Source: Deltaproteobacteria bacterium | GTDB taxonomy: Bacteria > Myxococcota > Kuafuiibacteriia > Kuafuiibacteriales > Kuafuiibacteriaceae | Assembly (NCBI GenBank): GCA_040218735.1 | Contig: JAVJQW010000008.1 | Span: forward strand, 224,001-288,000 | Reading direction: 5' to 3' | DNA length: 64,000 nt | In this document: positions 1-64,000 of the stretch, one piece after another | Position numbering within the stretch: position 1 is the stretch's first letter | How the letters are laid out: each line of letters opens with the position of its first letter | The notes under the pieces: model-generated | Databases searched by the model: none | What the model was told of the DNA's origin: nothing | Seen by the model: only the letters and a program-made list of their open reading frames with translations | Translations under genes and position numbers: made by a program

Positions 1-16
1 CGCCCACACGGGCGCG

Positions 17-631
17 ATGAGTCCGCTGACGGACTACGAGGAGCGGCTCGTCGTGCTCTTCACGGGCATCGTGCTCGGCCGCTGGGAGGACGTCCGCGCC
101 GTGCGCAAAGAAGCGCCCGCCGGCGAACCGGACCGCGGCTGGCGCGAGGCCGTGCTGCAGGCCCACCTGTTCGCCGGCTTTCCGCGCGTCGTGGAGGCGT
201 TCGAAGTCCTCGACCGCGTCGGTGGCTTGGGCACGCCGGATCCGTCGGAGCTCGACCTCGCGGTGGACAACGCCGCCGGTGAAAAGCTCTTCAGTCGCAT
301 CTACGAAGACCACGCCGACGCCGTCCGGGATCGACTCGCCGAGCACCACGCCGACTTCGGCCGCTGGATCCACGAACACGCCTACGCACGCGTGCTCAGC
401 CGCCCCGGCCTCGACCCGCACACCCGCGAGCTCCTCGCCGTCGCCGCCCTCACCGCGACCGCGCAGACCCGCCAGCTCGCGAGCCACACCAAAGGCGCCC
501 TACGGTGCGGCGCGACCCCCGCGCAAATCCACGCGGTGCTCGACGCGATCGAGACGCGCATCAGCTACGACGCGCTGCGAGCGGCGCGCCAGGTGATACT
601 GAAGTACGCGCCGCTGGATGAAGAGTCCTAA
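17..631 (+). CDS. Carboxymuconolactone decarboxylase (CMD/AhpD-like) family protein
   Basis: Two CMD-like halves; motifs 'EAVLQAHLFAGFPR' and 'YARVLSRPGLDPHTRELLAVAALTA...QLASHTKGALRCGAT'. Confidence 0.8.
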   Translation: MSPLTDYEERLVVLFTGIVLGRWEDVRAVRKEAPAGEPDRGWREAVLQAHLFAGFPRVVEAFEVLDRVGGLGTPDPSELDLAVDNAAGEKLFSRIYEDHADAVRDRLAEHHADFGRWIHEHAYARVLSRPGLDPHTRELLAVAALTATAQTRQLASHTKGALRCGATPAQIHAVLDAIETRISYDALRAARQVILKYAPLDEES

Positions 632-632
632 C

Positions 633-655
633 CCCAACGCCATTCACTCGTTGGG
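633..655 (+). terminator. Possible terminator hairpin after the CMD gene
   Basis: CCCAACG-N9-CGTTGGG inverted repeat immediately after the stop codon; weak U-tract. Confidence 0.3.
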
Positions 656-873
656 TTGGGCCCAGCGAGCACTTCATCAGGCGCGTCCGGCTCCCGCACG
701 GCCGGAGGAGCGCCGTCGTCGCGGAGCAGCGCCTCGACGTAGGGCAGCGCACCGCCGCCGCGGAGCGACTCGTCCCCTCGTCCGCCGTTGCGCCGGGCTG
801 GTGAACCAGGGGGGCCGTGGACCGCAGTGCTCCGAAGGAGGGCCGCGCTCTCGAACACCGGCTGGTATCGCTC

Positions 874-1834
874 TCACGAGCTGCCCTCCGCGCGTGCCGG
901 TGGCGTCGGATGCGGTTCACGCCACGGGAGCTCGGGACACGCACCTTGCCTGGGCTGGGTAGAGCGGCGCTCGTGAATCTTTCGAGCGATGAAGGCGCGA
1001 CCCAACACTTCGTTCGCCGCGTGAAGGTTGTGTGCGCGACACAGTAATCGCAGCTCGCCGACCACGCTCTTGGCCCCCAGCGCACGGCCGCCCACGTGAC
1101 CGAATTCGAGGTTCGACCGTTCGCTGCACCGCCGTCCGTCCGGGCTCACGTACGTGCACTGCGCGCCGTCGCGCTCGACCACCGCGCGCCGCGTTGCCGC
1201 CGGGACGTACGCTCCGCCCGCCGGCGCATCCTCGGCGGGTTTCGATCGCGGACGACTCGTCTTTCCGTTCTTCCGCTTCGCGAGCCTCTCGACGTACAGC
1301 GCGAGCGCCGCTTCGAAGATCTCCCCGATGTCGGTCCCGGGCGGGGTGAGCTGCTTGGCTCGATCCAAGAGCGCCTTGGCTTCGGCGCTCCCGTCGAAGT
1401 GAAAAGCGAACGTCTCGGCGGTCGCCGCCTCGACGCGATCGTCACTGCTCTTCGCGCCTGGGAACTCGGTGGCGATGAGCATTTCGACCTCGGCCTTGGA
1501 CTTGTTCCGCGCCTGCTCGATCAGGCCGTGGGCGTTGTCGTCGTTCATGAACTTCGAGAGCTTCGCGACGCCGGTCATGTGCAGCTCACCGGTTGCGATC
1601 ATCTGGAAGACCTCGGGCACCCGCCGCGCCGCGCGCACCACCGCGACGCGCCGGCACGCCTGGTCCTCGGTCAGCCCGAGCCTCGACGCAGAACCGAAAC
1701 AGCGAGCTGAAGCCACGCTCGACGTAGAGCTTGCGCCGCTCGATCTCTGCCATGAACCGGAGCGCCTGCACACCGCCATTCAGCTCCGCTCGAAGCGCTT
1801 CGCGAAGTCCGCTCAGGAGATCGTTCTGGGTCAT
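874..1834 (-). pseudogene. Frameshifted HNH endonuclease with DUF222-like N-terminus (multicopy myxobacterial type)
   Basis: N-terminus 'MTQNDLLSGLREALRAELNGGVQALRFMAEIERRKLYVERGFSSLFRFCVE' (ORF 1586..1864) continues in another frame as 'LGLTEDQACRRVAVVRAARRVP...GELHMTG' (ORF 874..1779), with the shift at about 1681. C-terminus 'RRAVVERDGAQCTYVSPDGRRC...LEFGH...LRLLCRAHN' is an HNH Zn-finger. Confidence 0.8.
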
Positions 1835-2094
1835 GCAAGACAGGTTGCAAGCGTTCGGGCTCATGCGTCGAAGGTATCATCGAGCCCTCGAAAGACGATT
1901 CGGCGCGGCTCGAGGAGGACGGTCTGAGACGTGCGAGGACGCACGCCATGGACCGTCAGCGTCCGGCGATGAGTCCAAGATCGAAAACTTCGAAACGGAC
2001 GGCGTTCGTCGAGGAGATAGCCCGGACAGGGCCTTGGGTTCCGTCAACCCCCAAGAGTGAGAAAGAAGATCTCACGCAACTCAGCTTGCGCGAC
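954..2094 (-). mobile_element. Putative HNH-encoding element; ends defined by homology to the adjacent miniature copy
   Basis: Similarity to 2280-2496 begins sharply at 954 (GCTGGGTAGAGCGGCGCTCG) and ends sharply at 2094 (CTTGCGCGAC). Confidence 0.5.
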
Positions 2095-2279
2095 CGGCTC
2101 TGCGGAGTGCCGCCGACCATCGAGCGGAGTCTACCGCCGTCCTCCTGCCTACATGGAGCGCGGGCCGGCGGGGCACTCCCGTGTCGGGCGATGGTTCCCA
2201 AGTGCGTCGGGCGCGCCATTCCCCGCCTACGGCCTTTCCAGGCGGGCCAGCTCCGCTAAGTCAACGGCATTGGGACCAA

Positions 2280-2496
2280 GCTGGGTAGAGCGGCGCTCGC
2301 GAATCCTCCGATCGATGAACGCGCGCCGCAAGACAGGTTGCAATCATCCGACTTCATGCGTCGAAGGTATCATCGAGCCTGCCAGGCAGGATTCGGTCGA
2401 AACGCACGACGTTCGTCGACCACAGGGGCCGGACAGGGCCTCCAGATCCGTCACCCCAAGATGAGAAAACCACCTCGGCAACTCGACTTGCGCGAC
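2280..2496 (-). repeat. Internally deleted, ORF-less copy of the HNH element (MITE-like or ncRNA-like)
   Basis: 2280-2327 matches 954-1001 (42/48 by eye); 2328-2343 is identical to 1835-1850; 2354-2379 is identical to 1861-1886; 2397-2496 resembles 1990-2094; all segments are collinear. Confidence 0.85.
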
Positions 2497-2676
2497 TGAC
2501 AATCCCGCCTTACCCAGCCGGCGAATCTCATACGTTCATCGCAGCTCCCCACCGCCGTCGGCGCAATTTCCAGTCGCACTATCCACGCGCCGGAGCGTGC
2601 CCTGCGCACGACCGGCGGTGGCCGCCGTCAGCCGCGTTCCTTGTGAGCGCGAGCCGCCAACTGAACAGCGGTGGAC

Positions 2677-3329
2677 TCAGCCCTCCGCGACTTCGCGCAG
2701 GGCGCGCGTCCTCTGCTTCAACCGCGCGAGCTCGATCTTCAGGTCCTCGTCTGCGAACGGATCTTCGAGCGCCTCCGTCGCCGCGTAGTCGTCGAGGGAC
2801 GCGCCGGCCGTCATGCGCTCCACGCTCTGGCGCGCATTCTCCAGGAGCAGGGCGTCCTTCTTCGCGCGCTCCGAGAAGCGCGTGTTCGTGAGGCGCTGCT
2901 CCAGCTCCACCGTCGCGAGCATGCCGAGGTGCTCGGTGCGTTCGCGGGTGAGCTCGCGGATCTCGTTGCTGAAGTCGTCCAGCGCGCGGCGCGCGGTCTT
3001 CGCGTTGTGGCGCGCGATCTCCACGCCCGACTCGGCGCGCTCGAGGCGCTGCACGAGGCGGCGCTTCGAGGCGAGGAGCTCCAGGCACTTTTCGTCGTCG
3101 CCGCGCTTCGCGGCGGTGCGCGCTGCGTAGTCGACACGCGCGACTTCGGCGCGGCGCTCGACCAGATCGTTCTCGAGTTTGTTCTTCGTGTAGAGGAGCT
3201 GCAGCGCCGTCTTGCGGAGCCCTTCGTAGCGCTTTTCGTGGCGCTCGATGACGCGGTCGAAGGCGCGGACGGGCGAGCGCTTCGGCCCCACCACGTCGAC
3301 GATGTCCTTCAGCATGTTCAATACCGTCA

Positions 3330-3336
<7 letters not shown>
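2677..3336 (-). CDS. PspA/IM30-family coiled-coil protein
   Basis: About 220 aa, helical; 'ARTAAKRGDDEKCLELLASK', 'NEIRELTRERTEHLGMLATVE', C-terminal 'DEDLKIELARLK'. Confidence 0.7.
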
Positions 3337-4711
<1,375 letters not shown>

Positions 4712-4715
<4 letters not shown>

Positions 4716-5773
4716 GCCGTTCCTTCTTTCACCGCGGGGAAGGTGAGCTCGAACGTCGTCCCCTCACCCTCCTGCGAGTTCACTTCGATCGAACCGGCGT
4801 GGGCCTCCACCACCTTGCGCGTAATCGCGAGGCCGAGCCCGGTGCCCGAGTCCTTGGACGTGTGGAACGGGTCGAAGATGCGATCGATCCGATCCGACGG
4901 GATGCCCATGCCGTTGTCCTTCACGCGCACCCAAAGCTCGGTGCCCGCGAGGTTGTGCCCCGACGCGATCTCGACCCGCCCCGCGGGGTGCTGCTCGAGC
5001 GCGTCGATCGCATTGCCGACGAGGTTGATGATCACGCGGCGGAGCTGCTCGGCGTCGCCCTTGATCACGGTGCCCGGATCGAGCGTCTTGTCGATCTGCA
5101 CGCCGGTCCTCTCGATGCGATCGCGGAAGGTCTCCACCGCCGACTCGATCACGTCGACCATGTCGACGCGCTCGATCGAGCTGTTCTCTTCGCGCGCGTA
5201 GCGCAGCAGGTGTGAGATCGACTTTTCGACGCGGTCGAGCTCCTCGATCGCGACGCGCGCGTACTCGATGTTCTCTTCACACGTCGGGTCCTCGCCCATC
5301 TGCTGCACGAGGCTCTTCGCAGCGGTGATCGGGTTTCGGATCTCGTGCGCGATCGACGCCGAGAGCTGCTCGAGCGACTTGCTGTGTTTGCCCTGGAGCG
5401 AGCGGCGCTGCGCGGTGACCGTGTGGTCCATGTGCCAGCGGTACTCCTGCTCGGTCCAACGACGCCGCAGCTCCGGCGCGACGAGCGCGTAGTAGCCCTG
5501 CGCGGCGAGGCCGATGCCCCAGGCGCACGCGACGACCATCGCGGGGAAGAAGCCCGCGGTGATCATCAGGAAGAAGACGACCATCGCCCAGACGATGACG
5601 TGTCCGAAGAAGCGGACGCGCCGGTTCGCGAGATCCTTCGCCTCCCGGAGCGCGATCATCTCGGCGGTCGGCTCCTCTTTGGGGCGCCTCGTTCGTTGAA
5701 GTGCGCGCGGTGCTGCCATGGGGCCGACTCGGGGCATCCCGTTCGGGGACGCGAGCTTCGTGGATACAGTCAT
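4712..5773 (-). CDS. Sensor histidine kinase with a short 2-TM input domain
   Basis: H-box 'SIAHEIRNPI', N-box 'NLVGNAIDA', 'DNGMGI', 'GTGLGL'. ATG at 5773 overlaps the upstream stop (ATGA); the listed extension to 6541 is spurious. Confidence 0.93.
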
Positions 5774-6705
5774 CTTCCGACCATCGCAATCTGGCGGGGC
5801 TCGACGAGGCCGAGGCGCCGCCACAGGGGGAGAGTGGTGGGGTTCAGGATACCGACGCGCGCCGAGAGCTCGACGATCGGCGTGACGCTCCGGCGGAGGT
5901 TCGCGCGGTGCTCGGGGTTGTCGCGGTAGGCCGCGCGAACCACCGACGCGGGGACCCCGTAGGCGTCGACGACGACGGACGGCGCCTCGAGCATCTGCCG
6001 CGCCATGATCGCGAGGACGAACGGGACGCGCCCCATGAGGTGGAGGCGGTTCATCACGCCGAGCCGCGGCACGTGCTCCTCGATGTAGCGTTTTGCGAAG
6101 CAGATGTGGCGCGCCTCTTCGAGGACGTGGATGCGCATGATGCGGCGGAGCAGCGGGTGGAGGTTTCGGCGCTCGAGGGCGTCGCGCTGCGATTGGTCGA
6201 TCGGCGCCTCGCCGCCGAGGACGAAGAAGAAGAACATCTCCGGGAAGCGGCGCCCCATCAGCGGGACCTGGTTCGCGAGGACACGCTGGATCCATGGGAG
6301 CCCCGGCGCGTGCAGGCCCGTGCGGTTTACGAACTCCTGGAACATCAGCGAGTGCTGACTCTCCTCGATGACCTCGTGGTAGGCGTAGCGGAACGCGGGG
6401 TCCCCGTCGGGCCGGCGCGCGGCGAACTCGAGTAGGCCGCGCGAGAGCACGTTCTCGAAGAACACGCCGACCTTCATCTGGTGCACGGTGTTGTGCAGTC
6501 CGATCCGCGCCTGCGTGGCGGGCGGCAGCTGGCGGTACCAATCGGTGGCGCCCAGCGGGTCGCTCTCGTCCAACGCGAAGCGCGGATCCTCGGGGTGGAT
6601 CGTGTGGGCGTCCCAGTCGACGTCGGCGTAGGCGTCGAAGTGTTTCTTCACCGACTGCGCCGACAGGCGCTCGACCACCTCGGGGTAGGGGCGTGCGGCT
6701 ACCAT
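5770..6705 (-). CDS. AurF-like di-iron oxygenase (ferritin-like)
   Basis: 'FENVL', 'YHEVIEESQHSLMF', 'GGEAPID', 'IHVLEEARHICFA' di-iron ExxH motifs; start inferred at MVAARP. Confidence 0.88.
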   Translation of the reverse strand: MVAARPYPEVVERLSAQSVKKHFDAYADVDWDAHTIHPEDPRFALDESDPLGATDWYRQLPPATQARIGLHNTVHQMKVGVFFENVLSRGLLEFAARRPDGDPAFRYAYHEVIEESQHSLMFQEFVNRTGLHAPGLPWIQRVLANQVPLMGRRFPEMFFFFVLGGEAPIDQSQRDALERRNLHPLLRRIMRIHVLEEARHICFAKRYIEEHVPRLGVMNRLHLMGRVPFVLAIMARQMLEAPSVVVDAYGVPASVVRAAYRDNPEHRANLRRSVTPIVELSARVGILNPTTLPLWRRLGLVEPRQIAMVGR

Positions 6706-6890
6706 GCGCGGGCTCGCAGGCGGTTCATCTCTTCGGCCTGGACGAAGACCCAGATGCCGTGGACGAGGCCGGGCACGTAGCCGAGCAGCGTGAGCACGCA
6801 GCTGATCAGGAAGTGCATGTGGAACCCGACGCGGAGGAAGACCCCCAAGGGCGGGAAGACGACACACAGGAAGATGCGAAGTAGGTCCAT
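6699..6890 (-). CDS. YqaE/Pmp3 (UPF0057) small membrane protein
   Basis: 'MDLLRIFLCVVFPPLGVFLRVG...LLGYVPGLVHGIW' is the family signature. Confidence 0.92.
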   Translation of the reverse strand: MDLLRIFLCVVFPPLGVFLRVGFHMHFLISCVLTLLGYVPGLVHGIWVFVQAEEMNRLRARAW

Positions 6891-6903
6891 GCGCCGAAGT
6901 AAG

Positions 6904-6919
6904 TACAACTCCCGTGCCA
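6904..6919 (-). promoter_or_regulatory. Sigma-54 (-24/-12) promoter of the Pmp3-AurF-HK-RR-PspA operon
   Basis: Minus strand TGGCACG-GGAG-TTGTA versus consensus TGGCACG-N4-TTGC(A), with correct spacing, directly upstream of the first ATG. Confidence 0.7.
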
Positions 6920-7045
6920 GGCGTCCGATGATCGTGATTTCAAGGGGTTAGGCGCGAATCGGGCGCCTGGATGCAGGTCGCGCGCTTCGATCGCTGCAGT
7001 CGCCGGATTGCATCGCTGCCGCGGCGCGGCGTACGCGAGGAGGCG

Positions 7046-7939
7046 TTGTCACGGCACCTGGGCATCGTTTGGGTGACGTTCCTCGTCGCCTGCAGCGGCA
7101 GCGTGCCGTCCGGTCCGTCCAGGGACGCCGGTCCGCGGCGCGACGGCGGGTTCGCGACGTCCTCCACGAAGGCGTTCTCGCTGATGACGTGGAACCTCGA
7201 GAACTTCCCGAAGACGCCGCAGACCTCGACGGTGGTGTCGGCGCTGCTCGACGAGCTCGCGCCGGACCTCGTGGGCGTGCAGGAGATCGACGACGAGGCG
7301 ACGTTCCGCTTCTTCCTGACCCAGCACCCCGACTACGACGGGTCGTGGGTGCGCGGCGAGCAGCGCATCGCGGTCGGGTACATGTATCGGGTGGACCGGC
7401 TGCGGGTGTCGAACGTCGAGTCGTTGTTCCGCACCGACCGCTCCGCGTTCCCGCGTTCGCCGATCCAGGCGTTCGTCGAGGTGCTGGGGCCGGACGGCGA
7501 GGTGCGCTTCGACTTCAACTTCATCACGGTGCACCTGAAGGCGCAGGTCGACTTCGACAGCCAGGAGCGACGGCGCGACGCGATCGAAAAGCTCGACGAC
7601 TACCTGACGACGCAGCTCGCGACGGGCGGCGAGCAGGATTGGATCGTGGTGGGGGACTACAACGATCGCCTGACGGACTCGGGCGCGCGCAACGTCTTCA
7701 CGCGGATGCTCGACCAGCCCGACAAGTACACGTTCCTCACGCGCGGGCTCGAAGAGGGCGGCGCGTATTCGTACATCCCCATCCCCGGCTTCATCGACCA
7801 CATCCTGGTGACCAACGACGCGCTCGGTGAGTACGGCGCCGGGAAGACCGAGGTGCTGGAGCTGGAGCGGACGCAGGAGGGGTACGTCGCGCTGGTCTCC
7901 GACCACCGGCCGGTGCGGGCGATCTTCGAGTTGCCGTAG
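7046..7939 (+). CDS. Endonuclease/exonuclease/phosphatase-family lipoprotein
   Basis: GAGGAGG RBS before TTG 7046; lipobox LVAC; 'MTWNLENF', 'VQEI', 'VHLKA', 'GDYND', 'IDHIL', 'SDHRPV'. Confidence 0.9.
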   Translation: MSRHLGIVWVTFLVACSGSVPSGPSRDAGPRRDGGFATSSTKAFSLMTWNLENFPKTPQTSTVVSALLDELAPDLVGVQEIDDEATFRFFLTQHPDYDGSWVRGEQRIAVGYMYRVDRLRVSNVESLFRTDRSAFPRSPIQAFVEVLGPDGEVRFDFNFITVHLKAQVDFDSQERRRDAIEKLDDYLTTQLATGGEQDWIVVGDYNDRLTDSGARNVFTRMLDQPDKYTFLTRGLEEGGAYSYIPIPGFIDHILVTNDALGEYGAGKTEVLELERTQEGYVALVSDHRPVRAIFELP

Positions 7940-7954
7940 TCACGTGCATCCGCG

Positions 7955-9631
7955 ATGTTGGCGGGCGTGAGCTTCGAGCTGAAGAAGTCGGATCGATTTG
8001 CGCCGCGGCCGGGGCCGGTCGTGGTGGTGGTGATGGACGGTGTCGGTATCGGCCGTCGTCCGGAGGGGGATGCCGTGCAGCTTGCGCGGACGCCGACGTT
8101 GGATCGGCTGCGGCAGTCGCACCCGTCCCTTTCGCTGCGCGCGCACGGGACGGCGGTGGGGCTGCCGTCCGACGACGACATGGGCAACAGCGAGGTCGGC
8201 CACAACGCGCTGGGTGCGGGGCGGGTCTTCTCGCAGGGCGCGAAGCTGGTGAACCGCGCGATCGCTTCGGGCGCGATGTTCGAGGGGGACGCGTGGAAGC
8301 AGGCGACCGCGCGGGTGCGCGAGCGGGGCTCGGCGCTGCACTTCCTCGGGCTGCTCTCCGACGGCAACGTGCACAGCCATCAGGACCACCTGGAGGCGAT
8401 GATCCGGCAGGCGGACGCGGAGGGGGTCTCGACGGTCTACGTGCACGCGCTCCTCGACGGGCGCGACGTCCCGGAGACCTCGGCGCTCGAGTACGTGGAT
8501 CGGTTGCAGGCGTTCTTGGATGCGATCGATGGCAAGGAGGACCGTCGTTACCGCGTCGCGTCCGGCGGCGGGCGTATGAAGATCACGATGGATCGCTACG
8601 AGGCGGACTGGGACATGGTCGCGCTCGGCTGGAAGACCCACGTGTTGGGGGAGGGCGATCGGTTCGCCTCCGCGCGCGAGGCGGTGTCGGCGCTGCGCGA
8701 TCAGAATCCCGGGACGATCGACCAGGATCTGCCGCCGTTCGTGATCGCGGAGGACGGTTCACCGGTGGGGCCGGTGCGCGACGGGGATGCGGTCATCTTC
8801 TTCAACTTCCGCGGGGACCGCGCGATCGAGATCAGTCGGGCGTTCGAGGACGATGAGTTCTCGGCCTTCGATCGGGGCGAGCGGCCGGACGTCTTCTACG
8901 CGGGGATGATGGAGTACGACGGCGATTATCACATCCCGAAGAATTATCTCGTGGAGCCGCCGGCGATCGACGAGACGATGGGTGAGTACCTCGCGCGAAA
9001 TTCCGTGACGCAGTTCGCATGCTCCGAGACGCAAAAGTACGGGCACGTGACTTACTTCTGGAACGGCAACCGCAGCGGGATGTTCGACGAGAAGAACGAG
9101 CGGTACTTGGAGATCCCGTCGGACCGTGTGTCGTTCGATCAGCGGCCGTGGATGAAGGCGGCGGAGATCACCGACGCGACGATCCAGGCGATCGCGTCGG
9201 GGGAGCAGAAGTTCCTGCGCATCAACTACGCGAACGGCGACATGGTTGGGCACACCGGTTCGCTGGAGTCGACGATCACCGCGGTTCAGACCGTGGATCT
9301 GTCGCTCGCGCGCCTGCTCGCCGCGGTGAAGAAGGCCAATGGCGTCGCGCTGATCACCGCGGACCACGGCAACGCGGACGAGATGTACATGTGGGACAAG
9401 AAGTCGAAGAGCTTCAAGAAGCGCGCGGACGGCACGGGGTACGAGGCGAAGACCTCGCACACGCTGAACCCGGTGCCGCTGTACCTGTACGACGGCTCGG
9501 GCAAGACCGACCTCGGGCTCGCGAAGCCCTCCGAGGACGCGGGGATCGCGAACGTGGCGGCGACGGTGTTCGAGCTCCTGGGGTTCGTGCCGCCGGACGG
9601 GTACCGGCCGTCGCTGCTCGCGAACCGCTGA
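7955..9631 (+). CDS. gpmI: 2,3-bisphosphoglycerate-independent phosphoglycerate mutase
   Basis: 'MGNSEVGHNALGAGR', 'GLLSDGNVHSH', 'FNFRGDRA', 'NGDMVGHTG', 'TADHGNA'. Confidence 0.97.
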   Translation: MLAGVSFELKKSDRFAPRPGPVVVVVMDGVGIGRRPEGDAVQLARTPTLDRLRQSHPSLSLRAHGTAVGLPSDDDMGNSEVGHNALGAGRVFSQGAKLVNRAIASGAMFEGDAWKQATARVRERGSALHFLGLLSDGNVHSHQDHLEAMIRQADAEGVSTVYVHALLDGRDVPETSALEYVDRLQAFLDAIDGKEDRRYRVASGGGRMKITMDRYEADWDMVALGWKTHVLGEGDRFASAREAVSALRDQNPGTIDQDLPPFVIAEDGSPVGPVRDGDAVIFFNFRGDRAIEISRAFEDDEFSAFDRGERPDVFYAGMMEYDGDYHIPKNYLVEPPAIDETMGEYLARNSVTQFACSETQKYGHVTYFWNGNRSGMFDEKNERYLEIPSDRVSFDQRPWMKAAEITDATIQAIASGEQKFLRINYANGDMVGHTGSLESTITAVQTVDLSLARLLAAVKKANGVALITADHGNADEMYMWDKKSKSFKKRADGTGYEAKTSHTLNPVPLYLYDGSGKTDLGLAKPSEDAGIANVAATVFELLGFVPPDGYRPSLLANR

Positions 9632-9707
9632 ACGCGAAAAAAGCGACCTGGGCTGAATCCTTTCGGCCCTCCCGTGTCTCGGTGAGGGCAGGAAGGAATC
9701 AAAACCC

Positions 9708-9920
9708 ATGCTCGCTAAGCTCCTGCCGACCAACGAACACGTCGTCGAACGCGCCCTCCGCATCCTCGTCGGCGTCATCCTGCTCAGCCTGACGGTCGTC
9801 GGACCGAAGACCCTCTGGGGCCTCGTCGGATTCGTGCCGCTGTTGACCGGTATCGCTGGCTCCTGCCCGCTCTATACGCTGTTCGGGTGGAGCACGTGCC
9901 GGATCAAGACGAGGGGCTGA
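9708..9920 (+). CDS. DUF2892/YgaP-like small membrane protein
   Basis: 'NEHVVERALRILVG...PLLTGIAGSCPLYTLFGWSTC'; AGGA RBS. Confidence 0.88.
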   Translation: MLAKLLPTNEHVVERALRILVGVILLSLTVVGPKTLWGLVGFVPLLTGIAGSCPLYTLFGWSTCRIKTRG

Positions 9921-10160
9921 TCCGCCGCGCCCGCGAGGGTGACCGGACCGCGCTCGGCGCGCTGGTGCGGCATCACCAAGGGGCGGTGTACCGCTTCGCG
10001 CGCCCGCGTCGAAGCCCACCTGAAAGGCTGCGACTGGTGCGAACGGTTCGGCCGAGAGATGTCGGGCGTCGTCGCGGGGCTGCGAAAGCAGCTCGCGGAG
10101 GATGAGGCGGTGGACGAGGGCGTCGCCGCGAGGCTGATGGAGCGGCTGGCGCTGGAGTAA
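9887..10160 (+). pseudogene. ECF sigma factor / zf-HC2 anti-sigma remnant with a large internal deletion
   Basis: 'DEGLIRRAREGDRTALGALVRHHQGAVYRFAR' (start of sigma region 2) is joined out of frame at about 10002 to 'ARVEAHLKGCDWC' (HxxxCxxC). Confidence 0.75.
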
Positions 10161-10163
10161 CGA

Positions 10164-10637
10164 CTACCTTCGCTTGCGAACGCTCATGAACTTCCCCGTC
10201 AAGTTGCGGGCTCCGAGATAGCCGGAGAAGTCGATATGATGGGACGGCGTCTTCGTACCCTGAACGTTCAGCAGCTCGAAGCCCTCGGCGAGCAGGTGAT
10301 TGATGAGGCCGCGCTCGACGATGTCGAGTGACTTGGCCTGGTCCTGCCCCTGCTTCGCCGTGAACTCGCCGGGTATGAATACCTTCGCTCCGTTTCCTGA
10401 CTTACGAATGGCGTTCATGAGCTGGGTGCTGGTCTTGAAATGCTGTCTCGCTCGCTTAGCGATGTTCGTAGCCTTGCCCACGTAGAGCGGCGTCACTTTG
10501 TCCCCGTACATCTTGGCAAAGAGGTAGACGCCCGGGGTGTCCCACCAGTCGTCGAGGCCATCCGCGGTGTAGATGAGGTTTTGTTTGTCCCCGTCCAGCA
10601 AGGGAATGGGCTTGGCCCACTGGATGTCGAGTCTCAC
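10164..10637 (-). CDS. GIY-YIG nuclease-like protein
   Basis: 'PGVYLF...LYVGKATNIAKRARQHF', then 'VERGLI' and 'LLNVQG'. Confidence 0.7.
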   Translation of the reverse strand: MRLDIQWAKPIPLLDGDKQNLIYTADGLDDWWDTPGVYLFAKMYGDKVTPLYVGKATNIAKRARQHFKTSTQLMNAIRKSGNGAKVFIPGEFTAKQGQDQAKSLDIVERGLINHLLAEGFELLNVQGTKTPSHHIDFSGYLGARNLTGKFMSVRKRR

Positions 10638-10660
10638 GATCCGGTCTCCTTGTCCGCGGA

Positions 10661-12844
10661 TTAGTTCTTCAGGTCCCGCTTCTCCAGCAGCGCCTTCACG
10701 TTCGGTTCGCGGCCGCGGAACTTCTTGTACAGCACCATCTCGTCGTCCGATCCCCCCGCGGCGAAGATGTGGGTGCGGAGCTTGGCGGCGAGGTCGGGGT
10801 CGAAGGCATCCTTCTTATCCTGGAAGGCCTTGAAGGCGTCGGCCTCCAGCACCTGGGCCCACAGGTACACGTAGTAGCCGGCCGAGTAACCGTCGCCCGC
10901 GAAGATGTGCTGGAAGTAGGTCGAGTGGTAGCGCGGCTCGATCTCCTCGATGAAGCCGATGCGCTTCTTCGCCTTCTTGTCGAAGGCGAGGACGTCCGTG
11001 ACCTTCGACGTCTGGTCGAGGTTCAACGTGTGCCACTCCAGATCCAACAGCGCCGCACCCACCAGCTCCGTCATCGCGAAGCCCTGGTTCCAGTTGTTCG
11101 CCGCGAGGAGCTTTTCGACCAGCTCGGCCGGGATGGGTTCGTTCGTCTCGTAGTGCCGCGCGTATTTTTCGACGACGCTGCGCTCCAGCGCCCAGTTCTC
11201 CAGCAGCTGCGACGGAAACTCGACGTAGTCACGCTTCACGCGCGTGCCCGCGAGTGACTCGTACTTCACGTTCGACAGCAGGCCGTGCAGCGCGTGGCCG
11301 AACTCGTGGAACAACGTCTCCACCTCGTCCCAACCCAGAAGGGCCGGCTTGTCCCCCGCGGGAGCCGGGAAGTTACCGACGTTCACGACGACCGGGCGCA
11401 CCTTGCCGTCGAGGTTGGACTGCGCGCGGAAGACGTTCATCCACGCGCCGCCGCGCTTGCCCTTGCGGGGGTGGTAGTCGACGTACAGCAGCCCGACGTG
11501 GGTGCCGTCCTTGTCCTTCACGTCGAACGCCTTCACCTCGGGGTGATAGCGCGGCACGCCGTCGGTGACTTCCTCGAACGTGATACCGAACAGCCGCGAG
11601 GCCGTGTCGAACGCGCCCTGGCGCACCATGTCCACTTGGAAGTACGGCTTCAGCTCGTCCTGGCTGAGATCGAACTTCTTCTTACGCACCTTCTCCGCGT
11701 AGTACTGCCAGTCCCACGGCATGAGTTTGGCCTTCTTACCGAGGTCCTTCTTCATCTCCGCCTGGAGCAACTTCCGCTCGACCTTCGCCTTCGCGATCGC
11801 GCCCTTCCACAGGCGCTCCAGCAGCATCCGCGCCGACTTCGGCGTCTTCGCCATGTTCTTGTCGATGTTGTAGTGCGCGTGGCTCTCGAACCCGAGCAGC
11901 TTCGCGCGCTCGGCGCGCAACTTCGTGATCGCGAGGATGAGCTTCTGGTTGTCGAGGTCGTCGCCGTGCGCACCGCGCGTGACGTACGCCTTGTAGATTT
12001 GCTCCCGCAGCTGGCGGTTCTTCGCGTACTGAAGGAACGGCGTGATCGACGAACGCGTGGTCGTGAACGCCCACTTGCCCTCCATCTCCCGCGCCTTCGC
12101 CTCCGCGGCCCCCGCCGCGACGACCGCGTCCGGCAGCCCCTCGAGGTCCTTTTTGTCATCCACGACGAGCGCGTACTTCTCCGTCTCCAGCCGGACGTGG
12201 TCCACGAACTTCGAGTAGTGCCCGGCGAGCTCCGCGTTGATATCCGCGAGGCGCTGCTTGCGCTCCGGATCCAGCCGCGCGCCCGAGCGCACGAAGCCCT
12301 TGTAATACTCCTCGAGCAACTTCGCTTGCTGCGGCTGAAGCCCGAGCGACGCGCGCTTCTGATAGAGCGCGTTCACGCGCTGCCAGAGGTCGTCGTTCAG
12401 ATAAATGGCGTCGTAGTGCTTCGACAGCTTCGGCGCGTACTCACCGCGGAGCTTCACGATCGCGTCGTTGCTCGTCGACCCCGCGAGGTTGAAGAACACG
12501 TTTTCGACGCGCTCCAGGAAGTCACCCGTGCGCTCCATCGCCTCGATCGTGTTCGCGAACGTGGCCTCTTCCTCGTTGTTCGCGATCTTCGCCATCTCGG
12601 CGACGTGCTGCTTCATGCCCTCGTCGAACGCCGGGGCGTAGTGGTCGTCGGTGATGCGGTCGAACGGCGGCGCGCCGTAGGGCGTCTTCCACTCCCCCGC
12701 GAAGAACGGGTTGGCGGGCGCTTCGACCTTGGCGGCTTCCTTCGGCGCCTCTTCGGCCTTGGTCATGGCGGGCTCCGGTTCCTTCGCCGCGGGCGTCGCG
12801 CAGGCGGCGAGTACGAGGGTCGTGAGGGCGGTGAGTCGACGCAT
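10661..12844 (-). CDS. dcp: M3 family metallopeptidase (peptidyl-dipeptidase Dcp type), lipoprotein
   Basis: 'TLFHEFGHALHGLLS', 'DYVEFPSQLLENW', 'KRGGAWM', 'GYSAGYYVYLWA'; lipobox LAAC. Confidence 0.93.
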   Translation of the reverse strand: MRRLTALTTLVLAACATPAAKEPEPAMTKAEEAPKEAAKVEAPANPFFAGEWKTPYGAPPFDRITDDHYAPAFDEGMKQHVAEMAKIANNEEEATFANTIEAMERTGDFLERVENVFFNLAGSTSNDAIVKLRGEYAPKLSKHYDAIYLNDDLWQRVNALYQKRASLGLQPQQAKLLEEYYKGFVRSGARLDPERKQRLADINAELAGHYSKFVDHVRLETEKYALVVDDKKDLEGLPDAVVAAGAAEAKAREMEGKWAFTTTRSSITPFLQYAKNRQLREQIYKAYVTRGAHGDDLDNQKLILAITKLRAERAKLLGFESHAHYNIDKNMAKTPKSARMLLERLWKGAIAKAKVERKLLQAEMKKDLGKKAKLMPWDWQYYAEKVRKKKFDLSQDELKPYFQVDMVRQGAFDTASRLFGITFEEVTDGVPRYHPEVKAFDVKDKDGTHVGLLYVDYHPRKGKRGGAWMNVFRAQSNLDGKVRPVVVNVGNFPAPAGDKPALLGWDEVETLFHEFGHALHGLLSNVKYESLAGTRVKRDYVEFPSQLLENWALERSVVEKYARHYETNEPIPAELVEKLLAANNWNQGFAMTELVGAALLDLEWHTLNLDQTSKVTDVLAFDKKAKKRIGFIEEIEPRYHSTYFQHIFAGDGYSAGYYVYLWAQVLEADAFKAFQDKKDAFDPDLAAKLRTHIFAAGGSDDEMVLYKKFRGREPNVKALLEKRDLKN

Positions 12845-12906
12845 CGAAACGCGACGTATCGCCCCGCTCCCGGAGGGGTCAACCACGGTAAGCTCCATCG
12901 CCCGTC

Positions 12907-14436
12907 ATGCGGTTCGAGAAGCTCGTCTGTACCTCGCTCGCCATCGCGCGCACGCGTAAGCGGCTCGAGAAGATCGATCGTCTCGCGGATCTCTTCCGCG
13001 CGCTCCCACGCGACGCGATCGCGATCGGTGTCGCCTACCTGGCGGGCCAGGTTCCGCAGGGGCGCATCGGCATCGGCTACGCGAAGCTCCGCGACACGCA
13101 GCACGTGCCGCCCGCCGCCGAACCCTCCCTGGAGCTGCTCGACATCCACCGCACCCTCGACGCGATCGTCGAGACCACGGGCGCCGGTTCTCAGAAGCGG
13201 AGGTTGGAGCTCCTCGAAGGCCTCCTCGCCAAGGCCACCGCCGACGAGCAAGTCTTCTTGCGTCGCCTCCTCATCGGCGAGATCCGCCAGGGCGCGCTCG
13301 AGAGCATCGCCGTGGAGGGGCTCGCGAAGGCGACCGGGGTCGACGCCGCCAAGATCCGGCGCGCGCAGATGCTCGCCAACGATCTCGGCGGCATCGCGTC
13401 CGCCGTCATCCTCGAAGGTGAAGCCGCGCTCGCCCGCTTCGACTTGAGGCTCTTCACGCCGATCCACCCGATGCTCGCGCACACCGCGGAGGACGTGGAC
13501 GCCGCCCTCGAGCAGCTCGAAGAAGCGATCTTCGAGCTCAAGGTCGACGGCGCCCGAGTGCAGGTCCACAAACAGGGCGACGAGGTGCGTGTCTTCTCAC
13601 GCCGCATGAACGAGGTGACCCCCGCCGTTCCGGAGATCGTCGAAGCCGCGCGACGCTGGCCCGTCGAGTCGATCGTCCTCGACGGCGAGACCATCGCGCT
13701 CCGCAAGGACGGAACGCCGCACAGCTTCCAGACCACGATGCGCCGCTTTGGCCGACGCCTCGACGTCGACGCGCTCCGCGCCAAGCTCCCGCTCACCACT
13801 TATTACTTCGACGTCCTGCACGTGAACGGCGCGACGGTGATCGACGAACCCGCGACGCAACGCAACTTGCGCATGGAGGGGGCGCTCCCCGCCGAGCAAC
13901 GGATCGAACGCGTCGTCACGCGCGACCGCGAAGAGGCCGACGCCTTCTACGCACGTGCCCTCGACCGCGGCCACGAAGGCGTCATGGCGAAGGCGCTCGA
14001 CGCCACCTACGAAGCCGGCAACCGCGGCAAGAGTTGGCTGAAGCTCAAACACGTCCACACCCTCGATCTCGTGGTGATCGGCGTGGAGTGGGGGAGCGGG
14101 CGTCGGAAGGGCTGGCTCTCGAACCTGCACCTCGGCGCGCGGGATCCGAAGAGCGGTCGGTTCGTCATGCTCGGCAAGACCTTCAAGGGCATGACCGACG
14201 CGATGCTCACCTGGCAGACGGAGAAGCTCCTCTCCCTCGAAACCTCGCGGGAGGGGCGCGTCGTCTGGGTGAAGCCGGAGCTCGTCGTGGAGATAGCGTT
14301 CAACGACGTGCAGCACAGCCCGCACTACCCGGCGGGGGTCGCGCTGCGATTCGCGCGCGTGAAACGGTACCGCGAAGACAAGAAGCCCCAGGAGGCCGAT
14401 CTGCTCCCCGCGGTCCTCGCGCTACTCCCTGACTAA
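12907..14436 (+). CDS. ATP-dependent DNA ligase (LigB-like)
   Basis: 'ELKVDGARVQVHK' (KxDG), 'LDGE', 'FDVL', 'EGVMAK', 'WLKLK', 'ALRFARVKRYREDK'. Confidence 0.95.
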   Translation: MRFEKLVCTSLAIARTRKRLEKIDRLADLFRALPRDAIAIGVAYLAGQVPQGRIGIGYAKLRDTQHVPPAAEPSLELLDIHRTLDAIVETTGAGSQKRRLELLEGLLAKATADEQVFLRRLLIGEIRQGALESIAVEGLAKATGVDAAKIRRAQMLANDLGGIASAVILEGEAALARFDLRLFTPIHPMLAHTAEDVDAALEQLEEAIFELKVDGARVQVHKQGDEVRVFSRRMNEVTPAVPEIVEAARRWPVESIVLDGETIALRKDGTPHSFQTTMRRFGRRLDVDALRAKLPLTTYYFDVLHVNGATVIDEPATQRNLRMEGALPAEQRIERVVTRDREEADAFYARALDRGHEGVMAKALDATYEAGNRGKSWLKLKHVHTLDLVVIGVEWGSGRRKGWLSNLHLGARDPKSGRFVMLGKTFKGMTDAMLTWQTEKLLSLETSREGRVVWVKPELVVEIAFNDVQHSPHYPAGVALRFARVKRYREDKKPQEADLLPAVLALLPD

Positions 14437-15431
14437 CAAGTCTCGTCGCCGTCGTCGCAGACCGTCACGACGCTGTCGTCGATGTTCAACTCGACGCCGT
14501 TGAGCTCGAGGTGCAGGCGCTTCTTCATCCGCTCGACGTGCTCGCGCATGCGCTCCGCCTGGTGATTCGCGCCGTGTCCGCACGCTTCGCCCTCTTCGCA
14601 GTCGGGGTGGACGACGCCGTCCTGGTGAGGCTCGGCGCGTAGCCGCTCGCGTTCGGCGTCGCGGTTCTCGCGGCGAGCTTCGCGTTTGGCGTTGCGAACT
14701 TCCCGCAGCGCTTCGCGCCGGTTCTCGGCCTCGTCGCGAATCGCGTCTTCGGCGGCTCGGCGTTTGTCCTCCGCTTCGCGTCGTGCGTCGTCGTCGCCGC
14801 GGCGTGACGCGTCGCGGATGCGCTCGACGGCTTCGCGGAGCCGTTGCTTGGCTTCGCGCTTGCGCTGCTTGGCTTCCTGAGCGCGGACCCGCGCTTCCTC
14901 GATGCGGGTCTCGGCTTCGCGCGCCCGGACTCGGGCCTCCGCGGATCGCACGCGCGCCTCGGCCGCCCGGGTGCGTGCCTCTTCGGCGCGTACGGCCGAC
15001 TCTTCCGCGTGTGCCTCGGCCTCTTCGATCTCGAGTCGGATGTGTTCGCCGATCTCCTTGGCCGCCTCGATCAGCTCACGCTTCGCCTCGACCTCGGCGC
15101 GCGCCTCCTCGGCCCTCGCGCGGATCTCCTCGACGCGGCCGCGGAGCTCGTGCGCGCGCTCCATCGCCCGCTCGATCTCCTCTTGCGAGATCTCGGCGTG
15201 GACGTGCTCCATCTCTTCTTCGAGCTGATGCTCGATCTCGATGCGGAGGGTTCGCAGGTCCTCGTCGTCGGCGTCGTCGACCTCCTCCAGGAGCTCTCGG
15301 AGCACCGCGACCACCTGCGCCTTCTCTTCGTCGGTGAGGTTGACCTCCAAAGAGGCCCGCTGCTTCATGACGGAACCGATGCCGTAGACGACGCAGCAGA
15401 CGACCCAGAAGGCGAGGAAGACATTGCGCAT
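14433..15431 (-). CDS. Membrane-anchored, E/R/A-rich coiled-coil hypothetical protein
   Basis: N-terminal hydrophobic segment followed by heptad 'AEEARxRA' repeats. Confidence 0.7.
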   Translation of the reverse strand: MRNVFLAFWVVCCVVYGIGSVMKQRASLEVNLTDEEKAQVVAVLRELLEEVDDADDEDLRTLRIEIEHQLEEEMEHVHAEISQEEIERAMERAHELRGRVEEIRARAEEARAEVEAKRELIEAAKEIGEHIRLEIEEAEAHAEESAVRAEEARTRAAEARVRSAEARVRAREAETRIEEARVRAQEAKQRKREAKQRLREAVERIRDASRRGDDDARREAEDKRRAAEDAIRDEAENRREALREVRNAKREARRENRDAERERLRAEPHQDGVVHPDCEEGEACGHGANHQAERMREHVERMKKRLHLELNGVELNIDDSVVTVCDDGDETC

Positions 15432-15486
15432 GAGATCACTGTACGCGCGGCCTCAGGCCTCCGCCATGCAAGATCTCGGCGACAGA

Positions 15487-15506
15487 GTGCAGTCGAATGA
15501 CTGCAC
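15487..15506 (-). terminator. Hairpin downstream of 15531..16403
   Basis: Perfect inverted repeat GTGCAGTC-GAAT-GACTGCAC; no clear U-tract. Confidence 0.45.
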
Positions 15507-15530
15507 CCGAGGTGAAGACGAGGGCGTGAA

Positions 15531-16403
15531 CTACGCCTTCATGTTGTTGATGGCGGTCTTCGCGCCTTCGTTGTGTTTGTCGAAGACGCTGCGCACCAGG
15601 TCGTACGCCTGCGTCTTCTTGTCCATGAGGCGCTTCAGCTGGAACGTCATCAGGTCGATGCTGCTGCTGCTGCTGCCGTCGCCGTTCTCCACGGTGCCGG
15701 TGCCATCCATGCCGAACCCACCGTACCCGGACGAGCCGTTCGACGAACCGACGCCCTCACCGAGCCCGAAGAGGAAGTTCACGCCGCTGCTCACGCCGCC
15801 CGCGATCCCCGCCGCCTCGGCCATGATCGCCTCGTCCATGCGGCTCAAGACGTCCCACATGTTTCCGGGCACGGAGCCGAAGCCACCGCCCGACGCACCC
15901 GAAGCGGCCGCGTTGCCCGCCGTCATCGCCGACACCGAGACGCCGCCGTCCTGGCGGCCGTCGTTGACGACGGTTAGCTGCGTCTGACGCTCGAACGCTT
16001 CGAGGATGAGCGGGTCGGTCAGCATGCGCTGCACCATGACCGCCCCGCGGCGACGGTGACGGTTGAACAGCGCCGGGAAGGGGTCCCCCGCGGAAGCGTG
16101 CTCGGCGGCGGTCTCTTGGTAGTACGTGCCCTCGACGTACGCGCCGCGCTGCTCGAGCGCCTGCGCCGGGGTGAGGTTCGACCAAGGTTGCGGGACGTCC
16201 TGGCGCGCGTCCTTCACCTGACGCGAGAACTTGTTGACGCCGACCCGCGAGACGTCGCCGGCGGACATGCGCCCGAAGCCGTTGCCGAGACGTGAGAGGC
16301 GCGCGAGCGAAGAGCGGTCGAGCGACCGCATCTGGCCGACGACGACCTCCTGCGGGATGCCGAGCTTGTTGAGCTGTTCGCTGGCGTTCGTTCCGAGCTT
16401 CAT
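15531..16403 (-). CDS. Hypothetical protein with a T3SS needle/translocator-like C-terminal helix
   Basis: GGAG/GAGG RBS; Gly/Ser-rich linker; ends 'FQLKRLMDKKTQAYDLVRSVFDKHNEGAKTAINNMKA'. Confidence 0.7.
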   Translation of the reverse strand: MKLGTNASEQLNKLGIPQEVVVGQMRSLDRSSLARLSRLGNGFGRMSAGDVSRVGVNKFSRQVKDARQDVPQPWSNLTPAQALEQRGAYVEGTYYQETAAEHASAGDPFPALFNRHRRRGAVMVQRMLTDPLILEAFERQTQLTVVNDGRQDGGVSVSAMTAGNAAASGASGGGFGSVPGNMWDVLSRMDEAIMAEAAGIAGGVSSGVNFLFGLGEGVGSSNGSSGYGGFGMDGTGTVENGDGSSSSSIDLMTFQLKRLMDKKTQAYDLVRSVFDKHNEGAKTAINNMKA

Positions 16404-16541
16404 GGTCGACCTCGCTCCACTGAATGACGGCCGGGCACGATTCAGCCCTTTAACCGCCTATCAGTTTCGCGTTTCGTTATCGGTGTGTCGCCCCGCACGT
16501 TGCGACAAAATCGCCGATTTGTGCCAAGTGCCCGAAAAGAC

Positions 16542-17438
16542 TCAGTTAGGGATCTGGATGTCGGCGCCCCCCCGGGGGAGGAGCTTGAAGTTCTCGAACG
16601 CGTAGTGGAGCACGCCGGCGACGAAATCGATTTGGGTGCCGAGCGGTGGGCGCGGGAGGGGCGGCCACAGCGCGTTGTCCACACGCAGGCCGCCGGTGAC
16701 CGCGAACTCCCCGAAATCCATGGGCGCGTCCGGGTTGGGATCTGTGACGGACACGTTCTGCACCTCGACGAGCACACATTCGTAGCCCTCGGCGAAGATG
16801 CCACCCGTGGCGATCGACGCCGCGCTCACGACCTCGGGTGTCAGCGGGGTCCCCGCCGTGCGGGCGATGAGCGAGCCGAACCGCACCTCGGTGAGGCCGA
16901 AGTACTCCTCCAGCGTACCCGTCAGCGTGACGCGATCGCCGACCTGGACGGATGGCACCGGCGCGTTCATCGGTAGGAAGACGAACACGCCGCTGTACTG
17001 CCCGCCCGCGGACTCCTGCACGTAGAAGCTCCCGGCCTGACCACCCTCCGTGACGACCGCCGTGACGACGACGTTGCGCAGCTCCACCGCCGCGTTCTCA
17101 CCGGGGTAGAGCGGGCTCGAGACGTCCTGGATGTCGTAGATCGTGAGCGCCTGGGCCGGTCCGGCGTCGCGGACCGTGTTCACGCCGCCGTCGCGTGGCG
17201 GGACGGAGCCCCCGTCGCGACCCGGGCGGACCCCGCCGTCGCGGCCCGGCACGAACGGCCCGCCGTCGCGCACCATGTCCACGCCGCCGTCGCGCGGGGG
17301 ACCGTTGTTGCCCGCGTCGAGGAACCCACCTCCGCCGTCGCGGAGGAGGATCGTGGTGCCGCCGTTGCGTCGGCCGTCGCCGCAAGCAGCGACGAGGACG
17401 ACGATGAAGCCGAGGAGGAGCGAGCGAGCGGAGAGCAT
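16542..17438 (-). CDS. Lipoprotein with an RDGG-repeat linker and OB-fold-like domains
   Basis: Lipobox VAAC; 'TIYDIQ', 'VVTAV...SFYVQE...YSGVFVF', 'VGDRVTLTGTLEEYFGLTE', 'KLLPR' resemble OB modules of extracellular nucleases. Confidence 0.8.
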   Translation of the reverse strand: MLSARSLLLGFIVVLVAACGDGRRNGGTTILLRDGGGGFLDAGNNGPPRDGGVDMVRDGGPFVPGRDGGVRPGRDGGSVPPRDGGVNTVRDAGPAQALTIYDIQDVSSPLYPGENAAVELRNVVVTAVVTEGGQAGSFYVQESAGGQYSGVFVFLPMNAPVPSVQVGDRVTLTGTLEEYFGLTEVRFGSLIARTAGTPLTPEVVSAASIATGGIFAEGYECVLVEVQNVSVTDPNPDAPMDFGEFAVTGGLRVDNALWPPLPRPPLGTQIDFVAGVLHYAFENFKLLPRGGADIQIPN

Positions 17439-17518
17439 GAGCGCACGCATACTACGCGCGCCGCTCGTGGATCTTCGTCGGTCGATCGCGCTGCTCGCGC
17501 GGATCCGGCCTCTCGGAG

Positions 17519-18286
17519 TCAGGCCTTCCGCATCGGCGGCTGGACGCGCCACCCGGCGGTGTGCTCGCGGCAGTACGGGGCGCCCTTCACGGGTTTGCGC
17601 AGGCAGGGGGTTCCGTCGTCGAGGGTGCCGCGGCAGCGGTGCACTTCCCCGAGGGGGTCGCCCTCGTAGAGCCCGCGTTTGCGGTGCTCCTCGTCCTCGA
17701 GCTCCTCGGCGACCCAGCCGGCGCCCGGCTTGTCCTCTTCGTCCTCGTCCTGCTGCTGCGACTGATCGCGGGCCTCGGCCTCTTCGACTTCTTTCTTGTC
17801 GACGCGCTCCTCCATCGCGGCTTCGTGCTGCCCGAGGACCCGCGCCTCGTCGGCGACCTCGTCCCGGCGGATCTCGCCGTCCTTTGCCTCGCGCTGCTCC
17901 GCGACCTCGGTTTGCTCGGCGACCTTCTCCTTGGTCTCGGCCTTCTCCTTGCCCTCGCGGCCGAGGTTCGTGAACGGGTTGTCGGGTTCCGCGCGCTCGA
18001 CCGACGACTCCTGGACGAAGCGCTCGACGTTGGTCTTCTCGTTGGCGTTCTTCGCCCCCGACTCCTTGTCGGCGTTGTTGTACCCGAGCCCGCTCAGCAG
18101 CTCGCCGTCGGGGCCGAGCTCCATGCCCTTGGGGAGCGCGCCCTCCTTGCCCTGCGCGGCGAGGCCGTGGGCCTCTGCGCCCGCGGCGCCGCCCTGCAGG
18201 AGCTTCCCGAGCGCCTCACCCTCTTCGCCGGGCGCTTGGAGGCCGAGTTTGGCGAGCAGGGCGCCGAGGCCCGCAGGGATGTGCAT
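17519..18286 (-). CDS. Acidic hypothetical protein with a C-terminal CCCH zinc knuckle
   Basis: E/K/D-rich; 'RCRGTLDDGTPCLRKPVKGAPYCREH'; start uncertain (18286-18358). Confidence 0.7.
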   Translation of the reverse strand: MHIPAGLGALLAKLGLQAPGEEGEALGKLLQGGAAGAEAHGLAAQGKEGALPKGMELGPDGELLSGLGYNNADKESGAKNANEKTNVERFVQESSVERAEPDNPFTNLGREGKEKAETKEKVAEQTEVAEQREAKDGEIRRDEVADEARVLGQHEAAMEERVDKKEVEEAEARDQSQQQDEDEEDKPGAGWVAEELEDEEHRKRGLYEGDPLGEVHRCRGTLDDGTPCLRKPVKGAPYCREHTAGWRVQPPMRKA

Positions 18287-18363
18287 CGGCACGACGCTCG
18301 TCAGCATAAGGACCTTGGTTCGCGGTCGGCAAGCCGGGCGGACCGTGATATCCGCCACCGGGT

Positions 18364-19923
18364 ATGACGGCTCCGGCTTCGCTCGACCGCGTCCTCGTCC
18401 TCGACTTCGGCTCCCAATACACGCAGCTCATCGCGCGGCGGATCCGCGAGCAGCGGGTCTACTCGGAGATCTGGCCGTGCACGCGGTCCCTCGAAGACAT
18501 CCGAGCGTTCGCCCCCAAGGCGATCGTGCTGTCCGGCGGGCCCTCGTCGGTGCACGAGGAGGGCAGCCCGACGATCGACCCCGCGATCTTCGAGCTCGGC
18601 GTCCCCGTCCTCGGCATCTGCTACGGCATGCAGCTCATGTGTCACCTCCTCGGCGGACGTGTGGTTCGCTCCGAGCGACACGAGTACGGGCGCGCCGAAG
18701 TCGAACACGTCGCGGACGACGATCTACTCTTTGGATTCCACTCGAACGAAGACACCCACGTCTGGATGAGCCACGGCGACGCCGTCGAGTCGCTCCCGGA
18801 CGGCTTCGTCACCCTCGGTCGCTCCAAGAGCTGCCCTTACGCCGCGGTCTCCAACCCGGCGAAGCGCTGGTTCGGCCTGCAGTTCCACCCGGAGGTCGTC
18901 CACACGCCGCGCGGGACGGAGATCATCGCGAACTTCCTCTTCCGCATCGCCGACGTCGCCGCGACGTGGACGATGGGGAGCTTCATCGAGCGCGAGATCG
19001 AGCTGATCCGCGAGAAGGTCGGCACCGACCAGGTCATCTGCGGCCTCTCCGGCGGCGTCGACTCGTCGGTGGTCGCCGCACTGCTGCACAAGGCGATCGG
19101 CGACCAGCTCATCCCGGTCTTCGTGAACAACGGCGTGCTCCGCGCCGGTGAGGCGGAGCAGGTCCAGGGGGTCTTCCGCGACCGGCTCGGCATGAACCTC
19201 CGCTACGTCGACGCGACGGATCAGTTCCTCGATGCGCTCGACGGCGTCACGGATCCCGAAGAGAAGCGCAAGACGATCGGGCGGGTGTTCATCGACGTCT
19301 TCGACGCCGCGGCCAAGAGCGCCGGCGAGAACGCGCGCTGGCTCGCGCAGGGCACGCTGTACCCGGACGTGATCGAGTCGGTCTCGTTCAAGGGTCCGAG
19401 CGCGACGATCAAGAGCCACCACAACGTCGGCGGCCTCCCGGAGCGGATGAAGCTGTCGCTGATCGAGCCGCTCCGCGAGCTGTTCAAGGACGAGGTCCGC
19501 ATCCTCGGCAAGGAGCTCGGCCTCCCGGACGACGTCGTCGGGCGCCAGCCGTTCCCGGGGCCGGGGCTCGCGATTCGCATCGTCGGTGAGATCACGCGAC
19601 CGCAGCTCGACACCCTCCGTCACGCGGACCGCATCGTGCGCGAAGAGATCGTCGACGCCGGTCTGTACGATCAGATCTGGCAGAGCTTCGCGGTGCTGCT
19701 CCCGGTGCGCTCCGTCGGCGTGATGGGCGACGCCCGCACCTACGAGGCGACGTGCGCGATCCGCGCGGTGACCTCGATCGACGGCATGACCGCCGACTGG
19801 GCGCACATCCCGTACGAAGTGCTCGCGCGGATGTCGAATCGGATCATCAACGAGGTCCGCGGGATCAACCGCGTCGTCTACGACATTTCGAGCAAGCCGC
19901 CGTCCACGATCGAGTGGGAGTAG
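18364..19923 (+). CDS. guaA: GMP synthase (glutamine-hydrolysing)
   Basis: '[14 protein letters not shown]', 'GICYGMQ', 'QFHPEV', 'SGGVDSSV', '[11 protein letters not shown]', 'KPPSTIEWE'. Confidence 0.99.
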
Positions 19924-19926
19924 CCG

Positions 19927-22299
19927 TCACTGGTAGGTGATCGTCACGGTCACCTCGGCGTTCAGCGCCTCGCCCGCGCACACCGTCGCGCTCGGGAACA
20001 CGTTCAAGCGGAAGCGCTGCGGCGTGCAGATCCCGAAGGGGCTCACCGAACCCATCGAAGTCACCGTCGCGAGCCCGGACGTGCCGTCGTTGAACCCATC
20101 CTGCTGACCGCCCGGGCTGCACACGTCGTCGAAGTACCAGGCCGCGAGGCCGACGGCGGGCGTCGAGGGGCACCCCGTCGATGTCGCCCAGTCCACGCAG
20201 TTCACCTGCGCGGTCATCGTCGCGATCGAAGCGGCGCCCGGCGGCGGGAAGTTGAACGCGATCCAGTCCGTGTCCCCCGGCGTCAGCGTGACGTCGTACG
20301 TGTACGTCTGCGTCCCGAGCACCGGCGGGTTCACCGGGTTCGCACCTGCCGCGGAGTTGTTCGGCTCCTGCGGATCCGCGGTGGTGATCGAGAGGCCGCA
20401 CGACGGCGTCCCGCACACGCCGTTGTCGTCCACGCCGTTACAGTCGTCGTCGAGCCCGTTGCAGATCTCCGGCACTGGCGTCCCCGGGACGCAGGTGTTG
20501 TTGCCGCCGTTCAGACACGCCGGCGCAGTGCGCGCGCACTCACCCGTGCCGCAGGTGAGATCCGGGATGCCGTCGTCGGGCGTGCCGTTGCAATCGTCGT
20601 CGGCGCCGTTGCAGATCTCCGTCCCCGGGGCGCCCGGCGTGCACGTGTTCGGCATGTTCCCGTTGCAAGCCGCCACGCTGCGCGCGCAGGCGCCAACGCC
20701 GCAGGTGAGGTTCGGGATGCCGTCGTCCGGCGTTCCGTTGCAGTCGTCGTCGAGCCCGTTGCACGTCTCGTTCGTCGGCGTCCCTGCGACGCACTGGTTG
20801 TTCGTCCCGTTGAGGCAGGCCGGTACGCTGCGCGCGCACTCGCCGGTGCCGCAGGTGAGGTTCGGCAGGTCGTCGGGGAGTCCGTTGCAGTCGTCGTCGA
20901 GGTTGTTGCACGTCTCGGTTCCGGCCGGCCCTGGTGTGCACGTGCCCAGCATCCCGCCGACGCACGACGCCGCAGTCGCCGTGCACACGCCCATTCCGCA
21001 GGTCAGCACCGGCAGCCCGTCGTCCGGCGTTCCGTCGCAGTCGTCGTCCATGCCGTTGCACATCTCCGGCATCGTGGTGACCTGGCAGTTCGTGTACTCA
21101 CCCGTCCCGCCCGGCACGCAGATGCGCGTGCCCATGCACATGTTCACCGCGCACGCCTCGACGATCCCGTCGTCGATGATCCCGTTGCAGTCGTTGTCGA
21201 TCCCGTCACACACCTCACTCTGACCGCCGACCGGGATGCACTCCGTCCACGCGCCGCCCGCGACGCCGGAGTCCTCGACACACGCGCGCACGCCGCCGCA
21301 GTCGTTCACCGTGCACGTCGCGGTGATCGATTCGTCGCGCGTGCCGTCGCAGTCGTTGTCGAGGTCGTCGCACCGCTCGTCGGCCGGGCCCGTCTCGCCC
21401 TCACACGGTCCCCAGATCCGGTTTGCGCAAGTTCGCATGCCGAGCTCACACTCGCCGACGTCCGTGCCGCAGACCTCGGTGAGTCCGTCTTCACACTCCG
21501 GCGGGTTCGACTCGTCGTCGTCCGTGAGCGACGCACACCCCGGGTCGTCGGGGAAGTCGACCAAGCCATCGTCGTCGTTGTCCTCGCCGTCCTCGCAGGC
21601 GCGGTACGGGTCGGGGAGGAGCCGGACCTCGAGCATCGCGGCGTCGGGATCGTCGGACGCCACCAACAGCCGCCCCGCCGTCGCGCGCCCGCTGCGCACG
21701 TAGTCGATCGCGCCGGGGACGCGCTCGCCGGGGGCGATCGCGACGGGCAGATCCCACGCACGCAGAACGAAGTCGGTGTTTCCGTCCTCGTCGATCTGGA
21801 GCGCGTCCACCGTGAGGATCGCCGTGCCGTCGTTCGAGATCTCGAACGTGCGCGTCACCGTCGCGGTCGTCGCCGGCCCGAAGTCGATCGGATCCGGCGT
21901 CACGCCGATCGCCGGGGCGATGGGTCCGCCGTGCAACGTCACTTGCGCCGGCCCGTCCGCGAGCGCGGCCGAACGAATCCACAGCGTGCCGTCGTCCTCA
22001 CCCGCACCGACGGGCGTGAAGCGAACCTCGACTTCGAGCTGCGCGCCCGGACCCAAGGTCCGCGTGGACGTCAGCACTTCGAAGTCCGCCGACGACGACG
22101 GGTCGAGCTCGAGCACCACGTCGTCCACCGCGACGCCGACCGGGTTCGACAGCGTCACCGAGCCGACGGCGGTCTCCCCCTCCGGCACCACGCCGAACTC
22201 GATCGCGCCGCCCTCGAGCTCGAGCATCGGCGTCACCTCCTGCAAGAGGTCGGGCTCGCAGCCCGCGAGGAGGAGGAGCAGCAACGCGGAGCGACGCAC
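19927..22299 (-). CDS. Cys-rich surface lipoprotein with two Ig-like domains and MopE-like metal-binding repeats
   Basis: Lipobox LAGC; Ig-like 'IEFG...VTLSN' and 'IDFG...EISNDG'; repeated 'E.CNG.DDDCNG.PDDG'. Confidence 0.85.
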   Translation of the reverse strand: MRRSALLLLLLAGCEPDLLQEVTPMLELEGGAIEFGVVPEGETAVGSVTLSNPVGVAVDDVVLELDPSSSADFEVLTSTRTLGPGAQLEVEVRFTPVGAGEDDGTLWIRSAALADGPAQVTLHGGPIAPAIGVTPDPIDFGPATTATVTRTFEISNDGTAILTVDALQIDEDGNTDFVLRAWDLPVAIAPGERVPGAIDYVRSGRATAGRLLVASDDPDAAMLEVRLLPDPYRACEDGEDNDDDGLVDFPDDPGCASLTDDDESNPPECEDGLTEVCGTDVGECELGMRTCANRIWGPCEGETGPADERCDDLDNDCDGTRDESITATCTVNDCGGVRACVEDSGVAGGAWTECIPVGGQSEVCDGIDNDCNGIIDDGIVEACAVNMCMGTRICVPGGTGEYTNCQVTTMPEMCNGMDDDCDGTPDDGLPVLTCGMGVCTATAASCVGGMLGTCTPGPAGTETCNNLDDDCNGLPDDLPNLTCGTGECARSVPACLNGTNNQCVAGTPTNETCNGLDDDCNGTPDDGIPNLTCGVGACARSVAACNGNMPNTCTPGAPGTEICNGADDDCNGTPDDGIPDLTCGTGECARTAPACLNGGNNTCVPGTPVPEICNGLDDDCNGVDDNGVCGTPSCGLSITTADPQEPNNSAAGANPVNPPVLGTQTYTYDVTLTPGDTDWIAFNFPPPGAASIATMTAQVNCVDWATSTGCPSTPAVGLAAWYFDDVCSPGGQQDGFNDGTSGLATVTSMGSVSPFGICTPQRFRLNVFPSATVCAGEALNAEVTVTITYQ
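20420..21070 (-). repeat. Intragenic tandem repeats (about 38 aa) encoding Cys-rich units
   Basis: About five units 'LTCG.G.CAR...AC.NG....C.PG.P..E.CNG.DDDCNG.PDDG'. Confidence 0.85.
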
Positions 22300-22452
22300 A
22301 TGCGGAGGATCCCGCACGAGTGCGGTGTCCCCGAAAGGCACGTTGTCCTACCTGGTGGTGCTGCGTGGGCCGCCGCCGAAAAGAGCACCGACGGTCAAAC
22401 GCGCCGTGGCCTCGTGCGGCAAGGTGCCTTCACCGAAAGGGGAACGAACGAC

Positions 22453-22884
22453 GTGAAACACGAAGAGAAACGAACAGTGCCCATCACCATCCGGGGCGTC
22501 GCGGCTGATGTCGACAAGGCCACCGCGCCCGAAACGATCGGTACGCTGTGGGGCCGCGCGGCGCAGTTGGGTGCGATCGGCGCATCGGGGCCGACGTACG
22601 GCGTCTACACCGACTACGCAGATCGGCTCGCGAATCGATATCGCGTCGTCGTCGGCCAGGAGGCGTCGGCGGGCGAGACATCGGTGACGTTGCCGGCCGG
22701 CGACTACGTCGTGTTCGAGGATCGCGGCCCGGCGGCGGAGGTCGCCCAACGCCTCTGGAACCACGTCTGGACGGCGTGGGAGGAGCGCGACCGGCGGACC
22801 TTCGACGTCGACTTCGAGCGCTACGAGGGGAGCCCGGACGACGCCAAGGTCTCGCTGTTCATCCACGTCACGCCGGCGAAGTGA
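22453..22884 (+). CDS. Stand-alone GyrI-like small-molecule-binding protein
   Basis: GTG start after AAGGGG; 'IGTLWGR', 'YGVYTDY', 'LPAGDYVVF', 'RTFDVDFERY'. Confidence 0.85.
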   Translation: MKHEEKRTVPITIRGVAADVDKATAPETIGTLWGRAAQLGAIGASGPTYGVYTDYADRLANRYRVVVGQEASAGETSVTLPAGDYVVFEDRGPAAEVAQRLWNHVWTAWEERDRRTFDVDFERYEGSPDDAKVSLFIHVTPAK

Positions 22885-23734
22885 TCCAGCCGCGCTCCTC
22901 GATCCGAACCCAGATCTCGGTGACGAGCCCCTCGGCCGGCGTGTCGTGCGGCGAGTTGACGTACCACTCCACCGTGGGCGCCGGGTCGAGGACGTAGCCG
23001 CTCCTCGGGAACCACACGCCGACCAACCCGAGGTACAGCTCGTGGAGCCGATCGTAGGGGCCCGTCTGCCGAGCGACGGCGTAGAGCCCGGCCGGGAGCT
23101 CCGTACGCGCCGCGGGTGCGTCGACGGACGCGACGTCGACCTCCAAACACGCGTCGTAGCGGAGCAGCGCCTCGGTCGTGACGGTTGGATCGTCGTGCAC
23201 CAGGCCGTACATCCGCGGCGTCGCCGAGGCACCGCGCGCTCCCCACCAACCGTGCAGGCGCTCCCACGTCGCGGGGACGTTCGCGAACGGCCCGGTGTGT
23301 CGCATCGCGACGAGCTCGCGCTTGGGTTCCCGGCGCACCTCGACGTCGTTCTCGAACGGAGCGATCTCGGGGCACGACGCACGAGCTTCCACCGGGTCGT
23401 CGCGATACGCGGAGGGTGATCGCCCGAACGCCGTCGTGAAGGCGCGGGTGAACGCTTCGTGGGATCCGTACCCCGCCTCCAGCGCGAGCTCGAGCAGCGA
23501 GGACGGCGGCGCGCTCCGGAGCGGCCGCGCGGCGCGCTCGAGTCGGAGCCGGCGCGCGTACTGCATGACCGACTCGCCCGTCTGCCCGCGAAACACGCGG
23601 TGAAAGTGGTGGGGCGCCATCCCCACGCGCCGCGCGACATCGCGGGGCGTGGGGGGCTCGTCGAGTGCGGTCTCGATCGCGCGCTGCGCGAGGAGAACGC
23701 GCCGCGCGTACTCCTCCTGAGTCGAGCGACGCAC
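22868..23734 (-). CDS. AraC-family regulator with a C-terminal GyrI-like domain
   Basis: 'PHHFHRVFRGQTGES...RRLRLERAA', 'GYGSHEAFTRAF', 'DDPTVT...LRYDAC'. Confidence 0.93.
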   Translation of the reverse strand: MRRSTQEEYARRVLLAQRAIETALDEPPTPRDVARRVGMAPHHFHRVFRGQTGESVMQYARRLRLERAARPLRSAPPSSLLELALEAGYGSHEAFTRAFTTAFGRSPSAYRDDPVEARASCPEIAPFENDVEVRREPKRELVAMRHTGPFANVPATWERLHGWWGARGASATPRMYGLVHDDPTVTTEALLRYDACLEVDVASVDAPAARTELPAGLYAVARQTGPYDRLHELYLGLVGVWFPRSGYVLDPAPTVEWYVNSPHDTPAEGLVTEIWVRIEERGWITSPA

Positions 23735-23911
23735 GCGCAGACCCTAGCGACGTTTCCGTCGACGCGCATCCGAGACGATGGTCACCACCGGTGGGGGCGT
23801 TGCTCCTCGGCGTGGGCGCCCCGGCCGGGCGGGAGCGCGCACCTCCGTCCCGAGAGAGATCACGCGTGCGAGGTCGACGGCGGCGCGCAGGTTGCATTGC
23901 ACGGGTGCCCC

Positions 23912-25234
23912 GTGTCGCCGCTGTCTCCGACCCACCCAGATCGCGCCCAGAGGATCCTCGTCGACGGCGCGCTCGCGAGCACCGCGCCAGAGCTGGAGTC
24001 ACCGCTCGAGATCCCCGAGGAGGTCGCGGCGCCCTACTGTCCGGTCGTCCGTTCGACGATCGGCCCCGACGCCTGGAAACGGCGCGTCCCCGCCGAGGTC
24101 GTCGCGGCGCTCCTGGATTCGGGACCGACGTTGATCGTCGGCGACGCCCCGGGTGACCCGGACTGCTTCTGTTCGGCGGTCGCGCTCGCGCGCGGACGGG
24201 CCGCGCTGCATCTGCCCGCCGACGCGCACGTCGATGCGCCACCGCCATCGCAGCTCTCGGGGCTCGGTATCCAGGACGACCTCGTGTCGTCGCAGACCGT
24301 GTCGCAGCGGAGCTACGACACGGTGGTGTTCGTCGACAACGACGGGACGCGCGTCGGTCCGGCCGCGGAGGCCGCGATGCGGGCGGCGAAGCGGGTCGTC
24401 GTTATCGATCACCACGAGGTCGATCCCACGCACGTCAGCCTCGGCCTCGACGCGGACAAGACCGAGCTCATCGTGTTCAAGGAGATCGAGGCGGATGCCG
24501 CCGCGCTCCTGGTGCTCGCGACGCTGACGCGGATGATCGAGTCATCGCCGGCGTCACTGATGCAGCAAGGTTGGGGCTCCGTGCTCGAGCCGCTGGTCAC
24601 CGCGATTTACTCGGACACGCGCGGCTTCGACTCGGCGCACACCCGACCGACCACCCTCGGGTTGCTCCGCGGATTGCTCGATACCCAGGCCGTCGACCTG
24701 TCGCGGATCCTCTCTGGGTTCGGCGGTGGGATCCCGCGGGAGGTGACGGGTGCGTGGGCCGAGCGGATCGAAGAGCGCACGGAAAAGGTCGGCGCAATGG
24801 ACGTCGCGTTTTTCACCGTGCCGTCGCACGGGCTCCTCGATGCGTGGAGCGAAGCCCGCGAGCAGACGCCGGAGCTCACGTGGTCGGACGTGCTGTTCTC
24901 GGCGCTCGACCACGTCGAAGCGCGCGTGCGCGAGCTGGACCCCGAGGTCGCGCTCATCGCGGTCGGGGCGCGCGACGAGCTCGCTCGGTCGACGCTCACC
25001 GACGAACGGCTCGAACAGCTCCCGCCCTCGTCCCTCAAGTTCTCGGTGCGCACGAAGGACGGCGACCTCGCGCCGCTCCTCGCTTCTGCCCTAGGCGGCG
25101 GCGGCAAGCCGCACCAGGGGGGCGGTGTGAGCGAGGAGCGTGCGGTGAAGCTAGCGGATCGGGCGCGCCGGTATCTCGCCGAGCGACAGGCGCTCGCTCG
25201 TTTCGCCAGCGCGCGAAATCTCGGCGGTCTCTGA
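23912..25234 (+). CDS. Divergent DHH-family phosphoesterase (NrnA-like)
   Basis: 'GDPDCFCSA', 'VVFVD', 'VIDHH', 'AIYSDTRGF', 'KFSVRT...LGGGGKPHQGG'; start uncertain. Confidence 0.7.
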   Translation: MSPLSPTHPDRAQRILVDGALASTAPELESPLEIPEEVAAPYCPVVRSTIGPDAWKRRVPAEVVAALLDSGPTLIVGDAPGDPDCFCSAVALARGRAALHLPADAHVDAPPPSQLSGLGIQDDLVSSQTVSQRSYDTVVFVDNDGTRVGPAAEAAMRAAKRVVVIDHHEVDPTHVSLGLDADKTELIVFKEIEADAAALLVLATLTRMIESSPASLMQQGWGSVLEPLVTAIYSDTRGFDSAHTRPTTLGLLRGLLDTQAVDLSRILSGFGGGIPREVTGAWAERIEERTEKVGAMDVAFFTVPSHGLLDAWSEAREQTPELTWSDVLFSALDHVEARVRELDPEVALIAVGARDELARSTLTDERLEQLPPSSLKFSVRTKDGDLAPLLASALGGGGKPHQGGGVSEERAVKLADRARRYLAERQALARFASARNLGGL

Positions 25235-25297
25235 ACGAACGGAGGAGGCGTAACCAGAGCGGGCGTCGTCGTACGCTCGCGGCGGCGTCGCGCGGAC

Positions 25298-25969
25298 TCA
25301 CTCCCCGCAGTGCATTTCGTAGCACTCAGTGTAGCCGCAGACCTCCTGGCCTTCGCAGCAGGCGCCGCACTTCGGTCCTGGCTCACACCCGCACGTGCGC
25401 GCCGGCCCGGCGTCGCGCTCCCCCCCGCCGTCGCGTGACGTCGTCCCGGCGTCCCGGTGACCAGCGTCCATCGTCTCCGAGACGCCGGCGTCGCGGCCCG
25501 AGGTGCCGGAGGGATACGCGACGCAGCCGATGCTGAAGTGCGTGACCATGGCGGCGCCGACGCCGTTCGCCAGGGTGGCTCCCGGGAGCCGCGACAGGAT
25601 CGTCGGTGCGTCCTCGCCGGTGTACCAGAAGCCGAGCGGTTCGGTGGTGCCGCCGATGTAAGGGATGCGCAGCGTCACGGGCGCGGCGAACTCCGTCCCC
25701 GCTGGTTCGAACTGGAAGACGGAGCTTACGGGGGTCAGGGCGTTCCCATCGGGGAGCGTCGTCCGGGAGACCGTGATCGTGATCGTCGCGGTCAGCGCGC
25801 CGGCCGGGACATCGAGGCCCACCCCGTCGACAGTCGTGAACGTGCCGCCAGAAGACCCGACGACGAATCGCTCACGTGGAGTCGTCGACTGCATCTCGCG
25901 AGCGCGTTCGCCGGAGCAGGAGAGCAGGCCAACGGCAACGAGGAGGAATGGAACGGCGCGCGGGTTCAT
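25298..25969 (-). CDS. Lipoprotein with a ZU5-like domain, RDAG linker and Cys-rich tail
   Basis: Lipobox LLSC; 'GGTF...LDVPAGAL...FQFEPAGTEFAAPVTLRIPY...VTHFS'. Confidence 0.8.
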   Translation of the reverse strand: MNPRAVPFLLVAVGLLSCSGERAREMQSTTPRERFVVGSSGGTFTTVDGVGLDVPAGALTATITITVSRTTLPDGNALTPVSSVFQFEPAGTEFAAPVTLRIPYIGGTTEPLGFWYTGEDAPTILSRLPGATLANGVGAAMVTHFSIGCVAYPSGTSGRDAGVSETMDAGHRDAGTTSRDGGGERDAGPARTCGCEPGPKCGACCEGQEVCGYTECYEMHCGE

Positions 25970-26037
25970 CGATCGGTAGTACGTCGATGTCGGCGTGGTC
26001 TACCTGTCGAAGGGAGCGGGGGTTGTCGAGGAGGGGG

Positions 26038-26060
26038 GCGCGCCCCGGAGCGGGGCGCGC
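26038..26060 (-). terminator. GC-rich hairpin downstream of the lamin-tail lipoprotein gene
   Basis: Perfect 10-bp stem GCGCGCCCCG-GAG-CGGGGCGCGC. Confidence 0.45.
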
Positions 26061-26070
26061 TCGGGGCGCG

Positions 26071-28383
26071 TCAGTTCGCGGCGCCGGGGCTCGGCGTGGT
26101 CGCGAGCGACCAGTCGACGGAGGCGTCGTCGGTGTCGGCGCCGTCCGGGACGCGGACCAGCGAACCGTCCACCGAGTTCGAGTCGGCCACGGCCGTCGCG
26201 GTGCCCTCGACGAGGCTCACCGGAGCGGCGAAGCCGTTGATGCTCGCGGCGGTGATGCTGCCCTCGTACGACAGCGCATCGATCAGCGTGTTCGACGCCG
26301 TGTCGATGAGCGCCACGGCGTCCGGCGCGCCGTTCTGGATGTTGTTCGTCGCGCCGGTGAACTCGATCAGCGTGACACCACCCGGGACCGCCAGGCCCGT
26401 CGGGCCCACCACGAGGAAGGCGCCGGGCGCCAGCGTGAGGGCCGTCGCCAGGTCGACGCGGTTGTACTCGGAGTCGTTGCTCCCGTTCACGAGGACGAGG
26501 GCGACGTTCGTCAGCACCGCAGGCGCCGTGCCCGCGTTGTAGATCTCCACGAACTCCGCGGCGTCGGTGTTGATCTGGTCGTAGTCGACCTCGTTGATCA
26601 CCAGGCGCGCGCCGACCGGGCCGGGGCCACCGTCGCGCGGCGTGCCGGCGTCGACCAGGCCGCCGTCCCGAGCCGGACCCGCGTCGCGCGGCGAGCCGCC
26701 GTCACGCGGGATGCCACTGTCCACGACGCCGCCGTCGCGCGGGGCGGTCGGGCAGACGTCGTTCGGCGCGTTCGGCGTGCCCTGGTCGGTGCCGAAGGCC
26801 GAGACCGACTCACACCAGTTGGAGCCGTCGTCGTTGGACGTCGCGTTGAGCGCGCTCGGGTCGAGGTTCATCGACGCACCGCTCGGGTCGGGGAAGGTCG
26901 CTCCGTTGTCCCACGCGACGCGGTCGATCTCGGTGCCGCCACAGATCAGCACGAGGCTGTCCGAGCCGTTGCCGAGGTTGATGTCCGCGTAGATGTACGG
27001 CGACACGAAGCCGGCGCTCGAGGTGCGCGCCAGCGCGACGTAGCCACCCGCCGGCACGACGACCGGCTGGTTGATGACGTGGGTGTCGCTGCCCTCGTCC
27101 GTGACGGTGCAGCCGGTCAGGTCGAGCGAAGCGCCGGTTGTGTTGTGGACCTCGAAGTACTCACCTTCGTTGTCACTCACCGCGGCCGGGTTCTGCATGA
27201 TCTCGGTGAAGATGATGTCACCCATCGCTCCGGGCGCCGCCGCCGTGCTGGGCGCGGTGAACATCGCGGAGTTGGCGTTGGCGTCCACCGAGTTGCCGAG
27301 GTCGTCCGTCACCATCGAGTCGACGGTCAGCGTGTACTGCTGCAGCTCGGTGAGCGTGTCCGTCGTGAGCGTCACGACGTTGGCGTTCACCGCCACGCCC
27401 GTGACGTTCACGTTCGGCGCGAGCGTGAACCGCGTGTCCATCACCGTCGCCGCGGCGAGCGGGCGGTCGAAGACGACCTCGACGCTCGTCGCGCTGAGCG
27501 CACGCGCCGACTGGACCTGCACGCCGTTGGCGCACGCGGTCACGGAGACGTCGACGTCGCGCTGAATCGTCAGCTGCGCCGTCGTCGAGAAGCGCCACAT
27601 CGGGATCGGGCCAACGTTGACATCACAGCCGTCGACGAGGCCGAGCGGCCCGATGAGCGTCTCCGGCACGCGGAAGACAAACGCGTTGTCGCTCGGCAGC
27701 CCCTGCGTGGAGATGCCGATGCGGCGGTGCTCGTTGCCCGCGAACGCGTAGGCGCCGGTGAGCGTGCCGTTCGCGCGAACGATCTCACTCTCGTAGCTCG
27801 TCAGGTCGGTGACGACGTCCGTCGCCATGCTGAGGTCCTGGACGAGCGCGGCGACGTCGCGGCCGCTCGCGTCGACGGTGAACGCCGACACGGCGATGAC
27901 GCGGTGCTGCGCATCGACGACCTCGGTCTCGTTCACGGTGAACGACACCTCGTCGCCGACCACCGGTGCGGGGGTCGCGACCGACGAGGTCGGGATGGCG
28001 ACGAACAGCGCGGGGCCGGTCATGTCGACCTGCACGAAGAAGCCGGCCGGGTCGTCGCCGAGCGCATCGCGCGTGTACGTGACGATCGCCTCTTCAACGG
28101 TGAGCGGCGGGTTCTGAACGCCGGGCGGTGCCAGGCGGACGATGTTGATCAGGGCGGAGGGGGTGTCGCCCGTGCCGCCGTCGCGCGGTGGTCCACCGTC
28201 GCGTTCGACGTCGCCGCCGTCGCGTTCGACGTCCGGTCCGCCGTCGCGGGGCGTCACCGTTTCACCGGCGTCGCGCGGGACGAACGTCGAGTCGTCGTCG
28301 CGACCGTCGTCGTCGCCCGAGCAGGCAGAGAGGGCGAGCGAGGCGCCCAAGAGAATCGTACTGAACCAGCGTGTACGGAGCAT
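26071..28383 (-). CDS. Surface lipoprotein with OB-like, Ig-like and two lamin-tail domains
   Basis: Lipobox LSAC; 'IIFTEIMQNP...GEYFEVHN' and 'LVINEVDYDQ...AEFVEIYN', ending 'TPSPGAAN'. Confidence 0.85.
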   Translation of the reverse strand: MLRTRWFSTILLGASLALSACSGDDDGRDDDSTFVPRDAGETVTPRDGGPDVERDGGDVERDGGPPRDGGTGDTPSALINIVRLAPPGVQNPPLTVEEAIVTYTRDALGDDPAGFFVQVDMTGPALFVAIPTSSVATPAPVVGDEVSFTVNETEVVDAQHRVIAVSAFTVDASGRDVAALVQDLSMATDVVTDLTSYESEIVRANGTLTGAYAFAGNEHRRIGISTQGLPSDNAFVFRVPETLIGPLGLVDGCDVNVGPIPMWRFSTTAQLTIQRDVDVSVTACANGVQVQSARALSATSVEVVFDRPLAAATVMDTRFTLAPNVNVTGVAVNANVVTLTTDTLTELQQYTLTVDSMVTDDLGNSVDANANSAMFTAPSTAAAPGAMGDIIFTEIMQNPAAVSDNEGEYFEVHNTTGASLDLTGCTVTDEGSDTHVINQPVVVPAGGYVALARTSSAGFVSPYIYADINLGNGSDSLVLICGGTEIDRVAWDNGATFPDPSGASMNLDPSALNATSNDDGSNWCESVSAFGTDQGTPNAPNDVCPTAPRDGGVVDSGIPRDGGSPRDAGPARDGGLVDAGTPRDGGPGPVGARLVINEVDYDQINTDAAEFVEIYNAGTAPAVLTNVALVLVNGSNDSEYNRVDLATALTLAPGAFLVVGPTGLAVPGGVTLIEFTGATNNIQNGAPDAVALIDTASNTLIDALSYEGSITAASINGFAAPVSLVEGTATAVADSNSVDGSLVRVPDGADTDDASVDWSLATTPSPGAAN

Positions 28384-28456
28384 CGGGCCACGCATACAGG
28401 GCCAGGCCCCGAACGCCAACCTTTGAGGCGGTGCTCGGGCTCACGTCACGCCGGCG

Positions 28457-30550
28457 TCACCGGCCGGTGTGGCGCTCCTTGCGTGCCCCCTGGTACGGAC
28501 GCCACCACGCGGGGCGCTCGGGGAGCGTGTTCGCGCGGATCTTGCCCTGCCACTGCTCGTCCGTGAGGCGATCCGACACGGGGTGATCGAACTCGTAGTA
28601 GGAGAAGACCGGGCCTACGTAGACCGTCCGGTCATCCTCGTTGTCGATGGCGACGACGAGAAATTGGGTGTCCCCGACCGCGACCTCGCGCACCTTTCCC
28701 CCCTTCGGGTCCGTGTGGACGTCAGCCACCGTCGGGTCCCACTCGGACGCCGAGACACCCCCGCCGTAGAAGATCTGCGGGTACCAGCCGTCGTAGCGCG
28801 GCGGACCGCTGCCGCCGCCGCGTTTGTCGATGGTCTTCTTGAGCCAGTCCTCGTCGGAGCTGGTGAGCGGCTGTGCGGCGAGCTCGCGCTCCGCGATCTT
28901 CGCGAGGCGCTGCATCGTGTCCGCGAGCTGGTCGAAGTACTGGACCTGGCGCGTCTTCATCCAGTCCGCCTTGCCGTAGTCGGCGAGTCGGATCCGGCGC
29001 TGCGCCTCGCGGGCGAGCGCCTCGATCGCGCGGTAGAAGTCCGGGTACGGCTCGACGTAACCGGTCGGGTACTCACAGCTCGGCCACGCGGTGTACGACT
29101 GCTTCGCGTAGAGGATCGTGTCGTGGCGCAGCTCGGCCCAGGACCCGAGCTGGGTTTGGAGCTGTTTCCGATCCCACGCCTCGGAGCGCATCACGCGCGG
29201 GACGTGGCGCCCGTTGGGTTTGTCGTCGAGCGTGCGGAGCGCACCGAGCCACGCGTTGTAGACGTTCGAGCGCCAGTAGGCGGCGGGTTGCTCCGCGACG
29301 AAGGCCCGCGCGGCCTTCAGGTTGCCGGCGTACGGGAACACCTCGAGCTCGGGTGCGAGGAGGCGCGCGGCTTCGTCGTTGCCGAGCGCGGTCATCACGT
29401 CGAGGCCGTTCGGCATCATGCGCATGACCTTCTTGTTCTTGTAGAGGATCGAGTCGAAGACGACCTTCGACAGCACGAAGGAGTCGATCACGAAGCGCTG
29501 GCCGAAGAGCTGGAAGAGGCTCGGCGGTTCGACTTCGATCGTGTCGTGCGGATTGGAGACGACGACCTGCGAGCGGATGGCCTGCTTGCCGTGTTTGGCG
29601 ATCCGTTTCTTCACCTGGTCGAGGTTCTTCGCGCCGTTCATCGCATCGCGGAGCTGGAACGCGGTGAGGTTGTCCGAGGCGCCGACCATGAAGTCGACGA
29701 TGTCGTTCATCGCGCCGAGCTTCTTCAGGCCGCCGGTCTCGTCGACGAGCGCGACGAGGCGCATCGCGCTCGCCAGCTGCCGGTCGGAGTCGGCGATCTC
29801 GAACCCCGTGTCGGCGCGGCCGAGCCACATCATGGCGCGGAAGTAGCGCTTCAGCTGCTCGCTTTTGGTGTAGTGGCCGCGCGGTTTGAACTGCGACCAG
29901 TCGACGGTGCGCTTGCCGCCGTAGATCTGGGTGCCCGGGCCGCGGGGATTCTCGAGCTTCAGCGACTCGACCTTGTCGAGGAGGACCTGCGCGGCTTCGT
30001 CCTGGCCGAGCTTCGAGTGGACGGTGAGCTCCTTGGATCCCGCGAGGAGGTTGAGCGCGACGGTGACGTAGAGGTCGACGTCGTGGTCGGTCTTCTTCGT
30101 GGCGCCGTGGACCTGCGTGAGGACGTCTTGGATCGTGGGCGCGAGGTAGCTCGTCTCGAGCTGCATGAGGATGTCGTCGTAGGACTTGTGGACGGCGTGC
30201 AGGATGGAGTCGGTGGTGATGAACACCGGCATGTCGCGCGCGTAGATCGCGTAGTAACTCGCGCCGAAGCTGTACCGGACGCCGTGGTCGACGGAGACGA
30301 GCCCGTGTTTCTTGAAGATGGCGCGCTCTTCGGAGGTGAGCTTCAGCTCCTTGGCGACGGTGTCGAAGTACTCCGCCTTCGTCGGATCGAACCCGAGCTT
30401 GGCACGGTCGGGTTTGGGGAGCTCTTCGAGGAACGCGGTGCCGCTCAGGTCGGTGAACCGGGTGCGGTAGACGTCGAAGGCGGCGGTGTCCTGCGCGGCG
30501 GCGACGGAGGGGGCGGCGACGAGGAGGGCGACGAGCACGGTGCGCGACAT
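28457..30550 (-). CDS. DUF3160-domain secreted protein
   Basis: 'PVFITTDSILHAVH', 'DWSQFKPRGHYT', 'LGSWAELRHDTILYAKQSY', 'GYVEPYP', 'GPVFSYYEF'; signal peptide MSRTVLVALL. Confidence 0.9.
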   Translation of the reverse strand: MSRTVLVALLVAAPSVAAAQDTAAFDVYRTRFTDLSGTAFLEELPKPDRAKLGFDPTKAEYFDTVAKELKLTSEERAIFKKHGLVSVDHGVRYSFGASYYAIYARDMPVFITTDSILHAVHKSYDDILMQLETSYLAPTIQDVLTQVHGATKKTDHDVDLYVTVALNLLAGSKELTVHSKLGQDEAAQVLLDKVESLKLENPRGPGTQIYGGKRTVDWSQFKPRGHYTKSEQLKRYFRAMMWLGRADTGFEIADSDRQLASAMRLVALVDETGGLKKLGAMNDIVDFMVGASDNLTAFQLRDAMNGAKNLDQVKKRIAKHGKQAIRSQVVVSNPHDTIEVEPPSLFQLFGQRFVIDSFVLSKVVFDSILYKNKKVMRMMPNGLDVMTALGNDEAARLLAPELEVFPYAGNLKAARAFVAEQPAAYWRSNVYNAWLGALRTLDDKPNGRHVPRVMRSEAWDRKQLQTQLGSWAELRHDTILYAKQSYTAWPSCEYPTGYVEPYPDFYRAIEALAREAQRRIRLADYGKADWMKTRQVQYFDQLADTMQRLAKIAERELAAQPLTSSDEDWLKKTIDKRGGGSGPPRYDGWYPQIFYGGGVSASEWDPTVADVHTDPKGGKVREVAVGDTQFLVVAIDNEDDRTVYVGPVFSYYEFDHPVSDRLTDEQWQGKIRANTLPERPAWWRPYQGARKERHTGR

Positions 30551-30640
30551 GAGGGCGTGAACGTACGGGAGGCCCCGAGGATCTGACAGGCGAGTGACCG
30601 CCGCCGCACCGAGCGCATTCGGTGGTAGGTAACGGGGAGG

Positions 30641-30892
30641 ATGGGGCGGAGGGTCGTCGTCGTCGCGCTGATGGGAGCGCTCGCGGGGTGCCCGGTGGAG
30701 GACGCGGAGTGCTTCGGGAACGATGAGTGCCCCGGTGAGACGCGGTGCCTGGGGCGGGTTTGCGTGGCGCGCGACGGGGGAAGCGCCCGCGACGGCGGAG
30801 CCGCCCGGGACGCCGGAGGCGATGCGGGTCAGCGTGACGCCGCCGTCGGCGACGCGGGCGCGAGCGACGCGGGGGCCTCCGACGGCGGCTGA
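30641..30892 (+). CDS. Small Cys-rich lipoprotein with an RDGG/DAG tail
   Basis: Lipobox LAGC; 'ECFGNDECPGETRCLGRVCV'; GGGGAGG upstream. Confidence 0.75.
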   Translation: MGRRVVVVALMGALAGCPVEDAECFGNDECPGETRCLGRVCVARDGGSARDGGAARDAGGDAGQRDAAVGDAGASDAGASDGG

Positions 30893-31065
30893 GGCGCCGG
30901 GCGCGCCCCCTCCATCCGAAGAATTCGAATTCACATGCCACGTTCCCAACTCCCAAATCTCGGATTTACGACCGGGAAGTCGAAAGCCGCCGCTAGGACC
31001 GGGGAACAACAAATTCGAATCGTCGCGCGCGCACCGGATCCACCTCTTTTACCGATAACCCCACC

Positions 31066-32217
31066 ATGCCCCTCCAGGTCAGCCGGCGCGTCCACGCGAC
31101 CACGGTCGACCCGTCCCCCCACCTCCAGCTCCGCCCCTTCCTCCTCCCTCCCCTCGTCCCCCCGCTCCTGAGCAAAGCCGCCGAGGCCCCCTCCGGATCC
31201 CCCGCCGCGCTCGGCGCGATGGCCACGCTCGACGTCCGCACGGGCCAGGACCTCCGCACCGCCGCCCGCATCGCGCATCTGCGCGCGATGCGCGTCGCCG
31301 CCCAGCGCGCGCTCGCCGCCGGGGCGCCGGTCGAAGATGTGCAGCAGGGGGTGAGCCGCGCGATCGAGGAGGTGTTCGTCGACATCGTGGAGGCCGACCT
31401 CGAGCGCCACCCGCCGCCCGGTCGCTTCGCGGTGGCGGTGTTGGGATCCGTCGCGGCGCGCGAGTCGGCGACGCACTCCGACGTCGACGCCGCGCTCGTC
31501 CTCGAGGACGCCGCGCACTACCCGTGGTTCGAGGCGGCGGTGGATCGCTGGCGCATGGCGTTGACCGCGCTCGGCGAGCCGTCCGGTGTGACGTTCTGCG
31601 ACCAGGCCTCCCCGGTCGGCCGGTTCCGCGACGCCGTCTTCGGCGACGTCGACCAGATCGCGTCGACGTGGTCCGACCCCGAGCGCGGCGCTCGCTACCG
31701 GCGCGGCGTGCGCGAAGGGCGCTTCGTGCTCGGCGACGCGAAGCTCGTGTCGAGCCTCGGTCGCCGCATCGCCGCGGCGCGAACCCCCGAGGTCCGTCAG
31801 GACCGCGCCGAGCGGGACGTCGCCGAGGCGACGGAGAACCTCTCGCGCTTCGCACGCGCGACGCCGTTCGAGCAGACCGTCCCCTTGCGCGCCGTCCGCA
31901 AGGCGATCGTCACGTTGCTACGCGGCCTCGCGGACCGCGCGGGGATCGTCGCGACCAACGCGTTCGAGCGCGCCGACGCGCTGCGCGACGCGAAGGTCCT
32001 CGACGCCACCCAGCACGCCGCGATTCGCGAGCTCCTGGAGGAGGTCGGTCGCTTCCGCCTCCTGACGCAGCTCAAGGCGAACTGCTCCATGGACGAGGCA
32101 ATGACGCTCGACCTCATCGACGACGTGCTGCCGAAGAGCCTGGATCCGCGACCCGACCTCGGCGCGGTCGCCGAGCGCTGGGTCGCGTTGTTTCGTGGGT
32201 TGGCCGAGCTCCGCTGA
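31066..32217 (+). CDS. Stand-alone Pol-beta-superfamily nucleotidyltransferase (DUF294/GlnE-like)
   Basis: 'RFAVAVLGSVAARESATHSDVDAALVL' (GS-x10-DxD), 'RFVLGD', helical C-terminus 'LADRAGIVATNAFERADAL'. Confidence 0.75.
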   Translation: MPLQVSRRVHATTVDPSPHLQLRPFLLPPLVPPLLSKAAEAPSGSPAALGAMATLDVRTGQDLRTAARIAHLRAMRVAAQRALAAGAPVEDVQQGVSRAIEEVFVDIVEADLERHPPPGRFAVAVLGSVAARESATHSDVDAALVLEDAAHYPWFEAAVDRWRMALTALGEPSGVTFCDQASPVGRFRDAVFGDVDQIASTWSDPERGARYRRGVREGRFVLGDAKLVSSLGRRIAAARTPEVRQDRAERDVAEATENLSRFARATPFEQTVPLRAVRKAIVTLLRGLADRAGIVATNAFERADALRDAKVLDATQHAAIRELLEEVGRFRLLTQLKANCSMDEAMTLDLIDDVLPKSLDPRPDLGAVAERWVALFRGLAELR

Positions 32218-32229
32218 GCTCCGGCCGAC

Positions 32230-32820
32230 TCAGTCTTCGTCGTCCTCTTCGACTTCGAAGACGCGGATCTTGCGCTCGGCGCCCTCGCCCTCGCTCTCGG
32301 AGCTGACGCCGTCGATGTTCTTGATGAAGTTGTGGACGACCCACCGCTCCTTCGAGTTCATCGCGTCGAGGATCACGTCCTCGCCGTCCTCCAGCACGCA
32401 GTTGACCGCCTCCTGGGCGATCGCCTCGAAGTGCTCGTGGTCGACGCCTTCGGGTTTGTCACCGCGCGGGCGCCGGCCGCGTCCACCGCGGCCCCGATCC
32501 CGATCCCGGTCCCGACCACCGCGACCTCGGTCGCGTCCGCCGCGGTCGCGATCCCGGCCTCGGCCTCGATCCCGGTCTCGACCACCGCGATCGCCGCGAT
32601 CCCGGCCACGGCCTTCGGAGCGCGGGGCGGCCTCGGGCTGCTTGTCCGCCATCCCCTGGACGGCGACGACGTAGCACTGGCGCTCTTTGAGACCCTCGAT
32701 GGTGACCCCATCGAGCTTACGAATCTCGAGCTGGTCCTTATCGACTTCGAAGTGCGCGGCGGCCTTGTCGAGCGCCTCGTCTTCGGAGGTCGCGAAGTAC
32801 TCTTTCTCGTAGATCTTCAC
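32230..32820 (-). CDS. Jag/KhpB-like RNA-binding protein (Jag_N, RG/RD-rich linker, R3H)
   Basis: 'ATSEDEALDKAAAHFEVDKDQLEI'; R3H 'MNSKERWVVHN...SESEGEGAERKIRV'. Confidence 0.8.
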   Translation of the reverse strand: MKIYEKEYFATSEDEALDKAAAHFEVDKDQLEIRKLDGVTIEGLKERQCYVVAVQGMADKQPEAAPRSEGRGRDRGDRGGRDRDRGRGRDRDRGGRDRGRGGRDRDRDRGRGGRGRRPRGDKPEGVDHEHFEAIAQEAVNCVLEDGEDVILDAMNSKERWVVHNFIKNIDGVSSESEGEGAERKIRVFEVEEDDED

Positions 32821-32854
32821 TGACCGGCCTCCGTAGCACACCCGCTCGGGTCCG

Positions 32855-34042
32855 TCACGCGCGCCGATCGAACCACGCGCCGATCGTCGCTTCGTAGTGC
32901 GTTTCGTACAGCCGGCTCAGGGTCAGGAACATCGTGACCACCAGCGGCCCGTACAGGATCCCGATGACGCCGAAGACGGAGAGGCCGCCGATCAGGCTCA
33001 GGAAGATGAGGAGGTTGTGCATCTTCATGTGCGAGCCGATCAGCCGCGTCTTCACTACGTTCTCCACGAACAGCGCCTGCACCGTGTTGACCGCGAGGAA
33101 CGCGACCGCCGCGAGGGGGCGGCCGGTCAGCGCCATGAACACCGAGGCCGGGATGACGACCACCATGATCCCCGCGAGCGGGAGGAACGCGAAGATGGTC
33201 ATCACCGTCCCCCAGAGCACCGCCGAGGGGAGGCCGAACGCCGCCATCGTCAGGCCGCCGATCACCCCCTGGATCAGGCTGCCGATCCCGTTGCCGAAGA
33301 GGATCGCTCGGCCGACGGATCCGAACTGCGTCGCGATCAGCTCCTCCTCGTGCGTGGGCAGCGGCGACAGCCGGTAGATGTAGCGCTTGAGCTTCCCCCC
33401 GTCGATCAACAGGTAGAAGACCATCACCATCATCATCACGAAGTGAAAGAGGATCGCGAAGACGTTGCCGAGGATCGTGTTGATCTGACCACCAAGGAAG
33501 GTCGCCGCCGCGCCCGCCGCGCCCGTCGCCAGGTCCCGTAGGGCCTTCGGTGAGTACTCCACACCCGCGAAGTCCGCCGCGCGTCGCACGGTCCGCGCGA
33601 CCGGTGAGTCGCCGAACAAGAACTCTTCGAGGACCGCGACGGACTCACCGACACGATCGAACGCCACGACGGCCTCGGCCGAGAGGCTCCCGACCAGGAA
33701 GGCCGTGGGGATGAGTACGAGGAACACGATGACCACACACACCAACGACGAGGCCAACCAGGGCCTCTTCAGCCTGGGCATGAACCACTGGTAGAGCGGG
33801 CGCGACAGGTACACGAACAGCAGCGCGAGGATGATGTCGGTGACGAAGTCGAAGAAGACGTAGATGAACGCCGCGATCGTCCCGAGGAAGAGGATGAGGA
33901 AGAAGCTGATCGCGAGGGACTCGGGGCCCCCCTCGTCCTTCGCATTGCCGGGGGCGGGGAGGTTGGCGTCGAGCTCCGCGGCGAGCGGCGCGACGGGCGT
34001 CTTCGGCGGGATCTGGGGATGCGGCGGGAACTCTTCGGCCAT
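32855..34042 (-). CDS. AI-2E family transporter
   Basis: 'FYLLIDG', 'SLIQGVIGG', 'ENVVKTRLIG...LIFLSLIGGLSVFGVIGILYGP'. Confidence 0.92.
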   Translation of the reverse strand: MAEEFPPHPQIPPKTPVAPLAAELDANLPAPGNAKDEGGPESLAISFFLILFLGTIAAFIYVFFDFVTDIILALLFVYLSRPLYQWFMPRLKRPWLASSLVCVVIVFLVLIPTAFLVGSLSAEAVVAFDRVGESVAVLEEFLFGDSPVARTVRRAADFAGVEYSPKALRDLATGAAGAAATFLGGQINTILGNVFAILFHFVMMMVMVFYLLIDGGKLKRYIYRLSPLPTHEEELIATQFGSVGRAILFGNGIGSLIQGVIGGLTMAAFGLPSAVLWGTVMTIFAFLPLAGIMVVVIPASVFMALTGRPLAAVAFLAVNTVQALFVENVVKTRLIGSHMKMHNLLIFLSLIGGLSVFGVIGILYGPLVVTMFLTLSRLYETHYEATIGAWFDRRA

Positions 34043-34061
34043 CGACCGTCTCCTCCCGCGT

Positions 34062-35702
34062 TCAGCGCGGGCCCTTCATCGGGGGCAACGGTAACACGGG
34101 CGGCCGGTAGTAACGTGTCGTCGCGCGCTGCAGCTCCAACTCGTCGACCAACATCGACGGCGCCACCGTGCTCACCGGGACACTACCGCTCTCCGCGTAG
34201 CAGTAGCTGTTGTCGACCTCGTAGTCGCGGCCGAACGCGCGGATGCGCTGAATCGCCGCGAGCGGCGTGCCGATGAAGTTCACGTTCCGCACCCGCTCCT
34301 CGTGGCCCGTCTTGGGATCGACGCGGTACACCTCGGTCGGCACGCCCTTGAACGCCTGGAAGTCGTAGTGGTCGGTGCGCGTCTCGCCGCTCGAGACACG
34401 CTTCACGATGATCCCGTGCGGAAGGTTCTTCTTCGTCACCGCTTCGAGGAGTTTGTCCTTCAGCTCGTCCCAGGAGTGGCGCTGATCGCTCTTCACCACG
34501 AGGTTCGCCATGCGCGCCATCGGGTCTTGATACCGCTCGTGCCGACCGTGCCCGTTCGAACGTTTGATCCCCTTCGCGCAGGCGCGACTCATCAAGAAGG
34601 TCTGGAGCACGCCGTCCTTCACGAGCTCGACCGGTCGCGCCGCGACACCCTCGTCGTCCACCTCGTAGTGACCGAAGAGCGGCTTGCCCTCCCACGTCGC
34701 GAGCGTGGGATCGTCGATGAGATCCACGCCGTCCGGGAGGATCTTCTTGCCGACCTTCTCCGCGAACGTCTGCCCCTCGGTGCGGGAGATCATCCGCTCG
34801 CCCTCCAGGCGGTGACCGATGGCTTCGTGGAACACCAGCCCGGTCGCGAGCCCGGACATCAGCGCCGGCCCGGCGTAGGGCTCCATGGGTTCGGCCTTCG
34901 CGAGGCTCAGGAGGTCCTCGTGAATCTCGTCGATCGCGCGCTCGACCTCGCTGAGTTTGGGGAGCTGCTTGGGATCCGTCGCCTGGAAATACCGCGCCGA
35001 GTGCAGGTACACGCCGTCCTTCGTGAGGTACCAGGCGTTGATGATGACTTCGTAGTAGTTCTCCTGCGCGATGAACTTCGAGCCCTCGGAGTTCACGAAC
35101 ACGCGGCACCGCGTCGCGCCGCGGATGCGGACGTAGGGGTCGACCAGGTTCTTGTAGCGCTTGAACAACCCCGACGCACGCGCGACGAAGTCCTCCCACC
35201 GCTTCTGTGAGAACTTGGGCGCCTCCAGCGGGCGGTTCCGAACGAGTTTGTCCTCCTTCGAGAACGAAGGCGCCTCCGCCTTCAGGCGCTGCTCCACGAG
35301 GATCTTCTTCTTGTCGTAGTAGTCGTGCAGCGCTTCCCAGTATTTCAGCTGGGTGAGTTTCCAGAACGCGTAGCGCACCGCCTCCGGATCCGCGTCCTTC
35401 GGGCCGACCAACCAGTTGTAGGACTCGCGGTCGTAGAGGTCCGTCGTGAGCGAGCCGTCGACGGTCTGGTCCAGCCGGTACGAACCCACCCGAATCTCCG
35501 AATACAACTCACAGGCCTCGATGGGTTCCGCGTTGAAGACGGCACCGTACCGACCCCAGACGTCCATGCCGCGCGTCCAGTGGAGCAGATACGACATGAA
35601 GAACGGCTTGGGGTGCCCAGCCAGCTTCATGCCCTTCATCGAACGACGGAGCTCCTGCCCCATCACGCGCTGCACGGCGCGGCTCTTGTCGGTGTCGAGC
35701 AT
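34062..35702 (-). CDS. TldD/PmbA-family metalloprotease (TldD type)
   Basis: 'VFHEAIGHRLEGE', 'DDEGV', 'SNGHGR', 'ARMANL', 'CYAESGSVPVS'; start overlaps the OPT stop (TGATG). Confidence 0.9.
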   Translation of the reverse strand: MLDTDKSRAVQRVMGQELRRSMKGMKLAGHPKPFFMSYLLHWTRGMDVWGRYGAVFNAEPIEACELYSEIRVGSYRLDQTVDGSLTTDLYDRESYNWLVGPKDADPEAVRYAFWKLTQLKYWEALHDYYDKKKILVEQRLKAEAPSFSKEDKLVRNRPLEAPKFSQKRWEDFVARASGLFKRYKNLVDPYVRIRGATRCRVFVNSEGSKFIAQENYYEVIINAWYLTKDGVYLHSARYFQATDPKQLPKLSEVERAIDEIHEDLLSLAKAEPMEPYAGPALMSGLATGLVFHEAIGHRLEGERMISRTEGQTFAEKVGKKILPDGVDLIDDPTLATWEGKPLFGHYEVDDEGVAARPVELVKDGVLQTFLMSRACAKGIKRSNGHGRHERYQDPMARMANLVVKSDQRHSWDELKDKLLEAVTKKNLPHGIIVKRVSSGETRTDHYDFQAFKGVPTEVYRVDPKTGHEERVRNVNFIGTPLAAIQRIRAFGRDYEVDNSYCYAESGSVPVSTVAPSMLVDELELQRATTRYYRPPVLPLPPMKGPR

Positions 35703-37543
35703 CAGGTGCGCTTCCCCATGTTGAACAGGTAGTAGCCGAGCGCGGCGAACAGCAGCAGCCCGACGATCGTGGGTAGCTCCACGCCGAACCCGGGAGGTTT
35801 GGAGCCGGTGAAGAAGCCGTACGCCGAGAGACCGACGCCGACGAACCCGACGCCCGCGACGAGCCCGGACGCCGCGAGCACGCCCGCGTCGGCGCCTTCG
35901 TTCTCGGTCTTCTGCGCGCCGCGCTTGACGATCATGCTGATGATTCCGCCCGCGAGGATCGGCGTCATCGTCGAGAGTGGGAGGTAGAGGCCGACGGCCA
36001 CCGCGAGCGGCGGGAGCCGCAGCACGATCGGGATCAGCGTCAACGCCGCGCCGAGCAGGAACAGCCCCCACGGCACGCGCGCCTCGAGCACACCTTCGAC
36101 GATCGTCTGCATGAGGGTGCCCTGCGGCGCCGGCAGCTCCTTGCTGCCGAACTGGTACTGCCCGGCGAGGAGGATGATCGCCCCGGAGACGAACGTGATC
36201 GCGGTGAGGATGCCGACGATCTCACCGATCTGCTGCGACCGCGGCGTCGCCCCCACGATGAAGCCGGTCTTGAGATCCTGACTCACGTCTCCGGCCATCG
36301 AAGCGGCGACACACACCACGGTGCCCACGGTGAGCGCGGTGGTCTTGCCGACCATGTCGGTCCAGCCGAGCGCGTAGAAGACGAGCGACGTGCCGAGCAG
36401 CGTCACGATCGTCATGCCGGACGTCGGGTTCGAAGACACGCCGACCAGCCCCACGATGCGCGAGGACACCGTCACGAAGAGGAACGCGAAGATGCCGACG
36501 CCGAGCGCGCCCACGATGCGGAGCGGGATGCCCGCGTTTCGGCCGAGCACCTGCGGCGCCACCGCGACGACCACGAGCACGGCCGCGACGATCCCGAGCA
36601 CCACGCGCATGTCGAGGTCGCGCTCCGTCGAGGCCACCTCCTCGTCCGAGCTGCGGTTCTTGAGGTGCTCGAGGCCGGCCTTCAGCGAGCGCACCATCAT
36701 CGGCGCGGACTGCACGATCGTGTAGACACCCGCGGTCGCGACGCCGCCCGCGCCGACATAGCGGATGTAGTTGTTCCAGATCTTCGACGGCGACAGCTCG
36801 CCGAGCCCGGTGGGCGGCGTGGAGAAGAGGAACAACAGCGACGACTCGCCGAACGCGGCGAACGCCGGGATGAGGATCAGCCAGGACACCGCCGCGCCGA
36901 GCACCATCAACAACCCGATGCGCGGGCCGAGGATGTAACCGACGCCGAGGAGCGCGGGCGACAGCTCCATGCCGGCTTCGGCTTTGCCGAACCGCACCGC
37001 GGCTTCGCCGTGCCACATCTTCCCGAAGCTCGAGAGGAACTTGAACAGCGCGCCGAGCCCGAGGCCGACGAACACCGGCCGCGCCGAGGCGCCCCCCGCG
37101 TCGGCGGCGCGCAGCACGTTCGCGCACGCGGTGCCCTCCGGGTAGGGGAGGTTGTCGGCTTCCTCGACGATCAACGCGCGCCGCAGCGGCACCATGATCA
37201 GCACGCCGAGCAGGCCGCCGCAGCCGCCGAGGACGATGAGTTGGAGCAGCTCGGGATCTTGGCCCCACAGGAACAACGCCGGCGTCGTGAAGATCAGACC
37301 GGACGCGAGTGAGCTCGAAGCCGAGCCCACCGTCTGGGACATGTTCGCTTCGAGGACGCTGCTCCCCTCGCGCTTCGACAGCGCCGAGAAGATCGCCACG
37401 GTCATCACCGCGACCGGGATCGAGGTCGAGACGGTCAGCCCGACCTTCAGCCCGATGTATGCGTTGGCGGCGCCGAACAGGATCCCGAGGAAGATGCCCG
37501 TGGCGATCGAGCGTGCGGTCAGCTCCTTCAACCGGCCCGACAT
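35702..37543 (-). CDS. OPT-family oligopeptide transporter
   Basis: 'ANAYIGLKVGLTVSTSIP', 'LPYPEGTAC', 'SSNPTSGMTI', 'QDLKTG', 'PAPQ'. Confidence 0.95.
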   Translation of the reverse strand: MSGRLKELTARSIATGIFLGILFGAANAYIGLKVGLTVSTSIPVAVMTVAIFSALSKREGSSVLEANMSQTVGSASSSLASGLIFTTPALFLWGQDPELLQLIVLGGCGGLLGVLIMVPLRRALIVEEADNLPYPEGTACANVLRAADAGGASARPVFVGLGLGALFKFLSSFGKMWHGEAAVRFGKAEAGMELSPALLGVGYILGPRIGLLMVLGAAVSWLILIPAFAAFGESSLLFLFSTPPTGLGELSPSKIWNNYIRYVGAGGVATAGVYTIVQSAPMMVRSLKAGLEHLKNRSSDEEVASTERDLDMRVVLGIVAAVLVVVAVAPQVLGRNAGIPLRIVGALGVGIFAFLFVTVSSRIVGLVGVSSNPTSGMTIVTLLGTSLVFYALGWTDMVGKTTALTVGTVVCVAASMAGDVSQDLKTGFIVGATPRSQQIGEIVGILTAITFVSGAIILLAGQYQFGSKELPAPQGTLMQTIVEGVLEARVPWGLFLLGAALTLIPIVLRLPPLAVAVGLYLPLSTMTPILAGGIISMIVKRGAQKTENEGADAGVLAASGLVAGVGFVGVGLSAYGFFTGSKPPGFGVELPTIVGLLLFAALGYYLFNMGKRT

Positions 37544-37569
37544 ACAACGGGCGACCGGACCGGTAAACC

Positions 37570-38655
37570 TCAGCGGCGCGTGAGCTCCAGCTCGCTGTCG
37601 GTGTCGACCGACGCCATCCCGCCCATGCTCGTCTTGCTGGTGATGCGGCCCTTCAGCGACTGAAGCGTGCCGGCCTTCCGGTTCATGACGATCGTCGCCC
37701 ATCCGTCGACGCGCATCTTGGTGTCGACGGTCGCGCCGGGGGCCGCGCCCCCACCGCCCATGCCCGGCATCCCGGACAGATCGATGCCGCCCATACCCGG
37801 GACGCCGCCGAGGTCCGGCATCCCGCCGCCCATCGCCATGTCGTCGTCTTCGTCGTCCTCGGGCGCGTCGACCGGTGCCTTCATGGCGGCCTTGGTCTCG
37901 AACGTCGTCTTCACGCGCGTCTTCTTCGGCGAAGGGTCGAGTATCTGCGCGGTGACCCGCGTGTCGTTCGAGAGGTTCGGGTGGTTCATCGCGACCTGCA
38001 CCGCGCCGTCGCCCACCGCGCCGTCGGGGAGGCGAAGCAGCTCCATGAACATGCGCGGCACGAGGTCCACGCGCGGCGTGTCCTGGCGGATCTTCACCCG
38101 GCGCGTCTTCTTCTGCTTCGCGACCTTCTTCACGCTGGCGCCGCCCGAGAGGCGTCCGGTGTTCGGATCGATCGTCGCCCAGACGGTGACCTCTTCCTCA
38201 CCGTCGTTGACCGTGCCCACGGCGCCGTTCGGTCCGACCTGATTCGTGACCACGACGTTCTGCCCCTCCTGCACGATCAGGTAGACGTGCTCCTGGAACG
38301 TGAAGCGACCGCGGCGGTCGACGGTGACGAGGCTCTTCAGCGAGGACGGCGGGAGCCCTTCGATCGTCCCGAGCACACGCCCGCTCTCGTCGCGCACGGT
38401 GAACGACTCGATGTAGAGCGTGCCCTCCGCGGTGCCGTCGGGGCGCACGCGATCGATGCGGAGCGTGAACGTCGAGTCGGTCGTGGTGCGCTGTGCGATC
38501 TTCATGCCCATCGTGGACATGTTCATCGTGTCCTTGGACTTCGCGGCGAAGCGGTGCTTCGACCCCTTCTTCCAGGTATAACGCAACGTGGTGGCGTCGG
38601 CGGTGGCGCCGGTGAACAGGCAGGCCGCGACGAACGCGGCGGAGATCGTCTTCAT
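37570..38655 (-). CDS. Secreted hypothetical protein with a G/M/P-rich insertion
   Basis: Sec signal peptide (ADA cleavage site); beta-rich; 'MGGGMPDLGGVPGMGG'. Confidence 0.75.
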   Translation of the reverse strand: MKTISAAFVAACLFTGATADATTLRYTWKKGSKHRFAAKSKDTMNMSTMGMKIAQRTTTDSTFTLRIDRVRPDGTAEGTLYIESFTVRDESGRVLGTIEGLPPSSLKSLVTVDRRGRFTFQEHVYLIVQEGQNVVVTNQVGPNGAVGTVNDGEEEVTVWATIDPNTGRLSGGASVKKVAKQKKTRRVKIRQDTPRVDLVPRMFMELLRLPDGAVGDGAVQVAMNHPNLSNDTRVTAQILDPSPKKTRVKTTFETKAAMKAPVDAPEDDEDDDMAMGGGMPDLGGVPGMGGIDLSGMPGMGGGGAAPGATVDTKMRVDGWATIVMNRKAGTLQSLKGRITSKTSMGGMASVDTDSELELTRR

Positions 38656-38753
38656 CGATTCGAACCCTCCCAGGTGTGTTCGCCTAAGACGGTCTCGGGG
38701 GCAACGGATTCATTCGGTTCGGACGTTCGAATCGGAGCGCGTACACTGCCGGC

Positions 38754-40784
38754 ATGAAGGTCCGGGTGCTCGCGTTCCTCGTGCTCGGCGCGTGCGCGCA
38801 CGATCCGCTGCGCGCGGCCGACGACGCCTTCGACCGCGGTGACTACGTCGACGCGATCGTCCACTACCGACGCTTCGAGTACCAAACCCGGAAGCAGCAG
38901 CTCCCGTGGGGGCAGCGGGGCCACGTCGACGAGCGGCTCGTCGCGTCCTGGACGGCGTTGCTGGAGCCGACGTTCCAACGCATCGAAGAGCTCCTCGCCG
39001 ACGGCCGCCCGATGCACGCGTTCGACCTCGCGTGGCGCATCACGCCGCACCGGTTGCTGTTGTTGCCGCCGGACCGTTACCTCCCGCCGCCGGAGGCCAG
39101 AGCATGGGACGCGCGGGTGCGCGACCTCCTACGGCGCGCCGGGTACGAAGCGGTCGGCGCCAACGATCCGGATCGCGACGTCGAGGAGATCGCGGCGCGG
39201 TGGTGGTCGATTCGCCGCGAGTTCAAGATGCTCCCGACTGGTCTGACGACGCCGATGAACACGTATGTCGACGGACGCATCGCCGAGGAGATGGCGATGT
39301 TGGCGACGGGGGGCGAGCCGGAGGCGGCGCTGCAGCTCGCGACCGATCTCGGGGGTTTGATGAAGAGCCCGAGTCGGCTCCGTTCGGTGTGCCACGAAGC
39401 CGGGCTGTACCTGCGCGGCGAGGAGGGGGACGAGGTGAAGCGGCTCCACCGGCAGGAGCATCACCTCGAGATCGCGCACGACCTTCAGCAGCGGATGCCG
39501 CGACTGGCGTTCCTGCACGCGCAGGCGGGGCAGCTGTGGGCGGCCGCGAACGGTCGGGACCTTCGGCTCCCACCGATCGTGATCCGCGAGAACGTCCCGC
39601 CGTCGGCGCAGCCGCCGATCCGCGTGCGTTCGATCGCCGGGTGCAAGGAGGCGTCGAAGCTCGAGTCGACGTTGCGTCGCCTCATCGAGCGCAAGGGGAC
39701 GGGCAAGCCGTTCCACGTGGATGTGGAGTTGACGTCCTGCCGGTGGGACGAGCGCCGCCGGACGACGTCGCGCGAGACGACGTTCGACTACGACACCACC
39801 GTCGCCGAGACCGAGCTCGTTCCGGTCTGGGAGACGTACGTCGAGCCGAAGTGTCGCACCGTCACCGCGTGCCGGCATCCGTTCGAGAAGACGCACGCGT
39901 GGGGCAACACGTACCGGTACTGCCGCGAGAACGACACGTACGAGACGGTGTCGTGTGTCGACCAGACGTACCGGCGTCAGGTGATGCGACCGAAGAAGGT
40001 CCATCGGAAGAAGACGCAGAAGATCCGCACGACGCAGTGGGCATCGTTCTACAACGCCGACATCGCCGTGGAGGGGGTCGCGAAGATCGCGGGCAACGGG
40101 GAGGTCGTCACGGTCGACGCGAAGGGAAAGGGGACCGGCGCGTGGGGCGGGTACGATTCGGTGCGGCAGATCGACGCGAAGATCGCGCGCGGCGTCGGTG
40201 TGAGCGCGGCGATCTCCAGAGCGCTGTCGCCGCTCGTCACGAAGGTCCGCGGCGCGGTGTTCCGCGAGGCGCAGCGGGGACGTGCGACGTGGGACGCGAA
40301 CAAGGACAAGACGGCGCAGGAGTTGGTCGCGCGCGCGGCGTCGCTGCGCGCGGAGGGAAAGGACGACGAGGCGTTCGAGGCGCAGCTCGTTGCGTTCCAG
40401 GACTTCGGTGCGAAGCCGACGAAGGAGGACTTCGCGCGGTTTGACGCGCGCCTCGACACGCCGGACGAGCCGCGCGTGCGCTTCGTCGAGCGCGAGCGTG
40501 ACGGATCGCTGAACGTACGTTTGCGCAACCTTCGTTTGGCGTCGGAGAAGACGTACCACTGTCCGAACCCGCAGCGTCCGCAGGCGCTGATACGCGCGCA
40601 TTCGAAGGTCGCGTTCGGCAACGGCGAGAAACCGGGGTTCGGTTCTTCGGAGTGGGCCGACGAGATCGAGCGTCGCCTGTACACCTGGGAGCTGTACGAT
40701 CCGCCGGAGCACCTCCTGAAGGTGGATCGTGAGACGGCGATCGAGCTGGCGAAGAAGCGGTCGCGGGGTCGGATCAGCCGCTGA
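38754..40784 (+). CDS. Hypothetical lipoprotein
   Basis: Lipobox LGAC; TPR-like start 'ADDAFDRGDYVDAIVHY'; central Cys-containing beta-rich segment. Confidence 0.75.
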   Translation: MKVRVLAFLVLGACAHDPLRAADDAFDRGDYVDAIVHYRRFEYQTRKQQLPWGQRGHVDERLVASWTALLEPTFQRIEELLADGRPMHAFDLAWRITPHRLLLLPPDRYLPPPEARAWDARVRDLLRRAGYEAVGANDPDRDVEEIAARWWSIRREFKMLPTGLTTPMNTYVDGRIAEEMAMLATGGEPEAALQLATDLGGLMKSPSRLRSVCHEAGLYLRGEEGDEVKRLHRQEHHLEIAHDLQQRMPRLAFLHAQAGQLWAAANGRDLRLPPIVIRENVPPSAQPPIRVRSIAGCKEASKLESTLRRLIERKGTGKPFHVDVELTSCRWDERRRTTSRETTFDYDTTVAETELVPVWETYVEPKCRTVTACRHPFEKTHAWGNTYRYCRENDTYETVSCVDQTYRRQVMRPKKVHRKKTQKIRTTQWASFYNADIAVEGVAKIAGNGEVVTVDAKGKGTGAWGGYDSVRQIDAKIARGVGVSAAISRALSPLVTKVRGAVFREAQRGRATWDANKDKTAQELVARAASLRAEGKDDEAFEAQLVAFQDFGAKPTKEDFARFDARLDTPDEPRVRFVERERDGSLNVRLRNLRLASEKTYHCPNPQRPQALIRAHSKVAFGNGEKPGFGSSEWADEIERRLYTWELYDPPEHLLKVDRETAIELAKKRSRGRISR

Positions 40785-40817
40785 CGTCCGGGCCCGGATC
40801 GACTAAGGGTCGCCTCG

Positions 40818-42119
40818 ATGAGCGAGACCTGGATGCGACTGCTGTCGGCGCGTCAGCTCGGACGGAAGGCGCCGTCGGGCGTGCCGTACCGAACGGCGCA
40901 CCAGCGCGACTTCGATCGCATCGTGTTCTCGACGGCATTCCGGCGCCTCGCGGACAAGACGCAGGTCTTCCCGCTCCCGGACAACGACCTCGTGCACTCG
41001 CGTCTGACGCACAGCCTGGAGGTGTCCTGTGTCGGGCGTTCGCTGGGGACGATGGTCGGCGGTGAGCTCATCGCCCGGCACGCGCTGCCCGAGCTGTCGC
41101 CGCGCGACTTCGGCGACATCGTCGCGGCCGCGTGCCTCGCGCACGACATCGGCAACCCGCCGTTCGGTCACGCGGGGGAGGACGCGATCGGGAGCTGGTT
41201 CGCGGAGCGCCCCGACATCACCGCGTCGCTCACGGAGCGGGAGCGGTGGGACCTCGAGAAGTTCGAAGGCAACGCGCAGGGTTTCAGGATCCTCACGCGC
41301 CTGCAGATGCCGGCCAACTACGGTGGGCTGCAGCTGACGTGCGCGACGCTCGGCGCGTTCACGAAGTACCCGCGTCAGGCCGGACCGCGGCTGGAGGCGG
41401 CGGGGGTCGCCGGTAAGAAACACGGCTTCTTCCAGACGGAGCGCGCGTTGTTCACGGAGGTCGCGGAGGAGACGGGTGTTCCGTCGCGCGGCGAGCTCGC
41501 GTGGGGGCGTCATCCGTTGGCGTGTCTGGTCGAGGCCGCGGACGACATCTGCTACGCGATCCTCGACATCGAGGATGGGTACCGGCTGGGGCACGTGGGT
41601 TACGCGGAGGTGTTCCCGCGGCTCGAGCCGATCGCGGCGCGGGACGATACTTATCGGCGTCCGAGTGACGACGAACCCAAGGAGGCGATCGCTTACCTCC
41701 GTGCGAAGTCGATCAACCAGCTCGCCCAAGAAGTGCGCGCGGCGTTCCTCGATCTGGAGTCCGAGATCCTCGGGCCGGGTCTGAAGGAGCCGCTGTCCAC
41801 GGTCATCGGCGCGGGTGAGTTGCTCGAGGACGTCGTGGGTTTTTCGCGCTCGCGTTGTTACCGCGCGCAGGAAGTCGTGGAGATCGAGCTCGCGGGTTAC
41901 GGCGTGTTGCAGACGCTGCTGTCCGAGCTGGTGCCGGCGGTCTTGTCGACTTCGCCGACGAAGAAACAGACGAAGCTCCTCGACGCCATACACCGGCACC
42001 CCGCCGAGGACCTCGGCGCGTACGAGCGGCTGCTGCTCGTGACGGACTACCTGTCGGGGATGACGGACTCGTACGCCGTCGCGTTCTTCAAGAAGCTGCT
42101 GGGGACGAGCTTGGTGTGA
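40818..42119 (+). CDS. dgt: dNTP (dGTP) triphosphohydrolase
   Basis: 'DFDRIVFSTAFRRLADKTQVFP', 'HSRLTHSLEV', 'AHDIGNPPFGHAGE', 'EAADDICY', 'DYLSGMTD'. Confidence 0.95.
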   Translation: MSETWMRLLSARQLGRKAPSGVPYRTAHQRDFDRIVFSTAFRRLADKTQVFPLPDNDLVHSRLTHSLEVSCVGRSLGTMVGGELIARHALPELSPRDFGDIVAAACLAHDIGNPPFGHAGEDAIGSWFAERPDITASLTERERWDLEKFEGNAQGFRILTRLQMPANYGGLQLTCATLGAFTKYPRQAGPRLEAAGVAGKKHGFFQTERALFTEVAEETGVPSRGELAWGRHPLACLVEAADDICYAILDIEDGYRLGHVGYAEVFPRLEPIAARDDTYRRPSDDEPKEAIAYLRAKSINQLAQEVRAAFLDLESEILGPGLKEPLSTVIGAGELLEDVVGFSRSRCYRAQEVVEIELAGYGVLQTLLSELVPAVLSTSPTKKQTKLLDAIHRHPAEDLGAYERLLLVTDYLSGMTDSYAVAFFKKLLGTSLV

Positions 42120-43063
42120 ACGCGCTCCAGAGCATCGAGGCCTTCGTCCGGGTCGCCGAGACGCTGAGCTTCTCGAGGGCCGCGCGGCGCCTGGGGGTCT
42201 CGCGCTCCGTCGTGACGACGCGGGTCAAGCAGCTCGAAGACACGATCACCGCGCCGCTCTTTCACCGCACCACCCGCAACGTCACACTCACGGAGATCGG
42301 TGAGACCTTCTATCCGGAGTGTGCGGCGCTCCTTCAAGACTCCGAGGATCTACTCGAGCGAATGCGTGAGATGAAGGGCGCGCCCGCCGGGGTCCTGCGC
42401 GTGCACGTGCTCCCCGGGTTCGTGCACGGTCAGTTCGTCGAGCTCATCGGTGCGTTCCAGAAGAAGTACCCGGCGATCATGCTCGACCTCACGGTGAGTG
42501 ATTCGATCGTGGATCCGGTGCGCGAGGGCTATGACTGCGCGCTGCAGATCTTCAACCCGGTCTCGGACAGCCTCGTCGCGCGGCGCCTTTTTCCGTGGCG
42601 CCCCGTCTTCTGCGCGCACCGCGACTACCTCGCGGAGCGGGGCGCGCCGTCGACGCCGGAGGCGCTGACGTCACATCGGCTGGGTCTCTACTCGCGCTAC
42701 CCATCGGGCGACGTGTGGAACTTCGCCCGGGAGGGCGTCGAGCACAGCGTCGAGCTGCAGCCGTACTTGCGCACCAACAGCGTCTTCCTGTTGCGTGACT
42801 ACGCGTGCAGCGGCGCCGGTATCTCGTGTATCCCGACGCTCCTCGCGTACGACGGTCTGATCGACGGGACGCTCGAGATCGTGCTCCCCGACTACGAGCT
42901 CGCGTCGTTCTGGTTGTGCGCGGTGTATCCGTCCGCGCGCAGCGTGACCCAGAAGCTGCGCGTGTTCCTCGAGAGCCTGGAGGCGGCTCCGCGCGCGGAG
43001 TCGCCGTGGGATCAGGTGCTCATCGAGCGGGGTCTGTTGTCGACGACCCCCGAGCTTCGCTGA
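42116..43063 (+). CDS. LysR-family transcriptional regulator
   Basis: GTGA overlap with dgt; 'FVRVAETLSFSRAARRLG...LFHRTTRNVTLTEIG'. Confidence 0.95.
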   Translation: MNALQSIEAFVRVAETLSFSRAARRLGVSRSVVTTRVKQLEDTITAPLFHRTTRNVTLTEIGETFYPECAALLQDSEDLLERMREMKGAPAGVLRVHVLPGFVHGQFVELIGAFQKKYPAIMLDLTVSDSIVDPVREGYDCALQIFNPVSDSLVARRLFPWRPVFCAHRDYLAERGAPSTPEALTSHRLGLYSRYPSGDVWNFAREGVEHSVELQPYLRTNSVFLLRDYACSGAGISCIPTLLAYDGLIDGTLEIVLPDYELASFWLCAVYPSARSVTQKLRVFLESLEAAPRAESPWDQVLIERGLLSTTPELR

Positions 43064-43083
43064 TTGTTCGGAAATCGCGACAA
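43064..43083. promoter_or_regulatory. Putative LysR operator
   Basis: TTGT-N12-ACAA dyad containing T-N11-A, between lysR and the dioxygenase gene. Confidence 0.45.
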
Positions 43084-43140
43084 GTGAAGCGGGCGGGGTT
43101 GTCTTGTCTCCCCGCCCGGGGCGGACGCATCGTGGTCGCG

Positions 43141-44100
43141 ATGACCCGAGAAGCACCTCAGCTGAAGCGACACCACCACATCACGCTCTGCACCGGCGGC
43201 GCGCAGGAGGACTACGACTTCCACACCCAGGTCCTCGGTCTCAAGAGCGTCAAGAAGACCGCGCTCTACGACGGCGACGTGCCGATCTATCACCTCTACT
43301 ACGGCAACGACGTCGGTCAGGAGAGCACGCTCGTGACGAGCTTCCCGATGCGTCAGTCCGGTCGAAAGGCGCGCAAGGGATCGAATCAGATCACGAAGGT
43401 CTCGCTGTCGATCCCCACGTCGGGGTTGGAGTACTGGAAGAAGCGCCTCGTCGAGCATGGGTTCGACGTCAGGGCCGAGGAACGGTTCGGTGAGCAGATC
43501 CTCGCGTTCGCACACCCCTGCGGCATCGACTACGAGCTCGTCGCGATCGCCGACGACGACCGCAAGCCCTACGGCGGCTCCGACGTCCCGAGTGAGCTCG
43601 CCATCCGCGGCACCCACGGCATCACCGTGACGGTCCGCGAGCTCGAGCACTCCGAGGAGTTCATGGTCCAGGCGTGGACGGGCGAGAAGGTCGGCAGCGA
43701 CCGAAACTTCACGCGCTTCGCCGTGGGTGAGGGCGGCACCGGGACCCTCGTCGACTTTGAGGTGAAGCCCGACCTCGCGCCGGGCGGTTGGATGTACGGC
43801 GAAGGGATGGTCCACCACTGCGCCTTCCAGATCGACGACCTTGACGCGCAGGCCGACATGAAGTTCCGGTTGGAGGGGCTCGGCTTCACCGACGTCTCCG
43901 ACCGGAAGGACCGCGGCTACTTCGAGTCGGTCTACGTGCGGACACCCGGCGGCGCGCTCTTCGAGGCCGCGGTGTCGAAGCCGGAGGGCATGACGATCGA
44001 CGAGCCGTTCGAGAAGCTCGGGACGTCGTTTCAGGTCCCGCCGGTGTTCGCCGACCGCGCCGACGAGATCTTCGCGTCGCTCGAGAAGCTCGAATGGTGA
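43141..44100 (+). CDS. VOC-family ring-cleaving dioxygenase, PcpA/LinE-like
   Basis: 'HHITLCTG', 'YDGDVPIYHLYYG', 'GSNQ', 'EGMVHHCAF', 'SDRKDRGYFESVYVRTPGGALFEA'. Confidence 0.9.
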   Translation: MTREAPQLKRHHHITLCTGGAQEDYDFHTQVLGLKSVKKTALYDGDVPIYHLYYGNDVGQESTLVTSFPMRQSGRKARKGSNQITKVSLSIPTSGLEYWKKRLVEHGFDVRAEERFGEQILAFAHPCGIDYELVAIADDDRKPYGGSDVPSELAIRGTHGITVTVRELEHSEEFMVQAWTGEKVGSDRNFTRFAVGEGGTGTLVDFEVKPDLAPGGWMYGEGMVHHCAFQIDDLDAQADMKFRLEGLGFTDVSDRKDRGYFESVYVRTPGGALFEAAVSKPEGMTIDEPFEKLGTSFQVPPVFADRADEIFASLEKLEW

Positions 44101-44795
44101 GCTCCGCGATCGCGAACCCTCACCTCGTGGCGCCGTTGACGCACCTCGGCGCGCGAGAGCCCCGCGTGGTCGTGATCATGCTGCACGGCCGGACGCACGA
44201 CCCGGGTGTCCTCGCGCGCGACGTCGTGGACCACCTCGACGTGCCGGGCGTCGCGTACGTCGCCCCCACGGCGGCGGGGCGCGTCTGGTATCCGCGCTCG
44301 TTCCTCGCGCCGTTCGCAGAGAATGAGCCGGACCTCGGGCACGCGCTCGCGAGCGTCGATGTCATCTCCGATGCGTGGGTCGAGCGCGGCGTGCCTCGTG
44401 AGGCCCAAGTCATCTTGGGTTTCTCACAGGGCGCGTGTCTCGCCTGTGAGTACGTCTACCGTCGACGCGCGCAGCGCTTCGGCGCACTCATCGCATTCAC
44501 CGGTGGGTTGCTCGGACCGCGCGGGACGAACTGGGACGTGCCGGTCAGCGCTTGGGCGGGGATGCCGGTCGTGCTCGGCGGGAGCCGTGAGGACCCGTGG
44601 GTTCCGTACGACCGAATGCAGGAGACGGCCACCGTGATGCGCTCGGGCGGCGCCGTCGTCGAGTCCTACTACAAGGACGGCGACGAACACGCGGTCTACG
44701 CGCCGCAGCTCCGGGTGGCGCAGGAGATCTTGGCGTCGCTCGCCGGTCAGTCCTGGTCGTCGGCGGTGAGCTCTTCGAAGCGGTTGCCGGCGTAG
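44094..44795 (+). CDS. Alpha/beta hydrolase (phospholipase/carboxylesterase, MhqD-like)
   Basis: 'MLHGR', 'WYPRSFLAP', 'GFSQGACLA', 'DPWVP', 'EHAV'. Confidence 0.9.
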   Translation: MVSSAIANPHLVAPLTHLGAREPRVVVIMLHGRTHDPGVLARDVVDHLDVPGVAYVAPTAAGRVWYPRSFLAPFAENEPDLGHALASVDVISDAWVERGVPREAQVILGFSQGACLACEYVYRRRAQRFGALIAFTGGLLGPRGTNWDVPVSAWAGMPVVLGGSREDPWVPYDRMQETATVMRSGGAVVESYYKDGDEHAVYAPQLRVAQEILASLAGQSWSSAVSSSKRLPA

Positions 44796-46075
44796 CGCGC
44801 GGCGAAGACCCAGACGAGCACCAGCGCGATCGTGATGATCGAGAGGTAGCGCATGCTCGCGATGTCGTTCGACAGCAGCGTGGTGATCAGCAGACTGACG
44901 CCGACCGCGAGCGCCTTCGCGAAGCGCTGGACGAACATGTCGATGAAGGCCTTCGCCTTGTACTTCTCGTCGCGGGAGGTCGGGGTGTAGAGCGCCTCGC
45001 GCGCGGACTGGTTGATCGAGTAGTTGAGGCCGTTGTCCGAGACACTCAGTGCGCCGCCCACGTAGAGGATCGGCATCGCGAGGTACGCACCCGAGGCGAG
45101 CATGATCGCGACGGGCATGATGAGGAGCGCGACCGTGTGGCGGAAGTTCGAGAGGATGTAACTCGTCAGGAACAGCTGCACGAAGAGGCCGAGGCCGTTG
45201 GTGATCGCGTAGGTGGTGCCGAACGCCGAGCCCAGCTCGTCGGCGGCGAGGAGCTCCTCGAAGGTCACCGTGAACTGGAAGTCGAGCATCGTGGAGATGA
45301 TCTCGTAGAGGCCGACGATCGCGACGATCGCGAGGAGGTAGCGCGAGCGGAACACGATGCGCGCGCCGTCGATCGCGGGGTTGCCACCGTCCTCCTCCTT
45401 CGCCTCGTCCCCCGGACGATCCGGCGGTGGGTTCGCGTCGACGATGCGGCCCGCGAACACCGCGAGGATCGCGATGACCACCGTGATGCCGATCCCGATG
45501 CCCATCCACGCCCCGAAGGAGATCGACTTCACGCTCTGCGCGACGAACATCGATCCGAACGCGCCGCCCGACACACCACCCAGGATGATCGGGCCGTAGG
45601 TTCGCTTCGCGGCGGAGGGGCTGAAGCTGTCGTTGAGGAACGCGAAGAACGTCGCGACCATCAGTGTGTTGTAGAGGTCACCGAAGAGGTAGAACAGCCA
45701 CGCCTTCACCTCGGTGGGTTCCTCGCCGAGCACCAGGAAACCGCCGAAACACACCGCGCAGAACGCGCAGAACGCGAGGGTGAGTTGCTGCCGGCGGAGG
45801 CGCCTCGCGAGCGTGGAGAACACGATCACGGCGCCGAAGGCGACGACCATGTTCATGACCTTCGCGATGAGCTCCGCCTGCGAGCCCTCGAGCTGCCACC
45901 CGAAGAGATCGAGCTTCCCCTGGGACTTGTAGAAGCCGATGAACATCGCCTTCTTCAGCGGCTTCACGATCCAGAACGTGGTGATGACCGCGAAGAAGTA
46001 GCTGAACATCAGGAGCGTGAGCGGGAGCTCGTTCCGCTTGATGTTCATGAAGGCAGAGAGGGGGTTCTTGGCCAT
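44747..46075 (-). CDS. Npt1/Npt2 (TLC ATP/ADP translocase-like) MFS transporter
   Basis: About 12 TM; 'IVKPLKKAMF', 'AKRTYGPI', 'NYSINQSAREALYTPTSRDEKYKAKAFID'. Confidence 0.85.
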   Translation of the reverse strand: MAKNPLSAFMNIKRNELPLTLLMFSYFFAVITTFWIVKPLKKAMFIGFYKSQGKLDLFGWQLEGSQAELIAKVMNMVVAFGAVIVFSTLARRLRRQQLTLAFCAFCAVCFGGFLVLGEEPTEVKAWLFYLFGDLYNTLMVATFFAFLNDSFSPSAAKRTYGPIILGGVSGGAFGSMFVAQSVKSISFGAWMGIGIGITVVIAILAVFAGRIVDANPPPDRPGDEAKEEDGGNPAIDGARIVFRSRYLLAIVAIVGLYEIISTMLDFQFTVTFEELLAADELGSAFGTTYAITNGLGLFVQLFLTSYILSNFRHTVALLIMPVAIMLASGAYLAMPILYVGGALSVSDNGLNYSINQSAREALYTPTSRDEKYKAKAFIDMFVQRFAKALAVGVSLLITTLLSNDIASMRYLSIITIALVLVWVFAARYAGNRFEELTADDQD

Positions 46076-46084
46076 GAATCTAAC

Positions 46085-47215
46085 TCAGAAGTTCGCGGTG
46101 ACGCCGGTGTGGATGGCCACCTCGTTGGCGAAGTCGGAGAAATCCCAGTACTCGCCGGATAGCTTGATGCGGAGACCACGCTGCACGACGATGTTCACGC
46201 CGAGGGTCTCCCGGAGGATGGCGCTGGTACTTCGCAGCGCAGAGCTCGCGAGCACGTTGCCCTTGCGTCTCATCCCGTCGAGGCGCCCGAAGACTTCCAA
46301 GTAGTCCGTTATCGGGTACTCGGCTTCGATGTAGAAGCCATCCTTGGTAAAGAAGTTCTTCTTGGGATCGAACTCGTAGCGGAAGCGTTCGTCGGGGTTG
46401 CTCCCGACGGCGAACTCCGTCTTCCGGAAGAGATACTCACCGCGTATGACCAGCGCGTCGAAGCGTAAGTAGACGTCCGCGCCTAATATCAAATACTCCA
46501 GATCCGCCGCTGGGTCGTAGTGGCCGTACATGCCCGATAACCCGAATGTCCCGTTCACGTAGTCCGTGAAGTTCAAGGTGAGGGCGGCCCGACCTCCTAC
46601 GGCGGGCTCGGAGTTGTTGTCGACGTAGTACAGCGAGCCGGAGCGTGACTGCACGAAGTCGAAGTCGAAGGCGTCGTTGTTGCCCTTGAATCCGCTGACG
46701 ACGTAACCGGCGTAGTCGAGCTGGGCGTCGTCGCCGAACCACTGCGTCCCGTTCACCTCCAGCCCGTTGTCCACGTACGGGGCCGGCACGATGCTCATGT
46801 TCCACTCGTTGCGGCGGAGCATGCGGCCCATGTCGTAGGGGAGGGGTTTGGAGTTTGCGCGGTGGTTCGCCGGGTCGTGGCGAAGGAGGAAGTCACCGAA
46901 CGCAGGGTTCATGCGCCCGACGCGGAAGTTGAGTTGGTCCGCGACGCGCATGTCCACGTAGGCCATGTCCGTCTCGAAGCCGTGGCAGCCGTAGCAGATC
47001 TTCACGTTGGCGCTGAAGTTCTCCGTGAAGTCGACGGCGAGTTTCACCGCGAGCTCGGTGGTGAACCCGTCGAACGTGAAGTTGCGCCCGTTCACGGAGG
47101 TTGGCACGGCGAGGTAGTCGAGCTGCGCCGAGCCGGCGAAGTTGCGTTCGATCTCGTAGGCCGAGGCCGTCGCGGGGAGCAGAGTCACGAGCAGCAGAGG
47201 CAGGAGCTTCTTCAC
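46085..47215 (-). CDS. Outer-membrane beta-barrel (porin-like) with an internal CxxCH motif
   Basis: Signal peptide; amphipathic strands ('AYVDMRVADQLNFRVGR', 'GFYIEAEY'); C-terminal Phe; 'CYGCH' at 46982-46996. Confidence 0.8.
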   Translation of the reverse strand: MKKLLPLLLVTLLPATASAYEIERNFAGSAQLDYLAVPTSVNGRNFTFDGFTTELAVKLAVDFTENFSANVKICYGCHGFETDMAYVDMRVADQLNFRVGRMNPAFGDFLLRHDPANHRANSKPLPYDMGRMLRRNEWNMSIVPAPYVDNGLEVNGTQWFGDDAQLDYAGYVVSGFKGNNDAFDFDFVQSRSGSLYYVDNNSEPAVGGRAALTLNFTDYVNGTFGLSGMYGHYDPAADLEYLILGADVYLRFDALVIRGEYLFRKTEFAVGSNPDERFRYEFDPKKNFFTKDGFYIEAEYPITDYLEVFGRLDGMRRKGNVLASSALRSTSAILRETLGVNIVVQRGLRIKLSGEYWDFSDFANEVAIHTGVTANF

Positions 47216-47598
47216 GGCGCCGCCTCACTTCCGCTCGCCCCGCCGGCGCTGTCCGGCGCGGTGCGCTGGGATGGGTTCTCTTCCTCCAGGTAGTGTTTGA
47301 GGAAGACGAGGATCTTTTCGCCGTCGGCCTTCGAGATCCCGGAGCCGGCGTGGTGCCGCATCCGCTCGACGTAGGCGACCCAGTGCGAGAAGTCGTCGAT
47401 CTGCGCGTTGAGCGGTCGCGACAACGTGTGGCACCGCGAACACCGCGCGGCGAAGAGGCGGTAGGCCTCCTGCACGTTCGGTGGGTACTTCGCGACCCGC
47501 TCCTCCGGGAGTCCGCCCCGCAGGGTGCTTCGCCCGGTCACACACGCGACGAGCGCGAGGGCGGCGAGCGCGACGAGGAAGCGCTTGTCAGTTGTCAC
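47212..47598 (-). CDS. Monoheme c-type cytochrome lipoprotein
   Basis: Lipobox LVAC; 'LFAARCSRCH', 'WVAYVERM', 'ILVFL'. Confidence 0.85.
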   Translation of the reverse strand: MTTDKRFLVALAALALVACVTGRSTLRGGLPEERVAKYPPNVQEAYRLFAARCSRCHTLSRPLNAQIDDFSHWVAYVERMRHHAGSGISKADGEKILVFLKHYLEEENPSQRTAPDSAGGASGSEAAP

Positions 47599-48052
47599 GG
47601 GCGCCCTCCGCGATCCAGTCGGCGATGAGCCGGCGCTGCGCTTCGGTCAGGAACGGCGGGCCGTCGAACGGCATCTGCGACCCAAACGGCGGGCCGGGGT
47701 TGATCTTCTGCCACAGGATGCTGTCGCACGGCTGCCCTTCTACGATGACGCCCGAGAGGCTGTTGTTTCCGCCGGCGCGCAACCCGGCGAAGCTCGAGAG
47801 GTCGAGGCCGGTTTGTTCGAAGCCGATCGGGTTGGGGTCCGTGGGTTGGTGGCACGAGCAACCCACCGGGCCGGCCTCCTCCCGGAGGATCGGCTGGATG
47901 TCCTGCGAGAACGAGACGTCGGTGTCCGGATCGGAGTCGTCGTTCACGCAGCGGCCCGCGATCGCGGGGCCGACGGCGGGGTCGAACGTGTCGACGACGT
48001 CGAGGCAGCCCCCGACGCCGACGCACAACGCGAGTACGCCCCAGCGCTTCAC
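47588..48052 (-). CDS. Planctomycete-type cytochrome c lipoprotein with a contracted CxCH motif
   Basis: GTG start overlaps the upstream stop; lipobox VGGC; 'VSFSQDIQPIL...GCSCH...GLDLSS...SILWQKI...QMP...IADWIAEGA'. Confidence 0.8.
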   Translation of the reverse strand: MKRWGVLALCVGVGGCLDVVDTFDPAVGPAIAGRCVNDDSDPDTDVSFSQDIQPILREEAGPVGCSCHQPTDPNPIGFEQTGLDLSSFAGLRAGGNNSLSGVIVEGQPCDSILWQKINPGPPFGSQMPFDGPPFLTEAQRRLIADWIAEGARDN

Positions 48053-49032
48053 AGCGAACCCTTCGTTCGCTGGATTGGGCAGTTCACCAGCACGTCCTTC
48101 TGACGCGATATCGGCGGGACGACCTGCGAAGACACGACGTTCATCCCGACCGGGTCGTAGAACTGATCTTCCGCGGAGAGCCCGACCGCGGAGGAGGACG
48201 TGTCGATCGATAGGTAGTCTTCCTCGACCCGCACCACGGCGAGGTACCACAGCGGTGAGTAGCGCGGGCCGTCGAGACCGGACGCGAAGATGTTGTTCGA
48301 GTCGTTGAGGAGCTGGTCTCCCGTGATGTCGACGCCGCTCACGAACTCATAGAGCGGCGCACCTTCGTCGATTCGCTGGAGCACGTACACCGGGTACACC
48401 GGCATCTGGAGCTTCTCCGGCTCGAGACGTAGGAAATCGGTGAAGACCACCCAGTCGACGCGCTGATTTCGGTACCAAACCCAGCTCGGGTTCGCGTACT
48501 CATCTGGGTTCTGTCGGACCTGGATCTCCGTTTCTCGCAGGACCACGGGGCAGTTCGCCACCCGATCCGTCGCGGCGGGCTCCTGGAGGATTCCGGCGCG
48601 GATGCCCGCGTCGATCCCCTCGCGCGACCAGATGCGCTCGCCGTTGTACTTATCGGTCGTGTAGACCGTGAACACCCGCCACCACGGGGTGTAACCGGTG
48701 TCGCCGGGGATGACGTCGATGATCGTGCGGCCGATCTGCTGACCGTCCGGGCCGATGATTTGGTAGAGCGGCGCGATGAACGTGGCGTTGGGGCCGTCGA
48801 CGTTCCAGTACCAGATGCTCTCGCCGTCGGCCCAACCCTTCAGATACGCAACCTGCGACGCGAACTGCGCGATGTTGCTCGCGAGCGCCGGGTCGTCCTC
48901 GACGTGTTGGACCATTGCGGGGTCCACGTCGGGGTCCCCGAAGAAGGTCGACAGCGGGACATCGTCGTCCTCGGGGGGTTCGAGACACGCTCCGCACAGC
49001 AAGAGCGGTATCAACAGCCAGAGGGATCTCAT
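48049..49032 (-). CDS. Lipoprotein with two tandem homologous domains (DUF7482-like, tentative)
   Basis: Lipobox CGAC; paired motifs 'PGDTGYTPWW...VANCPV' and 'DGPRYSPLW...LVNCPI'. Confidence 0.75.
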   Translation of the reverse strand: MRSLWLLIPLLLCGACLEPPEDDDVPLSTFFGDPDVDPAMVQHVEDDPALASNIAQFASQVAYLKGWADGESIWYWNVDGPNATFIAPLYQIIGPDGQQIGRTIIDVIPGDTGYTPWWRVFTVYTTDKYNGERIWSREGIDAGIRAGILQEPAATDRVANCPVVLRETEIQVRQNPDEYANPSWVWYRNQRVDWVVFTDFLRLEPEKLQMPVYPVYVLQRIDEGAPLYEFVSGVDITGDQLLNDSNNIFASGLDGPRYSPLWYLAVVRVEEDYLSIDTSSSAVGLSAEDQFYDPVGMNVVSSQVVPPISRQKDVLVNCPIQRTKGSL

Positions 49033-49051
49033 GCCGGTCCTTCCATCGGGG

Positions 49052-51205
49052 TCACAGGTCTCGGGTCGAGTAGGCGAGGGAGAATTCGATCGGAACGGCG
49101 CCCGTGTCGGGGTGAGGCATCCGCGCGGAAGCGTAGGCGTCTTCGAGGCATGGGCCTACCCCCGGCAGTCCCCCGGCGGTCACTTTGCGCAATCGGCCCT
49201 GCACGGTGATCGTCGCCTTCACGTTTACGCGTCCTTTGCGGTGCACGCCGCCGCGCGCGAGGGCGCGGCGCATACAGGCGTGGGCTTCGGTCTTCTTGCG
49301 CTCGAGCGCGGTGCGGATCCGGTTCTTCGACAGGCCCCCCGCCATCTCGATCGCCGCCATCTCGACGTCGACGCGGAAGCTCGACCCCAGCTTGGGCGGT
49401 CCCGCCGGCGTCGTCGTCGCGACCTTCACGGGTTTGGGCGCAGGTTGCAGGACCTTGGGCGGCGCCGCCTCGAGGGTCTTGGGGGGCGCGGCTTCGGCCG
49501 GAGGGGGCGGGGGCGGCGGCGCGCGACGCACACGTCGTTTACGCCGTCGGCGCTTGGGGGGATCCTTCGCATCTTCACCGGCGGCGAGCCGGTTCGCGGT
49601 GGGCGCACCGCCGGCGCGGGTGTCGGCGGGGTTCGCGCCGAGGGCTCCGTCCGAGCCGTGGGCGTTGCCGTCCGTGCCGTCGGCGTCGTGGGCTTTGCCG
49701 TTCGTGCCGTGGGCGTTGCCGTCCGAGCCGTCGGCGTTGCCGCTCGCGGCGCCCTCGGTCGTGCCGTCTCCGTCGGCCCCAGCGCCGTTCGCATTGGCGG
49801 CGCCGTTCGCGCCGTCATCGCCGTTCACGGACGCTCCGTCCGCCGCGCTCGCTCCGTCTTGGCCCCGCCCGGCGTTCGCGGTGCCTCGGCTCTGCGCCGC
49901 CCCCACGCGCGCCTCGTCCGCGCTGCCCGGCGCGACCTCGACCACGGCCCGCCCGTCGCGCCCCAGCCACAGGAACACCGCCAGCGCGCCGACCGCCATG
50001 AGCGCGAGCGCCCCCGGTATGAGCGCGATGAGCGTCTTGCCGAGCCCCGGCGCCGGCGGCGCGGTCACGGGGACCGTCGCGGGCGGCTCCGTCGTCGCGG
50101 CCATCGTGCGCGCTTGGCTCACCGCGCGATCCACCCGCGTGGCGCCCCGATCCGCGGCGGGCATCGGCTTCGTCGCCGCGATGGTCTCCTCGAAGACCGT
50201 CGCGACCGCGGTCGAGCCGCGCTCCGCCGGGGCGCGCGACGGCGGCAGCTCGAGGTCACCGATCTCCGCGGTCCGCTTGATGAGCGGCACCGAAGCCATC
50301 CCGGTCGTCGACGGCATGTCCAGGCCCGCCTCGCGCAGCAGCTCGCGCAGGGCGTCGCGCCCCTCGCGCGCGTCGAAGCGCTCCGCCGGGTCCTTCGCGA
50401 TCGCCTGCATCACGATCTGCTCGAGGCGCGGGTGCGGCGTCACCCCGAAGCTCTCCATCTTCGGCGGCGGCTCGGAGATGTGCTTCATGAGCACGCCGGT
50501 CGGCGACTTCGCCCGGAACGGCGTCCGCCCCGTGAGCATCTTGTACATGATGACGCCGCACGAATAGATGTCGCTCTTGGCGTCGAGTGGCTCCCCGCGC
50601 GCCTGCTCCGGCGACATGTACGCGGGCGTCCCGAACACCGCGCCCTGCCGGGTGAGCGGCCCGATCGAGCCGTCGTTCGCGTCGAGGATCTTCGCGAGCC
50701 CGAAGTCACAGACCTTCACGAAGTCCTGCACCGGTCCGTCCTCGCTGATCTTCTCGATCAGCATGACGTTCCCCGGCTTCATGTCGCGGTGGATGATGCC
50801 CCCCGCGTGCGCGGCCGCGAGCGCCGAGAAGACCTGCGACATGATCCAACACAGCCGCGTCGTCTCGATCTTCATCTGCTGGCGCAGCACGGCCTGAAGG
50901 TCCTGCCCCTCCAGGAACTCCATCGCGATGTAGAGCAGCCCCTCGTCCTCGCCGAAGTCGAGGATCTGGACGCTGTTCGGGTGGTCGAGCCGGCTCGCGG
51001 CCCGGGCCTCCGCCTTGAACCGCCGCGCGTGGATCTCGGGCGCCCCCTCCATCCGGAGGAGCACCTTGATCGCGACCGCCTTCGCCAGCCCGGTGTGCTG
51101 GGCGCGGTACACCTTCCCCATCGCGCCGCTCCCCAGCAGCTCCAGGATCTCGAGCTTGCCGCCGATGACGCGCCCGAGCAGGGGATCGATCGAAACTGGG
51201 TCCAT
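49052..51205 (-). CDS. Membrane Ser/Thr protein kinase (Pkn2 type) with a C-terminal AgmX/TonB-C-like domain
   Basis: 'LGSGAMGKVY', 'VAIK', 'HRDMKPGN', 'DFG', 'GTPAYMSPEQ'; TM helix; G/D/N repeat linker. Confidence 0.95.
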   Translation of the reverse strand: MDPVSIDPLLGRVIGGKLEILELLGSGAMGKVYRAQHTGLAKAVAIKVLLRMEGAPEIHARRFKAEARAASRLDHPNSVQILDFGEDEGLLYIAMEFLEGQDLQAVLRQQMKIETTRLCWIMSQVFSALAAAHAGGIIHRDMKPGNVMLIEKISEDGPVQDFVKVCDFGLAKILDANDGSIGPLTRQGAVFGTPAYMSPEQARGEPLDAKSDIYSCGVIMYKMLTGRTPFRAKSPTGVLMKHISEPPPKMESFGVTPHPRLEQIVMQAIAKDPAERFDAREGRDALRELLREAGLDMPSTTGMASVPLIKRTAEIGDLELPPSRAPAERGSTAVATVFEETIAATKPMPAADRGATRVDRAVSQARTMAATTEPPATVPVTAPPAPGLGKTLIALIPGALALMAVGALAVFLWLGRDGRAVVEVAPGSADEARVGAAQSRGTANAGRGQDGASAADGASVNGDDGANGAANANGAGADGDGTTEGAASGNADGSDGNAHGTNGKAHDADGTDGNAHGSDGALGANPADTRAGGAPTANRLAAGEDAKDPPKRRRRKRRVRRAPPPPPPPAEAAPPKTLEAAPPKVLQPAPKPVKVATTTPAGPPKLGSSFRVDVEMAAIEMAGGLSKNRIRTALERKKTEAHACMRRALARGGVHRKGRVNVKATITVQGRLRKVTAGGLPGVGPCLEDAYASARMPHPDTGAVPIEFSLAYSTRDL
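49650..49745 (-). repeat. Imperfect tandem repeat in the kinase linker (DGNAHG-like units)
   Basis: Repeated 'ccgtgggcgttgccgtccg' and variants. Confidence 0.6.
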
Positions 51206-51326
51206 CCAGGTCCTCGCCGCCAGCTTACCTACAAGCCACGACCCTGGCGACAAACCAAGCCGCGAGCTCGGACCCCTCGCGTGCTCTGGTAAAAAAGCCG
51301 GCCCCATGTGAAGGATTCCGGGTTCA

Positions 51327-54300
51327 ATGGCTGAAACGCCGGTCGATCCGGGCAGTTCGCCCGAGCCGACGTCGCTCGGCTTCTCGCTGGGGTTCATCGA
51401 AGGATCCGCGCTCGTCTCCCTGACCGATCGCCGGCTCGCCGAAGGCCTCGTCGTCCGCGCGCTCGACCTGCAGCTCGCCGAGGTCGAGTTCCCGCTCAAC
51501 CTCGAGGGCGGCGCCGAATCGTTCCAGCGCCGCTCGACGGCCCTCCGCAGCCTCGTCCTCGACGTCCACGTCGAGCTGATCGGCCGCGCCCTCACCGAAG
51601 CGCTCGAAGACGGCCCCCTCGAAAGCGTACACGTACGCACCGAGGGCGATCGCCTCACCGTCGAGGTCGGCCTCGCCGACGCCACGTTCGTCGGCACCGT
51701 CCTGCTCTCCCACGACGCCGACCGCACCGTGCGCCTTCACCTCCTCGACCCGATCGTCGTCGGGCCTTCGAAGATCGACGCGTGGTCGATACCCCCGCTG
51801 CTCCTCGACGCCGCTCGTCGCGCGCTGGGCGCCGAGAGTGAGCGCATCGCCGAGTCCCTCCGCCTGGCCGGCGCCACCACCTTTGCGATCGACCCCGCCG
51901 ACGCGCTCCTGTGGGGCCTCCTCCCGCCGCACGGCTGGAAGGTCCCGCACCACGACGAGGCGCCCGTTCACCGCGTCTCGATCACCCCGACGGGCTTCGT
52001 CCGCGTCGCGCTCGGTGCGCCCTCGAAACACGCCGACACCGACGCGGGGACCGCCGCCGACGAGCAAGATGTCTTGCGCGCGCTCGCCCGCGACGACATC
52101 GAGAAGTCGCTCGGCCTCGCGCGCGAGAAGCTCGACCGCGGCGACGCCGTCGGCGCGTTCACCGAGATGCGCAATCGCCTCGACGCATCCGGCGGTCCCG
52201 ACGCCCTCGTCGCCCGTCTTCTCGCGCTCGGCGCGACCGTCGAACGCCTCTTCGATGAGACGAACGACCTCGCCGACGATCGCCTCGAGAAGGACCCCGC
52301 GGACGTCCGCGCGCTCCTCGCCAAGGGGGCGATCGCGTCGGCCGAAGTGCGCGCCGACGAGGCCGCCGACGCCTTCGAGCGCGCGGGCCGCAAGCTCAAG
52401 GCCGAGGCCCACCGCCGCGCCGCCGGGCTCGCGTTCCGCGCCGCCGCCGCGGCCGTCGCGCGCCTACGGAAGAAGGGCTCCGCGAAGCGTCGGGTGCGGT
52501 TGCTCGAGGACACCATCGCGCTGCGCCCCGACGACACCGTCGCGCTGTCGGCGCTCGTCTCGGCGCTCCCCGCGCAAGGTCGCGCGCCCGCCGCCGTCCG
52601 CGCGGCGCGCCGCCTCGCGAACCTCGCGAACGATATCGACACTCGCGTGCTCGCCCACGTGTCGGCGGGTGAGCTGCTGCGCGATCCGATCGGCGATCTC
52701 CCGCAGGCCCAACGTGAGTTCGAGCGTGCGCTGCGGATCCGCGAGGACGATCCGGCGGCGCTCGAAGGCCTCGCCCGCGCGGTGATGGACGCGGGCGAGC
52801 CGCGTCGCGCCGCGGTGATCTTCGAGCAGCTGATCGAACGCGCCGAGGCGGACGGTCAGCGGGACCGCGCGGCGCGGATGTCGCTCGCGCTCGGTGATCT
52901 CTGGCGCCCGCTCGACGCCGAGGCGGCGATGCTCCGCTTCCAGCGCGCGCGCGAGCTCGATCGCACGAGTGTCCCGGCGCTCGCGCGCATCGCGGAGGTC
53001 GCGATCGAACACGGCGGCAACGAGGCCGCGATGGAGGCCGTCGAGTCCGCGCTCCCGATGCTCGACGAGGGACGCATCGGCGGGGACCGTGCGGCGGCGC
53101 TGTCGTTGCGGCTGACCGCGGGGCGCCTCTACGAGGAGCACGCGGACCTGATCGAGGAGGCGATCGTCCAGTACGACGCCGCGCTCGCGCTCGCGCCGAA
53201 CACCACCGAGGCGCTCGTCGCGCTCTCGCGTCTGTACGAGCGCCAGGGCAACACGCAGCACCGCGCGGAGGTGATCGATCGGCACGCGAAGCTCCTGGTC
53301 GGCGCCGGGGATCTCGAAGGCGCGGCCAAGGCGTGGGTCGAAGAGGCGCGGATTCACAAGGACGACCCGAAGCGGGTCGAGCGGATCCGCAGCGCGATCG
53401 TCGAGGGGCTCGCGAAGGAGCGCTCGCACCGCGGGCTGCTCGACGCGCTCGTCGAGATCGCTTCGCTCGGGGACGACGCGTCCGCGCAGATCGACGCGAT
53501 CGATCGCCGCCTGCTGCTCGATGATCCGCCGCAGGTGCGCGCGCCGCTGCTCACGCGCCTCGGTGCTGCGTTCGAGTCCGCGGCCCGCGAGGTCGAGGCG
53601 GCGCGCGCCTACGAAGAGGCGGTCGCGTGTGACGAGCGGAGCAAGGAAGCGATCCACGCGTTGTCGCGGATCTACCGTTCGCGTGACGACCACGAGCGCC
53701 TGGCGGGGGTGCTCGCGCTCGCCGGGCACCTCGCGGTCTCGGACGAGGAGCGCGGCGATCTGCTCACCGAGCGCGCGAGGCTCCTGAGGACGCTCGGCCG
53801 CGACGACGAAGCGTACGCTTCGATCCAGGACGCGCTGAAGGCGGCGCCGGAGTCCTCGGCCGCGCTCGCGGTCGCGACGAAGCTCGCGATCAAGCTCAAC
53901 GATCACGAAGCCGCGAAGCGTCACGCGCTGCACCGGCTCGCGCAGTCGGAGTCGCTGACCGCGGACAAGAAGCTGCCGATCTACGTCGACCTCGCGCGGG
54001 TGGCGGAGGCGACCGAGCGTCGCGACGAGCTGATCGACGCGCTCGAGCACGCGCGGGATCTCGCGGACCCGGAGAGTGAGACCGGTCGTCAGATCGCGGC
54101 GCGCCTCGCGCGGGAGCTGTACGGCGCGGAGCGTCTCGAGGAGCTCGCGGAGCTTCAGAGACGACGCGGTCGCGTGGCGACGGCGGCGGCGACGGAGCGC
54201 GCGGAGCGCTTCATCGAGGCCGCGCGGTTGTCGGCGCGTCTAGCGCAGCACGAGCAGCTCGTCGAGGACGTCGAGGAGGCGCTGTCGATCCTCGGGCGCA

Positions 54301-57300
54301 AACGACAGGAGGTCGAGCTGAAGCTGAAGGCGCTCGACGTCCTGGAGTCCCACGCTCGTCAGCGCGAGGACCTCGCGTTGCTCGCGGACGTCCTCGGGCG
54401 CCGCGCGTCGTTCGTCGGGCAGGCCGAGGAGAAGGAGCGCCTCTGGCTGGAGCAGGCCGACGTCTTCGATCGCATCGAGCGTTACGACGACGCGGTGAAG
54501 GCGCTGCAGGGGGCGTCGGATGCGCTGCCGTCTTCGTTCAAGCTCGCGGAGCGCTACGGGCGCGCGGCGCAGCGCGCGATGAAGAGCGGCGAGGCCGCGG
54601 AGGCGTTCGGGCGTGCGGCGCAGATCGCTCGCGCGCGCGGCGAGGTCGAGCTCGGGTTGGAGATGCACGGGCGCGCCGCCGAGACGTACGCGCTCATGCG
54701 CGATCGCGAGGCCGCCGCGGAGCACGATCGCGCTCTTCTGGAGCTGTCCGGTCCGTCGACCCGCTCGCCGTACCTCGCGGGGGCGATGGAGCGCCTGGAG
54801 CGGTTCGGTCGCGACCACGACGATCCGGAGCTCCTCGCCGACATCCTCGGTCGCCGCGCGAACGAAGCGCGCCCCGAAGACGCCGCGCGGATGCTCCTCG
54901 AGAAGTCCGAGGTGCACCTCGCCGGGGAAGGTGGGGAGCGCGACGGTGTCGATGCGCTGCGGCGCGCGCGTAACCTCGCGCCGCCGGGCACGCAGGTCGC
55001 CGAGGCGATCGACGATCGGCTCGTCGAGATCCTGGAGCAACTCGGCTTGCACGCCGAGCAGGCGGCGGTGCTCGTGGAGCGCGCGGACCGAGCGCCCGAG
55101 GGGGCGTCGAAGGCGGAGCTCTACTTCCGCGCCGCGGAGCTGTACGCGGAGCGGCTCCGAGATCGCGGGATGGCGTTGTCGCGCGCGCAGGCTGCGGTGC
55201 GCGCGGACCCGAGCCACGACGAAGCGCGGGCGCTGCGCATTCAACTCCTGCGCGCCGGAGGGCGTCGCGACGCGCTCGCGGAGGCGTTGGCGGAGGAGGC
55301 CGAGCTGTGCCGCGACGCGCGTCGTGCGGCAGAGCTTTGGTTGGAGGCGGCGCAGATCATCACGCCCGTCGACAACCATCATGCGCTCGATCCGCGCGAG
55401 GTCGAGCAGAGCCTTCAGCTCGTGCGTCGGGCCGCGACGGCGTCGCCGTCGTCGGTGGCGGCGTTCGAGGCCGGTGCGGTCTACACGCGGACGCTGGAGC
55501 GCGCGGACGAAGAGGTCGTGCTGCTCGGGCACGTCGTCGAGCGCGCGACGGAGGCGTCGAAGCGGATCGCGGCGCGCATTCGTCGCGTGGATCTGTTCGC
55601 TGGTCCGCTGCGACAGCCGGCCGACGCGCAGACGGAGCTGATGCTGATCCTCCCGGAGCTCGTCGGGTTGCAGAGCGCGGAGTGTGCGGCGATCGAAGCC
55701 GAGCTCCCCGCCGAGTCCGCGCGGCGCCTCGAGGTCGCGGAGCACGGCGGTGTGCGCATGGCGCTGCTGCAACTCGGGTTGACGCTCACGGAGCTGCAGC
55801 AGGACTGGACTGCGCACGTTCAGGTGTTGATGTGGCTCGTCGACGTCTCCGCCGACGCGGAGGTTCGTGCCGAGCTGCGCACGCGCGCGGGCGGTGTTTT
55901 GGAGTGGAAGCTCGGTGACGGCGAGGGCGCGGAGCGCGAGTACCTCGCGGCGCTCGCGTTGCTCCCCGGCAACGACCGCCCGAAGCAAGCGCTCGAGAAC
56001 TTCTACATGGCGGTGGATCGCTTCGCGGACATCGCCGACAACCTCGGGACCGAGACGCTCGTCGAAGTATGGGGGCGCCTCGGGGACGACGAGCCCCCCA
56101 ACCGCCTGATCGCCGCGGCCGAAGCGCTGTGGCCCAAGCTCCCGGAGGGGAGCGACGAACGCGCCGAGGTGCAGCTCCGGCTCGCCGACTTGTACGTGCA
56201 GCGCGATCGCGAGAGCGAGAGCGCCGACGCCGTTCACATCCTCGAGCAGGTCGAGCAGCGCGCGCCGCGGCAGTTCCAGGACGCGGCGCTCGAACGGTTG
56301 CGCGTGTTCTTCCTCGAGAAGGAGCGCGCGGACCTCTACTGCGACGTGCTCCGCCGACAGGCCGAGCGCCTCGAAGACGACCACAAACGTGCGCTCGCCC
56401 TCGCGGAGCTCGGCGAGGCGTTGGAGTGGAAGCTCGGGGACGGGCTCGCCGCGGAGAACGAGTACCGCGCGGCGCTCGCGGCGGACGCGGAGTGTGTCGA
56501 GGCGAAGCGCCGCCTCGCGCAGCTGCTCTCCTCGCAGGATCGGTTCGAGGAGATCGGTCGTGAGCTCGGCGTCGAGACGCTGGAGGGGGTGCTCGTCGAG
56601 CTCCTCGGTCAGGGCAGCCGCGACCGCGAGCGCGCGATCGCCGCGGCGGACGCGCTCGCGCCGATCCTCCCCCCGGAGCGGGTGGGCGGGGTCTGGCTGC
56701 GGGTCGCGGATTCGTTCGAGGTGGACGAGCCGACCGACGCCTCCGCGAAGGCGGTGCGCGTCGCGTTGCAGCGCGCGTCGGAGGCCGACGGTCCCAACCA
56801 GAAGCAGGCGCTCACCCGACTCACCGCGTGGCTCGCGCAGGCGAACGATCGCGGGGAGCTCGCGAACGTGCTGCGTCGCCGCGTCGAGATGGAGAAGGAC
56901 CCGGAGCTTCGGGCGTCGCTCCAGCTGGAGCTCGGGCGGCTCGTGATGTCGATGCTCTCCGAGTCCGAGGGCCCGGGGCGCGAGGCGATCGAAGAAGAGG
57001 CCGAGCGCGAGCTGCGCTCCGCACTCGAGACGGACGCGCGCAACGAAGAAGCGCGCGCGCTGCTGGAGCGCCTCTACCTCGAACGTGCGCGGTACCTGGA
57101 GATCGGCCGGGTGCTCGGACGCGAAGTCCTCGAGCGGCTGCGGGTCGAGGGTGAGACGTCGGGTGACGTCGCGCAGGCGCGCGGCGCGGTGGCGGCGCTC
57201 GCGGAGATGTCGGAGGGGTCCGAGCGGGCGGGGTTGCTCGTCGAGCTGGTCGGCTACGCAGAGGACGCGGAGGGGCAGCCCGGTTGGCCGCGGACGCCGG

Positions 57301-60300
57301 AGGATCTCTATCGCGCGGCGCTCGTCGCGGACTCTGGGCACGGCCCGGCGCGCGAGGGCCTGCGGGCGTTGCTCGAATCCGAGGGCCGGTACCGCGAGAT
57401 TGCGGACGCGCTCGATGTCGCGGCGCTCGTCGACACGCTGGAGGGGCTGCGTCGCTCGGATGACGATCGGCACCAGGTGCTGCCGGCCTCCCTCGCGTTG
57501 GCGAATGCGCTCGAGAACACCGGCGCGCCGCGCTCTGCGCAGGCGACGCTGTGGACGGAGATCGCGTCGCTGCACATCGAGGACGAGGACTCCGAGGCCG
57601 CCGAGCGTGCGCTGCGCGAAGCGTTGGCGCTGCAGTCGGACCACGAGGATGCGCGCGAGCTGATGCGGGAGCTGTTCGTCGCGGAGCGTCGGCTGGAGGA
57701 GCTCGCGGAGATCGACGAAGCGCTCGTCGCAACGACGGCGCAGCGCGCCTCCGAGACCGGGGACGCCGCGCTGCAGATCGACGCGCTGGACGTGCTGGCG
57801 TCCCGGAAGTCCGGGGAGCGTCGCGCGGACACGTTGGTGTGGATCGCGGCGTTGGAGCGCGAGCGCGGCTTCGCGGACCGCGCGGAGGCGCGGCTGATCG
57901 CGGCCATCGAAGCGCACGCACCGCACGCCGTCGCGCGCGCCGAGCTGGAGGGGCACCTGTGGCGCGAGCGGAGGTTCGCGGACGTGGTGGAGCGCCTCGG
58001 TGCGACGGCGCTGCTCGCGCGGGTGACGCGGGAGGTGGACGACGATCCCGATGGCGTCGTGGCCGCGGCGAACGCGACGCGCGATCTCCTGGAGCCCGCG
58101 GATCGCGCGCGGCTCGACGAGCTGATCGCGCCGGTGCAGGGGCTCGAAGCGCTCGAGCGCGCGAAGGCCATTTGGGACGAGCTCGAAGACGCTGCGGGTC
58201 GCTTCCGCGTGCGCCAGGCCATCGTGGATCTGCGACGCAAGGAGGGCGACGCTGCGCAGCTGCTCCTCGCGTTGGAGGGCGCCCACGCGTACGCGACGAA
58301 CGCCGAAGACCGCGCGCGAATCGCGGTCGAGCGTGCGGGGATCATGACCGCCGCCAACGATCGCGATCGGGCGCGTGCGCTCGTGGAGCCGCTCGTCGAC
58401 GACCTCACGCTGCCGCGCAAGGAACGTCAGGACGCGGCGCGGCTGTTGGTCGAGGATCTGCTCCCCGAGGTCGCCGCGGCGCCGTCCGAGGACGTGCTCG
58501 AGCTACGCGCGCGATCGCTGGAGGTGCTCACGGAGCTGCCGTCGGCGGGGCCGCCACCGGGCGACGTCGAGAAGTGGTTCGTGCAGCTGTCGAAGACCCG
58601 CGAAGCGCTCGACTACGACGCGGGCTCCGTGGCGCAGCCGCTCGAGTCTGCGCTGCGCGTTCGCAGCCAGGAGGACGACGGGATGGAGATCCGTCGTCGC
58701 CTCGTCGAGTTGTACGAAGAGGTCGGCGACTGGGCGCAGGCCGAGCCGCACGCGTCGGTGATCGCGGAGGCGGACGACCGCCCCGAACAGTGGGTGCAGC
58801 TGTCGGAGCTGCGCGCGTGGCTCGACGATCCGCAGGGCGCTCAGTCCGCGCTCGATCGCGCGCTGGAGCTCGACCCCGCTTCGGAGTCCGCGCACGAGTC
58901 GATGATCCGCCTCGCCGAGCAGACCGGCGAAGCCACCTCGGTGATCACGCGGCTGGAGGCGTGGGCGGAGGTCGACGCGAAGGGTGAGGCTTCGGATCGT
59001 GCGAAGCGTCTGCTGCGCGCGGCGGAGCTCGCGATCGAAGCCGGCGACGCCGAGCGCGGTGCGCTCCTCGCCGAGCGCGCGGTGACGTTGGTTCCGCGCA
59101 AGGATCCCTCGGTCGAACCCATCGCGTTGGAGGCGTGTGCGATCCTCGCGCCGTCCGGGCTCGCCGACGCCCGCATCGCGATCCTCACGCGCGTGGTGCA
59201 GGAGGCGGGGGCGGACGTTTCGTCGTCTTCGCGCATCGCGCTCGCCGACCTGTTGGTGGAGCAGGACCGGATCGACGAGGCGCGCACGGTCGTCGAGCAG
59301 GGCGTGCACCGCGAAGCCGCCGAGGACGATCCGCTCCTGGATCGCCTCGTCGAGATGACCCGATCCCTCACGCCGGACGCCGGTGCGCGCAGGATGCTCG
59401 CGACCGCGGAGCGCCTCGGTGCGGGCCCCGCGGCGCGTCGCCTGCGCATGGCGGGCGCGGAGCTCGCGGAGTCGGCGGGGGAGCGTGAGACGGCGCGTGC
59501 GGCGCTGACGAACATCGTCAGCGAGCTGGGCGGCGAGGCGACGAAGGCGCGCGAAGCGCTCGTTCGAATCACCCGCGATCTCGACGATGCACCAGCGCTG
59601 GTTGCGGCGCTCGAAGAGGCCGCGCTGGACGCCTCGACGTCCGTCGAGCGCGCAGAGAAGTGGGCGGAGGCGGCGGCGGTGGCGGACGAGCGCCTCGACG
59701 ACCCGGAGCGCGCCGAGCTGCTCCTGTCGCGCGCGATCGCCTCGCAGCCGAACGACGTCGCGCTCCGGCAGCGCCGAATCGATCTGCTACAGCGGCGCGG
59801 TCGGTGGTTCGATCTGCTGGAGGCGTACGCGTCGGAGGCGGAGCGTGCGGAGGGGCCGGCGAAGATCGAGTGGCTCGAACGCCGCGCGACGTTGGCGTCC
59901 GAGCGGCTCGGCGACGAAGCCACGCTCGCGGCGTCGCTCGAGCAGGCGTTCGACCTCGGCGGCGACGTTCAGCACGCGATCCGCGCGATGCAGGCGTACC
60001 GGAACACGTACGAATTCGACGCGCTGCTGTCGCTCGCGGAGCGCGTGCCGGTGAAGGCGCCCGAGGTTCGTACCGTCGTCGATCTGTTGATCGCGGACGC
60101 GATGGAGTCGCTGGGGCGCATCGAAGAAGCGCGCGCGATGTTGGAGCGCCTCGCGGCGGAGCAGTTCGACGTCCCGCTCGTTCAGCACCGGTGGTGCACG
60201 TTCCTTCACCGTCACCGCGACCTCGAGCTCCTCGCGCGTGCGCTGGAGACGATCGCCATCAACGTCGAGCCGCGCGAAGGGGTGCGGTGGCAGCTCGCGG

Positions 60301-63300
60301 CGGTGCGGGTGTTGCTCAAGCAGGTCGACGATCGTGTCGCCGCGGAGGCCGGGTTGGCGAAGGCGCTCGAGATCGTCGGGCAGTGGCTCGACAGCCCGGG
60401 TGCGATCTCCGGAGACCTGTTGCCGGGGCCCACCGCGAGCCGCGGTCTCACCGAGCGCGCGATGCTCGACGCGCCGCTCCTCGATCTCTCCCACCTCGCG
60501 GATCGCCTGGGGAACGGCAAGCTGCGGGTCGATGCGCTGCGTCTGTACGCGCAGTCCCTCGTGGAGGGGCCGGAGCAGTGGCGTGCGCTCTTGCTCCTCG
60601 CGGCGGCGGAGCGCGACACCGGTGATCTCGAAGCGGCGGAGTTCACGCTGCGCGGCGTGGTCGATGCGGTGCGCGAGTCGGCGGAGGTCTCGTTCGTGGA
60701 TCGCGTCGAGGCGGAGCGTTCGCTCGGCGCGTTGCTCTTGGATCGCGGACACGTCGAGGAGGCGATCGTCGCGCTCGAGCACGCGTCGAAGATGCTGGCC
60801 GACGCGCAGCCGATCGAAGACGAGAAGGACGAAGCCGCGCACGAGCGCGCGCAGGTGCTGGTGTTGCTCGCGTCGGCGTACCGCACTGCAGACCGCGCGC
60901 AGGAGGCCGTCGACAAGATGATCGCGGCGCGTGCGCTGGATCCGGCGGCGGTGCCCGAGCCGCTGCTCGACGACGCGATCCAGGCCGCCGGCCCGTCCGA
61001 GGAGCTCGCGCGGCAGCTGCAACGACGGGCCGACGGGATGTCCGTGCCGCGGGAGCGTGCGGCCGCGCTGTACGAGGCGGCGCAGACCTGGGAGTCGATC
61101 GGTCGCCCCGAGCGTGCGTTCGAGCCGTGGATCGCGGCGCACGAGGCGGATCCGTCCAACTCGAAGATCGCGGTGCGTCTGCAGTCGGCGCTGTACGAGT
61201 CGGAACGGCACGTGGATCTCGAACGACACCTCGCGCGGCGCATCGCGGGTGAGGATCTGACGGGCGCCGAGAACGCGTCGCTGCGGCTCGCGCGCGCGAA
61301 GATCCTCGACCGGCGACTCGGTCTGACCGACGAGGCGTTGCGAGAGCTGGAGCACGCGGCGCAGCTCGTGCCGCAGAGCTTCGAGGTGCTGACGGCGCTC
61401 GCGGATCTCGCGGATCGCATCGGTCGCGACGATGTCGCCGGCGACGCCTACGCGCGGCTCGCGACGGTGGCCACGACGGAGATCGCGAAACGCCGGGCGC
61501 TCGCGAAGCGTGCATCGATCCTGGAGCGGGCGGGGCGATCGCAAGGTGCCTTGCAGTGCCTCGAAGAGGCCGTCGATGGAGCGCTCGCGGTTTCGGTGGT
61601 TCCGCGCGCGCTCGTCGAGCGGCTCGCCGTCGGGTACGCGGCGCGGGGCGCTCACGCGGAGGCGGCGCGGGTCTGGGTGCGGGCTTCGTCCGTGCTCCAG
61701 GGCGCCGAGGCCGCAGCCTGTCTGTTCCGCGCCGGAGAGATTCGGCGCGCCGAGCTCGACGATCGCCGCGGGGCGATGGCGGCGCTCGACGCCGCGGCGC
61801 GCAAGGCGCCCGACGATCTCGGCCTGCGCCGTGCGGTCATCCACCTCGCGAAGACCGTCGGCGACGGCGGCAAGGTGGAGCGCCACACCCGCGAAGCGCT
61901 GGAGCGTGCGCGTCGCCTCGGCGCGATGGACGCCGCACGAACCTTCGAGGCCTCGCAGCGTATGAACGGCGACGCCGAGGGTGACGAGGCCTACCGACAG
62001 GAGCGCGCGCGCCTCGATCGCTCCGGTCGTGTCGCGGACCTGGCGCAGTTCGTCGCGTTGGAGGCCGAGAAGGTCGACGATGACGAGCTTCGCGCGGAGC
62101 GTTTCGCGCAGGTCGGCCGGCTCTACGCGGGCAGCAAGCTCACGGACCGCGGGGTGCGCGCGGCGCAGGCGTACGCACGTGCGCTCGACGCCAACCCGGA
62201 CCACGTCGAGGCGCTCGCGTTCCTCGCGCGCGCGGCCGCCGAGACCGAGGACTGGGAGCACGCCGAGACCCACGTCTCGCGGCTCGAAGCGCTCGGCGGG
62301 CCGGACTGGCCGGCGCCCGAGTTCGAGCTGTTCGCGGCGCACGTCGCTTCCGCGCGTGGTGACACCCAGCGTGCGTTCGGTCGGCTGTTGCAGGCGGCGT
62401 CGCGCGACCCCGGATCGCTCCGCGCACGACGCGAGCTGATCTACTACGCCCACCGCACGGACGACGCCGACGTCGCGACGCGCCTCGTCGACGACTACGA
62501 AGGCCTGCTCGATCCGGTGCTGGACGTCGACGCGCTCGCCGCGGTCCACGCCGAGCGAAGCCTGGTGAGCCTCACCCACGGTGACTCCGCGCGCGCGCTC
62601 CGAGAAGTCGAGCGCATCCTGGAGGTCGCGCCGCAGGACGAACGTGCTCACCGGATCCGCCGCAAGATCCTCGAGCAGAGCGGCGAGACACACGACCTCC
62701 TCGACGCGTTGGAGGACGAAGCCTCGCGGAGCACGGACGACGACGAGGCGCGCACGTTCTGGCTGCGCGCGTTGGACGTCGCCGACGGCTCCGGCGACGT
62801 GCGCCGCGCGCGTCGGATCGTGGCGGCGCTCGAGCCCCTCGCCGTCGACGAGGCGTTGTGGCGACGGCTGTTCGCGCACCACCGGCAGCAGCTCGACGGC
62901 GCGGGGATGTTGCGCGCGATGGATCGACTCGGACCGGACGTCGCAGACGATCTCGACGTCGAGGCGCGCGCGACCCTGGTGAAGGCGTGCTTCGAGGCCG
63001 GCCGGGTCGACGAGGGCGCACGCATCTTGGTCGGCACGACGAACGACGCGCTGATCGCGACGGCGGGCCGTGCGTTCATCGGGGACGAGGGCGCGGCGAT
63101 CCCGCGCGTGGTGACGCAGACCCTCGCCGCGCTGAAGGATCGCGCGGGTGGCCTCCTGGTCGTGGAGCGCCTGCACGAGGTCGTGCCCAACGATCGTCGT
63201 GTCCTGGAGCGGCTCGCGGGGGCCTACGCCGCCGACCCGGCGCGGCACGCCGACGCCGCGCGGGTGTTGCGATGTTTGCTCGCCGAGGAGCCGGCGGACC

Positions 63301-63827
63301 TGGAGCACCTGCGGCGTCTGATCGAGGTGGCGCCGGACGACGCCCACGGCGCACGCGCCGCGCTCGCGTGGATCGAAGACGGGGAGATCTTGCTGCACGG
63401 TTGGACGCAGCCGGGCGAGGACGGTTCATTGTCCGGGATCGCCGACGACCTGGGCGTCGCCATCCACATCGTCGAAGGCGGCGGCATCGAAGTGACGTTC
63501 GGCGCCGAGGGCCTCGCGGTGGGCGAAGCCCTCGCGGTCGACGCAGGGCCGACGGAGCTACGGTTCCTCGCGGTCCGCGCCCAGGCCCTGTACGAAGGTG
63601 CGACGGTCGCCGCCGCCAACCAAAGCGGTCTGTCCGCGACGGGGGACCTCGCGGGTGCGATTCGCGCGCTGCGGCGCCTCGAGCCGCGCACGTGGTCGGA
63701 GCGGGTGGAGTCGGCGCGAGACCGGCTGGCCTGTTCGCGTCGATGGCGGCCGATCTCCGACCTCATCGCCTTTGCGGTGAGCACCGCGTACATCCCGCCC
63801 CCGGCGCCGAAATTTGCTCGGTTCTAG
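51327..63827 (+). CDS. Giant TPR-repeat protein (4166 aa), AgmK-like architecture
   Basis: Uninterrupted 12.5-kb ORF of A/L/E/R-rich helical repeats ('EEAIVQYDAALALAPNTTEALVALSRLYERQG'); non-TPR N-terminal and C-terminal domains. Confidence 0.9.
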   Translation: MAETPVDPGSSPEPTSLGFSLGFIEGSALVSLTDRRLAEGLVVRALDLQLAEVEFPLNLEGGAESFQRRSTALRSLVLDVHVELIGRALTEALEDGPLESVHVRTEGDRLTVEVGLADATFVGTVLLSHDADRTVRLHLLDPIVVGPSKIDAWSIPPLLLDAARRALGAESERIAESLRLAGATTFAIDPADALLWGLLPPHGWKVPHHDEAPVHRVSITPTGFVRVALGAPSKHADTDAGTAADEQDVLRALARDDIEKSLGLAREKLDRGDAVGAFTEMRNRLDASGGPDALVARLLALGATVERLFDETNDLADDRLEKDPADVRALLAKGAIASAEVRADEAADAFERAGRKLKAEAHRRAAGLAFRAAAAAVARLRKKGSAKRRVRLLEDTIALRPDDTVALSALVSALPAQGRAPAAVRAARRLANLANDIDTRVLAHVSAGELLRDPIGDLPQAQREFERALRIREDDPAALEGLARAVMDAGEPRRAAVIFEQLIERAEADGQRDRAARMSLALGDLWRPLDAEAAMLRFQRARELDRTSVPALARIAEVAIEHGGNEAAMEAVESALPMLDEGRIGGDRAAALSLRLTAGRLYEEHADLIEEAIVQYDAALALAPNTTEALVALSRLYERQGNTQHRAEVIDRHAKLLVGAGDLEGAAKAWVEEARIHKDDPKRVERIRSAIVEGLAKERSHRGLLDALVEIASLGDDASAQIDAIDRRLLLDDPPQVRAPLLTRLGAAFESAAREVEAARAYEEAVACDERSKEAIHALSRIYRSRDDHERLAGVLALAGHLAVSDEERGDLLTERARLLRTLGRDDEAYASIQDALKAAPESSAALAVATKLAIKLNDHEAAKRHALHRLAQSESLTADKKLPIYVDLARVAEATERRDELIDALEHARDLADPESETGRQIAARLARELYGAERLEELAELQRRRGRVATAAATERAERFIEAARLSARLAQHEQLVEDVEEALSILGRKRQEVELKLKALDVLESHARQREDLALLADVLGRRASFVGQAEEKERLWLEQADVFDRIERYDDAVKALQGASDALPSSFKLAERYGRAAQRAMKSGEAAEAFGRAAQIARARGEVELGLEMHGRAAETYALMRDREAAAEHDRALLELSGPSTRSPYLAGAMERLERFGRDHDDPELLADILGRRANEARPEDAARMLLEKSEVHLAGEGGERDGVDALRRARNLAPPGTQVAEAIDDRLVEILEQLGLHAEQAAVLVERADRAPEGASKAELYFRAAELYAERLRDRGMALSRAQAAVRADPSHDEARALRIQLLRAGGRRDALAEALAEEAELCRDARRAAELWLEAAQIITPVDNHHALDPREVEQSLQLVRRAATASPSSVAAFEAGAVYTRTLERADEEVVLLGHVVERATEASKRIAARIRRVDLFAGPLRQPADAQTELMLILPELVGLQSAECAAIEAELPAESARRLEVAEHGGVRMALLQLGLTLTELQQDWTAHVQVLMWLVDVSADAEVRAELRTRAGGVLEWKLGDGEGAEREYLAALALLPGNDRPKQALENFYMAVDRFADIADNLGTETLVEVWGRLGDDEPPNRLIAAAEALWPKLPEGSDERAEVQLRLADLYVQRDRESESADAVHILEQVEQRAPRQFQDAALERLRVFFLEKERADLYCDVLRRQAERLEDDHKRALALAELGEALEWKLGDGLAAENEYRAALAADAECVEAKRRLAQLLSSQDRFEEIGRELGVETLEGVLVELLGQGSRDRERAIAAADALAPILPPERVGGVWLRVADSFEVDEPTDASAKAVRVALQRASEADGPNQKQALTRLTAWLAQANDRGELANVLRRRVEMEKDPELRASLQLELGRLVMSMLSESEGPGREAIEEEAERELRSALETDARNEEARALLERLYLERARYLEIGRVLGREVLERLRVEGETSGDVAQARGAVAALAEMSEGSERAGLLVELVGYAEDAEGQPGWPRTPEDLYRAALVADSGHGPAREGLRALLESEGRYREIADALDVAALVDTLEGLRRSDDDRHQVLPASLALANALENTGAPRSAQATLWTEIASLHIEDEDSEAAERALREALALQSDHEDARELMRELFVAERRLEELAEIDEALVATTAQRASETGDAALQIDALDVLASRKSGERRADTLVWIAALERERGFADRAEARLIAAIEAHAPHAVARAELEGHLWRERRFADVVERLGATALLARVTREVDDDPDGVVAAANATRDLLEPADRARLDELIAPVQGLEALERAKAIWDELEDAAGRFRVRQAIVDLRRKEGDAAQLLLALEGAHAYATNAEDRARIAVERAGIMTAANDRDRARALVEPLVDDLTLPRKERQDAARLLVEDLLPEVAAAPSEDVLELRARSLEVLTELPSAGPPPGDVEKWFVQLSKTREALDYDAGSVAQPLESALRVRSQEDDGMEIRRRLVELYEEVGDWAQAEPHASVIAEADDRPEQWVQLSELRAWLDDPQGAQSALDRALELDPASESAHESMIRLAEQTGEATSVITRLEAWAEVDAKGEASDRAKRLLRAAELAIEAGDAERGALLAERAVTLVPRKDPSVEPIALEACAILAPSGLADARIAILTRVVQEAGADVSSSSRIALADLLVEQDRIDEARTVVEQGVHREAAEDDPLLDRLVEMTRSLTPDAGARRMLATAERLGAGPAARRLRMAGAELAESAGERETARAALTNIVSELGGEATKAREALVRITRDLDDAPALVAALEEAALDASTSVERAEKWAEAAAVADERLDDPERAELLLSRAIASQPNDVALRQRRIDLLQRRGRWFDLLEAYASEAERAEGPAKIEWLERRATLASERLGDEATLAASLEQAFDLGGDVQHAIRAMQAYRNTYEFDALLSLAERVPVKAPEVRTVVDLLIADAMESLGRIEEARAMLERLAAEQFDVPLVQHRWCTFLHRHRDLELLARALETIAINVEPREGVRWQLAAVRVLLKQVDDRVAAEAGLAKALEIVGQWLDSPGAISGDLLPGPTASRGLTERAMLDAPLLDLSHLADRLGNGKLRVDALRLYAQSLVEGPEQWRALLLLAAAERDTGDLEAAEFTLRGVVDAVRESAEVSFVDRVEAERSLGALLLDRGHVEEAIVALEHASKMLADAQPIEDEKDEAAHERAQVLVLLASAYRTADRAQEAVDKMIAARALDPAAVPEPLLDDAIQAAGPSEELARQLQRRADGMSVPRERAAALYEAAQTWESIGRPERAFEPWIAAHEADPSNSKIAVRLQSALYESERHVDLERHLARRIAGEDLTGAENASLRLARAKILDRRLGLTDEALRELEHAAQLVPQSFEVLTALADLADRIGRDDVAGDAYARLATVATTEIAKRRALAKRASILERAGRSQGALQCLEEAVDGALAVSVVPRALVERLAVGYAARGAHAEAARVWVRASSVLQGAEAAACLFRAGEIRRAELDDRRGAMAALDAAARKAPDDLGLRRAVIHLAKTVGDGGKVERHTREALERARRLGAMDAARTFEASQRMNGDAEGDEAYRQERARLDRSGRVADLAQFVALEAEKVDDDELRAERFAQVGRLYAGSKLTDRGVRAAQAYARALDANPDHVEALAFLARAAAETEDWEHAETHVSRLEALGGPDWPAPEFELFAAHVASARGDTQRAFGRLLQAASRDPGSLRARRELIYYAHRTDDADVATRLVDDYEGLLDPVLDVDALAAVHAERSLVSLTHGDSARALREVERILEVAPQDERAHRIRRKILEQSGETHDLLDALEDEASRSTDDDEARTFWLRALDVADGSGDVRRARRIVAALEPLAVDEALWRRLFAHHRQQLDGAGMLRAMDRLGPDVADDLDVEARATLVKACFEAGRVDEGARILVGTTNDALIATAGRAFIGDEGAAIPRVVTQTLAALKDRAGGLLVVERLHEVVPNDRRVLERLAGAYAADPARHADAARVLRCLLAEEPADLEHLRRLIEVAPDDAHGARAALAWIEDGEILLHGWTQPGEDGSLSGIADDLGVAIHIVEGGGIEVTFGAEGLAVGEALAVDAGPTELRFLAVRAQALYEGATVAAANQSGLSATGDLAGAIRALRRLEPRTWSERVESARDRLACSRRWRPISDLIAFAVSTAYIPPPAPKFARF

Positions 63828-63848
63828 GGGGTCTGCTACCTCAAAACG

Positions 63849-64000
63849 ATGGGACGAGTGTTCCGGATCGCGTGCTTGAGCCTCGTGATCTTCACGCTCG
63901 ACGCGGCGCCGACGGTGTCGTGGGCGCAGGTCGACGAAGAGGTCACCGACGACGAAGGTGATGACCTCGCGGACGCGCTCCCGGACGAGGAGATCACGGA
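63849..64000 (+). CDS. Partial secreted protein running off the window end
   Basis: ATG 63849 'MGRVFRIACLSLVIFTLDAAPTVSWAQVDEEVTDDEGDD...' is a signal peptide plus acidic segment, open to the end. Confidence 0.6.
   Translation, partial: MGRVFRIACLSLVIFTLDAAPTVSWAQVDEEVTDDEGDDLADALPDEEIT

Follow-up and report, generated by a model that had tools for sequence, protein, structure and literature searches.

The HNH locus near the start of the analyzed window (a stretch of 64,000 nucleotides, to which all positions refer) is a decayed copy of a mobile cassette which carries an HNH gene and no transposase. It is probably a dead copy of a non-autonomous IS4-subgroup derivative of ~1.8 kb, comparable to a mobile insertion cassette, with the HNH gene as its cargo. 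The corresponding family comprises about 25–35 copies of a ~1.8-kb unit in a genome of 11.6 Mb and is characterized by 22-bp terminal inverted repeats and 10-bp target duplications of the form NNN-YTAG-NNN; its sole gene codes for a protein of 320 aa in which a ParB-like HTH is combined with an HNH domain. An intact cassette would consist of two IS4-type terminal inverted repeats enclosing a leader of ~640 nt, the ParB-like-HTH/HNH gene and a tail of ~205 nt.

Table 1 Features of the HNH element, its flanks and the adjacent mini fragment in the window.
Feature	Position	Strand	Sequence or remark
Left flanking 10-mer	625..634	.	GTCCTAACCC; target-duplication position
TAA stop of upstream ORF 17..631	629-631		within left flanking 10-mer
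Left terminal inverted repeat, degenerate	635..656	.	CAACGCCATTCACTCGTTGGGT; on downstream side of HNH gene
Tail, HNH stop codon to left repeat	657..873	-	
HNH pseudogene, ParB-like HTH plus HNH	874..1834	-	ATG 1832-1834, TGA 874-876
Non-coding leader upstream of ORF	1835..2250	-	
Right terminal inverted repeat	2251..2272	.	CTCCGCTAAGTCAACGGCATTG; reverse complement CAATGCCGTTGACTTAGCGGAG
Right flanking 10-mer	2273..2282	.	GGACCAAGCT; overlaps first bases of mini fragment
Mini	2280..2585	-	old fragment of another family copy, both ends truncated

In the window, the element spans positions 635 to 2272 (Table 1). Its left repeat agrees with the family consensus CAATGCCGTTCACTTAGCGGAC at 14/22 positions in a by-eye alignment to the left ends of other copies, and its right repeat was recovered in a genome-wide scan for the 22-mer (C39:226272, 2 mismatches). 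The left and right flanking 10-mers agree at only 5/10 positions, so that no intact duplication is left at this copy. The HNH ORF is a pseudogene, with a 2-nt deletion after position 1680 and a D-to-G change beside the catalytic His (LEFGHV vs LEFDHV), and the leader is short by ~190 bp between 2098 and 2105 relative to intact copies, in which it measures ~640 nt. Among the reads and contigs of four sequencing runs mapped to window positions 1–3600, no clean empty-site joint was found; the joints detected had short sides (21 nt) or lay between homologous parts of repeats. One contig of run X2 departs from the window at position 624.

The original prediction that the HNH gene belongs to a mobile element with definite termini holds, for a family of ~30 copies with shared ends, but not for the boundaries it had placed at 954 and 2094. 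On the left side, 20 alignments of other copies begin at 729, and the left end of the family corresponds to window position 635. The TGA stop codon therefore lies inside the element, contrary to the claim that the ORF has no stop within it, and is present in 31/31 copies covering that site. Each part of the element is covered by 22–36 alignments from other loci, and contigs often break at family copies. Allowing up to 5 mismatches, the 22-mer scan of the whole genome gave 53 hits, namely 21 left ends, 21 right ends and 11 others which run into unrelated sequence (5 mismatches in ten of them, 4 in the eleventh). Target duplications were found within contigs (10/10 on C29, 9/10 on C33) and across pairs of contig ends (C45/C32 and C53/C58, 10/10 each); the flanks do not match at the copy on C18 (3/10) and at the window copy. 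The motif YTAR occupies positions −7..−4 in 26/42 ends (15/21 left, 11/21 right), and CTAG is rare in this genome (1,891 occurrences in 11.6 Mb). The location of copies at NNN-YTAG-NNN sites with 10-bp duplications is the footprint of genuine IS4-subgroup elements. The copies are old, with a median pairwise identity of 89% and nearest neighbours mostly at 92–94%. In addition, an ORF-less deletion derivative with an identical junction is present at at least two sites with different flanks (C5, C57, C49); like a MITE, it has both terminal repeats, a lost ORF and two different left flanks. The predicted existence of ORF-less copies is thus borne out by this derivative, though not by the mini fragment in the window.

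The repeat of the element, CAATGCCGTT(C/G)ACTTAGCGG, resembles TAATGCCGATCAGTTAAGG, the terminal sequence of E. coli IS4. Table 1 of PMC2266710 gives for the IS4 subgroup the end consensus -AATR--------WTW---- and direct repeats of 10–13 bp, and both the repeat CAATGCCGTTCACTTAGCGG and the 10-bp duplication fit these published values. An exact 19-mer of the repeat is present in 48 metagenome contigs; in 21/48 an InsG-like ORF lies just inside it (26–42% identity, E down to 4e-87), and in 16 of the remaining 27 contigs, fewer than 700 nt lie inward of the repeat. The two InsG-like ORFs that were scanned both match Nterm_IS4 and DDE_Tnp_1. Fourteen complete metagenomic elements with these ends measure 1.43–1.62 kb; exact 10-bp duplications, e.g. 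CGTCTAGCTC and GCGCTAGGGC, are found at 5/12 evaluable elements, and YTAR stands at the same offset in 27/46 evaluable flanks. For the solo repeat on metagenome contig L228, no second end was found. Ends, 10-bp duplication and NNN-YTAG-NNN target are common to the HNH element, E. coli IS4/InsG and these metagenomic relatives, whereas the HNH element is longer (~1.8 kb), has an interior made up of the ParB-HTH/HNH gene and the long leader, and lacks the DDE transposase gene of the IS4 family (Nterm_IS4 plus DDE_Tnp_1, YREK motif). Its IS4-like part is confined to about 20–30 bp per end, and comparison with IS4 transposases by blastx gave nothing below E 0.2. Because ends, duplication and target are identical to those of DDE-encoding IS4 elements, the HNH element is best seen as a non-autonomous, cassette-like derivative of the IS4 subgroup.

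Mobile insertion cassettes consist of IS-type inverted repeats around non-transposase genes and are presumed to be mobilised in trans. Most known cassettes that have IS ends and no transposase belong to the IS231 group (MIC231 of the Bacillus cereus group), and here, likewise, IS-type inverted repeats and a target duplication surround a gene which does not encode a transposase. The part of PMC2266710 that treats this modular cassette aspect describes it as not seen outside IS231. The same design now extends to the IS4 and IS50 subgroups, the cargo being a ParB-like HTH-HNH gene in every case, with about 30 copies in one genome. Besides the subgroups concerned, the difference from MIC231 lies in the old and diverged state of these copies, in the purifying selection on the HNH cargo and in the cognate IS, which was not found in four host genomes. 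In the literature searched (titles and abstract starts), HNH cargo between IS4-family ends was not the subject of any paper listed.

As a cassette of this kind, the element would have been inserted by an IS4-type DDE transposase acting in trans, which would no longer be part of the assembled genome, and the HNH protein would be cargo rather than integrase. In the host genome, which is 96.5% complete, no IS4-type transposase was found: PF13006 gave no match, nor did tblastn searches with five metagenomic IS4 transposases and InsG, and PF01609 matches only one IS701-like and one IS1182-like gene. These two genes were considered as partners and rejected, their repeats being unrelated to the family ends.

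Folded from an alignment, the intact 320-aa form of the protein (P0001) yielded an AlphaFold model with a pLDDT of 89.8; its single-sequence fold was poor (pLDDT 43.8). The model predicts a ParB/KorB-like HTH and an HNH domain, with neither an RNase-H-like nor a RuvC fold, and the predicted HNH fold resembles those of the GVE2 HNH (Z 7.5), McrA (Z 7.2) and IscB (HNH domain; Z 7.0, 59 residues at an rmsd of 2.2). C227, C237 and H247 do not vary across 53 sequences, and C266, H269 and N270 hardly do; P0001 combines the beta-beta-alpha-metal fold, Cys pairs and His/Asn residues of the HNH superfamily. Relatives of the protein match PF01844 or PF14279. P0001 itself had no match in Pfam at E ≤ 10, nothing usable was obtained from PADLOC or a PDB sequence search, and a Foldseek comparison of the model with the PDB gave no match at E ≤ 0.001.

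A comparison of the copies clearly shows purifying selection on the HNH ORF. Its diversity by codon position is 0.059/0.053/0.172, compared with 0.14 for leader positions and 0.21 for 4-fold sites, and diversity in the tail, which is open for 62 codons beyond the conserved TGA, shows an in-frame 3-periodicity. Frameshifting deletions of 1–2 nt number 4 in the ORF vs 75 in the shorter leader, and at least 6 full-length copies have an intact ORF. Since selection keeps it intact, the ORF probably has some element-level function, our best guess being that the cassette is copied by way of double-strand breaks or maintained. Decay would be expected of a mere passenger; that this ORF is selected instead counts against a reading of the HNH gene as cargo only.

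Comparable cassettes occur in other genomes. In genome G036, HNH relatives at 35–41% identity lie inside repeats of 1.6–1.95 kb with duplications of about 9 bp, and their leader length is conserved at about 580–600 nt. The repeat ends fit the IS50-subgroup consensus as listed in PMC2266710, and the IS50-type end pattern gives 29 hits in this genome vs 3 for the control. In G056, the gene bounded by the same ends is a Tnp_DNA_bind plus DDE_Tnp_1 transposase; in G091 and G137, these ends enclose HNH genes. Neither PF14706 nor the G056-type transposase was found in G036, G091 and G137 (0/3); the sole PF01609 gene of G036 has other repeats and was rejected as a partner. Altogether, the cognate transposase was found in 0/4 genomes with repeat-bounded HNH cassettes, three of the four being from one taxonomic family, and this result, like the retention of the cargo by selection, counts against the cassette reading. 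Among nine genomes with IS50-type ends that were checked, three have only the DDE gene (G056, G291, G146), three only the repeat-bounded HNH gene (G036, G091, G137) and one has both, unlinked (G212); in two, neither was found (G132, G176). The repeats of G003, with copies 97–98% identical, have ends that did not resolve into inverted repeats.

The distribution over these nine genomes would fit a takeover of resident elements by an IS parasite, an explanation we consider unlikely. Insertion sites and duplications would have been made earlier by a DDE element, and the HNH nuclease would act as the drive by cutting resident IS4-family copies, with repair copying the cassette in and replacing transposase genes until none are left. 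Such a process would jointly explain the DDE-type footprint, the purifying selection on the HNH gene and the lack of a cognate transposase in all four genomes, and it is in line with HNH cargo inside the ends of two IS4 subgroups. However, the short stretches that match IS4 offer little homology for repair, and no intermediate with both transposase and HNH gene was seen; on metagenome contig L220, an IS4 copy merely lies beside an HNH-like ORF, not around it. Moreover, a completed takeover would not maintain ORFs, yet these are intact in old copies. We also put forward, tentatively and in a wider form, that ParB-HTH/HNH genes might be specialised parasites of, or replacements for, DDE insertion sequences, which repeatedly take over IS4- and IS50-type ends, displace the transposase and persist as multi-copy cassettes needing their own nuclease to spread, by break-induced copying into resident IS copies or, in a bolder version, through action on the IS ends. 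If the nuclease aids the spread of the cassette or displaces the transposase, this would represent a new form of mobile-element conflict and, if true, provide a lead on the HNH repeat families that occur, so far unexplained, in many copies in other phyla.

Under the preferred reading of the locus as an IS4-subgroup cassette with HNH cargo, the mini fragment beside it would be a decayed piece of another copy, internally deleted and truncated at its ends, with the deletion that removed the ORF probably located at a short microhomology. The mini is debris and not a guide-RNA module. As described with the prediction, it is a collinear mosaic, with four blocks that all follow the order of the neighbouring HNH locus: 2280–2334 vs 954–1008 (85% identity), 2328–2396 vs 1835–1903 (81%), 2397–2457 vs 1990–2050 (79%) and 2478–2496 vs 2076–2094 (89%). 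It has no ORF and no equivalent of 1904–1989, and since the terminal repeats are missing as well, it is a fragment rather than a functional copy devoid of the ORF. The deletion had been placed exactly at the start codon; a junction does exist there, but its position is ambiguous by about 7 nt, given the microhomology of CAACAC (1003–1008) to CAAGAC (1836–1841) and the overlap of the blocks at 2328–2334. Nor does the homology stop at 2496: it continues to about 2567–2585, with 13 alignments of the mini to other copies terminating at 2567. The retained segment 2497–2585 finds matches in 25 other copies but none in the neighbour, from which that ~190-bp part has been lost.

The mini adjoins a full copy, collinear and in the same orientation, as would be expected of a one-off tandem duplicate of this neighbour with subsequent deletions. 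Such a decayed local duplication, the alternative given with the prediction, is nevertheless quite improbable: the mini is 78–88% identical to the neighbour and other copies are equally close (three segments at 85%, 88% and 78% to the neighbour vs up to 89%, 88% and 79% elsewhere), the last segment is the one absent from the neighbour, and the mini starts 7 nt beyond the neighbour's right terminal repeat. The mini arrangement is also present in contigs of sequencing runs from other studies (3 records).

An autonomous element that uses IS4-like ends and has the HNH protein as its own transposase is very unlikely, even though the HNH ORF is the only one linked to the repeats in the host genome and in G036, is under purifying selection and has no DDE partner found in the four genomes, and even though derivatives that lack the ORF and keep both repeats have spread, as expected of an autonomous/non-autonomous pair. 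A different enzyme is not expected to reproduce the IS4 end sequence, duplication length and target motif together, and HNH nucleases are not known to perform strand-transfer chemistry. Furthermore, none of 84 loci of relatives from other genomes contains the family repeat motif, and repeat units of such relatives end without inverted repeats; inverted repeats around 52 relatives scored no better than controls (mean 13.2 vs 12.7 and 12.5), in a test that weak repeats would escape. Leader and tail DNA, compared with 81 loci of relatives, gave one 28-nt match (E 0.006), which we take as chance.

An RNA-guided element of the IscB/TnpB/HEARO type, in which a structured RNA would abut a variable guide and the mini would be an ORF-less RNA copy, can be virtually dismissed, since the element in hand is bounded by terminal inverted repeats and target duplications, neither of which IS200/605-type ends have, since the modelled protein is predicted to lack RuvC, and since the mini has neither end. 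The likeness to IscB/HEARO (OMEGA) systems lies in the HNH fold and in the non-coding stretch upstream of the ORF, which is unusually long here, keeps its length in the G036 relatives and has some well-conserved patches; in NCBIfam, the HNH region weakly matches IscB (E 0.0021, 17 bits vs a cut-off of 175). On the other hand, no Rfam match at E ≤ 1 was obtained for positions 600–2800, and an omega-RNA-like structure was not found. The covariation check proposed with the prediction, carried out with RNAalifold on 20 leaders, gave a covariation term of +1.57 and double changes in 9/108 pairs, which lends the consensus fold no covariation support, at a power limited by the close relationship of the copies. 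Column-shuffle z-scores were similar on both strands, and window scans of the leader gave z of −2.5 to −5, again on both strands. In annotation, these loci are better named IS4-family derivatives with HNH cargo than RNA-guided systems. In a promoter and terminator scan, one intact copy had 0 promoter-like sites and 1 terminator-like site vs 1.4 expected.

The protein had further been labelled DUF222-like. In the REP13E12/DUF222-HNH repeats of actinobacteria, the ORF product has a helical N-terminal part followed by an HNH at the C-terminus. REP13E12/HNH/DUF222 is listed as a repeat class in the part of PMC10589994 that names such classes. The label does not apply here, as the Pfam DUF222 model (PF02720) matches neither P0001 (E ≤ 10) nor the host genome in a six-frame search (E ≤ 1). 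What both have in common is this arrangement of the ORF product and the organization as a multi-copy, diverged family.

When positions 800-2300 and 1-3000 of the window were compared by BLAST with the whole 11.6-Mb genome (G000; 70 contigs, given as C-numbers), every part was covered by 22-36 alignments from other loci, and many HNH-element alignments reached contig ends. With an intact copy (C29:143932-145737) as the query to map the family ends, the left ends and the right ends each converged on a single position, defining a unit of ~1.8 kb. The aligned ends are terminal inverted repeats (left CAATGCCGTTCACTTAGCGGAC; right, reverse-complemented, CAATGCCGTTGACTTAGCGGAT) flanked by direct repeats of 10 bp that follow the pattern NNN-YTAG-NNN (listed in the table); the flanking 10-mers do not match at the copy on C18 (3/10 positions) and at the window copy (5/10). 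The original prediction of a mobile element with defined ends is partly right, but the unit is larger than claimed. A fuzzy genome-wide scan for the repeats gave 53 matches: 21 left and 21 right ends of the HNH family, and 11 weak ones that continue into unrelated sequence. No other gene type with these repeats was found in this genome by the scan. By manual count, YTAR lies at -7..-4 in 26 of the 42 family ends. The genome contains very few CTAG sites (1,891 in 11.6 Mb; G+C content 68.8%), and targets of the element are therefore scarce.

Target sites frequently overlap a stop codon, for example at the C33 copy and at window 629-631, where the TAA of the upstream gene falls in the left target 10-mer. 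Several element ends are abutted by an ~80-bp palindromic repeat ending in GTTATGGC-CTAG, apparently another small element that likewise occupies CTAG sites; the 12-mer occurs 13 times in the genome. In the copies on C38, C60 and C70, palindrome-type sequence stands in place of the outer section of the left repeat.

Coordinates of repeats, target duplications and fragment blocks (window positions unless a contig is named)
Feature	Location	Strand	Detail
HNH-type ORF	874-1834	minus	frameshift splits it into ORFs 874..1779 and 1586..1864
Left terminal inverted repeat, window copy	635-656		degenerate, 14/22
Right terminal inverted repeat, window copy	2251-2272		
Target duplication	C29		CTATTAGCCC both sides
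Target duplication	C33		9/10 positions
Target duplication	contig-end pair C45/C32		CGGCTAATCC
Target duplication	contig-end pair C53/C58		CGGCTAGAGG
Palindromic repeat at element flanks	C4:~162210-162290, C14:~780-860, C32:~15480-15560; also C46, C49, C50		
Mosaic block	2280-2334 vs 954-1008		85%
Mosaic block	2328-2396 vs 1835-1903		81%
Mosaic block	2397-2457 vs 1990-2050		79%
Mosaic block	2478-2496 vs 2076-2094		89%

The repeat resembles the ends of E. coli IS4. Both the ends and the 10-bp duplication fit the IS4 subgroup as given in Table 1 of PMC2266710 (end consensus -AATR--------WTW----, direct repeats of 10-13 bp). The exact 19-mer of the repeat was found in 48 metagenome contigs, 21 of which have an ORF similar to the IS4 transposase InsG just within the repeat; among the remaining 27, 16 have <700 nt inside it, and none of the 48 contains a close HNH relative there. 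Two of the InsG-like ORFs match the transposase models Nterm_IS4 and DDE_Tnp_1. The complete metagenomic elements (n = 14) measure 1.43-1.62 kb, with exact 10-bp duplications at 5 of 12 evaluable ones (including CGTCTAGCTC and GCGCTAGGGC) and YTAR at the same offset in 27 of 46 evaluable flanks (manual count). In its ends, the length of its duplication and its target motif, the HNH element thus agrees with a DDE-encoding IS4 lineage. The best reading of the element is a non-autonomous member of the IS4 family that carries an HNH gene as cargo.

In one metagenome contig (L220, 188-3544), a 505-aa ORF (188-1705) is similar to the HNH protein in its N-terminal part (29.5% identity, E 4e-6), and its 3' end is the insertion site of a complete IS4-type element (1709-3544); an adjacency of this kind could be a route by which a cassette arises. 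Five other contigs (L187, L212, L214, L228, L230) have the G-variant of the repeat followed by a common sequence that is neither IS4 nor HNH (GCACCCCGCGTAGGCGGGGG...), and may represent a further derivative of this IS4 lineage, either cargo-carrying or solo-end.

A parallel case involves IS50-type ends. The HNH family is multi-copy and unevenly distributed: of 41 related genomes, 5 carry it, G036 having ~20 copies and G003 having 11 matches that correspond to ~6 gene copies. The G036 copies sit in 1.6-1.95-kb repeats with ends CTGACGATTCATCACATCTT and CTCATGATTCGCCACAAGTC and duplications of ~9 bp that frequently fall within a hairpin-repeat loop, and share the layout of the G000 element (leader ~580-600 nt, ORF, tail ~170 nt). 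Ends and duplications fit the IS50-subgroup consensus with its 8-9-bp duplication, as given in PMC2266710. The end pattern has 29 matches in G036 versus 3 in a control; a manual position check placed most of them in pairs around HNH copies and left a few unpaired. One pair, 797 bp apart (G036:C2:493272-494068) and too close for the 386-aa HNH ORF, is an ORF-less miniature of this family. Across the phylum, IS50-type ends were present in 36 of 301 genomes: in G056 they flank 1.48-kb elements encoding Tnp_DNA_bind and DDE_Tnp_1, whereas the genes between them in G091 and G137 are of the HNH type. Of five further genomes with such ends, two (G291 and G146) carry the DDE gene and no HNH gene, G212 has both on separate contigs, and the search found neither in G132 or G176.

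Five HNH-gene repeats of G003 (L040, L044, L047, L051, L054) are 97-98% identical and were therefore recently active; their boundaries are sharp, the right end finishing in CTA(A/G) and an CAGTGAACCG motif being repeated at the left side, and inverted repeats were not recognisable at the five loci. In one metagenome-assembled genome (L131, L147, L163), the leaders contain repeated segments of ~140 nt in the region ~450-900 nt ahead of the HNH ORF, seen as several off-diagonal BLAST matches of 91-97%.

The intact ORF encodes 320 aa (P0001), and at least six full-length copies are stop-free. Diversity among copies is 0.059, 0.053 and 0.172 at codon positions 1, 2 and 3 and 0.209 at 4-fold sites; it is 0.14, without 3-periodicity, in the leader and 0.13 in the tail. 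Frameshifting 1-2-nt deletions number 4 in the ORF versus 75 in the shorter leader, and the codon bias of variants is strongest for those common to several copies and weaker for singletons. On these grounds, selection has maintained the HNH ORF, and the leader is non-coding. The copies are old, with a median identity of 89% between pairs and mostly 92-94% between nearest neighbours; one pair reaches 98.6%. In the tail (window 657-873; reference copy L031 232-440), the frame stays open for ~62 codons past the conserved TGA, up to a stop within the left repeat. Tail diversity is 3-periodic in the HNH-ORF frame (0.119, 0.100 and 0.178; permutation p 0.0007), and frameshifting deletions are present; the periodicity could reflect read-through, an antisense ORF or the remnant of a former coding region.

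A cognate transposase was found in none of the four genomes with repeat-bounded HNH cassettes (G000, G036, G091, G137). In G000, PF01609 retrieved just IS701-like and IS1182-like genes with different repeats, and neither PF13006 nor tblastn with six IS4 transposases gave a match; the other three genomes yielded none with PF14706 or the G056 transposase. The lone PF01609 gene of G036 has different repeats. This absence, together with selection on the ORF, keeps two bolder readings alive. The cassette might take over IS copies, which we consider unlikely. That the HNH protein itself acts on IS ends, to which the same two observations would also lend themselves, is less plausible still; two points against it are that its relatives elsewhere show no inverted repeats and that a different enzyme would need to reproduce the IS4 footprint.

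P0001 has no Pfam match, the DUF222 model matches nothing in this genome, and the only NCBIfam match, a weak one, is with the HNH region of IscB. The 130 relatives at E <= 0.001 carry PF01844 or PF14279, and some are labelled McrA-like or HNH proteins by their sources. The fold predicted from 53 sequences (pLDDT 89.8) has two parts, an N-terminal helical domain similar to the ParB/KorB/Noc DNA-binding domain (Z 6-6.8) and a C-terminal HNH domain (GVE2 HNH Z 7.5, McrA 7.2, IscB HNH 7.0); an RNase-H-like fold is absent from it.

The proposed RNA-guided element with a structured RNA was not borne out. An Rfam search of the HNH locus gave no match, and shuffling tests of the leader yielded moderately negative z-scores for either strand. 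RNAalifold on 20 leaders returned a covariation term of +1.57 with double changes in just 9 of 108 pairs, the close relatedness of the copies limiting its power; the sole varying short hairpin in the consensus has 5 bp. Within these searches, nothing in the leader resembled an omega RNA.

The window copy is dead, with a 2-nt deletion after 1680, a D-to-G change next to the catalytic His and the loss of ~190 bp between 2098 and 2105. Its ORF had been thought to lack a stop inside the element, a claim contradicted by the TGA at 874-876, which is well within the element and kept in all 31 copies spanning that position.

The adjacent mini was correctly described as a mosaic of its neighbour, and alignment confirmed four collinear blocks. 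It starts 7 nt past the right repeat of the window copy and extends to ~2567-2585 when set against other copies. Missing from it are the two terminal repeats, the ORF and the stretch corresponding to 1904-1989. Its junction, at a CAACAC/CAAGAC microhomology, is unlike that of a true ORF-less derivative (C5/C57/C49), which retains the ATG and a few codons and has moved, as it has two different left flanks. Identity to the neighbour is 78-88%; because other copies are equally close and nothing in the neighbour corresponds to the final 89 nt, the mini is an old, independent fragment. The full-plus-mini arrangement also occurs in contigs from other studies' sequencing runs (X1 record 8; X4 records 31 and 32), so it is no assembly artefact and is older than ~1% strain divergence. 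In a further run (X2 record 9), a 1,279-nt contig follows window 1-624 with 8 differences and continues with 403 nt foreign to the window; the break at 624/625 corresponds to the left target 10-mer of the window copy, and the contig may represent a different allele of the insertion site.

Follow-up and report, generated by a model that had tools for sequence, protein, structure and literature searches.

A putative porin-cytochrome module of the outer membrane encoded by a gene cluster conserved in myxobacteria

Introduction

In the window, i.e. the whole 64,000-nucleotide stretch of Deltaproteobacteria DNA that was analysed, a predicted outer-membrane barrel with a haem c attachment motif in its own sequence is encoded between genes for small lipoproteins and a gene for a TLC/MFS-type carrier. 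This raises the question of what such a barrel serves for. The first-pass annotation had left two answers standing: a minimal chain for passing electrons across the outer membrane, or redox-linked uptake, with the barrel feeding the carrier with nucleotides, phosphorylated solutes or metals. Here, we address this question through the genes themselves, their relatives and structural models.

Results

Layout of the gene cluster

ORF listing and translation of the window placed genes A to E as five co-oriented ORFs on the minus strand (Table 1). Their junctions were as originally described, with GTGA overlaps between A and B and between C and D, an 11-nt overlap between B and C (GTGACAACTGA), and a 9-nt gap between D and E (gttagattc). 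The longest ORF for B spans 47588-48250; we placed the true start at the GTG at 48052, giving VKRWGVLALCVGVGGC. Lipoboxes were found in A, B and C and, upon alignment, also in their relatives. Translation likewise recovered the cysteine motifs that had been noticed before, namely CYGCH in D, CSRCH in C and CSCH in B. A near-identical strain with the same D-E layout was present in another sample (18.6-kb contig, run X2; 40 differences in 4401 bases).

Table 1. Positions of genes and motifs of the locus within the window
Feature	Coordinates	Strand	Description
Ser/Thr protein kinase	49052..51727	-	AgmX/PglI-type C-terminal tail (match below cut-off); conserved neighbour
A	48049..49032	-	DUF7482 lipoprotein, 327 aa; accessory member, occurs with B
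B	47588..48052	-	PSCyt1-like lipoprotein, 154 aa from GTG 48052
CSCH in B	47849..47860	-	one residue between the cysteines
C	47212..47598	-	monohaem cytochrome c lipoprotein, 128 aa; predicted barrel plug
CSRCH in C	47428..47442	-	single CxxCH
D	46085..47215	-	outer-membrane 16-strand beta-barrel, 376 aa, internal CxxCH; module core
CYGCH, D residues 74-78	46982..46996	-	putative site of covalent haem c binding, at the hairpin tip between strands 3 and 4
PLPYDMGRM, D residues 124-132	46820..46846	-	within L3; contains Met129, candidate for the distal ligand of the haem
E	44747..46075	-	TLC/MFS-type carrier, 442 aa; outside the conserved module

The barrel and its haem motif

As noticed in the first-pass annotation, D starts with a signal peptide (MKKLLPLLLVTLLPATASA), carries CYGCH at residues 74-78 and ends on a C-terminal Phe. 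The AF2 model of D, which was of moderate quality (pLDDT 68.3), comprises 16 strands, and its best Foldseek matches were porins of the OprO/OprP/OmpF type (TMq 0.52-0.63), including 4rjw (TMq 0.59), 2o4v (TMq 0.63) and 4rjx. Similarity to the Pfam family Porin_O_P (PF07396) was limited to one stretch, residues 79-109, which scored 15.6 bits and thus stayed below the gathering cut-off of 20.9; the Porin_O_P annotation is found on a minority of the members of D's Atlas cluster. A PDB sequence search with D gave no matches. The D family comprises 2009 homologues, none of which bears a functional name, and Pfam, NCBIfam and the source labels offer nothing more specific than 'hypothetical protein', 'porin' or 'cytochrome c'. 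Conceivably, D could be an ordinary anion- or phosphate-type porin, as its fold and the weak Porin_O_P similarity would suggest. Instead of carrying the predicted haem, the cysteines of a CxxC at the tip of a hairpin could form a disulfide, or the CxxCH could be a non-haem metal site, in which case the cytochrome genes would adjoin D for another reason.

In the model, strands 1 and 2 of D cover residues 23-36 and 50-62, and the CYGCH motif is located between strand 3 (residues 67-77) and strand 4 (residues 79-92), at their outer end. Inspection of this site in barrel homologues, as suggested in the first-pass annotation, showed the CxxCH in 14 of 14 relatives covering it, at identities down to 34%, in all 80 genome loci and in 83 of the 87 representatives (50% identity) that cover these columns, where all but one of the four exceptions seem to have garbled reading frames; kinship among the related genomes causes these counts, and those on synteny given below, to overstate the support. 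This conservation is far above chance. Among 89 representatives that have a residue directly after the second Cys, 86 have a His there. Furthermore, the long conserved loop L3 (residues 102-149; pLDDT below 50) carries the motif PL.Y.MG, the Met129 of which was present in 97 of the 103 representatives covering it. Two representatives genuinely lack the haem motif, P0246 at the aligned position and P0268 throughout its sequence, and Met129 is missing in both. The two motifs are conserved together and lost together. The joint behaviour with Met129, the nearly invariant His and the conservation of the full C..CH argue against a mere disulfide or metal site and suggest that D may bind a haem covalently.

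Synteny and natural fusions

All 14 D loci of relatives contained C, and 13 of them contained B. At 78 of the 80 genome loci, one or more of the adjoining B and C genes carried a CxxCH or Cx3CH motif, and the two exceptions had less than 600 nt of upstream sequence. D is almost always accompanied by C and/or B, and often by A (DUF7482), and this gene set is conserved in myxobacteria. In addition, 16 of 49 long D representatives carry two to three CxxCH motifs. Specifically, P0164 and P0165 consist of a C-like domain followed by the barrel, and the N-terminal domain of P0165 is 40% identical to C (E 2e-19). In P0244, P0262 and P0270, the barrel is preceded by two cytochrome domains, the first of which is a weak PSCyt1-like match in P0244 and P0262. 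C-like, or B-like plus C-like, domains are thus fused to the barrel in other lineages, including records labelled Planctomycetes, and the extra cytochrome domain comes on top of the in-barrel motif. Such recurrent fusions, the c-type cytochrome genes adjoining D at 78 of 80 loci and the sub-threshold Pfam score further argue against an ordinary porin, which we regard as unlikely.

The partner lipoproteins

C53, C56, H57 and M80 of C were invariant in 15 sequences. The profile scores of C were below the respective cut-offs, both in Pfam (Cytochrome-c551, 22.2 vs 27.1; Cytochrome_CBB3, 15.8 vs 27) and for SorB of NCBIfam (24.1 vs 93). B reached 22.4 bits against PSCyt1 (PF07635; cut-off 22), and its alignment showed that a third Cys (PC[DE]S) is conserved, as is an MPF. 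The spacing of the B motif varies among orthologues between CxCH, CxxCH, Cx3CH and Cx4CH, with CxxCH at 28 of 80 loci. We know of no haem attachment through CxCH. The earlier description of two cytochrome lipoproteins has to be qualified, as B carries a CxCH instead of a CxxCH. As a bolder side reading, the conserved CxCH of B may be a new motif for haem c attachment.

A matched DUF7482 (PF24298) with 29 bits, over the cut-off of 27.5, and the match covered only profile positions 49-128 of 257. Many of its 97 homologues have a precomputed PF24298 label, and distant ones carry a T9SS sorting domain. The model of A was confident (pLDDT 86.5), and it matched no fold in the PDB. A had been described as a duplicated-domain lipoprotein. 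When its halves were compared by BLASTP, no similarity was detected (best E = 30), so that this description rests only on a short recurring motif, G-Y-[ST]-P-x-W, and was not confirmed.

A model of the complex of D and C

Complex modelling, which had been proposed to place the motif and the partners, gave a score of 0.86 for D with C and two haems, while the best of three controls scored 0.00. Of the solved complexes, 116 of 157 attained this mark, as did 2 of 215 mismatched pairs, a calibration that is only rough here since our own alignments and riding ligands were used. The runs had at least 87% of the contacts in common, with partner pLDDT values of at least 86. On D, C touched every second residue at the periplasmic ends of nearly all strands, i.e. 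the lining of the lumen, as well as residues 105-117 of L3. C is thus predicted to sit inside the D barrel, which it would have entered from the periplasmic side.

The carrier E

E matched TLC of Pfam with 58.7 bits (cut-off 21), in partial stretches only, and also matched MFS_1. Its 62.7 bits against the NTP/NDP exchange transporter family TIGR00769 of NCBIfam fell far short of the cut-off (387.2). E is only distantly related to TLC/MFS proteins, and its similarity does not imply that it is an ATP/ADP translocase. A route in which D feeds E would fit the resemblance of D to anion-selective porins and the position of E on the same strand, 9 nt after D, which is repeated in the near-identical strain. 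However, E adjoined D at none of the 14 loci of relatives and at none of the 80 genome loci, and E orthologues in G005 (56% identity) and G002 (49% identity) are located on contigs other than that of D. Conversely, none of A, B, C or D was seen near E orthologues at 80 metagenome loci, 38 of which had at least 1.2 kb of upstream sequence. E is usually accompanied by housekeeping genes, by a metallophosphoesterase gene and by that of a TLC-HEAT paralogue. E is therefore an unrelated, lineage-specific neighbour and not a part of the module, with which it is probably co-transcribed in this lineage only. Of the five-gene order, B and C beside D, and often A, recur elsewhere, and E does not; the coupling to an Npt/TLC carrier is not supported. 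Since the pairing is absent from both sides, the redox-linked uptake route is without comparative support. It is largely refuted by synteny, and we consider it highly improbable.

Redox genes and kinases in the neighbourhood

Among seven extra D loci that were examined, only three had OmcA/MtrC neighbours. Decahaem cytochromes of the OmcA/MtrC family adjoin D in G036 (281.7 bits; cut-off 209.3) and G133 (304 bits), a partial match below the cut-off was found in G197 (162.5 bits), and none was seen in G071, G165 and G247. None of the 80 genome loci contained a multihaem cytochrome, i.e. an ORF with three or more CxxCH motifs. The genome encodes cytochrome c assembly genes (three PF01578 matches), and the window's cluster showed no quinol oxidoreductase of the inner membrane.

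The kinase next to A has a Pkinase domain (E 4e-49), and its AgmX/PglI-type tail matched NF033768 with 25.1 bits, below the cut-off of 40. A Ser/Thr kinase was located within 3.5 kb of D at 38 of 50 loci with enough flanking sequence, often on both sides. Kinases with FGE-sulfatase domains and FHA/sigma-54 activators adjoin D-C at other loci. The module could, conceivably, be mainly a sensor, where the haem barrel and the cytochrome would signal to the adjacent membrane kinase the redox state outside the cell, or a ligand such as O2, NO or metal, rather than carry a respiratory electron flux, and one or two haems are indeed few for a high-flux conduit. Ser/Thr kinases are, however, very numerous in the Myxococcota, which makes their adjacency to D weaker evidence. 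Moreover, in family f14, D is located by OmcA/MtrC-type cytochromes with no Ser/Thr kinase seen at the D loci, the regulators there being SiaA-like phosphatases with HAMP-type matches. Likewise, the kinase link was not seen among the examined fused forms labelled Planctomycetes. A primarily sensory role is thus rather improbable.

Discussion

Of the two answers initially proposed for this locus, a minimal electron-transfer chain was favoured by motif conservation, synteny, natural fusions, the complex model and the OmcA/MtrC neighbours, and redox-linked uptake was not. On balance, we think it probable that A to D encode a compact outer-membrane module of the porin-cytochrome type, in which D is itself a c-type cytochrome and C a plug, together making up a minimal electron wire. 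In D, the haem would be bound covalently at the CYGCH, where strands 3 and 4 have their outer end, and Met129 of L3 would supply the distal ligand. C would insert as a plug into the periplasmic half of the D lumen, as predicted by the complex model, such that the haems of D and C, bridged by L3, could constitute a minimal wire spanning the outer membrane. B may act as a periplasmic relay or as an alternative partner, A as an accessory component that is possibly surface-side, and the adjacent Ser/Thr kinase might regulate or read the module. Candidate directions and substrates are Fe(II) oxidation as in Cyc2, the reduction of extracellular acceptors, or another small redox substrate. Assembly of such a barrel would require the haem on its outer hairpin to pass through the outer membrane, for which we know of no precedent.

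A more far-reaching reading, which we put forward tentatively, is that D represents a new class of outer-membrane c-type cytochrome. Here, the haem would be attached covalently to the barrel wall at the extracellular end of strands 3 and 4 and be Met-ligated by the constriction loop, with the lumen plugged on the periplasmic side by a lipoprotein cytochrome encoded separately. With two to three haems, this would be the shortest known wire through the outer membrane, widespread in Myxococcota and fused in Planctomycetota. If so, the haem would be located in the barrel protein itself, and one would have to ask how a hairpin loaded with haem gets built into the outer membrane. It would also mean extracellular electron wiring in two phyla not known for it, including the Myxococcota, which are mostly viewed as aerobic heterotrophs and predators. 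The D family has thousands of unnamed members, and if these bear haem, current marker sets have missed a type of conduit.

How does D compare with known systems? OprO and OprP are its best structural matches, with weak similarity also in Pfam, yet D remains below the Porin_O_P cut-off. To our knowledge, OprO and OprP have neither a CxxCH nor cytochrome partners.

Cyc2 is similar in overall design. Passages of PMC8406198 and PMC5566968 describe Cyc2, Cyc2PV-1 and Cyt572 as having few haems and a 16-strand barrel like OprO/OprP, which the cytochrome is thought to plug. D shares with Cyc2, as portrayed there (PMC8406198), the signal peptide, one CxxCH and the 16-strand OprO/OprP-like porin, and fused relatives such as P0165 have the same order of an N-terminal cytochrome domain and a barrel. 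Cupredoxin genes near D at 5 of 80 loci, reminiscent of rusticyanin in the rus operon, are in line with D being a divergent Cyc2/Cyt572-type fused cytochrome-porin that serves as an outer-membrane Fe(II) oxidase. In contrast to the N-terminal domain of Cyc2, however, the CYGCH of D follows strands 1 and 2 and lies in the in-barrel hairpin 3/4, accompanied by the Met-bearing L3. D lacks both Cyc2 signatures given in PMC8406198, namely PXFAR[Q/K][T/Y], located 5 aa upstream of CXXCH, and PXL, located 4 aa downstream of it. Its motif is flanked as TENFSANVKI-CYGCH-GFETDMAY, the upstream sequence, DFTENFSANVKI, is similar in all aligned relatives, and GFETDMAYVD follows downstream, the nearest PL being at residues 124-125. 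Furthermore, the plug cytochrome of D is encoded by a separate lipoprotein gene, and fused relatives carry two to three haem motifs, including the in-barrel one, where Cyc2 has one. No D homologue is labelled Cyc2 in any source, and no Cyc2-type family was found for D in Pfam or NCBIfam. A divergent Cyc2 thus appears improbable, and with both signature motifs missing we read D as a new variant of porin-cytochrome electron conduits.

With the larger conduits MtrAB, MtoAB, PioAB and Pcc (OmbB-OmaB-OmcB), the locus shares a cytochrome inside an outer-membrane barrel, for D in the model only, as well as the clustering and translational coupling of A to D and, in G036 and G133, the OmcA/MtrC-family decahaem lipoproteins next to D. 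The barrels of these conduits are larger and haem-free, with 26 strands in MtrB according to the account in PMC8406198, and their inserted cytochromes carry 8-14 haems in the Mtr/Pcc-type systems covered by PMC4245776. D, in contrast, has 16 strands and a CxxCH of its own, and its partner C is a monohaem protein.

Gene layout and family assignments

The G+C content of the window is about 67%, and the five minus-strand genes at issue, which we designate A to E, follow one another closely (table). Translation reproduced the motifs that the first-pass annotation had read here, namely CYGCH in the barrel protein D (residues 74-78), CSRCH in the cytochrome c lipoprotein C and CSCH in the PSCyt1-like lipoprotein B. 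The junctions were likewise confirmed: A and B overlap in GTGA, B and C by 11 nt, C and D again in GTGA, and D and the carrier gene E are separated by a 9-nt gap. The start of B was assigned from the alignment of its relatives and from the junction sequence. A duplicated domain had also been attributed to the lipoprotein A; this was not borne out, as BLASTP of one half against the other gave no similarity.

Coordinates of the genes considered, in the numbering of the window
Gene	Coordinates	Strand	Product or remark
A	48049-49032	minus	ORF, 327 aa; DUF7482 lipoprotein
B	ORF 47588-48250, start placed at GTG 48052	minus	154-aa lipoprotein, PSCyt1-like
C	47212-47598	minus	ORF, 128 aa; cytochrome c lipoprotein
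D	46085-47215	minus	ORF, 376 aa; barrel
E	44747-46075	minus	ORF, 442 aa; TLC/MFS carrier
Ser/Thr kinase gene	49052-51727	minus	upstream of A
Abhydrolase_2 gene	44094-44795	plus	phospholipase/carboxylesterase
Long ORF	51327-63827	plus	single ORF, 4166 aa

At the level of families, A matched DUF7482 (29 bits, cut-off 27.5) and B matched PSCyt1 (22.4 bits, cut-off 22), and all cytochrome c matches of C were below threshold. The sole match of D was to Porin_O_P and was also below threshold (15.6 bits, cut-off 20.9), and the profile of D gave no match at E ≤ 10 among the PDB sequences. E matched TLC and MFS_1, and reached 62.7 bits with the NTP/NDP exchanger model, the cut-off of which is 387.2. 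At their 3′ ends, E and the convergent Abhydrolase_2 gene overlap by 49 nt. The long plus-strand ORF, with many TPR-like repeats, begins in divergent orientation to the kinase gene.

Contigs from the RNA libraries X20 and X21 cover parts of all five genes, including the B/C junction, which is not evidence of transcription; nor do the uncovered parts of the genes carry any information. The five-gene layout was found again in a near-identical strain, on an 18.6-kb contig from sequencing run X2 with 40 differences in 4401 bases; this strain is of the same lineage and therefore gives the five-gene layout no independent support.

Conservation of the haem motif in the barrel

The CxxCH motif of D proved to be conserved. 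At E ≤ 0.001, we found 2009 homologues of D; among the 120 listed, none has a functional name ('hypothetical protein' is used where the source names them), and those that are labelled come from Myxococcota or 'Deltaproteobacteria' metagenome-assembled genomes. Matches at the same threshold were present in 20 of 61 related genomes, comprising 14 of the 19 of the same family, the window's own genome, one clear homologue outside the family (G036, 35% identity) and four weak matches. C..CH was found in all 14 aligned sequences (the window and 13 relatives covering the site), and CxxCH in all 80 loci of a set of species-representative genomes whose titles include Myxococcota, Polyangiales, Kofleriaceae, Haliangium, Myxococcaceae and Archangiaceae. 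Furthermore, a profile search of 1.84 billion representatives clustered at 50% identity gave 752 matches at E ≤ 0.001. Among the best 150 of these, the motif columns were covered in 87, and C..CH is present in 83 of the 87. Of the four exceptions, P0131, P0186 and P0257 resemble wrong-frame translations, and in P0246 the motif is truly missing.

D has a second motif, [KR]PL.Y.MG.M, within its long loop of residues 102-149, where Met129 is retained in 97 of 103 representatives. At the position of Met129, Ser is found both in P0246, whose aligned site has no CxxCH, and in P0268, which is devoid of CxxCH throughout. This joint retention and joint loss of CxxCH and Met129 is the pattern expected of a His/Met-ligated haem c site. 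Since the window's genome contains three Cytochrom_C_asm matches, attachment of haem c is possible there; ResB was matched in this genome below the cut-off only. In one related genome, G004, the D gene is split between two frames (L033 / L065, G004:C88; pieces 6034-6345 and 6339-7112 in L033), because this genome has either a frameshift or an assembly error there.

Genes A to D are syntenic and gene E is a passenger

The first-pass annotation had proposed a candidate five-gene envelope system in which the porin may be coupled to a TLC/Npt carrier. The order of A to D was indeed conserved, but E did not belong to it. When the window proteins were compared by tblastn with the loci of 14 relatives, C was recovered from all 14, B from 13, A from 10 and E from none. 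The 80 genome loci were subjected to profile searches, and 50 of them extend at least 3 kb upstream and at least 1.5 kb downstream of D. These 50 contained C in 38 cases, B in 35, A in 29, a kinase gene in 38 and E in none, and E was equally absent from the remaining 30 loci. The recurrent layouts were kinase-A-B-C-D, A-B-D, C-D, D-C and C-D-A-B.

True orthologues of E (56% identity in G005, 49% in G002) are located on contigs other than those carrying D. None of A, B, C or D was present in 80 metagenome loci with E orthologues, in 38 of which the sequence upstream of E is 1.2 kb or longer. Elsewhere, E has a TLC-HEAT paralogue, a metallophosphoesterase gene and housekeeping genes for neighbours. 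We therefore rejected a coupling of the porin to the carrier: synteny is against it (0/14, 0/80 and 0/80 loci), the orthologues being on separate contigs, and gene E is a passenger. In the metagenome loci L156 and L183, the E orthologue is followed by a TLC/MFS paralogue of about 920-945 aa fused to HEAT repeats, and most related genomes have long paralogues of a similar kind, their open frames being about 950-1000 aa in length.

Cysteine spacing in lipoprotein B

The two cysteines in the haem-type motif of B are spaced differently from orthologue to orthologue (positions 47849-47860 of the window; loci L047-L126 and L034). The form CxCH, which to our knowledge is not a haem c motif, was found in 24 loci, all 24 of which have a C gene. 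CxxCH was found in 28 loci, and in the 19 of these that are without a C gene B directly abuts D. Cx3CH was found in one locus and Cx4CH in G036. It follows from the motif counts of B and C that D is adjoined by at least one partner with CxxCH or Cx3CH in 78 of the 80 loci, the two exceptions having less than 600 nt upstream of D. As the related genomes are not independent, we regard this as a pattern rather than a statistic. A third cysteine of B (PC[DE]S) is likewise conserved.

Models of the barrel and of its complex with C

The AlphaFold2 model of D, based on a 14-row alignment (pLDDT 68.3, pTM 0.70), has 16 strands. In this model CYGCH falls where strand 3 (67-77) ends and strand 4 (79-92) begins, and the loop of residues 102-149 lies between strands 5 and 6, at the position of the porin loop L3. 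The best PDB matches of the model were BpsOmp38, OprO, OprP and OmpF-type porins (TMq 0.52-0.63). Porins usually have both termini in the periplasm and, if this topology is applied to the model, the CxxCH of D would be at the extracellular end.

A second model combined D (residues 20-376) with residues 20-110 of C and two haems. This complex scored 0.86 and the best of three controls 0.00. Of 157 solved complexes 116 attain the former mark, and of 215 mismatched pairs 2 do; these counts calibrate the result only roughly because our job used its own alignments and ligands. The runs agreed in at least 87% of contacts, with a partner pLDDT of at least 86. The contacting residues of D (21-27, 60-68, 90-96, 155-169, 209-223, 249-256, 300-307, 343-349 and 375-376) are alternate ones in nearly all strands, near the periplasmic ends, and residues 105-117 of L3 are in contact as well. 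We read the model as having C inside the periplasmic half of the barrel lumen, with L3 between C and the CxxCH end.

Fused forms

Two or three CxxCH motifs were present in 16 of the 49 representatives of at least 340 aa. P0164 and P0165 consist of a C-like cytochrome domain followed by a barrel with its own CxxCH, and C shares 40% identity with the N-terminal domain of P0165 (E 2e-19). In P0244, P0262 and P0270, two N-terminal cytochrome c domains precede the barrel, and the first domain of P0244 and P0262 has a weak PSCyt1-like match, below the Pfam cut-off. The NCBI label of P0164 is 'cytochrome c [Planctomycetes bacterium]', and that of two relatives without a fusion is 'hypothetical protein [Planctomycetes bacterium]'. 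Among 301 sampled Myxococcota genomes there was no fused B-C-D protein; 53 matched P0262, in the barrel part only. The fusions put C-like and B-like domains N-terminal of the barrel, which is the periplasmic side.

Lipoprotein A and the adjacent kinase

The model of A was confident (pLDDT 86.5). No usable Atlas match was found for A, and Foldseek of its model against the PDB returned nothing at E ≤ 0.001 (TM about 0.1). In a wide VIA-align search, 0 of 48161 chains reached Z ≥ 2, where the typical best Z of the tool is 7-8; this emptiness may be technical, and because it is so odd we do not claim a new fold for A. Conserved features of the protein are a D-x-D-G-D-like loop (GVD.DGD) and, close to the C-terminus, a single free cysteine (NCPIQ); neither His nor Met is conserved at any position. 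A T9SS sorting domain occurs in distant relatives of A.

The membrane Ser/Thr kinase gene starts 20 nt upstream of A and encodes a C-terminal tail that is weakly AgmX/PglI-like. In most relatives a kinase gene lies beside the module, sometimes on both flanks. At loci of the D-C type, the kinase includes an FGE-sulfatase domain and has an FHA/sigma-54 activator next to it.

Redox genes near the barrel in other genomes

The gene order in G036 is an OmcA/MtrC-family decahaem lipoprotein (10 CxxCH; 281.7 bits, cut-off 209.3), an EB_dh-like lipoprotein, a B-like lipoprotein, D and C. In G133, an OmcA/MtrC-family protein (304 bits) adjoins D, and NrfA- and NrfH-like genes lie nearby. In G197 the protein that follows D has five CxxCH and matches OmcA/MtrC in part, below the cut-off (162.5 bits), and a five-CxxCH lipoprotein precedes D-C in G281. 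The gene calls of G071, G165 and G247 gave no multihaem neighbour of D, and no ORF with at least three CxxCH was present in the 80 genome loci, five of which have cupredoxin-like ORFs near D and one an EB_dh protein.

At three loci of another Myxococcota family, f14 (L034 in G036, L213 in G133 and L216 in G197), the D homologue adjoins OmcA/MtrC-family multihaem lipoproteins; the parts of these loci that were read contained neither MtrA nor MtrB.

Overall reading and comparison with known systems

Together, the haem-motif barrel, its small cytochrome partners and the DUF7482 lipoprotein form a real and conserved module. It is apparently undescribed, the literature searched containing no description of a barrel with an internal CxxCH, of DUF7482 or of a Myxococcota porin-cytochrome of this family. 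As the most likely mechanism we favour, with moderate confidence, an electron path through the outer membrane in which electrons would cross via two to three haems, one of them on D, so that the barrel itself would be one of the cytochromes.

The Mtr and Pcc systems have larger, haem-free barrels and multihaem partners (PMC8406198; PMC4245776). Keffer et al. (2021) define Cyc2 by a signal peptide, a short N-terminal cytochrome domain that holds one CXXCH, with PXFAR[Q/K][T/Y] 5 aa upstream and PXL 4 aa downstream of CXXCH, and a 16-stranded OprO/OprP-like porin (PMC8406198); the cytochrome domain is described as a plug by He et al. (2017; PMC5566968). Measured against this definition, D differs from Cyc2 in the position of CXXCH and in lacking both signature motifs, and we rejected its membership of the Cyc2 family on these grounds, whereas the type of barrel and the idea of a plug are common to the two.
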